Shown here one piece after another: positions 1 through 36,653 of a DNA stretch of 36,653 bases (position 1 is its first letter; each line of letters starts with the position of its first letter). The translations under genes were made by a program, and so were the position numbers. The notes below the pieces were generated by a model. That model made no database searches and had not been told where the DNA came from. It was given only the letters and a program-made list of their open reading frames with translations. The stretch lies in the sequence record SRR31156797_7399, one strand, 5' to 3'.

Positions 1-29
1 GCTGCTCTAGCCAACTGAGCTATATTGGC
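1..29 (-). tRNA. 5' part of a tRNA (probably tRNA-Thr), truncated by window edge
   Basis: Reverse complement GCCAATATAGCTCAGTTGGCTAGAGCAGC gives acceptor stem 5' strand, TA, D-arm GCTC-AGTTGGCTA-GAGC and the start of the anticodon stem. The anticodon lies outside the window, so Thr is inferred only from resemblance. Confidence 0.85.
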
Positions 30-33
30 GGGT

Positions 34-129
34 GGGTAAGCTACCTCTATCGCACCGCTCAACCATCTACCCTTGCTGCCGTCAGGCCCTGGGGGAATTC
101 AATAGGAGCTGGTCGTACAGGACTTACCC
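34..129 (-). ncRNA. ffs: Bacterial small SRP RNA (4.5S)
   Basis: About 96-nt long hairpin closed by GGGTAAG/CTTACCC. The apical region on the minus strand reads CCAGG-GCC-TGAC-GGC-AGCAAGG, the helix-8 CAGG...AGCA motif with a URRC tetraloop. Confidence 0.9.
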
Positions 130-144
130 GTGCTTTAGCGGATG

Positions 145-152
145 CAAAAGTA
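145..152 (-). promoter_or_regulatory. Bacteroidota sigma-A -7 element (TACTTTTG) for the ffs-tRNA transcript
   Basis: CAAAAGTA on + strand equals the TAnnTTTG consensus on - strand, about 15 nt upstream of the SRP RNA. Confidence 0.7.
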
Positions 153-340
153 GAAAAAAACATATACCCGCCAAGCAAAAATGACAAAAAAATGCACTTT
201 TTTTTCGCCTTATTTTTTAATCGCTTTGTTATCAATAAGTTGTTTTTGTATTATTTTTTCATGTTTTTTCGATGGGTGTTTGTCGTACGCTGAAACGCTA
301 TTTTTTTTCAAGGAAAGTTATGTACCCTATTTTTAAATTT

Positions 341-348
341 TATCTTTG
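341..348 (+). promoter_or_regulatory. -7 element (TATCTTTG) for the DUF4199-GT2-methyltransferase operon
   Basis: Exact TAnnTTTG 34 nt before ATG 383. Confidence 0.7.
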
Positions 349-382
349 ACAGAATTCTAATCTTAACTCTTAAATTTTTATT

Positions 383-904
383 ATGGAACAACCAGCATCA
401 AAATCATCAACCATTTATTCTTATGGCCTGTACTTAGGTTTAGCTTCTATTGTATTTGGGTTAATTACATATTATGGAGGTTTATTGGGTAATAAAGGCT
501 TTGGTTACCTGGGCTATGTAATTGTTATTGTATTTATTGTACTTGGATTATTGCATTATAAAAATAATGTCAATAATGGAGTCCTAGGATATGGACAAGG
601 CGTTGGCTTGGGTACATTAATTTCTCTTGTCGGCTCAGTTATTTCAAGTGTATTTACATATGTGTTTTTTGAATTTATTGATCCGGCAAAGCATCAGGAG
701 TTGTTGGCTATTGTTCAGGAGCAACAAATGCAGGCAGGTTTATCAGAAGCTCAACTAGAGCAGGCAGAAGGGATTATGAGTGCCATGATGAGCCCATTGG
801 CATTAGCTATTCTTGGAATCATTAGTGGAGTAATTGGAGGGGTGATTTTATCTCTAATTATCTCGGCTATTCTTAAAAAAGATCCGGAAATATCTTTTGA
901 GTAA
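383..904 (+). CDS. DUF4199 family membrane protein
   Basis: Four hydrophobic segments, a YGQGVGLG...FIDP pattern and a basic C-terminus (ILKKDP). Adjacent to a GT2 gene, as is typical in Bacteroidota. Confidence 0.8.
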   Translation: MEQPASKSSTIYSYGLYLGLASIVFGLITYYGGLLGNKGFGYLGYVIVIVFIVLGLLHYKNNVNNGVLGYGQGVGLGTLISLVGSVISSVFTYVFFEFIDPAKHQELLAIVQEQQMQAGLSEAQLEQAEGIMSAMMSPLALAILGIISGVIGGVILSLIISAILKKDPEISFE

Positions 905-923
905 TTAGAAACAAAAATTGAGA

Positions 924-1874
924 ATGAATTTATCTGTAGTTATACCATTATATAACGAAGAAGAGTCGTTAATTGAATTACATAAATGGATTAGGGGAGT
1001 ATTAACTCCCCTTGGTCTTTCATATGAGGTTATATTTGTAGATGATGGAAGTACTGATACTTCATGGCAAGTGGTGGAAGGATTGGCCAATGAATTTAGT
1101 GAAGTAAGAGGGCTGAAGTTCAGACGTAACTATGGAAAATCTGCTGCTTTGTATAGTGGTTTTGAGGCTGCTCAGGGAGAAGTGGTGGTAACCATGGATG
1201 CCGATTTACAGGATAATCCTGATGAGTTACCAGAGCTGTATCGATTGATTAAGGAAGAAGGTTTTGACTTGGTTAGTGGCTGGAAAAAGAAAAGGCATGA
1301 TCCGCTTGGAAAAACCGTTCCGAGTAAGTTATTTAATAAAACAGCGCGTTGGATATCCGGTATCAAACTACACGATTTTAACTGCGGTTTAAAAGCATAC
1401 CGCAAAGAGGTAATTAAAAGTATTGAGGTATATGGTGAAATGCATCGTTATATTCCAATACTAGCTAAGAGAAATGGTTTTGATAAGATCGGTGAAAAAA
1501 TAGTTATCCATAATGAAAGAAAATACGGTGTCTCAAAATTTGGGATAGAGCGTTTTCTTAAAGGATTTTTAGATCTTTTGTCGGTTACCTTTATTTCAAA
1601 ATTCGGAAAACGACCGATGCATTTATTTGGTAGTTTGGGTACATTAATGTTTACGGTTGGTTTTTTTGCATCGCTATATTTGGGAATACACAAGTTGTAT
1701 TGTGTTTATAACCATATTCAGGAGGCATTGGTTACATCAAGTCCATACTTTTATATTGCCTTAACTTGTATGATTATAGGAACACAGCTATTTTTAGCTG
1801 GCTTTTTGGCAGAACTTGTTTCTCGTAATAATCCCGAAAGAAATCAATATCAGATAGAAAAAACCTTGAATTAG
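924..1874 (+). CDS. Glycosyltransferase family 2 (ArnC/GtrB/DPM1-like)
   Basis: SVVIPLYNEE, VDDGSTD, RNYGKSAA, MDADLQD, DFNCGLKAY motifs and two C-terminal TM helices. ATG at 924 (TTG at 918 also possible). Confidence 0.92.
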   Translation: MNLSVVIPLYNEEESLIELHKWIRGVLTPLGLSYEVIFVDDGSTDTSWQVVEGLANEFSEVRGLKFRRNYGKSAALYSGFEAAQGEVVVTMDADLQDNPDELPELYRLIKEEGFDLVSGWKKKRHDPLGKTVPSKLFNKTARWISGIKLHDFNCGLKAYRKEVIKSIEVYGEMHRYIPILAKRNGFDKIGEKIVIHNERKYGVSKFGIERFLKGFLDLLSVTFISKFGKRPMHLFGSLGTLMFTVGFFASLYLGIHKLYCVYNHIQEALVTSSPYFYIALTCMIIGTQLFLAGFLAELVSRNNPERNQYQIEKTLN

Positions 1875-1877
1875 CAT

Positions 1878-2627
1878 ATGATGTCCTTTTACGGTGCCAT
1901 AGTTAAAGCTTACGATGAAATTTTTCCACTGAATAAAACACAGGCTGATCTAATAGAAAACCTATTAGGTAATCTGTCAGGTAAAAGAATATTGGATTGT
2001 GGGTGTGGTACGGGTAATTTAGCTATAGAACTCGGACGAAGAAGTGCTTTTGTGGAGGCTTTTGATTTGGATAAAGACATGTTACAAAAAGCCGAAGAAA
2101 AATGTCCGCAAGCCATTAATGTAAAGTTTCGAGAGGGAAATCTTAAGACCATTGATAAGGATTATTCTGAATCTACCTTTGATTTGGTATACTGTATTGG
2201 TAATACCTTAGCGCATCTGGATGACTTAGGTTCGATATCTTCTTTTTTTCGACAAGCAGAAAAACTACTTAAACCTGGCGGGCATATTCTTATACAAATC
2301 GTTAATTACGATAGGGTTCAATCTAAGCACATTGTTCAATTACCAACAATAGAATCTTCTCATTACATTTTTGAACGAAATTATATTCATGAACCACATG
2401 GTGTAATTCAATTTTCAACATCATTAACTGTAAAGAACGAAGAAAAGGTATATACGCAAAGTGTTCCTTTAATTTCTATACAAAAACAGGATTTAAATAC
2501 GATGATGTCTGAAGGATTTGAAGGACTGCATTTTTATGGTTCATTCAAAAAAGAGGAGTGGAATGAAGATATCTTTCATACGGTGGTAATAGCAAAAAAA
2601 AGCACCGGACGAAAGTGTAAACCGTGA
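1878..2627 (+). CDS. Class I SAM-dependent methyltransferase
   Basis: ILDCGCGTG motif I, FDLVYCIGNTLAHL, LKPGG. Confidence 0.88.
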   Translation: MMSFYGAIVKAYDEIFPLNKTQADLIENLLGNLSGKRILDCGCGTGNLAIELGRRSAFVEAFDLDKDMLQKAEEKCPQAINVKFREGNLKTIDKDYSESTFDLVYCIGNTLAHLDDLGSISSFFRQAEKLLKPGGHILIQIVNYDRVQSKHIVQLPTIESSHYIFERNYIHEPHGVIQFSTSLTVKNEEKVYTQSVPLISIQKQDLNTMMSEGFEGLHFYGSFKKEEWNEDIFHTVVIAKKSTGRKCKP

Positions 2628-2668
2628 ATATTAGTTAAGAATAAAAAAGCCCGGTGCTCTATTTTTTT
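2594..2668. terminator. Possible bidirectional terminator between convergent methyltransferase and miaA
   Basis: AGCACCGG (2601-2608) / CCGGTGCT (2651-2658) inverted repeat flanked by A and T runs. The 42-nt loop is unusually long. Confidence 0.35.
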
Positions 2669-3558
2669 AGTTCTATAAAATTAATGATTTTATCCGTATC
2701 AAAGGGCGAAAACCACTGAATTTCTTTGTCTCGTTTAAACCAGGTAAGTTGTTTCTTGGCATATCTGCGCGAATTTCTTTTAACCAGTTCTATGCCCTTA
2801 TCTAAATCATATTCTCCATCAAATGCGGCAAACAGTTCCTTATAGCCAACAGTGTTTAATGAATTGAGGTTTTTGTTTGGGTAAAACTCTTTGGCTTCTT
2901 CAATTAATCCTTGCTCAAGCATTATGTCAACACGTTTATTAATTCTCTCGTAAATTTCCTCTCGCGGTAATTCCAAGCCAATTTTTATGATGTTGAAAGG
3001 TCGTTTTTTTACAGAGTTGGTTCTTAATGAACTATAAGACTTGCCGGTCATAAGGCAGATTTCAACAGCATGAATTACCCTTTTGTGGTTTTTAAGATCT
3101 ACCTGATCATAAAACTCTGGGTCAAGTTGTTTGAGTTGTCTTTGTATCGTTTCAATACCTTCTCTGTCGTATTGTTTCTTTAGGTTGTCTCTTAATTCCT
3201 GATCGATAGTTGGGAGCTCATCAATACCTTTACAAACGGCATCAATGTACATCATAGAACCTCCAGTTAAAACCACTACATCATGGTTGGTAAAAAGTTC
3301 CGAACATAATTTGAGTGCATCTTGTTCAAATTCCCATGCGCTGTAGTAATCGTGTATAGAATGTGATGCAATGTTGTGATGTTTGGCCGCATTTAATTCT
3401 TCCTCGCTTGGTGTGGCAGTACCGATTTTTAATTCCTTAAAAATTTGCCTGGAATCAGCAGATATAATTTCTGTATCAAAATAATTAGCAACCTTAATAC
3501 TGGTTGAAGTTTTTCCAATGCCGGTAGGGCCAATTATAACAACAAGAGTTTTAGACAT
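2659..3558 (-). CDS. miaA: tRNA (adenosine-37-N6)-dimethylallyltransferase
   Basis: GPTGIGKT P-loop, ISADSRQIF, TGGSMMY, TVGYKE, RRYAKKQLTW. Confidence 0.97.
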   Translation of the reverse strand: MSKTLVVIIGPTGIGKTSTSIKVANYFDTEIISADSRQIFKELKIGTATPSEEELNAAKHHNIASHSIHDYYSAWEFEQDALKLCSELFTNHDVVVLTGGSMMYIDAVCKGIDELPTIDQELRDNLKKQYDREGIETIQRQLKQLDPEFYDQVDLKNHKRVIHAVEICLMTGKSYSSLRTNSVKKRPFNIIKIGLELPREEIYERINKRVDIMLEQGLIEEAKEFYPNKNLNSLNTVGYKELFAAFDGEYDLDKGIELVKRNSRRYAKKQLTWFKRDKEIQWFSPFDTDKIINFIELKK

Positions 3559-3571
3559 TTTAATTTATCTC

Positions 3572-4114
3572 TTATAAATCCTCTAAATCATCGGTGTATG
3601 ATATCATGGGATCGTTATCAAAATCGGTATCTGAAAAATCGTACGGATCATCTTCCAGGTAGTCCACGTTTTTGTCTGCTGGCATATCAGCTTCTCCTAA
3701 TAATTCACTTAAATCTAATTGAGAAGGTGCTTCTCCTAAAGATTTAGTACAAAGAGGTTCTGGGCAAGGTGAATTTGAAATCTCAAAAGTCTCTATAAAC
3801 AGATTTCTTTCATTAAAAAAATCAAATACATAGATAAAACGTTGCTTTTCTTCTTTTATAAATTGATTTAAAGAAGTGTCGCTCATGATAAATGAATTAC
3901 TGCTTTCATCCATGGCCATATCAATCAGGGTAATTTCCTCATTTTTATGCCATTCTTCATCAGTAATAAAAAAGGATGCCATCTGTCCTTCATCAAAGTT
4001 TAGTGTTTCCTGGATGAAGTTATGTAGCTCAAGAAAAGTGGCTTCACCGCTTATTTCAATCTCCCTTAAAAAATTCTCGTCTTCTCCTGAAATGATTCTT
4101 AATTTTATGGTCAT
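3572..4114 (-). CDS. pRiA4b ORF-3-like family protein with acidic tail
   Basis: FLREIEI...TFLELHNFI...SFF...W...EITL...YVFDFF pattern. Start moved to ATG 4114 because the TTG at 4141 lies inside the -7 promoter element. Confidence 0.75.
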   Translation of the reverse strand: MTIKLRIISGEDENFLREIEISGEATFLELHNFIQETLNFDEGQMASFFITDEEWHKNEEITLIDMAMDESSNSFIMSDTSLNQFIKEEKQRFIYVFDFFNERNLFIETFEISNSPCPEPLCTKSLGEAPSQLDLSELLGEADMPADKNVDYLEDDPYDFSDTDFDNDPMISYTDDLEDL

Positions 4115-4138
4115 CTTTTGTGTTTTTAAAAAGGACGG

Positions 4139-4146
4139 CAAATATA
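4139..4146 (-). promoter_or_regulatory. -7 element (TATATTTG) for the ORF3-like gene and miaA
   Basis: CAAATATA on + strand. Confidence 0.65.
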
Positions 4147-4298
4147 GTAATTCACCGTTTAATTTTCATGACAAACAAAAATGCTTGCCCAATGTTTATT
4201 GTTTTATTGGATTTAGTAAGATTGATAACAGTGCTATAACGTAAGTTGAAGCAAAAGGTTATGTAGTTATTTAGATGTGTTGTAATTAATTATCATTT

Positions 4299-4751
4299 AT
4301 GAAGTATATATTATTAAGTACGGTTTTAGTTGTATTGTTATGGGGTTGTAATCAACAGGCTCAAAATAAAAATAATGAGGAGAAAGAAACAAAATATGCT
4401 TCCCCTCAATCTTCTATTTCGGTTCATCCAGATCGTTATGAGAATGGTAAACTGGTTTATACAAAACATTGTAAAGTTTGTCATCAGGCAAATAGAAAAG
4501 GAATTCCTAAGATTTATCCTCCTTTAAAAAATACGGAAAAAGTGAAAGGGGATAAAGATTTTTTAATTGAAGTAGTTTTAAATGGAATGAATGAAGAAAT
4601 TATTGTAGAAGGAATAAAATATAAAGGCATGATGGCTTCTTATAGAAATTTAAGCGATCAGGAAATTGCGGATGTTTTAAATTATATAAGAAAAGATAGT
4701 GATGCTAAAAGTGATTTGATTTTAGCATCAGATGTAAAAAGAAAGAGGTAG
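4299..4751 (+). CDS. Monoheme cytochrome c lipoprotein
   Basis: Lipobox LLWGC, CKVCH heme motif, GIPKIYPPL, distal Met in KGMMASY, LSDQEIADVLNYI. Confidence 0.88.
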   Translation: MKYILLSTVLVVLLWGCNQQAQNKNNEEKETKYASPQSSISVHPDRYENGKLVYTKHCKVCHQANRKGIPKIYPPLKNTEKVKGDKDFLIEVVLNGMNEEIIVEGIKYKGMMASYRNLSDQEIADVLNYIRKDSDAKSDLILASDVKRKR

Positions 4752-4814
4752 TCAAATGCGTTTTTATTTGCACCACTGAGTTTTTTATTATTTTTTTACC
4801 TCAAAATTTATAAA

Positions 4815-6056
4815 ATGGCAAAAAAACAAGGATTTACTACTTCATCTATACATACCCCTTTCCCTAAAAGTGATGCGTATAATGCGTTGCATATGCCTGT
4901 TTACGACGGAGTTGCATATGAATTTGAGTCTGCACAAGATATTGAAGATTCATTTACTGGAAAACAGATAGCCCACGCATATAGTAGGACTTCTAATCCA
5001 ACGGTAGAACATTTTGAAAATAAATTAAAGGCTATTACCGGAGCGCATTCGGTGGTGGCATTGTCAGCAGGTATGGCTGCTATTTCAAATGCGTTTTTGG
5101 CACTTGTAGAAAGAGGCGGAAATATAGTCTCTTCCAATCATTTGTTTGGCCATACATATGCCTTACTTAAAAGTACAATTCAGCAATGGGGTATCGAGGT
5201 TCGGTTTGTTGATATGTCAGATTTAAATGCCGTAAAGGAAGCTGTGGATGAAAATACCCGTGTGTTGTTTTTTGAGACCATAACAAATCCACAATTAGAG
5301 GTGTTAGATATTAAGGAGTTATCTGATTTCGCACATTCAAAGGATATTGTTTTAGTGGCTGATACAACAGTAACGCCTCCTTATGTTTTCGATTCTTCAA
5401 AATTTGGAGTGGATATAGAGGTGATGTCTACAACTAAATTTATTTCCGGTGGTGCCGCAGCAGTTGGTGGTGCTGTTGTTGATAATGGTACATTTGATTG
5501 GAAAAAGCTACCTGCCTTGCAAAGTTGGGAGGAGAAATTCAATAAAAATGCTTTTGTGGCCAGAATCCGAAAAGAGATATTCCGCCACTTAGGAGGTTGT
5601 ATGACTGCACATACAGCACATTTTTTAAATCTAGGTTTAGATATTTTAGCCTTAAGAGTGGATCGCTGTGTAGATAATTGTTTAAAATTAGGAGAGTTCT
5701 TTCAGAATAATACAAAAATAAAAGGTGTTAATTATCCGGGATTAAAGGATTCACCGAGTTATGAATTGTCTAAGCAACAGTTTTCGGGAAAACCGGGTGC
5801 TATCATGACAATTGATCTTGAATCGCACGAAAAATGCTATTCGTTTTTAGATGCGCTTCAAATTGTAAGAAGAGCAACGAATTTAAATGATAATAAATCC
5901 TTAATTATTCATCCGTGGTCAACGATCTATTCAGAGTTTAGTGATGAGGAAAAAATTGGGATGGGTATACGCGATACGATGTTAAGACTGTCTGTTGGAA
6001 TTGAAGATGTGGAAGATCTGATTGCTGACTTTGAACAGGCTTTAAATCATGTTTAA
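4815..6056 (+). CDS. O-acyl-homoserine sulfhydrylase-like PLP enzyme (Cys/Met metabolism, MetZ/MetY family)
   Basis: YSRTSNPT, SAGMAAI, ETITNP, STTK (PLP lysine), KSLIIHP, LRLSVGIED. Confidence 0.88.
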   Translation: MAKKQGFTTSSIHTPFPKSDAYNALHMPVYDGVAYEFESAQDIEDSFTGKQIAHAYSRTSNPTVEHFENKLKAITGAHSVVALSAGMAAISNAFLALVERGGNIVSSNHLFGHTYALLKSTIQQWGIEVRFVDMSDLNAVKEAVDENTRVLFFETITNPQLEVLDIKELSDFAHSKDIVLVADTTVTPPYVFDSSKFGVDIEVMSTTKFISGGAAAVGGAVVDNGTFDWKKLPALQSWEEKFNKNAFVARIRKEIFRHLGGCMTAHTAHFLNLGLDILALRVDRCVDNCLKLGEFFQNNTKIKGVNYPGLKDSPSYELSKQQFSGKPGAIMTIDLESHEKCYSFLDALQIVRRATNLNDNKSLIIHPWSTIYSEFSDEEKIGMGIRDTMLRLSVGIEDVEDLIADFEQALNHV

Positions 6057-7236
6057 ACAATCGCGAGGTTTTTTTAGGAGACTTTGTTTGGTTAGTATTC
6101 TTTTCATTAATGTGTTGTTCGTAAAAGGTCAGAATGACTCAATCTATTCAGATAATGTACCCGGAGTTCTGCAGAAAATGGTTGGTTTGGCGGATTGGGG
6201 TGTAGATTTACTAACTTTTGAAAAGGGGAATTGTACTCTTTTTATTATGCCTTTAGTTGGCTATGAAGAACGAACGCAGCTGGAGTATGGAGTTATGCCT
6301 GTATTGCAGATTTATAGTAAAGCTAATAGCTCCCTAAATAGTAAATTTAAACGTCCTTCGAGTATTGCGCCATCTATTTTATTCTCAACTACCGGAATGT
6401 ATGAGCTAGACTTAAGTTCAAACATATATATAAAGGATAAGTGGAATATAAAAGGAAAGTGGCTGTATCAGTGGATGCCTGATAAGTTTTATCAGATAGG
6501 TAATTTAACAGATAAAAATAACTATTCGGATATAGAAGTCAGTAAATTTGAATTTACCGGGCAGATCTTAAAAAATATCGGAACTAAGTGGTTTGTTGGA
6601 TTAAGTTATGATTTTGCCAATTATGAAGTTGATCAAGTGTCAGGTACATTATTGGATGTATTTTCTCCTAAAACGGTGAAAGGAAATATTGGAGGAATAG
6701 GTGGGACAATTATTTATGATTCCAGAGATAATATTAGTTATCCTAGTGAAGGAAGTTATGCAGAGGTGCAGAATTTGCACTATTTAAATGTTTTTGGATA
6801 CTCTTCGTTCGGGAAAATGAGTTTTGATTTTAGAAAGTTTTATCGTTTTCTAAACTCCAAAAGAATTCTTGCTTTGCAGTTGAAAATGCAGCATGCATGG
6901 GGTGATGTTCCGTTCTATCGCTTATCTTTTTTGGGAGGTAAGCGTTTGTTTAGAAGTGTTGCTCAACCTTATAAGTATATGGATAAAAGTAGTGTTTATA
7001 TGCAAGTGGCTTATCGTTCCCATATTTGGTGGCGATTAGGAGGAGAGTTGTTTTCTGGAGTAGGAAATGTATTCTCTCAATGGAATGATGATGTTTTTAA
7101 GAAGGTGCATGGCTTATTGGGAGCCGGACTTAGAGTTAAGGTTTTGGAAAACGATGGGTTAAATTTAAGGTTTGATTATGGCGTTTCTAACTATGGTAAC
7201 TCAGCTTTTTATTTTACACTAGGAGAGGCGTTTTAA
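6049..7236 (+). CDS. Omp85/BamA-TamA family outer-membrane beta-barrel without POTRA domains
   Basis: Signal peptide, YDSRDN..YPSEG, GDVPFY..LGG, GAGLR, NLRFDYG and C-terminal TLGEAF. Overlaps the upstream stop by 8 nt. Confidence 0.8.
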   Translation: MFKQSRGFFRRLCLVSILFINVLFVKGQNDSIYSDNVPGVLQKMVGLADWGVDLLTFEKGNCTLFIMPLVGYEERTQLEYGVMPVLQIYSKANSSLNSKFKRPSSIAPSILFSTTGMYELDLSSNIYIKDKWNIKGKWLYQWMPDKFYQIGNLTDKNNYSDIEVSKFEFTGQILKNIGTKWFVGLSYDFANYEVDQVSGTLLDVFSPKTVKGNIGGIGGTIIYDSRDNISYPSEGSYAEVQNLHYLNVFGYSSFGKMSFDFRKFYRFLNSKRILALQLKMQHAWGDVPFYRLSFLGGKRLFRSVAQPYKYMDKSSVYMQVAYRSHIWWRLGGELFSGVGNVFSQWNDDVFKKVHGLLGAGLRVKVLENDGLNLRFDYGVSNYGNSAFYFTLGEAF

Positions 7237-7383
7237 TTAAAATTACTGCCAATACATATCGAGTTGGTAGGTTATAATTGTGTTGATTTTCGTTCTTTTC
7301 AAAGAATACATTGAACTATTACCGTTAAACGGGAGTTTATCCCTTAGAGGCTTAATGTGTTTCAACGAATAAACAAATAGAAT

Positions 7384-7812
7384 ATGAAATTTTCAAAGAA
7401 AACAGAATATGGTTTAAGGTTTTTACTCGCTCTTGCAGAATTAAGTGAGGGGAGGTTTATGGGAATTTATCAAATTTCGTTAAGACACCAGATACCTATG
7501 AAATTTTTGGAAGCTATTGCTGTAGCTCTAAAAAAAGCCGGATTTTTAGATGTGAAAAAAGGAGCTGGAGGTGGTTATCGTTTGAGATTCAGACCAAGTG
7601 AAATAACCCTTTTAATGGTTTTTGAATGTCTTGAGGATGCCTATAAAAGAGAGCTGGATATTTCAGGAGATATATCAAGTAATCAAAAAGCTGTGGCTTT
7701 GGTATTGAATGAATCTATTGCTGGTGTCAGAGAAGTTTTAGCAGAAAAAACGCTGGCCGATATACAAAAGCAATATAAAGACTTGAATGAAAGTTTAATG
7801 TATTATATATAA
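7384..7812 (+). CDS. Rrf2 family transcriptional regulator, CymR-like
   Basis: SKKTEYGLR and KGAGGGYRL wing. Only one Cys, so no IscR Fe-S ligand set. C-terminal LMYYI resembles CymR MFYI. Confidence 0.88.
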   Translation: MKFSKKTEYGLRFLLALAELSEGRFMGIYQISLRHQIPMKFLEAIAVALKKAGFLDVKKGAGGGYRLRFRPSEITLLMVFECLEDAYKRELDISGDISSNQKAVALVLNESIAGVREVLAEKTLADIQKQYKDLNESLMYYI

Positions 7813-7837
7813 TATGTATTAGTTATTAAGTATCGGT

Positions 7838-8953
7838 TTAAACTTTAAATATTCGTATGTTTTCTATTAGTTTAGATGATTGTTTTGAGAGTTGAACTGA
7901 ATTTCCAGACATTTCATCTGCCAATTTAGCATTTGATTGGGTAATTCCGTTAATGTCATTAATAGCCGAAATAATTTGTTCAGAACCAGCTTTTAATTCT
8001 TTGCTGGCTACACTAATTTCAGCCATCAAATTCATGGTTTCGTTCATGCTTGGGATCGTTTCTTCCAGATTTTTACTTACATTTTCGGAAAGAACCTGCC
8101 CATTTGATAATATTTCCTTGATCTCGTTAGATGCTTTTTGACTGTCTTCTGCTAATTTTCTTACCTCACCAGCAACAACATTAAAACCTTTACCAGCCTC
8201 TCCTGCTTGTTTAGCTTCAATTGAAGCATTTAATGCCAGTAAATTGGTTTGACTGGCAATCTCGTCAATGACCTTAATTTTCTCGTTAATTGTTTTCATT
8301 GCCTGCAATAATTCCTGTGCACTTTGATTGCTAATCTCAAGTTTTTGGTTGGTACTTTCGGTATAGCTTTTTGTTTTTTCAGAATTATTGTAAGATGAGT
8401 CTATGTTAGCATTCATTTCCTCCATGGAAGCTGATATTTCTTCAATAGCACTGGCTTGTTCGTTGTTGCCATGGGATAGATTCTGAGACATGTTATTAGT
8501 TTGCTGTCCCATAGAATCTACCTGAGAAGCAGTAGTGTTTATTGTTTTTAGAGACGTGCCAAACATGTCGTTTAGTTTGGTAATGCTAAGACTTAAATCT
8601 TTTAGTTCACCCTTGTAGTTATATTTTTCCTTTTGTTTGTGAGCACTGAAATCGCCTGAAGCAATGATGGCTGTTTTAGAAATGAGCTCTTTCATAGGCC
8701 TTCTAACCCATCTTGATATTAAAAAGAGTAAAATTGCCGTAACGGATAATCCTGAGACAAGAGCTGCAATAAATGGGTATTGATCTGGGTATGCGTAATG
8801 AATTTTACTATTCACTACCGTAAAGAAAACATTGGCTATCCAAACGATGCCAATTCTTAAGAAAATGCTTTTTTTAAATAGAATTCTTAATACAATGCTA
8901 CCAACTATAATAGCTGCAATAAATACAATAAATAAGTTTAAAAAACTTCCCAT
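7838..8953 (-). CDS. Methyl-accepting chemotaxis protein (3 TM, HAMP, signalling domain)
   Basis: [37 protein letters not shown] hairpin tip and [15 protein letters not shown] methylation helix. Start set at ATG 8953 because the ORF-track start overlaps the promoter. Confidence 0.9.
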
Positions 8954-9022
8954 ATTAATTAATCTCTCTCCAGTGAAATTGTAAATGTGTTCTATAACGA
9001 AGCTTGTTGTGCAAATGTTGCA

Positions 9023-9030
9023 CAAATATA
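9023..9030 (-). promoter_or_regulatory. -7 element (TATATTTG) for the MCP gene
   Basis: CAAATATA on + strand. Confidence 0.6.
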
Positions 9031-9179
9031 GATTTAATATAAGGATGAGGATTAAAATAAAAGTTAAAAATGGTTTCTTTTATATTGTGCTATAGGGTTA
9101 CTAATGAAATAATTCGCTAAATTTTAATACGATTAGCAGAAGTTAGCGCATGTGAGTAGGTATGTATTTGTGCGGTTAA

Positions 9180-9200
9180 AGCCTATTAAAAGAATAGGCT
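9180..9200. promoter_or_regulatory. Perfect palindrome, candidate Rrf2/CymR operator
   Basis: AGCCTATT-AAAAG-AATAGGCT (8-5-8) in the divergent MCP/cysK intergenic region. Confidence 0.4.
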
Positions 9201-9355
9201 ATTAAAAGGGGTGAATAATAATTTAAAAATATAGTGTTAAGTGTCATTAAATGAGAGGTTATGGTGATTTTTGTATTTGGAAATAGTATCAGAAAGCATA
9301 TGTAAATAGTATGTTATATGCAGCTTTGTCTATTGTGAGATCATTATACTTCTTC

Positions 9356-9363
9356 TATGTTTG
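9356..9363 (+). promoter_or_regulatory. -7 element (TATGTTTG) for the cysK-cysJ-cysI cluster
   Basis: Exact TAnnTTTG 45 nt before the cysK ATG. Confidence 0.7.
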
Positions 9364-9408
9364 CATCAGAATCAATTGTTAAACGAAAACAAATAAAAGC
9401 ATATAATT

Positions 9409-10326
9409 ATGAGTGGAATTGCACAAAATGTAACAGAATTAATTGGTAACACCCCTTTGGTACAAATTAATAGATTAAATGAAGGAGGTGCACAAGTTGT
9501 AGCCAAATTAGAATTTTTTAACCCTGCTAGTTCAGTAAAAGACCGTATTGCTAATGCAATGATTGAAGCAGCTGAAAAAAGTGGAAAACTGGATAAAGAT
9601 ACTGTAATAGTAGAACCAACAAGTGGAAATACAGGAGTAGGGCTTGCTTTTGTAGCCGCTGTAAAAGGATACCGATTAATCTTAACTATGCCTGAGAGTA
9701 TGAGCATCGAACGTAGAAAGTTGTTGAAGAAATTCGGTGCAGAGTTGGTTTTAACTCCTGCCTCTCAAGGTATGAAGGGTGCAATTTCAAAAGCGCAGGA
9801 AATTGCGGAAGAACACGAAAATGCATTTATTCCACAGCAATTTGATAACCCTGCTAACCCAGCTATTCATAAAGTAACAACTGCTGAAGAAATTTGGAAA
9901 GATACAGAGGGAAAGATTGATGTTTTTGTGGCTGGTGTTGGAACCGGAGGAACAATCACAGGAGTCGGAGAGGCATTAAAAGAAAAGAATCCGGATTTAA
10001 AAGTAATTGCTATTGAACCGGCTGATTCTCCTGTTATATCAGGTGGTCAACCTGGGCCTCACAAAATTCAAGGTATTGGAGCCGGATTCATTCCATCAAA
10101 TTTAAATACAGAAGTAATTGATGATGTGGTAAAAGTTTCAAATGAAGATGCCGTTCAAACAAGTCACAAAGCAGCTATTGAAGAAGGTATTTTATGTGGT
10201 TACTCTTCAGGTGCTGCGTTATGGGGAGCATTGGAAGTAGCCAAAAGACCTGAATTCGAAGGGAAACGTATTGTGGTTATTTTACCAGATACAGGCGAAC
10301 GATATTTAAGTAGCTTTGAAATTTAA
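9409..10326 (+). CDS. cysK: Cysteine synthase A (O-acetylserine sulfhydrylase)
   Basis: IGNTPL, SVKDR (PLP Lys), [33 protein letters not shown]. Confidence 0.97.
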
Positions 10327-10513
10327 GAACTTCATCGAATAATTTATCAGCTAAAGCTAAGCTGAATAATTTCAATATTAACTTAAGGTTTATATGGGTG
10401 TAAAACAAGATCTGAACCAAGGAGGTTTCGATCTTGTTAGAAACCCGAAAGATGATTGACTTTATAGATATAGAAGTCATAATAGGATTGTATTGTCCAA
10501 TAATTAATAAAGT

Positions 10514-12313
10514 ATGATTCAGGGAATTAAAAATATATTTACGACAGAGCAAGTTGAGCAAGCGCAAAAACTATATGCTTCTTTATCTACAGAGCAAAAG
10601 CTTTGGTTGTCTGGTTATTTGGCAGGTTTAAATCAGTCAGGTGGATTGTTGGAAAGTGATTTGGTTAATGGTGTTAATGGTCAAATAAGTGTAAATTCTG
10701 CCATTGAAAATGAATTAAACCTAACTATTTTATATGGTACTCATACAGGTAATTCAAAAATCTTAGCAGAGCAAACACTTGAAATTGCTCAACAAAGAGG
10801 AATTAAAGCAACAGCTATTAGTTTGCAGGAATATAAAGTACGTAAGTTAAAAGAGGAACAAAACCTACTAGTAATTGTTTCCACCCATGGAGAGGGAGAA
10901 CCTCCTGCATCTGCTGAAGATTTTTATAATTATATATTCGGCAAAAAAGCACCTAAATCGTTGAATGTAAATTATGCTGTAATTGGCTTAGGGGATAGTA
11001 GTTATGCCAAGTTTTGCCAAACAGGGAAAGATATTTATCAGCAAATAGGTGTTTTAGGAGCACAGTCAATTCATGATTTAGTTGAGCTTGACGTTGATTT
11101 TACTGATCAAATTGAAGATATTTTACCAACTATAGTTGATAACTTTCAAAAGGCATCTGGCATTGAGGTTAAGCCTGAACCGGAAAATGTTGCAACAAAG
11201 AAACTTGGCTTAAACGAATGGGTTGAAGTGGAGGTTCTTGAAAAAGTTTTGCTAAACGGTAAAGGGTCCGACAAAGAAACGTATCATATCGAATTAGATA
11301 TTGAGGATGCTGGTCTGGTTTACAAAGCAGGAGATGCATTGGAAGTAGTGGCTGTTAATGATCACGAATTGGTCGACGGAATTTTATCAGTTTTAGATAT
11401 AGATAGAAAAGAAGAAATCTTACAGGGAGAAAAAAATATTACTATCGAAGAGGCTTTAACCTCAAGCTTTGAATTAACAGTAATTACACGACCCGTTATT
11501 ACTAAGTATGCAGAAAGAGCTAAAATTAAAGAATTGGACGATATTATAGGCGATGAGGAACGACTTCAGGAATATTTATATGGAAGAGATATTCTTGATT
11601 TAATTAATGATTTTCCTATTGAGCTTAAAGCAGAGGAATTGGTTCAGTTTTTAAGAAAACTGCCACCAAGGTTGTATTCTATTTCATCCAGTTATGAGTT
11701 AAATCCAGATGAGGTACATATTACGGTTGGAGCAGTGAGGTATAACCTAAACGATCGTGATCATAATGGTGTGTGCTCAGGTTATTTGGCGGATAGTATT
11801 CAGGAAGGATCGACTGTTAAGGTTAGAGTTAAGCCAAATCTTGGCTTTAAATTGCCTGAAGATGAAAAAGCACCAATTGTAATGGTTGGACCGGGAACTG
11901 GAATTGCACCTTTTCGCTCGTTTTTACAGGAGCGCGAAGCTAAAGAGTCGGAAGGTAGAAACTGGTTGTTCTTTGGAGATCAGTATTTTGAAACAGACTT
12001 TTTATATCAAACAGAATTATTACAATATAGGAAAGAAGGATTGGTTAATAAGCTGGATGTTGCATTCTCCAGAGATCAGGAAGAAAAAGTTTATGTACAG
12101 GATAGAATGCAGGAGAATGGTGAGGAACTTTATAACTGGTTAAATGAAGGGGCGCATTTTTACTTGTGTGGTGATATGAAACGAATGGCTAAAGATGTAA
12201 AAGAGACTTTACTACAAATAATTAAACAATACGGCAATTTATCTGAAGAGCAGGCCAATGAATATTTTAAAAACCTAAAGTCGGCAGGACGTTTTCAGGA
12301 GGATGTTTATTAA
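10514..12313 (+). CDS. cysJ: Assimilatory sulfite reductase (NADPH) flavoprotein subunit
   Basis: LWLSGYLAG N-terminus, flavodoxin YGTHTGNS/STHGEGEPP, RLYSISS, GPGTGIAPFR, YLCGD, RFQEDVY. Confidence 0.96.
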   Translation: MIQGIKNIFTTEQVEQAQKLYASLSTEQKLWLSGYLAGLNQSGGLLESDLVNGVNGQISVNSAIENELNLTILYGTHTGNSKILAEQTLEIAQQRGIKATAISLQEYKVRKLKEEQNLLVIVSTHGEGEPPASAEDFYNYIFGKKAPKSLNVNYAVIGLGDSSYAKFCQTGKDIYQQIGVLGAQSIHDLVELDVDFTDQIEDILPTIVDNFQKASGIEVKPEPENVATKKLGLNEWVEVEVLEKVLLNGKGSDKETYHIELDIEDAGLVYKAGDALEVVAVNDHELVDGILSVLDIDRKEEILQGEKNITIEEALTSSFELTVITRPVITKYAERAKIKELDDIIGDEERLQEYLYGRDILDLINDFPIELKAEELVQFLRKLPPRLYSISSSYELNPDEVHITVGAVRYNLNDRDHNGVCSGYLADSIQEGSTVKVRVKPNLGFKLPEDEKAPIVMVGPGTGIAPFRSFLQEREAKESEGRNWLFFGDQYFETDFLYQTELLQYRKEGLVNKLDVAFSRDQEEKVYVQDRMQENGEELYNWLNEGAHFYLCGDMKRMAKDVKETLLQIIKQYGNLSEEQANEYFKNLKSAGRFQEDVY

Positions 12314-12451
12314 TCCATCAATAGCGATTTACTAAATAAAGGAACAGACAATAATGTTATGTGGATGTACAATTTTGTATTTGGAGTAGAACTTATAACT
12401 CATCTTTAATCTAACACAATCTGGTTTTTACCACATAAAAAGCATAATATA

Positions 12452-14164
12452 ATGGCAGAAGTTATCAATAACGAAATATTTCCATCCTGGAATCCATCAG
12501 ATGTAGAAGGGATTAAAATTAGAAGTAATTACTTAAGAGGAACGCTTGAGGAAAGTCTTAACGATTTAGCTACAGGTTCCATAGCTGAAGATGATACGCA
12601 GTTAATTAAATTTCATGGAAGTTATCAGCAAACCGACAGAGATTTGGATATTGAACGCAAACGTCAGAAGCTAGAGCCTTTATACAGTTTTATGATCAGG
12701 GTGAGAATACCGGGAGGTGTAGCTACTGCTGATCAGTGGATTGCTTTCGATGAAATTGCGAAACAGCATAGTAATACATTAAAATTAACCACACGACAGG
12801 CATTTCAGTTTCATGGAGTAATAAAGCGCAATCTAAAAAAAACCATGCAGGGTATAAATGATGCACTCCTTGATTCTATTGCCGCCTGTGGTGATGTTAA
12901 CCGAAATGTGATGTGTACAACCAACGAGGGAATGTCACCACTTGTACCTGCCGCATATCAAATGTCAAAAGATATTAGTGATCACCTGTTGCCTCGTACC
13001 ACAGCCTATCACGAAATCTGGTTAAACCAAAAGTTATTAGTAGATGGAAAGCAGGATGAGGAGCCAATTTACGGTAAAACTTATTTACCTCGTAAATTTA
13101 AAATTGCCATTGCTATTCCTCCGTATAATGACACTGATATTTTTTCGAACGATATAGGTTTGATAGCGATTGGAAAAGGAGATAAACTGGAAGGATTTAA
13201 TATTGCGATCGGAGGAGGATTGGGTATGACATTTACTGAACCCGGAACTTATCCGAGATTAGGCGATGTAGTGGGGTATGCACCTTACGACAAAACACTT
13301 GAAGTTGTAGAAGAGATTGTAAAGCTGCAACGCGATTATGGAAATAGAGAAAATCGTAGAAAAGCAAGATTAAAGTATACAGTGGATCGTTTAGGTCCTG
13401 CTGAGTTTAAAGGTTTGCTTGAGAAACGCTTAGGTTATTCTTTAGAAAAAGCAAAACCATATAAATTCACAAGTAATGGAGATGTTTTTGGTTGGAAAAA
13501 AGCCAAAAACGGAAAGTGGTCATTAGGTCTTTATATCGAACATGGAAGAGTAAAAGATGTTCCGGGTTATGAATTAAAAACAGGTCTTCGTAAAGTGGCT
13601 GATCTAAAGAAATCCGATTTTCGTTTAACAGGAAATCAAGGTCTGGTTATTGGGGGAATTAAGGATGAAGATAAAAAGGAAATTGAAACGATTCTTAAAG
13701 AATACAATATATGGCCTAAAAAGAATTTAAGCGCTGCCCGAAAGCATGCCCTGGCATGTGTGGCGCTCAATACTTGTACTATGGCATTTGCTGAGGCAGA
13801 AAGGTATTTGCCTTCGCTAATGGATAAAATAGAGGTAATTCTGGCCGAAAATGACTTGACCAATGATGATATTCTCATTCGAATGACTGGTTGTCCCAAT
13901 GGATGTGGTAGACCTTTTTTGGGTGAAATAGGTTTTGTGGGGCGTTCCCTAGGGAAATACAATATGTATTTGGGAGCAGGTTTTGCGGGAGAGCGTTTAA
14001 ATACGCTTTACAAAGAAACCTTATCAGAAGAAGAAATTTTGGATGAGTTAAAGGTGCTCTTACCTCGATATGCTAAGGAAAGAGAAAAAGGAGAGCGATT
14101 TGGTGATTTTGTCGGCAGAGTAGGCATTATAGAACATCAAAGAGAGATTCATCAGCTTGATTAG
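12452..14164 (+). CDS. cysI: Assimilatory sulfite reductase hemoprotein subunit
   Basis: IKFHGSYQQ, LTTRQ, ACGDVNRN, YLPRKFK, and siroheme/4Fe-4S ligands CVALNTC and GCPNGC. Confidence 0.96.
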   Translation: MAEVINNEIFPSWNPSDVEGIKIRSNYLRGTLEESLNDLATGSIAEDDTQLIKFHGSYQQTDRDLDIERKRQKLEPLYSFMIRVRIPGGVATADQWIAFDEIAKQHSNTLKLTTRQAFQFHGVIKRNLKKTMQGINDALLDSIAACGDVNRNVMCTTNEGMSPLVPAAYQMSKDISDHLLPRTTAYHEIWLNQKLLVDGKQDEEPIYGKTYLPRKFKIAIAIPPYNDTDIFSNDIGLIAIGKGDKLEGFNIAIGGGLGMTFTEPGTYPRLGDVVGYAPYDKTLEVVEEIVKLQRDYGNRENRRKARLKYTVDRLGPAEFKGLLEKRLGYSLEKAKPYKFTSNGDVFGWKKAKNGKWSLGLYIEHGRVKDVPGYELKTGLRKVADLKKSDFRLTGNQGLVIGGIKDEDKKEIETILKEYNIWPKKNLSAARKHALACVALNTCTMAFAEAERYLPSLMDKIEVILAENDLTNDDILIRMTGCPNGCGRPFLGEIGFVGRSLGKYNMYLGAGFAGERLNTLYKETLSEEEILDELKVLLPRYAKEREKGERFGDFVGRVGIIEHQREIHQLD

Positions 14165-14188
14165 TTATCAACTTTAAAGAATTGAAGG

Positions 14189-14419
14189 ATGCAAGAAAAA
14201 AGATATAGAACCTTATTAAAAACAATTTCGTGGAGAGCGACAGGTACGCTCGACACGTTTTTGATATCCTATCTGATTACAGGAAAAATAGGATTGGCAG
14301 CTTCCATCAGTGGAGTTGAGGTTTTTACAAAAATGATATTGTATTATTTCCACGAAAGAGCCTGGAACAAAATTAAGTACGGTAAGGAAAAGCCCAAGCA
14401 ACCTGAATATTATATTTAA
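14189..14419 (+). CDS. DUF2061 family small membrane protein
   Basis: R...KTISWR..GTLDT...TG....A.SI...E..TK..LYYFHERAW signature. C-terminal tail PEYYI. Confidence 0.88.
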   Translation: MQEKRYRTLLKTISWRATGTLDTFLISYLITGKIGLAASISGVEVFTKMILYYFHERAWNKIKYGKEKPKQPEYYI

Positions 14420-14505
14420 TTAACGATTTGCTTTTAAACGAATCGATGATTGTGCTGTTAGATATGTATTCAGTAAGATTTACAAGGATTAAGCTTTAAT
14501 TTTAA

Positions 14506-16269
14506 ATGTCGAAGATTATGGAAAGAATTAACATAGGTATACATGATAATCAGGAAAGATTAGTGACTAAAAACTGGTTAGAAGATATGTTGTCGATGCA
14601 TAATCTAAACATTGAATTTACAGTTTTTAATCAAGCTAAGGGCAGGCAAATTGCCTTAGAAGACAATGAGATAGTTCGTGATCAGTTAGTTGATGCAGTT
14701 ATATCTCAGGATATTGATGCTTATATTATTTCGGCAGATGAATTGCCCTATCCTTTGGATGCTGAGCTGGAAGTATATGCAGTATATGCCAAAGAAAAAG
14801 TATCTGAAGATCAGGTTTCAGAACATCCATTGAATCCATATTGGGCTATAGTAGGCAAAAAGGGAAGTTCGGAATTAAAAACTACATTTGAAAAAAATGA
14901 TGTTCGCGAAAAGTGGGGTTATGTGGTATTAGCTGGTTTTGGTCCTGGAGATCATCGTTTAATTACTCGTAAAGCAGAGTTTCACTTGCATAAAGCAGAA
15001 GTTATTTTTTATGATGATTTGGTAAATGATGAGTTTTTAAGACGTTTCTGTGCTAAAAAAATCTATGTTGGAAAGCGTAAAGGAAGACATAAATTCGATC
15101 AGGAGAAGATTAATGAATTAATGTATCAGGAAGCTTTAAAAGGTAAATGGGTTGTGCGTATCAAGGGCGGTGATCCTCTTATTTTTGGAAGAGGAGCCGA
15201 GGAATATCATTATTTACAAAGTCGATTAATTAAATCGGAAATTATTCCTGGTATTTCAAGTGCCTTTGCAGCTGCTGCAGGAGCGGTTATTCCTTTTACA
15301 GAAAGGTCATTAGCTTCATCGGTGGCGTTTTTATCGGGTCATGATTTGCATAAAATAAAAATACCTCAAGCAGATACCTTGGTTTTCTTTATGGGTGCAT
15401 CTAATCAGCAAGAGTTAGCTCAGAAAATTATTGATGAAGGTTGGGAGGAAGCGACTCCGGTTGGGGTGGTGCATAATGCATCTACACCGGAGCAACAAAT
15501 ATATCGTGGAAATCTGGAGGAATTAAGAGATAAAGGTTCAGGTTTGCCCTCACCATCCATCATTATTGTGGGTAAAACAGCAGGTGAATATGTTGGTAAA
15601 AATGGTAAGTGGTTATATACAGGAGCTTCTTTGGATGAGGTGAAATCCACAGTTCATTTAGTGCATACGCCATTAATTTCTATTGAAAGTATAGAAGATA
15701 CGGTACAAGTTGAACAATTTATAAATAATATATCCAATTATAATCGAATTGTATTCACCAACCGTTATGCAGTACAGCACTTCTTTAAGCATTTATATAG
15801 CTTAGGGAAAGATGCACGTAGTTTATGGAATATTACCATCGATTCTATTGGGAAAACTACTTCAAAAGCTTTGCGTCAACACGGTATTGTTACAGAACCT
15901 GTTGGTAAAAAAGAATCACTATCGGCCATGTTACAAGCCTACCAGGAAAATAAAGTGGCAGGAGAAAAAATATTGGTACCTGGTTCAAGTTTATCGACCG
16001 GAGATTTGCAGAGTGGGCTTGTAGAATTGGGTAACAAGGTAGATTCTTTGTGGGTTTATAATGTGGTGAAGAATAAAGCGATAATAAAGCAGAATTTATC
16101 ACGTTTCGAGGGAATTATTTTCTCATCACCAGCAACCGTAAAAGCATTTTTTGAAGTTTACGAGGAGATTCCTTCACATGTAAAAGTAAAATGCAGAGGA
16201 GCGCAGACAGAGAAGACTCTAAAGGCTGTGCTTAATGATTTCAGTAATGATACTTTAAGAGCTGTGTAA
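14506..16269 (+). CDS. cobA: Uroporphyrinogen-III C-methyltransferase / uroporphyrinogen-III synthase fusion with degenerate N-terminal HemC-like domain
   Basis: CobA motifs GFGPGD, YDDLV, YVGKR, RIKGGDPLIFGRG, PGISS. HemD-like IVFTN..AV..FF, IGKTT..AL, FSSPATV. The first ~135 aa resemble HemC domain 1. Confidence 0.9.
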   Translation: MSKIMERINIGIHDNQERLVTKNWLEDMLSMHNLNIEFTVFNQAKGRQIALEDNEIVRDQLVDAVISQDIDAYIISADELPYPLDAELEVYAVYAKEKVSEDQVSEHPLNPYWAIVGKKGSSELKTTFEKNDVREKWGYVVLAGFGPGDHRLITRKAEFHLHKAEVIFYDDLVNDEFLRRFCAKKIYVGKRKGRHKFDQEKINELMYQEALKGKWVVRIKGGDPLIFGRGAEEYHYLQSRLIKSEIIPGISSAFAAAAGAVIPFTERSLASSVAFLSGHDLHKIKIPQADTLVFFMGASNQQELAQKIIDEGWEEATPVGVVHNASTPEQQIYRGNLEELRDKGSGLPSPSIIIVGKTAGEYVGKNGKWLYTGASLDEVKSTVHLVHTPLISIESIEDTVQVEQFINNISNYNRIVFTNRYAVQHFFKHLYSLGKDARSLWNITIDSIGKTTSKALRQHGIVTEPVGKKESLSAMLQAYQENKVAGEKILVPGSSLSTGDLQSGLVELGNKVDSLWVYNVVKNKAIIKQNLSRFEGIIFSSPATVKAFFEVYEEIPSHVKVKCRGAQTEKTLKAVLNDFSNDTLRAV

Positions 16270-16373
16270 TTTAGCTTAAAAAATTCCCACTAAGCTCTAA
16301 AGGATTGATATTCCAAAATCAGTCTTCATTTGTGGTGCTTGACTAATTAAGTTATCACATTAAAAACAATGCT

Positions 16374-17366
16374 ATGTTTAAAAGATTCAGACAATTCAGG
16401 TTAAGTCCTGAAATAAGAGATAATCATGCAGATGTATCGGTGCATTCTCGTGATTTTATATATCCGTATTATGTAGTTAGTGGTGATTCCCGAAAGGAAA
16501 GCATTCCGAATTTAAAAGATGTATATCGTTTTTCATCGGATTTACTGTTACAGGATTTAGAAGAAACGGTTAGTTTGGGTATCAATAAAATAATATTGTA
16601 TGGACAGGCAGATGATAAAGATAAAACTAAGGATGGCTTAGGCGCTTTTAAGCACAATAATCTGATTGAACAGACTTTGAAAAAGATAAAAAATCAATTC
16701 CCTGAAATTACTGTTATTACTGATGTTTGTACTTGTGCTTATACAAACCATGGGCACTGTGGAGTGTTGAATGGATTAACCGTGGATAATGATAGATCTA
16801 TAGAAGTGCTGGCTAAAATTGCGGAAAGTCATGCCAGAGCAGGAGCGGATATAGTAGCGCCTTCGGCAAGAATGGATGGTCAGGTACAGGCCATTCGTCA
16901 GCGATTGGATGCAAGGCGCTTTAAGAATGTTCAGATAGCTTCTTTTGCAGCCAAGTATTCATCTTCGTTTTATGCTACTTTAAAAGATAAGACCAGTCAT
17001 ACAATCTCTTTTGGAGACAGACGTAATTATTGGATTGATTACCGAACTAAGGAGCAGGGGTTAGATCATATCAGTACAGATATAGAGGAAGGATCTGATT
17101 GGATTTTTGTGCAGCCGGCACAATCTTATCTCGATATTATATCTCGGGCTAAGATTAAACATCCTAAAACACCGATTGGTGCATTTCAGGTATTTGGAGA
17201 ATATGCTATGTTGGTTAATGCTGCAGAGCAAGGAATAGTTGACTTAAAGGCTTCAATGTTAGAGTCATTTACGGCTATAAAAAGATCAGGAGCCAATTAT
17301 ATTATATCCTATTATGCCAAAGAAATGGCGCGGTATTTAAATGGAGATGGATACTATGTGATTTAG
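16374..17366 (+). CDS. hemB: Porphobilinogen synthase (HemB)-like protein, probably catalytically impaired
   Basis: Retains Zn site DVCTCAYTNHGHCG, AGADIVAPS.RMDG and AKYSSSFY. However, VQP replaces VKP and QVFGEY replaces QVSGEY. Confidence 0.85.
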   Translation: MFKRFRQFRLSPEIRDNHADVSVHSRDFIYPYYVVSGDSRKESIPNLKDVYRFSSDLLLQDLEETVSLGINKIILYGQADDKDKTKDGLGAFKHNNLIEQTLKKIKNQFPEITVITDVCTCAYTNHGHCGVLNGLTVDNDRSIEVLAKIAESHARAGADIVAPSARMDGQVQAIRQRLDARRFKNVQIASFAAKYSSSFYATLKDKTSHTISFGDRRNYWIDYRTKEQGLDHISTDIEEGSDWIFVQPAQSYLDIISRAKIKHPKTPIGAFQVFGEYAMLVNAAEQGIVDLKASMLESFTAIKRSGANYIISYYAKEMARYLNGDGYYVI

Positions 17367-17385
17367 TATCACAATAATTATATGC

Positions 17386-17423
17386 AAAAAAGGCCACTAG
17401 TTCAACTAGTGGCCTTTATATTT
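17386..17423. terminator. Bidirectional intrinsic terminator between hemB-like and cold-shock genes
   Basis: AAAGGCCACTAGTT-C-AACTAGTGGCCTTT perfect inverted repeat with A and T flanks. Confidence 0.85.
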
Positions 17424-17441
17424 ATTTTATTACTCTTTTTA

Positions 17442-17885
17442 TTATGCTTTCTTAACTCGAACGGCAATTAACCCTCTAACACCTTGTTCCAATTCGAAAG
17501 AAACTTTATTGCCTTTATCTATCTTATCCAATAAACCGTTAACGTGTACAAAAAAGTTCTCTTTACTATCTAAATCTTTGATAAATCCATATCCTTTATC
17601 TTCGTTAAAAAACTCCACAATACCAGTGTGAATAGGATCTTCAATGCCATCATCCTTAGGTACGGATACGTTAATATTTTCAGCTTTAACCTCACTTTTT
17701 TTAGTTAAATCTGGTGGTGTATCTACAATTACTCCATTCTCATCAACATAAGCAATCATGTTGTCTAATTCACCACTTGTTGAGTTGGCCTTACGTTCTT
17801 CTTTGCGTTTAGCTTTATCCTGACGCTTTTTTAATCTTTTTTGTTCTTTGTTTTTCTTACCAAATGTCTCTTGAGATCTCCCCAT
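17442..17885 (-). CDS. Cold-shock domain protein with Lys-rich N-terminal extension (Bacteroidota type)
   Basis: MGRSQETFGKK, MIAYVDENG, then a cold-shock domain with FFNEDKGYGFI (RNP1) and FFVH (RNP2). Confidence 0.92.
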   Translation of the reverse strand: MGRSQETFGKKNKEQKRLKKRQDKAKRKEERKANSTSGELDNMIAYVDENGVIVDTPPDLTKKSEVKAENINVSVPKDDGIEDPIHTGIVEFFNEDKGYGFIKDLDSKENFFVHVNGLLDKIDKGNKVSFELEQGVRGLIAVRVKKA

Positions 17886-18197
17886 ATTATTCTTTTAATA
17901 AATACTTTTCTAATGTAATGAGTGGCTACAAGAAAAAATGGTGTCTACACTATAAAAAACAAACCATTAGGTTAATTATTTGCAAGCTTATCATACGACA
18001 AGTATTAATTGTCTCTGATATTCGATGCCTTTGTTTCATCCTATGATATAGGATGTTTATATTTTTTCTTCTAGCTATTTTGTAATGGGGAATTAAATAT
18101 GGTATCTAATAAATTATGGTCAAACAGGTGAGCTTATTGCAGCAATGCGAATGATTGAACAGTGAATTTTAAAGCTTATTTGTTCCCTTTACGGTTA

Positions 18198-18205
18198 CAA
18201 AGGTA
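18198..18205 (-). promoter_or_regulatory. -7 element (TACCTTTG), candidate promoter of the cold-shock gene
   Basis: CAAAGGTA on + strand, about 310 nt upstream of the start codon. Confidence 0.5.
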
Positions 18206-18284
18206 GAATTAATAAAAGAAAATAAAGAACCAATTAACAATTATTGAGATATTATCTTTTAAATCATCATAAATAGTGACATGT

Positions 18285-18319
18285 AAAAAGTCCCGTAACT
18301 GAAATATCAATTACGGGAC
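18285..18319 (-). terminator. Intrinsic terminator of the T9SS repeat protein gene
   Basis: GTCCCGTAA...TTACGGGAC stem followed by a U-tract on the minus strand (AAAAA at 18285-18289). Confidence 0.75.
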
Positions 18320-18344
18320 GCATCATTTCTGTTTTTCCAAAAAC

Positions 18345-20324
18345 TTATCGAATGATGTTTACTTTACCTCTAAAGATAATATAATTATGTTCATTTTTCA
18401 ATATGATCGTATATAATCCTACGGAAATATTAGGAATTGAAATAAGTTGATTTTTATTCCCTTGTATACTTTGTTTATGTATAGTATTTCCACTGATATC
18501 AACAAGGAACAAAGTAAGTGCACCTTCATTTAAAGTAGATAGATCGATATTGAATTTACCCTTATTGGGATTTGGGTATACACTTATTGCAGTATTGTTA
18601 TTTGATGATAAGGATGTGGAGTAATCGTATGATAAATTCCAATCGTAGGTTTTATTCACTGCTTTTTCTCCAAGCCATCTTATATAGATAGTTTCTCCAT
18701 CCGCAATGGCATAGCTCAACTGAGTCTGAAAGCCACACTCATCATCTGCAGATTCAATGAGTGTATTGCAGTCGTTGTAAATTTCTAACTTAGTATCAAA
18801 TTCAGTTAAATCGCAGCTTTTAATCATCAGAATTTCATCTTCAGAAGAAGTGTATTCGTACCATTGATCATAGTCACTGGTGTGAGTAGTGGTATTATCT
18901 CCTAAATTACAAGTTAATGCCTGTGTACACTCTTCGCCAGGATTTAAATCCTCTCGATTTAAATTCCAATTGTAGGTGCCAGAAGTATATGTTTTTTTCC
19001 ATCTGATATAGTACGTTTCATTGGAATATACTTGAAATGTTGCAGATTCTTGTGTACTACATGAATTGTTAATTTGCAGATAAACAGATTCGTTGCAGCC
19101 TTTGTAAATTTCAAGGCTGGTGTTTTCTGAGGTTAAACCACAGCTAGATACAGTTACTCTTCCATTAGATTCTGGTGTGTAGGCAAACCATTGATCATAT
19201 CCGCTTGAGTGATCACAACTATTGGATCCTTCAATGGCGGTATAAGCTGATTCACAATAATATCCTTCTGTGTCTTCATTTTCTGTTAGAGTCCAGTTGT
19301 ATGATCCGGATGTATAGGTGTTGCTCCATTTTATATAGTAAGTTTCGCCTTGTGTACATGAGAAAGCAAGCTGAGACTGTGTAGAACAAAAATCGTTGTT
19401 TGCGCTTAATAAGGTGTTGCAATCCTCATATACTTCTACATAAGTATCTTCACTGGTCTGAGAACAAGATGAAACAATAATTTCTCCGGTAACATTTGCT
19501 GTATAAGCAAACCATTGGTTTACACCGGTACTGTGGTCGCATTGGTTGGTACCTATTGTTGCAATAAACGGATCGTCACAAAAGTCACCTTGCTCCGTTA
19601 AATCATCGGTCAAAATCCAATTATAGCTACCTGAGATATTATTGCTTTTCCATCTTATTAAATAGGTATTCCCGGCTGTAGTTTCAATAATTAATGATGA
19701 TTGATAATTACAGCTATTATTATTAAAATCAATCGGGTATCCATCGCAAGAATTATAAACCTCAACAAAGGTATCTTCAGTGGTTTGATCACATGTAGTT
19801 AATTTTAATTTACCGGTATTGACAGCCGTGTAGGTATACCATTGGTCAGCACCGGAACTGTGGTCAGCCAAATTACTACCAATGATTGCTGATTTGGGAT
19901 CATCGCAAAAGTCACCTTGTTTAGCAGCGTCTTCTGTTAACGTCCAGTTGTAGGCTTTATTTGTACTTGTAATACTAATGCGCCAACGAATGTAATAAGT
20001 ACTTCCTGTTGTACATTGAAAAACAACCTGAGATTGTGAATTACAATAATTATCATTAGATACTAATGGAATACTAACTCCACAAGCTGTATAAACCTGA
20101 ACATTTGTGTCTTCAGTTGTTGCACCACAATTAGAAATAGTGATCTTTCCATTCATGGTAGCAGTATATGTAAACCATTGTTCAATATCACCAGTATGAT
20201 CACTGGTGTTAGTTGATACTGATATTTCATTGGCAGCTACAGCTTCAGAACAACTGCTGCCACCTTGGGCAAAGACTTGACTCCCACTAAGGGATATCAA
20301 AAGAATGAGCAATAAATTTCTCAT
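18345..20324 (-). CDS. T9SS type A sorting domain protein with five Cys-containing ~109-aa repeats
   Basis: Signal peptide, five G..C..A...DH....QW..Y...C..T.EDT...Y..C...C..Q...TY.I.W...Y.W units, and CTD VYPNP...ISG...GLY...KV.IIR. Confidence 0.85.
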   Translation of the reverse strand: MRNLLLILLISLSGSQVFAQGGSSCSEAVAANEISVSTNTSDHTGDIEQWFTYTATMNGKITISNCGATTEDTNVQVYTACGVSIPLVSNDNYCNSQSQVVFQCTTGSTYYIRWRISITSTNKAYNWTLTEDAAKQGDFCDDPKSAIIGSNLADHSSGADQWYTYTAVNTGKLKLTTCDQTTEDTFVEVYNSCDGYPIDFNNNSCNYQSSLIIETTAGNTYLIRWKSNNISGSYNWILTDDLTEQGDFCDDPFIATIGTNQCDHSTGVNQWFAYTANVTGEIIVSSCSQTSEDTYVEVYEDCNTLLSANNDFCSTQSQLAFSCTQGETYYIKWSNTYTSGSYNWTLTENEDTEGYYCESAYTAIEGSNSCDHSSGYDQWFAYTPESNGRVTVSSCGLTSENTSLEIYKGCNESVYLQINNSCSTQESATFQVYSNETYYIRWKKTYTSGTYNWNLNREDLNPGEECTQALTCNLGDNTTTHTSDYDQWYEYTSSEDEILMIKSCDLTEFDTKLEIYNDCNTLIESADDECGFQTQLSYAIADGETIYIRWLGEKAVNKTYDWNLSYDYSTSLSSNNNTAISVYPNPNKGKFNIDLSTLNEGALTLFLVDISGNTIHKQSIQGNKNQLISIPNISVGLYTIILKNEHNYIIFRGKVNIIR

Positions 20325-20351
20325 GTGTAATTTAACTTAAAGATTATAAAG

Positions 20352-20359
20352 CAAATTTA
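20352..20359 (-). promoter_or_regulatory. -7 element (TAAATTTG) for the T9SS repeat gene
   Basis: CAAATTTA on + strand, 27 nt upstream of the start codon. Confidence 0.6.
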
Positions 20360-20428
20360 AAGTATTCCCTACCTTCTTTGTAGATTTTTTTGATAAAGCC
20401 CGTAGTAAAAAGTGGTAAATGAACTTAT

Positions 20429-21250
20429 CTAATCCTTTGGAGTAATTCCTCGGTTTAATTTTCCGGAAACAAAACCTTCTTCGTCTATTGCTAAGCCCTT
20501 AAAACCATAGGAGGAGAACTGCTGGTGCAGCTCTGATGTCATTAACGTTTTTAATTGAGAAATTTTATCATGAGGAACTTCAATACTAGCGTTACCTTCT
20601 TTATATCTCACTCTTACATCTTTAAAACCTTTGTTGTTTAAAAGGTTTTCAGCATTTTCTACCATTAGTAGTTTTTCACGTGAAATACTTTCTCCGTATG
20701 GAAATCGACTGCTTAAACATGGACTTGCCGGTTTATCCCAAACTTCCAATTGATAGTATTTACTAATGTTTCGAATAGCCTTTTTGCTAATTTGGCATTC
20801 TAATAGGGGACTATGAACACTAAATTCATCGGCAGCCTGCATTCCAGGGCGATAGTCACCTGTATCATCATAATTATTACCATTTACAATGATGTACTCC
20901 TGATAGTCAGAATCAATTAATTTTTGAATAGAAGAATAAAGATTGGTTTTGCAGTAATAGCAGCGGTTCACCGGATTAGCTCTGTAGTTTTCATCTTCAA
21001 TCTCACGTGCATCAATTTCTATTAATTGAATGTCGTATTTTTGCGCGAAGTTTTGTGCATCAACTAAGTCTTTGTTTTTAAGGCTGGCAGAATTACTGAT
21101 GACAGCGATTGCATTTTCTTTTCCTAAAGCCTGTCTGGACATATAGGCAACCAGGCATGAATCGACTCCTCCGGAAAGTGCAATGAGTACTTTAGGGTGT
21201 TTATTAAACCAGTTATTTAGTTTGTGTATTTGAGACGTAATGTTTTCCAT
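20429..21250 (-). CDS. larE: ATP-dependent sulfur transferase LarE (PP-loop, TIGR00268-like)
   Basis: ALSGGVDS, RCYYCK, GNNYDD..DYRPG..A, WDKPASPCLSSRFPYG, VRVR. Confidence 0.92.
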   Translation of the reverse strand: MENITSQIHKLNNWFNKHPKVLIALSGGVDSCLVAYMSRQALGKENAIAVISNSASLKNKDLVDAQNFAQKYDIQLIEIDAREIEDENYRANPVNRCYYCKTNLYSSIQKLIDSDYQEYIIVNGNNYDDTGDYRPGMQAADEFSVHSPLLECQISKKAIRNISKYYQLEVWDKPASPCLSSRFPYGESISREKLLMVENAENLLNNKGFKDVRVRYKEGNASIEVPHDKISQLKTLMTSELHQQFSSYGFKGLAIDEEGFVSGKLNRGITPKD

Positions 21251-21305
21251 ATGGGAATAACATTATATAGAAGAGGATGGTTCATACGTGTGGTTTATTA
21301 GAAAG

Positions 21306-21341
21306 AAAAACGGATGCCTTTCATTTTAGAAAGACATCCGT
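21306..21341 (-). terminator. Intrinsic terminator after aconitase
   Basis: ACGGATG.CTTTC...GAAAG.CATCCGT stem with a U-tract on the minus strand. Confidence 0.7.
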
Positions 21342-21366
21342 ATATATCATTAAGAATGAATTTTTC

Positions 21367-23628
21367 TTAGGCGTTTTGCTTCTTAATTAAATTCAAAGCA
21401 CTTCCGTTTTTAAACCATTCAATTTGCTGTGTATTGTAAGTGTGATTAGCAATAATTTGCTCTTTACTTCCATTTGCATGAACGATTTCAATAGTTAATG
21501 GTTTGTCAGGGGCAAAATCAGTTAAGTCAATAAAGTTGAATGTATCATCTTCCTGAACTTTATCGTAATCAGCTTCGTTGGCAAAAGTTAAACCTAACAT
21601 ACCTTGTTTTTTAAGGTTTGTTTCGTGGATACGTGCAAAGCTTTTTACCAATACAGCTCTTACACCAAGATGGCGAGGCTCCATGGCAGCATGCTCACGA
21701 GAAGAACCTTCACCATAGTTGTGATCACCCACAACAATAGTTGGAATACCAGCATCTTTATAAGCTCTTTGTGTTGCAGGAACTTCACCGTATTCACCTG
21801 TTATTTGTGACTTCACTTTATTGGTTTCACCATTGAATTTGTTTACTGCACCAATTAACATGTTGTTAGAGATGTTATCAAGGTGTCCACGATATTTTAA
21901 CCATGGACCAGCCATTGAAATATGGTCAGTCGTACATTTTCCTTCTGCTTTAATTAATAGTTTAGCACCAGTAATGTTTTGTCCGTCCCAAGGTGTAAAA
22001 GGCGTAAGCAATTGTAAACGATCACTCTCAGGAGAAACAATTACTTCAACACTAGAACCATCTGCAGCAGGAGCCTGATAACCCGGGTCTTCAACGTCAA
22101 AACCTTTTGGTGGTAACTCATCTCCGGTTGGAGCTGTTAAAGCCACTTCTTCTCCTTTAGCATTAACCAGCTTATCTGTTAATGGATTAAATCCTAAATC
22201 TCCGGCAATTGCCAAAGCAGTTACTAATTCAGGAGAGCCTACAAATGCAAAAGTGTTTGGATTACCATCTGCACGTTTGGCAAAGTTACGGTTGAATGAG
22301 TGTACAATCGTATTTTTCTCTTGCTTTTCGGCACCCATACGCGCCCACATACCAATACATGGTCCACAGGCATTGGCAAATACTACACCGTCAATCTTTT
22401 TGAATGTATCTACCATTCCATCACGATCAATGGTATAACGAACTTGCTCAGAACCCGGAGTAATAGAGAATTCAGCTTTTGCTTTTAATCCTTTTTTTAC
22501 CGCATCTTCAGCAACAGAAGCTGCTTTAGAAATATCTTCGTAAGATGAGTTGGTACAAGAACCAATTAAACCTACTTCAACTTTAGTTGGCCATCCGTTT
22601 TTCTCAGCCTCTTCGCGCATTTTGCTGATAGGTGTAGCTTTATCCGGCGTAAAAGGACCGTTTAAGTGAGGTTCTAACTCATCTAAATTAATTTCAATTA
22701 CCTGATCGAAATATTTTTCTGGCTCAGCGTAAACTTCAGCATCTGCAGTTAATAAACTTTTAACTTCGTTAGCAGCATCAGCCACATCATGACGATTTGT
22801 AGCTCTTAAGTAACGTTCCATTGAAAAGTCATAGCCAAATGTAGAAGTAGTTGCGCCAATTTCAGCACCCATGTTACAAATGGTTCCTTTTCCTGTACAT
22901 GATAAAGATTCAGCACCTTCGCCAAAGTATTCTACAATACATCCGGTTCCACCTTTTACTGTAAGAATACCGGCAACTTTTAGGATAATATCTTTAGGAG
23001 CAGTCCAGCCGCTTAATTTTCCGGTTAACTTAACACCAATTAGTTTTGGAAATTTTAGTTCCCAAGGCATTCCGGCCATTACGTCAACCGCATCAGCACC
23101 ACCAACACCAATGGCTACCATACCTAAACCACCTGCATTTACTGTATGAGAATCCGTTCCAATCATCATACCTCCTGGAAATGCATAGTTTTCTAAAACA
23201 ACCTGGTGAATAATACCTGCACCCGGTTTCCAGAAACCAATACCATAACGATTGGTAACTGAACTTAAAAAGTCGTAAACCTCTTTATTGGTTACTTTAG
23301 CCGTTTCTAAATCTTGCTCAGCTTCGACTTTAGCCTGAATTAAGTGATCGGCATGTACAGTAGAAGGTACGGCCGCTTTATCTTTTCCTGCCTGCATAAA
23401 TTGCAGTAGAGCCATTTGCGCAGTTGCATCCTGCATGGCTACACGGTCAGGATTAAAATTTACGTAAGATTCACCTCTTTTAAATGCTTCAGTAGCATCT
23501 TCAGAAAGGTGAGCATAAAGAATTTTTTCGGTAAGCGTTAAAGGTTTGTCCAAAATAGTACGAGCTTTTTCTACTTTAGCTCCCATTTCGGCATACACTT
23601 TTTTAATCATTTCAATGTCGAACGCCAT
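21367..23628 (-). CDS. acnA: Aconitate hydratase (mitochondrial-type)
   Basis: [33 protein letters not shown] (4Fe-4S ligands), [22 protein letters not shown]. Confidence 0.96.
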
Positions 23629-23732
23629 AATTATTCAATTGTTTTAGTGTTTCTACTTTGTTGAACAAGATTTGCTTAAGCTTTAGAATATAGGGTAAGT
23701 CAGTATCTTGCTGTTAAATTTTTTGCGGTGAG

Positions 23733-23740
23733 CAAAATTA
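23733..23740 (-). promoter_or_regulatory. -7 element (TAATTTTG) for aconitase
   Basis: CAAAATTA on + strand, about 105 nt upstream of the start codon. Confidence 0.6.
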
Positions 23741-24064
23741 GCAAAAAATAAAAATAAATACTGCCTTTTATCATAGTTAATAAGTAAGTCTATATTTCAT
23801 ACTCATTAACAACAAACAAAATAGAATGTTTACAAGAATCAGATAACAGATGTTTGTGAATAGTAAATAGAAGATAATTAGTAGATAACAGTCAATCGTA
23901 ATTAGATAATGGTCTTAATTTGAAGTGTGGAACTACCATTATTACATAGCTCAGTTTTAAAAATCATTGTATAAAGTCTCCTTTTTTAAAAAAAGTTGAG
24001 CTTTGGAGATATAACCAAAGAGTCACTAATTTGCCTGGAAACAGATGGTCATTTAACGAGGCTT

Positions 24065-24814
24065 CTAATTGTTGGTGCTGAATATTTCGCCGCTTGCTTT
24101 TAGATGAATATCTTCTCCTTTTTCCACATTTATATTTTCCGGATTACCTGAATAATAAGTGTTTCCAGATGAGAATATGGATAGGTTAAGCGACTCGTTA
24201 ACATTAACATGGCAAGAACCGATTGATTTATGTGTGATACTAACCTGATCCGAAACTAGCGATTCTGCCCAAACATTAACACCGCCTTCAATATGTATTT
24301 GTAATGAAGGACAAGTACCAGCTAAATAAAAGTTACCAATATTATCAATGGCATAGCAGGTCAGCTTAATGCTTTGTGCATTGATTTGTAAATCACATCC
24401 CGAAAAGGAACCTGAGCCATTACTCACTATTGATAAACGATTGAAATTAACGAGCTCGTTTGTTTTTAATTCGCAAGGAGCGTTTAATGTGATATTTAAA
24501 TTAGAAGGTACATTAATCGTCACAGTTGGTACTTTTTGCTTTTGCAGAACACCAGGGTGTTTATGAGAAAAAATGAGTGTATTACCTTCCTGTATTAGCT
24601 CAACATCCTCCAGAATGTAATCCATAGCCTCAATGCTGATAGTTTGAGAATTAGAATTTTCAAATACAAACTCAAAAGAATTATCTGCTATGATATGGGT
24701 AAATTCAGTTACCTCATAGCTTTTCTCCAGCAACTCGCCCTCATCCTTTAGGTGTTGGATATAGCTACATGCCGGAAGAGACATAATTAATAGGAGAAAG
24801 TATATGGCTTTCAT
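24065..24814 (-). CDS. GIN domain (DUF2807)-type lipoprotein
   Basis: MKAIYF...LPAC lipobox (start 24814), beta-repeat character and SSGNTYYSGNP C-terminal motif. Confidence 0.75.
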   Translation of the reverse strand: MKAIYFLLLIMSLPACSYIQHLKDEGELLEKSYEVTEFTHIIADNSFEFVFENSNSQTISIEAMDYILEDVELIQEGNTLIFSHKHPGVLQKQKVPTVTINVPSNLNITLNAPCELKTNELVNFNRLSIVSNGSGSFSGCDLQINAQSIKLTCYAIDNIGNFYLAGTCPSLQIHIEGGVNVWAESLVSDQVSITHKSIGSCHVNVNESLNLSIFSSGNTYYSGNPENINVEKGEDIHLKASGEIFSTNN

Positions 24815-24824
24815 ACTGTGTGTT

Positions 24825-25949
24825 TTATTTTTTGTATTTCCATCGATATCCCAGGCCAAACTCCAGAAATTCGGATTTAAAAAAGCTGGCTTTTACACTA
24901 AAATTAGCGATTAAACGTGGGGTTAAATTATAGCGAATTCCCATGCGTGGATAAAGCTTTTGAGGTGATTCAACTCCGGTTCTGATATAATACCCAATAT
25001 TCATAAAAAGAGTGGTTTTACCTAAAAAAGCATTGTACGAAGCAAAAATCCCACAAGCCCAATAGTCCAGTCCTGAATAGTGTTTGTTCACTTGTTTGTC
25101 ATTATAGGCGATCCAAACGTTGGAAGCCGCCGGAAAATAAAAATTATCAAGCCCTAATCCGATGGCTCTTTTTTCGGATAAATGCCATAAATGGTTTATG
25201 CTAACACTGGCATTCCAATATTTTTCAGAGTTCACCATCGTACCCTGACTTCGGCCAATGCTACCTATTATATTTATTTCACGTGCATTTGAAGCTGGAG
25301 CTTTTACCTTTTGAATACGCGGAGTTAATTGCTTATTAAAATGATATTTTACTCCTAAACTGGTTGATAATACATTAACGCCATGGTTAGGTTTTTTGGC
25401 TGCTCCGTTGGAAAGGTGATTTAAGTTTCCGCTCAGCGATACACTTACTTCTTTACTTACGCGATAATCGAACATACATCCAAAACCAACATACACATTA
25501 AAATGTGATCCAAAAATTGTATTGTAGCTATTGGTATTAATATCGAAAGGTTTGGTGGCGTAACCAAGCCCCATAGAAACTTTGTTTTGAATTGAGAAAC
25601 GTGGGCTTCGGAACCAGTAATAATTCACGTAAGGAAAAACTGAAAAGCCTTTGCCATATATTTGATTATTGCCTAAGGAAGTATAAAAAAAGCCCAGTCC
25701 TATTTCCGGATAGTTGAAAAACTTTTCCCAGCTGTTACTCCCAAATAAGGATCTACCATAAGTTAATTCAAATCCGCTGGTATAATCGTTAATAATATAC
25801 ACCATGTTTGAATGATGAGGAATAGAAAAACCACGATGTATTCTGGCCGTTAAGTAGGAATGTGGCTGAGTGCCATCGTTGTGTTTTTTAGCAAAAATAT
25901 GTCCCTGTATTGTTACTAGGGTGCAGATAAAAAAAATAAATCTCTTCAT
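24825..25949 (-). CDS. Acyloxyacyl hydrolase / PagL-like outer-membrane protein
   Basis: Signal peptide, YPEIG, NHLSNG...PNHGVN (PagL-type His-x-Ser), C-terminal EFGLGYRW. Confidence 0.8.
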   Translation of the reverse strand: MKRFIFFICTLVTIQGHIFAKKHNDGTQPHSYLTARIHRGFSIPHHSNMVYIINDYTSGFELTYGRSLFGSNSWEKFFNYPEIGLGFFYTSLGNNQIYGKGFSVFPYVNYYWFRSPRFSIQNKVSMGLGYATKPFDINTNSYNTIFGSHFNVYVGFGCMFDYRVSKEVSVSLSGNLNHLSNGAAKKPNHGVNVLSTSLGVKYHFNKQLTPRIQKVKAPASNAREINIIGSIGRSQGTMVNSEKYWNASVSINHLWHLSEKRAIGLGLDNFYFPAASNVWIAYNDKQVNKHYSGLDYWACGIFASYNAFLGKTTLFMNIGYYIRTGVESPQKLYPRMGIRYNLTPRLIANFSVKASFFKSEFLEFGLGYRWKYKK

Positions 25950-26003
25950 TCTTAATCAGCACATTCAAATGGTGCTTTACACTTAAAAGTTTTAAATCAG
26001 AGG

Positions 26004-26011
26004 CAAAAGTA
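26004..26011 (-). promoter_or_regulatory. -7 element (TACTTTTG) for the PagL-like/GIN operon
   Basis: CAAAAGTA on + strand. Confidence 0.6.
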
Positions 26012-26153
26012 ACATTTTGTACTAAACTGTTTAGTTGAATCTAAAACTTAAAAAGAGAGGTTTTTCTATTTCTTAGCTCTCGTTTCTAATAATCTATAAA
26101 ATAGCCGTATATTCTAAAAAAGCTATATATTCGTTTTAAAATAAAGCAAACCC

Positions 26154-27398
26154 ATGGCCTCAAAACTTTATTTCGAAAATATTAAAGTAGCCGCCGGAGC
26201 CATTAAATCCAATAAGTTACGAACCATTTTAACCATTGTTATTATTACCATTGGTATTACGGCTTTAATTGGTATTATCACGGCAGTACAATCTATTGAG
26301 ACTTCTATTTCCTCTAATTTTACAGGTATGGGTGCCAATTCTTTTTTAATTGAGAATTGGGGGCAGGACATAAGAATAGGTAAACAACGCCATAAGACAA
26401 AAGATTATGGTTTTATATCCTATAAAGAGGCTATAGAGTTTAAAGAAAGATATGATTTTCCTGCAGTGGTTACAGTATATCATCAGGTATATGGAAATTT
26501 CACCGTTAAATACGCATCGCGAAAAACCAACCCCAATGTGGGAGTATTTGGTGTGGATGAAAACTTTATGACTACTTCAGGACATACTATCAGAGAGGGA
26601 AGGGCTTTGGTTAAAAGTGATATCAATGATAATCGGTATGTTGCCATATTGGGAGCTGATCTGTATGATAAATTGTTTCCGGAGAAAACCTCAGCTATTG
26701 ATGAGGTGGTGAGTGTGAGAGGAATTAAATACAAGGTTATTGGAGTACTAGAAAAAAAAGGAGCCGGGTTTGGAGGACAAAGTGACAACATTATCATTGT
26801 ACCGGTTAGTAATGTGCGTCAAAAATTCAGTTGGCCAAAAATGTCGTATAAAATAGAGGTAATGGCTAATAATCCTGCGCATTTAGATGCTGCTGTTAGC
26901 GAAGCAACAGGAACCTTTCGTCTGGTGCGTCGCTTAAAAATTACAGATGAAAATAATTTTAACATCGTAAAAAGTGATAACCTATCAAGGATGCTCATAG
27001 AAAATTTATCTAATGTTACCATTATTGCAAATGTAATTGGTTTTATTACCTTGTTTGGAGCTGCTATTGGTTTAATGAATATCATGTTAGTAGCTGTGGC
27101 AGAAAGAACCCGGGAGATTGGAATTAGAAAGGCTATTGGCGCCACAAGTAGAGCAATAAGAGATCAGTTTTTAATGGAGTCGGTTATGATTGGGATATTG
27201 GGAGGTGCTTGTGGTATAATATTGGGAATTATGGTAGGAAATATCATATCCATCATATTAAAATCGGGCTTTGTAGTTCCCTGGATTTGGATAATCATCA
27301 GTATTGTATTGTGTTTAGTAGTAGGATTGCTTTCAGGTTTAATGCCGGCAATTAAAGCCTCAAAATTAGACCCAATAGAATCTCTTCGTTATGAATAA
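26154..27398 (+). CDS. ABC transporter permease, MacB/FtsX family
   Basis: NKLRTILT, large periplasmic loop, GLMNIMLVAVAERTREIGIRKAIGA, PAIKASKLDPIESLRYE. Confidence 0.93.
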   Translation: MASKLYFENIKVAAGAIKSNKLRTILTIVIITIGITALIGIITAVQSIETSISSNFTGMGANSFLIENWGQDIRIGKQRHKTKDYGFISYKEAIEFKERYDFPAVVTVYHQVYGNFTVKYASRKTNPNVGVFGVDENFMTTSGHTIREGRALVKSDINDNRYVAILGADLYDKLFPEKTSAIDEVVSVRGIKYKVIGVLEKKGAGFGGQSDNIIIVPVSNVRQKFSWPKMSYKIEVMANNPAHLDAAVSEATGTFRLVRRLKITDENNFNIVKSDNLSRMLIENLSNVTIIANVIGFITLFGAAIGLMNIMLVAVAERTREIGIRKAIGATSRAIRDQFLMESVMIGILGGACGIILGIMVGNIISIILKSGFVVPWIWIIISIVLCLVVGLLSGLMPAIKASKLDPIESLRYE

Positions 27399-27458
27399 GA
27401 GATGGAATGATGCATATAGTTTGTTATCTTTAAGTAAATCATAAATTTAAAAAAGTGT

Positions 27459-28349
27459 ATGGTAACGTCATCGCTCAAAAGTTTTAAAGAATTCTGGTCG
27501 CAAAGAACAACACTGGCATTATTTATTGTTGTGCTAATAGGAGTCTTAATTAATGTTCTTCAGCGTGTTTCTGAGCCTAAGCCTCAGCTTTCGTCGATCT
27601 ATTTATGCCATAGCGATGATGTAGATTCCATAAGAGCATTGGAAGATACTTTGGTAAGTCCGATACTTTATCAGCAAGTACCCAATTTAGGAGGTATGCA
27701 TTATAAAGAAAGAATGCAGAAATTTATTGAGCTGATGGTGCCGTCTATATTACTAGCCCGCGAAAAATTGCTTCAGAAAAGAATGAAAGTTTTGGAGCTG
27801 GATGCTGCACTGCAAGCAGGAGTGGGAACAGAACGCGATTCTATATATCTCGAAAGCATAAAAAAGGAGTTTAAAACTGAAGATATTCAGGAATTGTTGA
27901 AACGAATGCACCCTCATCCGGTTTCTATTATTTTGGCGCAAGCTGCTATCGAAAGTGGTTGGGGAACCTCTCGTTTTTGCAAAGAAGCCAACAATATTTT
28001 TGGTATTTGGTCTTATAATAGTAAGGAAAAAAGAATCAGAGCGAGTCAGAGTAGAGGAAGTACGGATATTTATCTGAGAAAATATGACTCTTTATTTGAA
28101 TCGATTTATGATTATTTAGTCACCATAGGTAAGGCAGGCGCTTATAAGCAATTTAGAGCAGCCCGTTTGCACTCAGAAAATCCTTATCGCTTAATCTGGT
28201 ACTTAAGTAACTACTCTGAAAAACGATATGAGTATGTTCGTTCTTTGCGCAACGTGATTGAATTTAATGATTTGCATTTGTACGATACTTATCAGTTACA
28301 GGCATTTAATATGGATGATGATGTGTGGAAAGAAATGTTGGATCAATAG
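27459..28349 (+). CDS. Glucosaminidase (GH73, Bax-like) with N-terminal membrane anchor
   Basis: ILAQAAIESGWGTSRF...NNIFGIW, YSE motif. Confidence 0.88.
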   Translation: MVTSSLKSFKEFWSQRTTLALFIVVLIGVLINVLQRVSEPKPQLSSIYLCHSDDVDSIRALEDTLVSPILYQQVPNLGGMHYKERMQKFIELMVPSILLAREKLLQKRMKVLELDAALQAGVGTERDSIYLESIKKEFKTEDIQELLKRMHPHPVSIILAQAAIESGWGTSRFCKEANNIFGIWSYNSKEKRIRASQSRGSTDIYLRKYDSLFESIYDYLVTIGKAGAYKQFRAARLHSENPYRLIWYLSNYSEKRYEYVRSLRNVIEFNDLHLYDTYQLQAFNMDDDVWKEMLDQ

Positions 28350-29391
28350 TTGTGTTTTAGTATTGTTTCTGGCTTTGGCCGGATGCAATGGAACATCTCA
28401 AAATACCTCCAAAAGTATTTCGGAAAATATAGATTTACCCCAAAGTTTTAACGCGATAGGACTGGTATATCATCGCTTTGGCGATAATCGTTATCCTTCT
28501 ACCAATACACCTTTAGAACAATTTGAAAAGCAATTGCAATATCTGGAACAAAAAGGATTTAAAAGCTATACGGTTTCAGAGTTATTAACACAGGCTAAAG
28601 ATTCATCAAAGAAGGTTTTTATTACTGTTGATGATGGTTTAAAAAGCTTTTATAGCAACGGATGGCCGCTTTTCAAGAAATACAAAGTAAAAACAACCCT
28701 ATTCGTAAACACAGAAAGTGTGGGGTGGGGCGATTATTTGAGTTGGAAACAAATTAAGGAATTGTCTAATACCGGAGTTGAGATCGGTTCGCATTCGCAT
28801 AAACATACTTATTTCTTAAGCACGCCAGATTCAATCAGAAGAAGCCAGTTTATTGAAGATCTTGAAATCTCTGAAAAGTTGTTTAAAGATAGTTTAGGAT
28901 ATATTCCGCGTGTATATGCCTATCCTTACGGAGAGTTCGATGAAATGATGGCCAATGAATTAAAGAAAAGAGGATATCTTTTAGCTTTTGCACAAAATTC
29001 AGGCGTTTGGAGCGCATATTCAAATAGATATGGTATTCCGCGATTTCCAATAGCTGGCAATTATGTAGGGATGGAGCAGTTTAAATCCAAAGTAAATATG
29101 ACTAGCATGGCGATAGCAGATGAACTTCCATTTCCGAAAGTGCTTTCTGCAGGCGGTTCTTATAATAAAAAGTTTGTTATTGATTCCATTCAAACTTTTA
29201 AGGTCATAAATTGCTTCTTTCATAACAAGCCAAATTCAAAAGTCAGTCAATTTGAAGACGGTTCCCTATTTGTCAATTTGAAAATGCCAGCTAACTCCCG
29301 AAGAGTGTTGTTAACCTTTACTGGAAAAGATGAAAAAGGGAACTGGTGTTGGTGGAGTAAATTGTTTGTTAATCCTGCCCAAACTGAATGA
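28315..29391 (+). CDS. Polysaccharide deacetylase (CE4/NodB) lipoprotein
   Basis: Lipobox LAGC (start at one of ATG 28315/28318/28321), YHRF, TVDDG, HSHKH, YAYPYG, IPRF. Confidence 0.88.
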   Translation: MMMCGKKCWINSCVLVLFLALAGCNGTSQNTSKSISENIDLPQSFNAIGLVYHRFGDNRYPSTNTPLEQFEKQLQYLEQKGFKSYTVSELLTQAKDSSKKVFITVDDGLKSFYSNGWPLFKKYKVKTTLFVNTESVGWGDYLSWKQIKELSNTGVEIGSHSHKHTYFLSTPDSIRRSQFIEDLEISEKLFKDSLGYIPRVYAYPYGEFDEMMANELKKRGYLLAFAQNSGVWSAYSNRYGIPRFPIAGNYVGMEQFKSKVNMTSMAIADELPFPKVLSAGGSYNKKFVIDSIQTFKVINCFFHNKPNSKVSQFEDGSLFVNLKMPANSRRVLLTFTGKDEKGNWCWWSKLFVNPAQTE

Positions 29392-29822
29392 AAAAACGAT
29401 AAACTATCTTCAGCAGTGATTCCCATTCACTACAAATAATTTAAAACACGGAAGTTAGTTGTTGACATCAGGAATAGTGATGTTAATGTAAATGGCTTGG
29501 TTTTATGTGCGATTGATTAATTGGTCGTTTTTAATTGATTAATGCATAATATGAATTGGGCAATCCTACAAAATGGTCATTTAATCATTTTAATCTGTCT
29601 TGTTTTCTTGTCAATTAGTGAGCAACCTGCAGTAAGTGGGGGCGTAAACTTTAGTGATTACGCTCAAACCTGGTTCTTTATCCATTATAAGAATGAAAGG
29701 TTTTCTGACTTGCTTTTACAATTAGCTTGTGAAATAGCTAAGATAAAAGTTGATATCAAAAAAAGAACAAATTGATATTTCAAGGATGTTCTTCGATGAT
29801 AAAAAGCTTAATGTAAGGTAAT

Positions 29823-32800
29823 ATGCGTGCTTTATTACATTATAGTGGCATTGTATTATTGTTGCTCATTACAATAGGTGTTCAGGCTCAGCCAGATAAA
29901 ATATACTGGTTTGCAGCTCCTGATGTGAGTGATGTCCATGGAGATGGTCCTGCTATATTCAGAATTTCCACATACGAAACAGGAGCAAATGTAAGTATAT
30001 TTATTCCTGCCGAAAATAACCGGATATTAAGTCAGTTTAATGTCAAGCCTTTTTCTCAGTATAAAGTAGAATTGGATCCATTTACAGTAGAAAATTCACC
30101 AGCTAATAGCATAAATAATAAAGGAATATGTATCGTATCTGATGCTGAAGTCTCTGTTTATTATGAGGTGAGCAATCCTGACAATGCCGAAAAATTTATC
30201 CTGAAAGGAGATAATGCACTGGGAAAGTGGTTTTTTATTCCTTCTCAAACCGCTTATGGCAATTATCAAACTAATGGAAGTACAGCAAGCGAAAAGGCTG
30301 ATATTGTTGCAACAGAGGATCAAACATCAATTGAAATAATACCATCTGTTGATATTATCGGACATCAGGCGAATATTCCTTTTGAGATAGTGCTTAATAA
30401 AGGGCAAACATACTGTATTGAATGTGCCGATATTTCTGCAGAGGGAGCTTTGGCCGGAACGGAAATTAAAGCAAACAAACGCATAGCGGTGACTATTTCG
30501 GATGATGCGGTAATGGAAGATCCCGGAAGTAATCCAAATGATCTGATAGGAGACCAGTTAATTCCGGTAAATGCTCTTGGTCAGGAATATGTAGCTATTA
30601 ATACCAGTAAGGCACCTTCTAGTTTTAAAAATACCAATACTGTTCAAAAGGTATATGTTTTAGCTATTGAAGACAATACAATGGTATTCCTGAATAATAC
30701 GTCAAAAACTGCAAAACTTTTACAGAAGGGTGAAACAGCTGAATTTGATTTTTCGGACCATGCTGCATTTATTTATGCCACTAAAAAAGTTTATGCCTAT
30801 CAGATAACCGGATTAGTGAATAATGCAAAAAGTGCTGCTAACGAATTAGGTTCTGCCATATTACCCAGGTATTATTGTAATGGATCTTCCAGAGTTTCTG
30901 TTACAAGAGTCTTCGATAGAGACTTTTGGGTGAATATTGTAGTAAAACGAAAGGATATTAAGTCTTTTGTTTTTAAAGATAGTCAGGGTTATGAGTTGAG
31001 TTTGAAAAAATATATGAACAGCTGGCAAACAGTTCCTGGGCAATTAACCGGTCAAGATTCATGGGTGTGTTGTGCTGCCAATTTAAATGATCTAACAACA
31101 GGAACACCTTATTTTATTGAAAACACTTCCGGCGTTTTTCATTTATGTGTGCTCGACGAAAATGGTCTGAATGAAGAATCCGGATGTAGCAGTTTCGGAT
31201 ATCTAAGTAGTTATAATTCGTTTTGGGTAGATGGCCAACAAGAGGCTTGCAGAGGAAATGTTATTCCCCTGACAGCAAAAGGAGGATTTAGTAATTACAA
31301 ATGGTATTCTGATATTTCAGGATCAGAGGTGCTTTCTACGAGCTCTGAGTTAGCTGTAACAGAATCCGGTAAATACTATGTGGATGCGATAAATGATGAG
31401 GGTTGTATTTTTTCAGATACCATTGATGTCAATTTTATGTTGCCTGTAGTTGAATTAGGTAATGATACCACTATTTGTCAAGGTGAGAATCTGGATTACC
31501 TGCTTGATAATAATTACAGTAGTTATAGTTGGAGTAATGGTGCATCAGATTCTTCAACGCAAGTTAATACGCAGAATGCAGGTTCATTTATGTTGGGTGT
31601 TGAAGTTGCGGATGAATATGGATGTACAAATAACGATTCGGTACTGATTACAGTGTCAGAAGTGCCGGGAATTAAAATAAATAAAACGGAGGTTTGTGAA
31701 GGTGGTTTAGTTGTGTGCGAATCAGTTTTTGAGCGGTATGAATGGAGATTTGGAGGGGAATTAATAAATCAGAATGCTGCTCAAAGCTGGATTAAGCCTG
31801 AGGAATCAGGAGAGTATTCTATTAGTGGGTGGACGGATGATGGTTGTGTTGTATCTAGTGTTGTAAACTTATCTGTCCACCCCTTACCTCAATTTGAGTT
31901 TAAAAATCAATTTGCTTGCCAGGGAGACACCGTTGTGATTGAAGCACCTAAAAGTTTTGAGACTTATTTATGGAGTGACGGTTCTTCTTCACCTCAACTA
32001 GAATTGAATGATGACGATAATTACTGGCTGGAAGCTACGGATGAAAAGGGTTGTGTTTATCGCAATGGTGCTTCAATTACTTTTTATAAGCCTCTCGCAT
32101 TGGATTTAGGTCCTGATAGAGAGGAGTGCGAAGGAGTCTCGATATATATTGCTGCAGATTCAGCGTATTCAAATTACAATTGGTCTTTTATATCAGACGG
32201 AGATGTTGCCAGTCAGGAGATGCTGAATAAAGATTCGGATTACCGGATAGAAAGAGCTGGAGTAAACCATAGTGGATTATATCGTTTAGAAGCTATGGAT
32301 AAAAATGGCTGTATGGTTCACGATGAGGTAAACCTGAATATTATGCCTTCAGATTCATTGACCTTATCTGTGACTCAAAATTTATGTGAAGGTCAAACGG
32401 TGGATTTAATGGCTTCTGCAGGATATGAGAACTATGTATGGTATAAAGATAATGAACTCTTAAGCGAATATGAAAATACAAATCAAATATTAAATATTGA
32501 AAATGCAGGAGTTTATCGGGTTGAGGCCAGTTCGGGCGTTTGTATGCAGACAACTGAGATAGTAGTTGCAAGCCATTCCTTACCGGAAGTACAATTGGAG
32601 GCTGATGTAAGCTTGTGCGGAGATGAATCCAAAGAAATTAGTATAAATAGTTATCATTCTTCAAGTGGAGCAGACCTAGATTATTTATTCTGGAATGAAA
32701 AAGAAGATGTTCGTTTCAGTAATTGGCAAACGTCTTCCTTAGAAGTTTCACAGGCAGGAATATATAAGGTTACTGTTGTGGATGAATTTGGATGTAGAGC

Positions 32801-35800
32801 GATGGATACCATTCATGTTACACAATATATGCCTGAAATAGTTGAATTGGGGCCAGATGTCAATCGTTGTGAAAGGGAGGAGATTAGAATTGAGAATCCA
32901 GTTTCGGATGCCATCAGCTATAATTGGTATTTGCTATCTGATACCGACCGAGAAATAGTAACTCAGAACAATCCGATAGAAATCCTTCAGTCTGGAATCT
33001 ATGAATTGGAAATTATAGATGCTCATGGTTGTCTTTCATCGGATCAGGTACTTGTTCATTTCAATTCCAATCCTTCAGTTAGGATTGTAGGAGAAAATGA
33101 GGCTTGTGGGAGTACTTTGCTGGAGGTGGTTAGTGATCTGGATGATGTTGATGTAGTCTGGAATCATACACCAGGAATGAATTCTGCTCAAATAAAAGTG
33201 AATTCATCAGGAACTTATAGTGTAGTTGTAACAGATGCCAATGGCTGTTCAAGTCTGGATTCTGTCTCTGTGCTTATTCATGATATTCCACAAGTAAATT
33301 TAACTGATCTATCAGCATGTGAAGGTGATACCATATGGAGAAGCGGACCTGATGGATTTATTACTTATGAATGGAGTAATGGATCAACTTCAAAAGATAT
33401 TCAAATTCTGAATAGTGGGAATTATGAACTTACAGTTACAGATCAGAATGGTTGTTCCGGTACAAATGATATGCAGGTTTCTTTTATTCGTCCGGTTCCT
33501 TTAGAATTGGGGCCTGATAGGGATGAATGTGAGGGGAGTCTGGTTGAAATTAGAGCAAATTCACAGCATACAGCCTATCAGTGGTATTTTTTACCTAAGG
33601 CAAGTCCAGATCTAAAAAGTACCTTATTGAGTAATGCAACACAGTCATATCGTATCGAGAGTGGTTTAATAGCCAATAGTGGTATTTATTCGCTGGAAGC
33701 GCAGGATGAGAATGGTTGTTTAGTTCGGGATGAAGTATCGGTTAGCTTTTATGAAGTTAGCCCGGAAACTTCAACGATGACAGAATACATCTGTGTGGGT
33801 GATACATTTAACGTTTCTGGCCCGGAAGGGTATGATACCTATACGTGGTATATCGATGGCACTGTTACAGATTCAACTTTTGATGTATCACAACTAGAAG
33901 GTATTACAACGGAAGGAGTGTATCGAGTTGAAGCATCAATAGGAGCTTGTGTTAAAACCAATAATATTGAAATTGTCAGGCAGGTTTCACCTACTGTTAC
34001 GCTGGCGGATTTAGTTTGGTTGTGTCCGGGAGGTCAAGTTGATGTTACGGTAGAAAATTTTTACTCCAACAATAGTCAATTGGATTATTTGTATTGGAAT
34101 GATAATACGCAAGAAAGAATTAATGATTGGCAAACTGCCAAATTAGAAGTGGGAGAAGCTGGTGAGTATAGTGTTACTGCCGTTGATGAGTTTGGATGTA
34201 TGGCCAACGACACTATTGAGGTGTTAAAAAGTCTTGTGCCTGATTTAGTAGTAAATGAATCAGAGGCATGTCCGCATCAGGAGCTTACATTTTCGATAGA
34301 TGACCGTTTTACTTCTTACGCATGGAGTAATGGTGATAATGATCATACAACCGTTGTAAATACAGGGAATGAGGAATATATTCAGTTGGAAGTAGAAGTG
34401 CTTGACAATAAAGGTTGTGTTATAAAAGATACCATCGGAATTACCGTTTTTAATAATCCACAAATTGAATTGTCACAAACGGTTGTATGCGAAGGTTCTT
34501 ACATTGAAAATATGACTTCTTTTGAAAGGTATGAATGGATGTTTAATGATACAGTTCTTAATATTAAAGAAAGTCAAAATTGGATTATTCCAAAGAAATC
34601 AGGTGATTATAAAGTGATGGCATGGACTGCTTCTGGTTGTGCTGTAACGAAGGATTTTTCGGTTACAGTTCATGCATTACCGCAAATGAGTCTGGATAAT
34701 AAGCAGGCCTGTGAGGGTGATACTATTCAGATAAAAGCACCATTAGACTTTGAAACATATCAATGGAGTACGGGTGAAAATAGCGAAGCGATACATATAA
34801 ATTCAGATACCAATTATTGGCTTCAGGTTACAGATAAATACGGTTGCGTTGGTCGTGCGGAAGCTTTGGTAACATTTATACAGCCCATGGAAATTGATTT
34901 AGGTCCAGATAGAAATGAGTGTGTTGGTATTGATGTAAACCTACAGGCTAATGCCTTGTATTCAGCACACGAATGGTACTTTGAACCGTTAGAACATAAA
35001 GATGAGGTACAGTATTTGAATCAACCAGGTAGTTCCTTTCAAATATTGAATGGTTCAAAATCAAATAGTGGACTTTATACAGTAGAGGCTTTAGATGTAA
35101 ATGGTTGTGCTGTTAAAGATGAAGTCCTGGTTAAATTTTACCAGGTAAATCCACCTCAACTAAAAATGGAAGAACATTTGTGTCCGGCTGAAGATATTGT
35201 TATTTCAGCTACAGAGGGTTATGACTCTTATACCTGGTACTATAATGAGCAATCTATCTCAACTGCAAATAATCAACCCGATTTACGAGGAATCAATACG
35301 CCCGGTCTTTATAAAGTAGAAGTGACTTCTGGTAAATGTTCTAATTCCAAAGAAATTGAAGTAGTGCAACATCAGGCTCCATCTGTAAGTTTATCGGATG
35401 ATTTTTCTCTTTGCAAGAAAGAGGATGGCATTATTTCTATAAACAAATATTTTTCTGAGGAAAACGCAGCATTGAGTTACTATTTCTGGAATAATAATCC
35501 TCAGATTCGATTGCGCGATTGGCAGAGTTCTGGTTTATCTGTATTTCAAGCAGGTACTTATGGGGTAACAGTTGTTGATGAAAATGGCTGTTCTGCAAGC
35601 GATGAAGTGCTTATTACAAATTATCCTGAGCTAGAGTTTGATTTAGGTGACCCTATCTCTATTTGTCCTGGAACCAGTGTGCATATTGAATCACCTGTGG
35701 ATAGTTCAAATCAATGGAATTGGTTTAATAGATTACAATCATCAGATCAAGTATTAACCAACAATTCCGATTTGGAAATTAGTGATGGAGGGGAATATAT

Positions 35801-36653
35801 ACTAAAAGTAGAAGATATTTATGGATGTATAACGCAGGACACTTTGATTGTAAATATGTTCAAAGAACCTCAGGTTCATATTGAAGGAAATACCTTCGCG
35901 TGTGGACAAACAAGCCTTTACTTAAATGCCGACGGTGAAAATTACACATATCGATGGAATGATTCTCCTGAATTGAATACCTACAGTTTGAATGTAAGCA
36001 ATTCTGGAACGTTTAAAGTAGATATTTGGGATGCAAAAGGTTGTCATAATTCAGACCAGGTTGAAGTACAAATTTATCCTTTGCCGAAACTGGACATGCT
36101 GAATGATACAGTATGCGCCGGACAAAAAGGTATGCTTAGTGCACCTTCAGGGGAGTATAATTATCTGTGGAGTAATGGTGAAAAAACTTCCAGTATTTCA
36201 GTCTGGGATGGAAATTACACCTTGAAATTAACCGACAAATTTGGTTGTGAAAGTGAAGGAAAAGCTTCTGTTATATGGCGATCTTTACCTAAAGTAGATT
36301 TAGGGCCAGACTTGGTTCTTTGTCCTTTGGAACAAAGGCAGTTGGATGCAGGTCCGGATTATTCGTCTTATCAATGGCATAATGGTTCTTCTTCAGAAAC
36401 AATAATAGCCAGTTTATTGGATACGGTAAACCAGGTTTTTGTCACCGATAAATATGGATGTACCGGTTTTGATACGCAAACAACAAAGTTTAAGGTGGCT
36501 CCTGAAATAGATCTTTGTTCAGATACTTCTGTTTGTAAGCATGAAATAACAATACTCGATGCAGGTGCTGGTTTTGATGAATATTTGTGGAATGATGGAG
36601 ATCAAAATCAAATCAAGGAAATATCCGAGCCAGGAATGTATTGGATAAATGTA
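29823..36653 (+). CDS. Very large secreted protein (>2277 aa, 3'-truncated): IgGFc-binding-like N-terminal domain plus ~24 Cys-paired Ig/PKD-like modules; probable T9SS/SprB-like cargo
   Basis: ATG 29823 begins MRALLHYSGIVLLLLITIGVQAQPDKIYWFAAP, followed by VSVYYEV, KGDNALG, IVATEDQT, GDQLIP, SFGYLSSY, then repeated L G.D...C.G...Y.W...G.Y...D..GC modules. Spot-checked motifs all fall in the same frame through the last codon (36651-36653). It is presumably absent from the ORF track because no stop is reached. Confidence 0.88.
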   Translation, partial: MRALLHYSGIVLLLLITIGVQAQPDKIYWFAAPDVSDVHGDGPAIFRISTYETGANVSIFIPAENNRILSQFNVKPFSQYKVELDPFTVENSPANSINNKGICIVSDAEVSVYYEVSNPDNAEKFILKGDNALGKWFFIPSQTAYGNYQTNGSTASEKADIVATEDQTSIEIIPSVDIIGHQANIPFEIVLNKGQTYCIECADISAEGALAGTEIKANKRIAVTISDDAVMEDPGSNPNDLIGDQLIPVNALGQEYVAINTSKAPSSFKNTNTVQKVYVLAIEDNTMVFLNNTSKTAKLLQKGETAEFDFSDHAAFIYATKKVYAYQITGLVNNAKSAANELGSAILPRYYCNGSSRVSVTRVFDRDFWVNIVVKRKDIKSFVFKDSQGYELSLKKYMNSWQTVPGQLTGQDSWVCCAANLNDLTTGTPYFIENTSGVFHLCVLDENGLNEESGCSSFGYLSSYNSFWVDGQQEACRGNVIPLTAKGGFSNYKWYSDISGSEVLSTSSELAVTESGKYYVDAINDEGCIFSDTIDVNFMLPVVELGNDTTICQGENLDYLLDNNYSSYSWSNGASDSSTQVNTQNAGSFMLGVEVADEYGCTNNDSVLITVSEVPGIKINKTEVCEGGLVVCESVFERYEWRFGGELINQNAAQSWIKPEESGEYSISGWTDDGCVVSSVVNLSVHPLPQFEFKNQFACQGDTVVIEAPKSFETYLWSDGSSSPQLELNDDDNYWLEATDEKGCVYRNGASITFYKPLALDLGPDREECEGVSIYIAADSAYSNYNWSFISDGDVASQEMLNKDSDYRIERAGVNHSGLYRLEAMDKNGCMVHDEVNLNIMPSDSLTLSVTQNLCEGQTVDLMASAGYENYVWYKDNELLSEYENTNQILNIENAGVYRVEASSGVCMQTTEIVVASHSLPEVQLEADVSLCGDESKEISINSYHSSSGADLDYLFWNEKEDVRFSNWQTSSLEVSQAGIYKVTVVDEFGCRAMDTIHVTQYMPEIVELGPDVNRCEREEIRIENPVSDAISYNWYLLSDTDREIVTQNNPIEILQSGIYELEIIDAHGCLSSDQVLVHFNSNPSVRIVGENEACGSTLLEVVSDLDDVDVVWNHTPGMNSAQIKVNSSGTYSVVVTDANGCSSLDSVSVLIHDIPQVNLTDLSACEGDTIWRSGPDGFITYEWSNGSTSKDIQILNSGNYELTVTDQNGCSGTNDMQVSFIRPVPLELGPDRDECEGSLVEIRANSQHTAYQWYFLPKASPDLKSTLLSNATQSYRIESGLIANSGIYSLEAQDENGCLVRDEVSVSFYEVSPETSTMTEYICVGDTFNVSGPEGYDTYTWYIDGTVTDSTFDVSQLEGITTEGVYRVEASIGACVKTNNIEIVRQVSPTVTLADLVWLCPGGQVDVTVENFYSNNSQLDYLYWNDNTQERINDWQTAKLEVGEAGEYSVTAVDEFGCMANDTIEVLKSLVPDLVVNESEACPHQELTFSIDDRFTSYAWSNGDNDHTTVVNTGNEEYIQLEVEVLDNKGCVIKDTIGITVFNNPQIELSQTVVCEGSYIENMTSFERYEWMFNDTVLNIKESQNWIIPKKSGDYKVMAWTASGCAVTKDFSVTVHALPQMSLDNKQACEGDTIQIKAPLDFETYQWSTGENSEAIHINSDTNYWLQVTDKYGCVGRAEALVTFIQPMEIDLGPDRNECVGIDVNLQANALYSAHEWYFEPLEHKDEVQYLNQPGSSFQILNGSKSNSGLYTVEALDVNGCAVKDEVLVKFYQVNPPQLKMEEHLCPAEDIVISATEGYDSYTWYYNEQSISTANNQPDLRGINTPGLYKVEVTSGKCSNSKEIEVVQHQAPSVSLSDDFSLCKKEDGIISINKYFSEENAALSYYFWNNNPQIRLRDWQSSGLSVFQAGTYGVTVVDENGCSASDEVLITNYPELEFDLGDPISICPGTSVHIESPVDSSNQWNWFNRLQSSDQVLTNNSDLEISDGGEYILKVEDIYGCITQDTLIVNMFKEPQVHIEGNTFACGQTSLYLNADGENYTYRWNDSPELNTYSLNVSNSGTFKVDIWDAKGCHNSDQVEVQIYPLPKLDMLNDTVCAGQKGMLSAPSGEYNYLWSNGEKTSSISVWDGNYTLKLTDKFGCESEGKASVIWRSLPKVDLGPDLVLCPLEQRQLDAGPDYSSYQWHNGSSSETIIASLLDTVNQVFVTDKYGCTGFDTQTTKFKVAPEIDLCSDTSVCKHEITILDAGAGFDEYLWNDGDQNQIKEISEPGMYWINV
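31450..36290 (+). repeat. Higher-order protein repeat: ~1395-bp six-module units, ~2793-bp A-B period
   Basis: GPDR.EC at 32109, 33510 and 34902. FERYEW at 31728 and 34521. FETY.WS at 31956 and 34749. Confidence 0.8.

Follow-up and report, generated by a model that had tools for sequence, protein, structure and literature searches.

Why do three proteins of unrelated families, all encoded in one sulfate-assimilation locus, end in Tyr-x-Ile? A preliminary description of the DNA analysed here (a stretch of 36,653 nt, referred to below as the window) had drawn attention to such endings on an Rrf2-family regulator, a DUF2061 protein and a HemB-like protein encoded around cysK. It proposed that CysK acts as an O-acetylserine (OAS)-sensitive hub on which a repressor, a small membrane protein and a tetrapyrrole pseudo-enzyme dock through their C-termini. 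The genes concerned are as follows.

4815-6056, + strand: MetY-like PLP enzyme (O-acetylhomoserine/O-acetylserine sulfhydrylase-like; PF01053, 7e-104; synteny)
7384-7812, + strand: Rrf2 regulator, CymR-like, 142 aa (PF02082, 5.5e-23; MYYI codons at 7798-7809)
9409-10326, + strand: cysK, O-acetylserine sulfhydrylase A (TIGR01139; its own end is SSFEI)
10514-12313, + strand: cysJ, NADPH-sulfite reductase flavoprotein (Pfam), between cysK and the DUF2061 gene
12452-14164, + strand: cysI, NADPH-sulfite reductase hemoprotein (Pfam), between cysK and the DUF2061 gene
14189-14419, + strand: DUF2061 protein, 76 aa (PF09834, 3.5e-24; EYYI codons at 14405-14416)
14506-16269, + strand: cobA-hemD fusion, uroporphyrinogen-III methyltransferase and synthase (PF00590 and PF02602; NCBIfam)
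16374-17366, + strand: HemB (ALAD) paralogue, 330 aa (PF00490, 4e-108; tail codons at 17340-17363)

Tyr-x-Ile tails in the window and its relatives

The MetY-like gene lies at the upstream end of the sulfur locus as conserved in relatives, cysJ and cysI form operon context whose synteny is preserved in relatives, and the cobA-hemD fusion, which belongs to the siroheme branch, sits between the DUF2061 and HemB-like genes. The three tails are encoded as had been claimed (NESLMYYI in Rrf2, KQPEYYI in DUF2061 and NGDGYYVI in the HemB-like protein), and cysK is indeed intact, its product scoring 471 bits on TIGR01139 against a cut-off of 351, with the CysM models under their own cut-offs. Among six-frame ORFs of at least 60 aa across the whole window, six terminate in Ile: the three tailed proteins, CysK, whose SSFEI end is of the F-x-I type, and two short ORFs without support on the minus strand (1448-1693 and 29020-29223). 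Y-x-I endings are therefore limited to the three proteins among the real coding sequences of this set, in agreement with the preliminary description. As a background, the DUF2061 neighbourhoods of 80 loci were surveyed for conserved ORFs other than DUF2061 and Rrf2, and [YF]xI was found at the end of 16 of these 650 ORFs, 14 of the 16 being sulfur-locus proteins. From these sequence counts a chance origin of the three tails is unlikely, and the conservation of the tails across relatives is a stronger argument against chance than the background rate.

The three window tails all have Tyr at position -2. A terminal Ile with Tyr or Phe at that position occurs in 82 of 88 Rrf2 homologues, down to ~30% identity, in 118 of 120 DUF2061 homologues from Bacteroidota, Campylobacterota and other phyla, and in all 10 members of the HemB clade, so the conservation among orthologues that the docking proposal predicts is borne out. 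The Rrf2 tail reads MYYI in 20 of 20 related loci. For DUF2061 the tail is present in 66 of 80 loci across phyla and takes the form [DE]YxI in 26 of 30 relatives, and the HemB tail is LNGDx[YF][YF]VI throughout its clade (10/10), where L, N, G, D, V and I never vary and the conservation rank is 28th among 323 windows. The [YF]xI tail is also found on CysN in 5 of 38 loci and on an epimerase-like protein in 5 of 16.

Co-occurrence of the tails with CysK

Twenty-nine loci encode both DUF2061 and a cysteine synthase, which was typed by BLAST against one reference of each type, NCBIfam confirming both references and two further in-locus enzymes. In 25 of them a tailed DUF2061 accompanies a CysK-type enzyme and in the other 4 a tail-less DUF2061 accompanies a CysM-type enzyme, with no discordant locus. 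Genome-wide, CysK exceeds the TIGR01139 cut-off in 13 of 13 genomes tested that carry a tailed DUF2061, against a base rate of 16 of 201 genomes (8%) in an even sample of the class. The suggestion that the tails co-occur with cysK thus holds for DUF2061, which in its tailed form is found with CysK and not CysM. CysK is absent from 21 of 22 tail-less DUF2061 genomes tested, which lies near the class base rate of 8%, and 10 of the tail-less genomes were classed from matches stopping at residue 70 or earlier and not from C-termini. One tail-less genome (G058) appears to have CysK (475 bits), and another (G070) probably does, as a contig-end fragment scoring 289 bits over 187 positions. As judged from these sequences, the association runs one way. 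Related genomes do not count as independent observations, so these tallies are higher than the number of underlying evolutionary events.

The tails of Rrf2 and DUF2061 covary, with both present in 21 loci, neither in 11, and a single discordant locus. In one locus, L094, DUF2061 is tailed and Rrf2 tail-less. CysI, CysH, CysD and CysN adjoin tailed and tail-less DUF2061 alike, and therefore cannot account for the tail.

The three tailed proteins

The Rrf2 regulator adjoins cysK in all 20 loci that hold it. It contains a single Cys, C82, and therefore lacks an Fe-S ligand triad; with its Rrf2 fold (PF02082) and its linkage to cysteine genes, it belongs to the functional CymR type. Its NF047409 score of 62.6 bits falls far short of the cut-off of 195 for the CymR equivalog, despite an end-to-end alignment (1-142 versus 1-139 of 139), and it is therefore CymR-like and not an orthologue by NCBI's standard. 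CymR of Bacillus subtilis and Staphylococcus aureus is likewise an Rrf2-family regulator of cysteine genes without Fe-S ligand cysteines and genomically linked to cysK, and the S. aureus tail YMFYI compares with LMYYI here, although the window protein comes from Bacteroidota, not Firmicutes. This part of the locus is already known CymR-type biology from Firmicutes and is not new.

The DUF2061 protein matches PF09834 over profile positions 1-52 of 52 (85.4 bits; cut-off 23.1) and belongs to an uncharacterised family of more than 5000 representative clusters. Its AF2 model is a helical hairpin (helices 5-31 and 34-61) followed by a 15-residue flexible linker and PEYYI; residues 65-70 and 73-76 have pLDDT values below 50, and in this model the tail is disordered, as would suit an exposed docking peptide. 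The family has 17 invariant positions and a strongly conserved polar core, and tail-less forms occur in the same operons within CysM lineages. The highest 19-residue Kyte-Doolittle hydropathy is 1.46, in a segment that spans the turn (median 1.52 over 120 homologues), against the usual threshold of 1.6 for a membrane segment, which makes the membrane location predicted by the Pfam name doubtful. The preliminary interpretation is partly supported: tail conservation and co-occurrence with CysK came out as it predicts, and the HemB lysine loss described below is as it claims, but its description of DUF2061 as a membrane component fares less well.

The HemB paralogue resembles porphobilinogen synthase (HemB/ALAD) over its whole length (NF006762, 364 bits; cut-off 297), and the Zn-site Cys triad and first active-site Lys are still present in the window copy. 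It differs in a C-terminal extension of 8 residues ending GDGYYVI, which carries the tail past the housekeeping fold: each genome tested has a separate housekeeping HemB, those of all 5 genomes from the genus end 8 residues earlier, and the extension is missing from 110 of the 120 nearest homologues. It also differs at the MVKPA Lys, the GPFRDA lid and the VSGE Ser, which we take to be catalytic. The MVKPA Lys is replaced by Gln (FVQPA) in the paralogues of the window and of genome G001 and retained in 4 of the 10 tailed clade members, and it is present in 105 of 105 pattern matches among the other 110 homologues (5 gave no match). The lid, FYGPFRDA, has degenerated in every one of the 10 tailed members and is preserved in all 8 aligned untailed Bacteroidales-type HemB proteins, and the VSGE Ser is Phe in the paralogue. 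By motif alignment, then, the window protein departs from an active porphobilinogen synthase at both the Schiff-base lysine and the lid, in keeping with the earlier pseudo-enzyme claim, and it is probably a pseudo-enzyme. Its ORF is intact in all 10 clade members (325-330 aa). As a lineage-restricted accessory of patchy distribution, the gene occurs in 4 of the 30 related loci. It evolves fast, at identities of 57-70% where CysK from those four loci shows 84-90%, and could be a decaying duplicate.

Proposed CysK docking and competing explanations

We consider it fairly likely, by analogy with CysE and Firmicute CymR, that the three tails are docking peptides for the CysK active site. Individually, docking of the Rrf2 tail LMYYI appears highly probable, that of the DUF2061 tail PEYYI likely, and that of the HemB paralogue tail GDGYYVI slightly favoured. 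According to the published accounts, the S. aureus CymR pentapeptide YMFYI binds the CysK active site with a KD of 25 nM, MNYDI and the native YGDGI bind S. typhimurium CysK at 0.22 uM and 11.8 uM respectively, and binding of such peptides to CysM is confined to mM levels. These accounts also place Y-x-I peptides as the best CysK binders, ~50-fold over G-x-G-I peptides in published assays, assign ~80% of the binding energy to the terminal Ile, and name T71, S72, T75 and Q144 of CysK as required for peptide binding. The window CysK carries all four of these residues, which are invariant together with N74 in alignment A2, and the solved chains closest to it are CysK enzymes, some of them solved with partner peptides.

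In the cysteine synthase complex, the CysE tail occupies the active site of CysK. The resemblance lies in a flexible Ile-ended tail and a partner of CysK and not CysM type, and release by OAS would be expected here too. The genus also encodes a CysE-like protein, and its end is G[GS]GI (GGGI or GSGI) in all 5 genomes. The partners in the window differ in not being serine acetyltransferases and in having Tyr at -2, a position held by Tyr or Phe among relatives. CysK-CysE binding uses contacts beyond the tail, and a tail alone may therefore not give a stable CysK complex. The tails, which in DUF2061 mostly have Glu or Asp at -3, are nearer to the optimised inhibitor peptides (MNYDI) than to enterobacterial CysE as published. 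The non-CysE partners of CysK named in the published accounts are CdiA, EGL-9 and CymR. The CdiA-CT toxin of E. coli (GYGI) and EGL-9, which acts with CYSL-1 in C. elegans, are likewise unrelated proteins reported to have acquired a CysE-mimicking Ile tail, but the former is a toxin and the latter an oxygen sensor of animals, whereas the partners here are components of the sulfate-assimilation operon, and one of these, DUF2061, retains its tail across several phyla.

Structure prediction lends weak support to docking of DUF2061. The predicted complex with CysK has a median score of 0.51 (runs of 0.51, 0.62 and 0.43; best of 3 controls 0.00), the runs have 52% or more of their contacts in common, and the partner's pLDDT does not fall below 72; the output specifies no interface. 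Of 78 solved complexes, 51 attained the mark applied, as did 2 of 108 mismatched pairs; passes at 0.60 or below comprised 5 of those 78 solved complexes and all 4 passing mismatches (of 180), so that a pass at this level is wrong more often than not, unless docking was already probable on other grounds. CysK-peptide complexes have already been solved, and the pass may also come from the predictor having learnt these.

An unlikely alternative is that the Rrf2 tail alone anchors CysK, the DUF2061 and HemB tails being recognised by a different C-terminus reader (a PDZ-type protease or adaptor, for instance, or some other enzyme of sulfur metabolism) or serving the proteins' own folding or oligomerisation. 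The direct binding evidence in the published accounts concerns CymR and CysE peptides of other species, the predicted DUF2061 complex is weakly supported, and G058 combines CysK with a tail-less DUF2061, all of which would fit such a division. Against it, DUF2061 ends in [DE]YxI, within the sequence class published as binding CysK best, is tailed alongside CysK types alone (25/25 loci and 13/13 genomes, in a class where CysK is rare at 16/201), and loses its tail together with that of Rrf2; no alternative reader was found, and CysI, CysH, CysD and CysN occur with and without tails. That the tails mean nothing, AT-rich genomes favouring Tyr and Ile codons and the HemB-like protein being a decaying duplicate with a meaningless extension, is very improbable and already disfavoured. 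The window's G+C content of 34-38% and the patchiness (4/30 loci) and degenerate active site of the HemB-like gene fit such a history, but just 2 of the 16 [YF]xI ends among 650 background ORFs lie outside sulfur genes, the tails persist across phyla of differing composition while the linkers vary, and all 10 clade members retain an uninterrupted HemB-like ORF, its tail ranking 28th of 323 windows.

Improbable too, though less so than a compositional origin, is that the tailed proteins are decoys: encoded by the regulon and made on derepression, they would vie for CysK with CysE and the CymR-like repressor, sharpening or locking the sulfur-starvation response. The octameric HemB shell would be a multivalent sponge for CysK, and the activities of the tailed proteins themselves would not be regulated. 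Because CysK docking would still be needed, this is a variant of the docking explanation. It would suit the presence of three genes in a locus presumably under Rrf2 control, the loss of HemB catalytic residues across the clade (Lys kept in 4/10) with the tail retained, and a genus CysE ending in GGGI or GSGI, a type that Y-x-I is published to outcompete ~50-fold. It is opposed by the 17 invariant positions in the conserved polar core of DUF2061 and by the tail-less forms in CysM lineages, which imply that DUF2061 has a function of its own. CysK is also usually very abundant, which would make titration costly.

The sequences establish the tails themselves, how well they are conserved, their association with CysK and the decay of the HemB active site; under the docking explanation that we favour, we infer physical binding, its sensitivity to OAS and every downstream effect. 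The carboxylate of the terminal Ile would take the place of the substrate carboxylate in CysK, with the aromatic residue at -2 packed into the hydrophobic channel, and tail binding should therefore compete with OAS. CysK would then serve its partners in common as the subunit that senses OAS and sulfide. Under sulfur sufficiency, with little OAS present, it would be docked on the CymR-like repressor, so that the locus stays repressed, and also on DUF2061 and the HemB-like protein, altering their activity; a build-up of OAS would release all partners simultaneously. The core job of DUF2061 would be tied to sulfate activation and reduction and independent of CysK, because tail-less forms share operons in CysM lineages, its linker and tail being an added regulatory module. 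The HemB paralogue, having lost catalytic residues, would most likely be a CysK-controlled scaffold or regulator beside the siroheme genes and not a porphobilinogen synthase, its link to siroheme supply being purely conjectural.

Docking, if true, would add DUF2061 and the HemB pseudo-enzyme as new partners through which CysK reports the sulfur status of the cell. A broader reading, to which we give a little less than even weight, makes CysK a general plug-in sensor of OAS and sulfide and DUF2061 a conserved CysK-controlled part of sulfate activation and reduction in at least six phyla, with tails grown independently elsewhere in the pathway (CysN, the epimerase-like protein and the HemB-derived protein). 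One active site would in that case coordinate transcription, sulfate activation and siroheme supply.

The sulfur-assimilation locus and its Ile-ended proteins

The window derives from a member of the Marinilabiliaceae, with the near-identical G001 as the nearest of the genomes compared and homologue names that include Saccharicrinis and Labilibacter, and a sulfur-assimilation locus spans 4.8-17.4 kb of it. The locus contains the following genes.

Genes of the sulfur-assimilation locus
within 4.8-17.4 kb: MetY-like PLP enzyme
within 4.8-17.4 kb: Omp85-like protein
7384-7812, plus strand: CymR-like Rrf2 regulator
7838-9025, minus strand: MCP-signalling-domain protein (PF00015), divergent, between rrf2 and cysK
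9409-10326: cysK (471 bits against TIGR01139, the NCBIfam CysK model; cut-off 351)
between cysK and the DUF2061 gene: cysJ and cysI
14189-14419, plus strand: DUF2061 protein (PF09834), 76 residues
between the DUF2061 and HemB-like genes: cobA-hemD fusion, extended at its N terminus by about 135 residues (14506-14910)
16374-17366, plus strand: HemB/ALAD-like protein (PF00490)

Three of these products had been described as sharing a C-terminal tail proposed to dock in the active site of CysK (cysteine synthase A, or O-acetylserine sulfhydrylase A), and their translated ends bear this out: ...LMYYI in Rrf2, ...PEYYI in the DUF2061 protein and ...GDGYYVI in the HemB-like protein. Among all six-frame ORFs of at least 60 amino acids in the window, only six end in Ile: besides the three tailed proteins they comprise CysK (...SSFEI) and two short ORFs that lack support. 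A wider background was drawn from 650 conserved ORFs around 80 DUF2061 loci, a set that excludes DUF2061 and Rrf2 and stands in for a whole-genome census of C-terminal tails; 16 of these ORFs end in [YF]xI, and 14 of the 16 encode sulfur-locus proteins.

The F-E-I end of CysK was considered as a docking tail in its own right and set aside. Within the genus most loci have ...SS[FY]EI here, an end of the F/Y-x-I form, and two have SSFEL; the terminal Ile is not conserved, and other genera extend the protein by one or two residues (SSFKID, SSFNID, SSFEIE, STFNIES). Judged by these ends, the CysK terminus is probably not a docking tail.

Several further features accompany the locus. The 13-base word TTTTGTATTTGGA occurs twice, at 9269-9281 upstream of cysK and at 12373-12385 upstream of cysI, and was rejected as a shared operator, since eight related loci do not have it at these positions. 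The N-terminal extension of the cobA-hemD product matches no Pfam family at an E-value of 0.01 or lower. The MCP-signalling-domain protein keeps its position between rrf2 and cysK in most loci of the genus and carries a conserved ...FFK[FILM]-like motif at its C-terminal end. Elsewhere in the window, a 659-residue protein (18345-20324, minus strand) shows in translation about five repeats of a Cys-containing module, roughly 100 residues each, and a giant ORF (29823-36653, plus strand), open at its 3′ end and at least 2277 residues long, contains IgGFc-binding-like and Ig-like (CHU_C-associated) domains and probably encodes a large surface protein.

Conservation of the three tails

The preliminary description had asked for a test of tail conservation, and each tail is conserved among homologues of its protein, that of the HemB-like protein within a small clade. 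Rrf2 was found in 20 of the 30 loci from relatives of G001, and all 20 copies end in MYYI, down to 40% identity. Database homologues of Rrf2 end in [YF]xI in 82 of 88 cases and in YYI in 76 of 88; the tailed ones include 130-residue proteins at about 30% identity, which some sources name cysteine metabolism repressor.

For DUF2061, a [DE]YxI end is present in 26 of 30 relatives. Among the best 120 database homologues, 118 end in [YF]xI and 117 in [DE][YF]xI, with the roughly 10 residues preceding the tail varying freely; the tailed set includes Arcobacter, Sulfurimonas, Sulfurovum and other Campylobacterota, and the two exceptions are tandem two-domain forms. Scanning one genome per species with the DUF2061 alignment yielded 80 loci from Bacteroidota, Campylobacterota, Ignavibacteriota, Lentisphaerota and Verrucomicrobiota, Spirochaetota, Omnitrophota and others, and 66 of the 80 proteins end in [YF]xI. 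Within 10 kb of DUF2061, these loci encode CysI (60), CysH (46), CysD (42), CysN (38), CobA (36), a SirC-like protein (33), Rrf2 (33), a cysteine synthase (29), CysJ (24) and MetY (23). With such neighbours, DUF2061 regularly belongs to operons for assimilatory sulfate reduction.

The AlphaFold2 model of the DUF2061 protein (mean pLDDT 70.6) is a helical hairpin, with helices at residues 5-31 and 34-61 followed by a low-confidence tail, and a hydropathy maximum of 1.46 gives no clear sign of a transmembrane protein. The family as a whole comprises more than 5000 representative clusters, with the tail present in 21 of the best 150. Its best-scoring representatives (P0329-P0476) are mostly tandem two-domain proteins of 140-250 residues that lack the tail, and two hairpins together may therefore form the functional unit. 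Since 17 positions are invariant and mostly polar, since tail-less forms occur in lineages with CysM, the other cysteine synthase type, and since the family exceeds 5000 clusters, the core of DUF2061 would appear to have its own role in sulfate activation or reduction, to which linker and tail are an add-on.

The HemB-like gene is accessory, being found in 4 of 30 related loci. Its LNGDx[YF][YF]VI tail occurs only in the 10 nearest of 120 HemB homologues, and is carried by all 10 members of this clade; the other 110 stop about eight residues earlier, as does the housekeeping HemB in five genomes of the genus, each of which has a second ALAD gene. Motifs that are catalytic in the HemB family are altered in the window copy: MVKPA has Gln in place of its Lys, the lid is FYATLKDK instead of FYGPFRDA, and VSGE has changed to VFGE. 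Of the 10 tailed members, all have a degenerate lid, four retain the MVKPA Lys, two have lost the first Lys, and five have lost the Zn cysteines wholly or partly. All 10 ORFs are nonetheless intact (325-330 amino acids), and few parts of the protein are better conserved than the tail, which ranks 28th of 323 windows. On these substitutions, the tailed paralogues form an apparent pseudo-enzyme clade. A third ALAD gene, found in one genome of the genus (G017:C2:883734-884684, locus L066), has an Asp-rich in place of the Cys-rich metal site and lacks the tail.

Co-occurrence of the tail with CysK

The tail-less DUF2061 proteins stop directly after the second helix (...WNxIKWGK) and come mainly from Flavobacteriales, and also from Saprospiraceae, Crocinitomicaceae, a Thioglobus, a Melioribacter and one Victivallis. 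Where both DUF2061 and Rrf2 are present, both are tailed in 21 loci and neither in 11, with DUF2061 alone tailed in one (L094). Where the DUF2061 locus encodes a cysteine synthase, BLAST against one reference each (the window CysK and the CysM of locus L156) types it as CysK in all 25 tailed loci and as CysM in all four tail-less ones; NCBIfam confirmed both references, two further in-locus CysK proteins and one further CysM. At the level of whole genomes, CysK exceeds the TIGR01139 cut-off in 13 of 13 with a tailed DUF2061, as against 1 of 22 with a tail-less one, the status of 10 of the latter being inferred from DUF2061 matches that stop at residue 70 or before; one more tail-less genome, G070, has a contig-end fragment that is probably CysK, beyond the count of 1 in 22. 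The association of tail and cysK that had been proposed is thus borne out for DUF2061, with all of these counts inflated by kinship of the genomes.

For a cross-table of tail and CysK, 201 genomes were sampled evenly from the class; they yield a base rate for CysK and no independent tailed cases: DUF2061 is present in 18, with a match through residue 76 in G001 alone. True CysK is rare in the class, exceeding the cut-off in 16 of the 201, and many other genomes give best matches of about 290-325 bits that are CysM-type where checked. The absence of CysK from tail-less genomes is therefore near expectation and carries little weight; the information lies in the other half, where each tailed DUF2061 occurs in a genome with CysK. 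The Ignavibacteriota provide one contrast within a phylum, in which Stygiobacter has the tail and CysK in its locus, whereas Melioribacter has neither the tail nor a CysK above the cut-off. The tail follows CysK, not the operon.

Other proteins of these loci bear similar ends. CysN ends in [YF]xI in 5 of 38 loci, all from other phyla (the ends ...EYSI, ...TFTI, ...TYCI, ...DFII and ...DFVI; loci L091, L100, L115, L145 and L157), the NAD-epimerase-like protein of Prolixibacteraceae ends in ...W[ATD]YRI in 5 of 16 (L131, L135, L139, L152, L159), and CysH is tailed once. Such ends make the tailed CysN and epimerase-like proteins candidates for additional CysK clients. In the genus, a CysE-like acetyltransferase of 308 residues ends in G[GS]GI in 5 of 5 genomes (G001 and relatives, L071-L075); it scores 154 bits against a cysE cut-off of 211, and 149.2 bits against an EpsC cut-off of 150, just under the latter.

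CysK as a candidate shared sensor

According to PMC12895370, CysK accepts the Ile-ended tails of CysE and, in moonlighting roles, of non-CysE partners (the CDI toxin CdiA, ending GYGI; EGL-9; CymR), which place the C-terminal tail in its active site. The paper attributes about 80% of the binding energy to the terminal Ile, without which the tails do not bind, names T71, S72, T75 and Q145 (Pseudomonas numbering) as contact residues, and states that such peptides do not inhibit CysM. The window CysK has T71, S72, N74, T75 and Q144. The S. aureus CymR decapeptide ...GYMFYI is reported to bind CysK at 25 nM, with the last five residues sufficing (bioRxiv 10.1101/2024.09.19.614015). PMC9547175 gives Tyr at the third position for the best pentapeptides (MNYDI at 0.22 uM versus 11.8 uM for native YGDGI) and only millimolar affinity of CysM for them.

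A predicted complex of CysK with DUF2061 reached a median score of 0.51 (runs of 0.51, 0.62 and 0.43), compared with 0.00 for the best of three controls, with at least 52% of contacts agreeing between runs and a partner pLDDT of at least 72. Of 78 solved complexes 51 attain the mark applied, as do 2 of 108 mismatched pairs, and passing scores of 0.60 or below comprise only 5 of the 78 solved complexes versus all 4 passing mismatches of 180. The prediction, whose output specifies no interface, lends weak support to docking, and its pass may be explained by likeness to solved CysK-peptide complexes.

Taken together, these results are best explained by docking of the Rrf2, DUF2061 and HemB-like tails into CysK, from which O-acetylserine (OAS) would release them. 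CysK would thereby act as one sensor subunit common to three partners: a CymR-like repressor, DUF2061 and a HemB-derived pseudo-enzyme. For DUF2061 and the HemB-like protein, regulation of the partner by CysK binding is a likelier effect of docking than titration of CysK.

The Ile-tail docking mechanism and the CymR case are already known. In the open-access literature, no paper tying DUF2061 to CysK was found, judged by title, nor anything on CysK with porphobilinogen synthase and siroheme; papers on C-terminal isoleucine with CysK concern, by title and abstract, neither DUF2061 nor HemB homologues. The docking proposal is directly testable with peptides and purified CysK. If DUF2061 and the HemB-derived pseudo-enzyme are CysK clients, DUF2061 would gain its first functional handle, the known range of CymR-type control over cysteine genes would widen from Firmicutes to Bacteroidota, Campylobacterota and others, and post-translational control by CysK might go beyond CysE, into sulfate reduction and cofactor supply.

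Follow-up and report, generated by a model that had tools for sequence, protein, structure and literature searches.

In a 36,653-nucleotide stretch of DNA (record SRR31156797_7399, hereafter the window), the last gene of a sulfate-to-cysteine operon encodes a homologue of porphobilinogen synthase (HemB) that lacks several catalytic residues, carries an invariant C-terminal tail, and is under strong purifying selection. Its status as a pseudoenzyme is well supported, as are its rarity and its dispensability. We consider it likely to very likely that selection maintains the protein as a pseudoenzyme and that the tail it has acquired serves for docking. The identity of the tail's partner is far less settled, and CysK, the cysteine synthase encoded at the start of the same operon, is put forward here only as a tentative candidate.

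The locus and its HemB-like protein

The features of the locus that bear on this reading are given below, with positions counted from the first letter of the window and the type of evidence in parentheses.

7384..7812, + strand: Rrf2-family regulator at the head of the locus (best specific match CymR, under that model's cut-off)
9409..10326, + strand: cysK, cysteine synthase A, tentatively proposed as the partner of the tail (TIGR01139, 471.3 bits, cut-off 350.95)
10514..12313, + strand: cysJ, sulfite reductase flavoprotein (profile matches)
12452..14164, + strand: cysI, sulfite reductase haemoprotein, a siroheme enzyme (profile matches)
14189..14419, + strand: DUF2061 small predicted membrane protein, conserved in the operon (profile match)
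14506..16269, + strand: fusion protein of a HemC remnant (residues 1-135), CobA (uroporphyrinogen-III methyltransferase) and HemD (profile matches)
16374..17366, + strand: HemB-like gene of a putative pseudoenzyme, 330 aa plus stop, terminal gene of the operon (full-length ALAD match)
16728..16760, + strand: Zn-site cysteines C119, C121 and C129, retained in the window protein (alignment)
16953..16955, + strand: K194 codon AAG, first Schiff-base Lys, retained (alignment)
16968..16985, + strand: degenerate active-site lid F199-Y-A-T-L-K204, canonical FYGPFR (alignment)
17031..17033, + strand: W220 codon TGG, canonical Gln of YQ (alignment)
17112..17114, + strand: Q247 codon CAG, VKP to VQP, in place of the second Schiff-base Lys (alignment)
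17193..17195, + strand: F274 codon TTT, canonical Ser of VSGEY (alignment)
17340..17363, + strand: tail codons N323-G-D-G-Y-Y-V-I330 (clade conservation, synonymous codon variation)
17389..17417, + strand: terminator-like hairpin of 13 pairs, then a T-rich run (just 3' of the HemB-like stop codon)

The locus is a sulfate-to-cysteine operon with the HemB-like gene at its end. The hairpin at 17389-17417 closes the operon and faces a convergent cold-shock-domain gene; because it directly follows the stop codon, the HemB-like gene is taken to be the last of a unit that starts with cysK.

As the preliminary description of this stretch had claimed, the HemB open reading frame (16374-17366, + strand) is full-length and uninterrupted. 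Profile searches matched its 330-residue product to Pfam ALAD (PF00490) over residues 3-320, with 361.8 bits against a cut-off of 24.6, and to the NCBIfam porphobilinogen synthase model NF006762, with 364.1 bits (cut-off 297). Among solved structures, it is closest to ALADs, with 5lzl matched at E 2.7e-75. A monomer model gave a confident barrel (mean pLDDT 89.6, pTM 0.89) and low pLDDT in the lid region at residues 201-220, where the block means were 57 and 69.

The residues of the active site were compared with those of the solved ALADs 5lzl, 1w1z and 1w5q and of 94 other HemB homologues. The Zn motif (D117-V-C119-T-C121...H128-C129-G) is intact in the window protein, as is the first Schiff-base Lys, K194 of the AKY motif. 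The second Schiff-base Lys, that of the VKP motif, which we take to be the P-side lysine, is Lys in 82 of 82 untailed homologues and is replaced by Gln in the window protein (V246-Q247-P, codon CAG at 17112-17114). The lid reads F199-Y-A-T-L-K204 in place of FYGPFR, so that the lid Arg is K204; the YQ motif reads Y219-W220, and QVSGEY reads Q272-V-F274-G-E-Y. The substrate carboxylates are presumably bound by the lid Arg, the YQ Gln and the VSGEY Ser. These retained and replaced residues had all been proposed beforehand (YATLK for YGPFR, YW for YQ, and Phe for the Ser of VSGEY among them), and each was seen in the alignment. The two HemB lysines are described as forming catalytically essential Schiff bases (PMC6262466).

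Set beside the Zn-dependent porphobilinogen synthases (HemB/ALAD, PF00490), the window protein is thus alike in its full-length match, modelled barrel, Zn triad, K194 and N-terminal arm, but is without the second Lys, the lid Arg, the YQ Gln and the VSGEY Ser. It differs further in having a conserved 8-residue tail, and the nearest genome has a separate, canonical hemB. Profile scores place the protein in the ALAD family but, on sequence grounds, it fails the catalytic residue tests at these four positions, which argues against its annotation as a working porphobilinogen synthase. In the absence of an activity assay, we regard it as very probably a pseudoenzyme.

The replaced codons cannot be ascribed to a sequencing error or to a mutation in a single strain, since a separate assembly, that of the nearest genome (G001), has identical CAG, TTT and TGG codons. 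This genome has 50% of sampled words in common with the window, and its copy of the gene shows 98% protein identity, with 24 differences in 990 bases. The possibility of an isolated mutation, raised in the preliminary description, is further met by the loss of K247 in other tailed members of the family (see below). In public records, the tailed proteins are named 'porphobilinogen synthase', a name from which a genome would be mistakenly taken to have a functional HemB. A literature search in which most subscription journals were not covered found, within those limits, no dead but maintained HemB lineage; if our reading is true, this would be the first pseudo-porphobilinogen synthase.

The C-terminal tail and the origin of the gene

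The tail, NGDGYYVI (N323-I330), reaches 7-8 residues past the end of the closest untailed relatives, in agreement with the earlier remark that the protein extends beyond the usual HemB terminus. The length of the HemB C-terminus varies generally; an extension alone is not unusual, and it is the conservation of this one that stands out.

A search of 5.8 billion proteins returned approximately 10 clusters of 325-330 residues, with 55-98% identity and 100% query coverage including the tail; two of these are named by the source as Labilibacter sediminis and Saccharicrinis aurantiacus. Protein clusters and genome copies together provided 13 distinct tailed sequences. All 13 end in the consensus NGDx[YF][YF]VI followed by a stop, with N323, G324, D325, V329 and I330 invariant, and the synonymous codons used for the invariant residues differ among genomes (AAT/AAC, GTG/GTA, ATT/ATA). 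When the back-translated motif was used to scan one genome per species (185,579 species), 20 matches were obtained, and in only five of them does the motif end a long ORF, these being the HemB-like genes of G001, G152, G216, G249 and G252. The other 15 were rejected as chance matches, consisting of short ORFs or having TGG where the stop was expected. A metagenome scan for the tail motif gave 27 matches, none of them HemB-like, and hence no further clade members.

Motifs were tabulated for 95 distinct HemB homologues, namely the 13 tailed sequences and 82 untailed ones (40 of the housekeeping type and 42 of the operon type). From these, 47 sequences (13 tailed, 20 operon type and 14 housekeeping type) were used for a maximum-likelihood tree, in which the last ten residues, comprising the tail and the two residues preceding it, were cut from the tailed sequences. 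The tailed sequences formed one clade (SH-aLRT 99) nested among HemBs of the operon type. In the smallest supported group that encloses this clade (SH-aLRT 95), there are four additional, untailed HemBs, including those of G195 and G204, which are members of the same family as the carriers of the tailed gene. The tree shows that the new invariant tail, NGDx[YF][YF]VI-COOH, arose a single time. Recent horizontal import of the gene was ruled out, as the operon-type HemBs within which the clade is nested come from the same family and their genes have the identical position in the operon.

The nearest relatives of the tailed proteins are the canonical operon-type HemBs of Bacteroidales and Marinilabiliaceae, which belong to a cobA/hemD-hemB module and show 47-56% identity. 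Their genes likewise follow the (HemC-)CobA-HemD fusion, and in some genomes this slot is part of the same cys operon. Unlike the window protein, they keep all catalytic motifs, have no tail, and are the sole HemB match found in their genomes. In the sister lineage G195, the operon consists, in order, of cysJ, cysI, the DUF2061 gene, a gene for a sirC-like NAD-binding protein, hemA, a HemC-CobA-HemD triple fusion of 663 residues, canonical hemB and hemL. All steps from glutamyl-tRNA to siroheme are thus encoded there, and the hemB of this operon is the sole HemB match in the genome. The cys operon of the window lineage is without hemA, hemL and the sirC-like gene.

The presence of a second, canonical hemB had been named earlier as a point to check. 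In the nearest genome, G001, such a gene sits in a hemC-hemD-hemB-hemL cluster away from the cys operon, and a canonical hemB was also seen in four other carrier genomes; all of these are relatives, not the window's own genome. Among 121 family genomes searched, a HemB match was found in 79, and a housekeeping-type HemB was combined with an operon-type relative only in the five carriers of the tailed gene. One further genome, G221, has two housekeeping-type HemB copies. The simplest reading of these distributions is that redundancy freed the operon hemB from catalytic constraint, that the tail was gained once, and that catalytic residues were lost piecemeal later.

The tailed gene was found in 5 of the 23 species genomes of the genus, and in an order-level sample of 151 genomes it was found in G001 only. 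Because the remaining 18 of the 23 do without it while otherwise retaining the operon, the gene is dispensable and its function is an accessory one. The operon was examined in four non-carriers. In three of them (G221, G202 and G210), 87-270 bases lie between cobA/hemD and the convergent cold-shock-domain gene, which constitutes a clean absence; in the fourth (G234), approximately 2.3 kb lie at the slot of the gene, and no HemB similarity was found there. The stretch in G210 contains cysK and cobA/hemD without cysJ, cysI and the DUF2061 gene, cysI being located elsewhere on the contig.

Candidate partners of the tail

The tail is probably a protein-docking module, although this inference is made without binding data. 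By analogy with known systems, peptides that plug CysK are marked by a free, invariant C-terminal Ile with aromatics and an acidic residue before it. The CysE tail is described as binding the CysK active site, with its conserved C-terminal Ile as the essential anchor (PMC9547175); a C-terminal Ile is likewise given as essential for binding of the CdiA-CT toxin domain to CysK, and the moonlighting partners of CysK are said usually to end in Ile (PMC4961446). DYVI, the end of plant serine acetyltransferase (SAT), inhibits the cysteine synthases of Leishmania and Arabidopsis at 4-8 uM; with GSGI, 1.5-2 mM is required (PMC3388911).

The HemB-like tail is like the CysE tail of the cysteine synthase complex in having an invariant terminal Ile and an acidic residue upstream, and its disorder in the monomer model would fit a flexible end; a CysK-type enzyme is encoded in the same operon. 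The tail is very similar to the plant SAT end, its [YF][YF]VI being closer to DYVI than to the G-x-G-I of the organism's own CysE. Unlike in the CysE system, the carrier of the tail is here an apparently dead TIM-barrel enzyme rather than an acetyltransferase, and binding data are lacking. Precedent for unrelated CysK clients, usually with a C-terminal Ile, is offered by CdiA-CT (UPEC536) and CymR (PMC4961446); these are a toxin domain and a transcription factor, in contrast to the pseudoenzyme of tetrapyrrole origin considered here. If the analogy is right, the HemB-like protein may resemble SAT as a tail carrier, but it is not classed as a CysK client without biochemistry. The idea of a co-purification test with CysK, put forward in the preliminary description, suits the sequence of the tail well.

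According to the mechanism that we propose, the gene would be a non-catalytic descendant of a porphobilinogen synthase from a self-contained siroheme branch in a cysK-cysJ-cysI operon. Its product is inferred still to form a HemB-type oligomer, which would display several flexible tails. Each tail would act like the C-terminus of serine acetyltransferase, its Ile carboxylate and preceding aromatics entering the CysK active site. The result would be a second complex of the cysteine-synthase type that competes with CysE and that should respond to O-acetylserine and sulfide. The choice of CysK as the partner is an inference unsupported by binding data, and it may well prove wrong. The more elaborate notion that the HemB-derived oligomer is a multivalent decoy of the serine acetyltransferase tail, capturing CysK dimers, similarly lacks binding data and is offered as a speculative possibility.

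The cysteine synthase of the operon is of the CysK isoform (TIGR01139 above cut-off) and is close to the solved CysK enzymes 2q3b, 2isq, 1y7l and 5j43. Solved CysK relatives include entries deposited with bound peptides or partners. The cysK gene is present in the operon of the window and of all four carrier genomes whose contig extends far enough. In G216, the gene and its tail are retained while cobA/hemD is absent from the operon, which argues against the fusion protein as the partner of the tail. Untailed canonical operon-type hemB genes likewise lie in cysK-cysJ-cysI operons (G192 and G195); thus, tailed proteins are not alone in being linked to cysK, and synteny does not discriminate. 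The CysE tails end in E-G-[GSA]-G-I in 10 of 10 genus genomes examined, carriers and non-carriers alike. No co-variation of the CysE tail with presence of the gene was therefore found in these ten, all of which end in G-x-G-I, and the lack of any sign of co-adaptation counts against docking to CysK. For residues 297-330 of the HemB-like protein, a complex prediction with two CysK chains and two PLP molecules gave 0.21 and 0.13 against a mark of 0.34; no controls were run, and the outcome speaks neither for nor against the proposal.

Several further considerations weigh against CysK docking. The tail extends only approximately 8 residues beyond the last helix, and there is no evident reason to co-express an active-site plug with CysK. 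The cited peptide affinities come from distant plant and Leishmania enzymes, and basic positions newly conserved in the tailed clade could mark another interface or an anionic ligand. With binding data lacking, the linkage non-specific, the peptide data distant and the basic positions unaccounted for, CysK docking is held only as a tentative proposal. A link between HemB and CysK was not found in the literature search, which left most subscription journals uncovered. Should CysK bind, a metabolic pseudoenzyme would join the short list of CysK clients as a new class, and a new layer of control would be added to cysteine synthesis in marine Bacteroidota, one in which expression of the sulfite-reduction/siroheme operon is tied to control of CysK and CysE.

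An alternative that we judge unlikely is that tetrapyrrole or siroheme enzymes have the dead HemB as a partner, structural or regulatory, and that the tail serves this interaction. An anionic tetrapyrrole might be held by the protein or delivered by it to CysI; alternatively, the protein might stabilise an enzyme of the siroheme branch or form mixed oligomers with the housekeeping HemB. Its descent from a siroheme-operon HemB is in keeping with such a role, as is the location of the gene, which is still found after cobA/hemD and cysI. Moreover, 12 positions outside the tail became fixed in the tailed clade only, and the seven of these that are Lys or Arg (R26, R40, K86, K93, R155, R181 and K262) would suit an acidic ligand or partner. 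However, G216 keeps the gene and tail with no cobA/hemD fusion in the operon and only a separate CobA elsewhere, and the clade as a whole conserves no set of pocket residues. With only 36% identity to the housekeeping HemB, the protein is unlikely to form mixed oligomers.

In HemB enzymes, which are oligomers, assembly depends on segments at the termini, and the tail could instead work within the protein, with no outside partner, by locking the oligomer, folding over the degenerate active site, or acting as a signal for stability or degradation. The barrel fold and the N-terminal oligomerisation arm are shown to be conserved across the clade, 10 of the first 15 residues being invariant, and the tail is hydrophobic, both of which would fit an internal role. 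We nevertheless consider such a role quite improbable. The monomer model leaves the tail unplaced, with residues 326-330 modelled as disordered at pLDDT <50, although contacts in the oligomer, which was absent from the model, are not excluded; moreover, an invariant Ile with a free carboxylate would be left unexplained.

Catalytic loss and selection across the clade

Across the tailed clade, the preferred reading of a maintained pseudoenzyme rests on which residues were lost and on how the frame has evolved. At least one of C119, C121, C129, K194, R204, Q220, K247 and S274 is absent in 13 of 13 tailed sequences and in none of the 82 untailed ones. K247 is retained in 5 of the 13 and is Q, T or A elsewhere, in separate branches; K194 is replaced by V or I in two members, Zn cysteines are lost in 4 to 6, and the lid Arg is retained in only three. 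A clade sharing both the K-to-Q replacement and the tail had been envisaged in the preliminary description. The tail is indeed common to all members, but the replacement is not, and the hallmark of the clade is the tail together with loss of the lid motif FYGPFR.

It could still be argued that the protein remains an enzyme, either a weak porphobilinogen synthase or one in which the retained Zn site and K194 serve a new activity. The window protein has the three Zn cysteines as well as K194, and both lysines, YQ and SGEY are retained in P0003, P0004, P0005 and the G252 copy. Against this, K194 is lost in P0007 and P0008, and Zn cysteines are lost in P0009, P0010, P0012 and the G216 copy, in each case with the tail and frame intact. 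Because the pattern of loss differs between branches, no active-site chemistry is common to the whole clade, and both lysines are described as essential in the source cited above. Retained catalysis is thus considered very unlikely.

The frame is intact in all 13 tailed sequences. Estimates of dN/dS (NG86) were taken from two close pairs only, because dS was saturated in distant pairs (2 or more, or undefined). The ratio was 0.067 for the window against G001 (dS 0.096, 24 differences) and 0.038 for G152 against G252 (dS 0.24, 51 differences), and neither value is near 1. For the operon neighbours in the window-G001 pair, the ratios were 0.021 for CysI, 0.036 for CysK, 0.095 for CobA-HemD and 0.118 for CysJ. 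Codon comparison thus shows the frame to be under strong purifying selection, to the extent that such an inference can be drawn from two pairs. The HemB-like proteins are 57-80% identical across genomes, compared with 85-91% for the housekeeping HemB (closest pair excepted), and at nonsynonymous sites they diverge 2-3 times as much as the housekeeping HemB of those genomes does. The divergence of the HemB-like protein is similar to that of CysJ.

Real decay is observed within the same operon in the HemC remnant, which provides a contrast to the HemB-like protein. This remnant, the first 135 residues of the fusion, matches PF01379 only below cut-off (E 0.013, 15.5 bits), and across the genus it has drifted to 27-41% identity, compared with 60-68% for the rest of the CobA-HemD fusion and 57-70% for the HemB-like protein. 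For the HemB-like gene, the earlier suggestion of repurposing rather than decay is supported by the canonical hemB of the nearest genome, the existence of a tailed clade and the low dN/dS, and we hold it to be very likely that the protein is maintained for a function. That it is instead a functionless relic, rendered superfluous by the housekeeping hem cluster and heading for loss, would agree with its loss from 18 of 23 genus genomes, with the loss of hemA, hemL and the sirC-like gene and the shrinkage of the HemC domain in the same operon, and with its raised nonsynonymous divergence, but can scarcely be reconciled with dN/dS of 0.04-0.07 in two independent recent pairs, with 13 of 13 intact frames, and with a new segment that was gained and then stayed invariant amid synonymous variation. 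Several outcomes of the redundancy between a dedicated siroheme operon and a housekeeping hem cluster can be seen side by side at this locus: hemA and hemL have disappeared, HemC is a fast-drifting stub, and HemB has been either lost or re-used.

The CobA-HemD fusion and its DUF2061 neighbour

Two features lie directly downstream of cysI in the cysK-cysJ-cysI operon.

Window 14189-14419, + strand: small predicted membrane protein of the DUF2061 family, between cysI and cobA/hemD
Window 14506-14910: HemC (porphobilinogen deaminase) remnant, the first 135 residues of the CobA-HemD protein (587 aa in all)

Judged from sequence, the N-terminal extension of the CobA-HemD protein is a weak porphobilinogen deaminase remnant, its match to PF01379 (E 0.013) falling below the cut-off. 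Across the genus, the remnant retains only 27-41% identity, compared with 60-68% for the CobA-HemD body, and evolves much faster. The sister lineage G195 has a 663-aa homologue that forms a complete triple fusion, HemC-CobA-HemD.

The DUF2061 gene is kept between cysI and cobA/hemD in most operons examined, including that of G195. The operon of G216, which carries the tailed HemB-like gene, lacks the cobA/hemD fusion; here (L066 9286-9479), the DUF2061 gene immediately precedes the HemB-like gene, and only a separate CobA-like gene was found elsewhere in the genome. Active-site degeneration is also greatest in the HemB-like copy of G216: its Zn cysteines are gone, and the second Schiff-base Lys is replaced (K247T).

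HemB copies in two further genomes

The untailed operon-type hemB of G192 (L067 9617-10571), a genome with no other HemB match, was recovered as a two-piece match in different frames, covering residues 2-77 and 65-319, which may reflect a frameshift or an assembly error. In G221, one species of the genus (G221:C2:883728-884696), two housekeeping-type HemB copies were detected, with 37% and 35% identity to the HemB-like protein of the window, and no tailed HemB copy was found alongside them.

Flanks of the cys locus

Two genes precede cysK at the head of the locus.

Window 7384-7812, + strand: Rrf2-family regulator
Window 7838-9025, - strand: protein of 395 aa containing a methyl-accepting chemotaxis signalling domain, located between the regulator and cysK and oriented opposite to both

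The best specific NCBIfam match of the regulator is CymR, at 62.6 bits, under the cut-off of 195. According to a published account, CysK partners in Bacillus include CymR itself (PMC4961446). The chemotaxis-domain protein occupies the same place in most genus loci examined, whether the HemB-like gene is present or absent.

Two long frames lie on the downstream side.

Window 18345-20324, - strand: 659-aa repeat protein, about five internal repeats of about 110 residues each
Window 29823-36653, + strand: very long open frame (>2277 aa), continuing past the window end

Each repeat of the 659-aa protein contains conserved Cys and a Y-N-W-x-L motif; a signal peptide at the start of the protein and a sorting domain at its C-terminus are probable. 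The protein is conserved adjoining the locus in the nearest genome (G001), in G249, another carrier of the tailed gene, and in G221.
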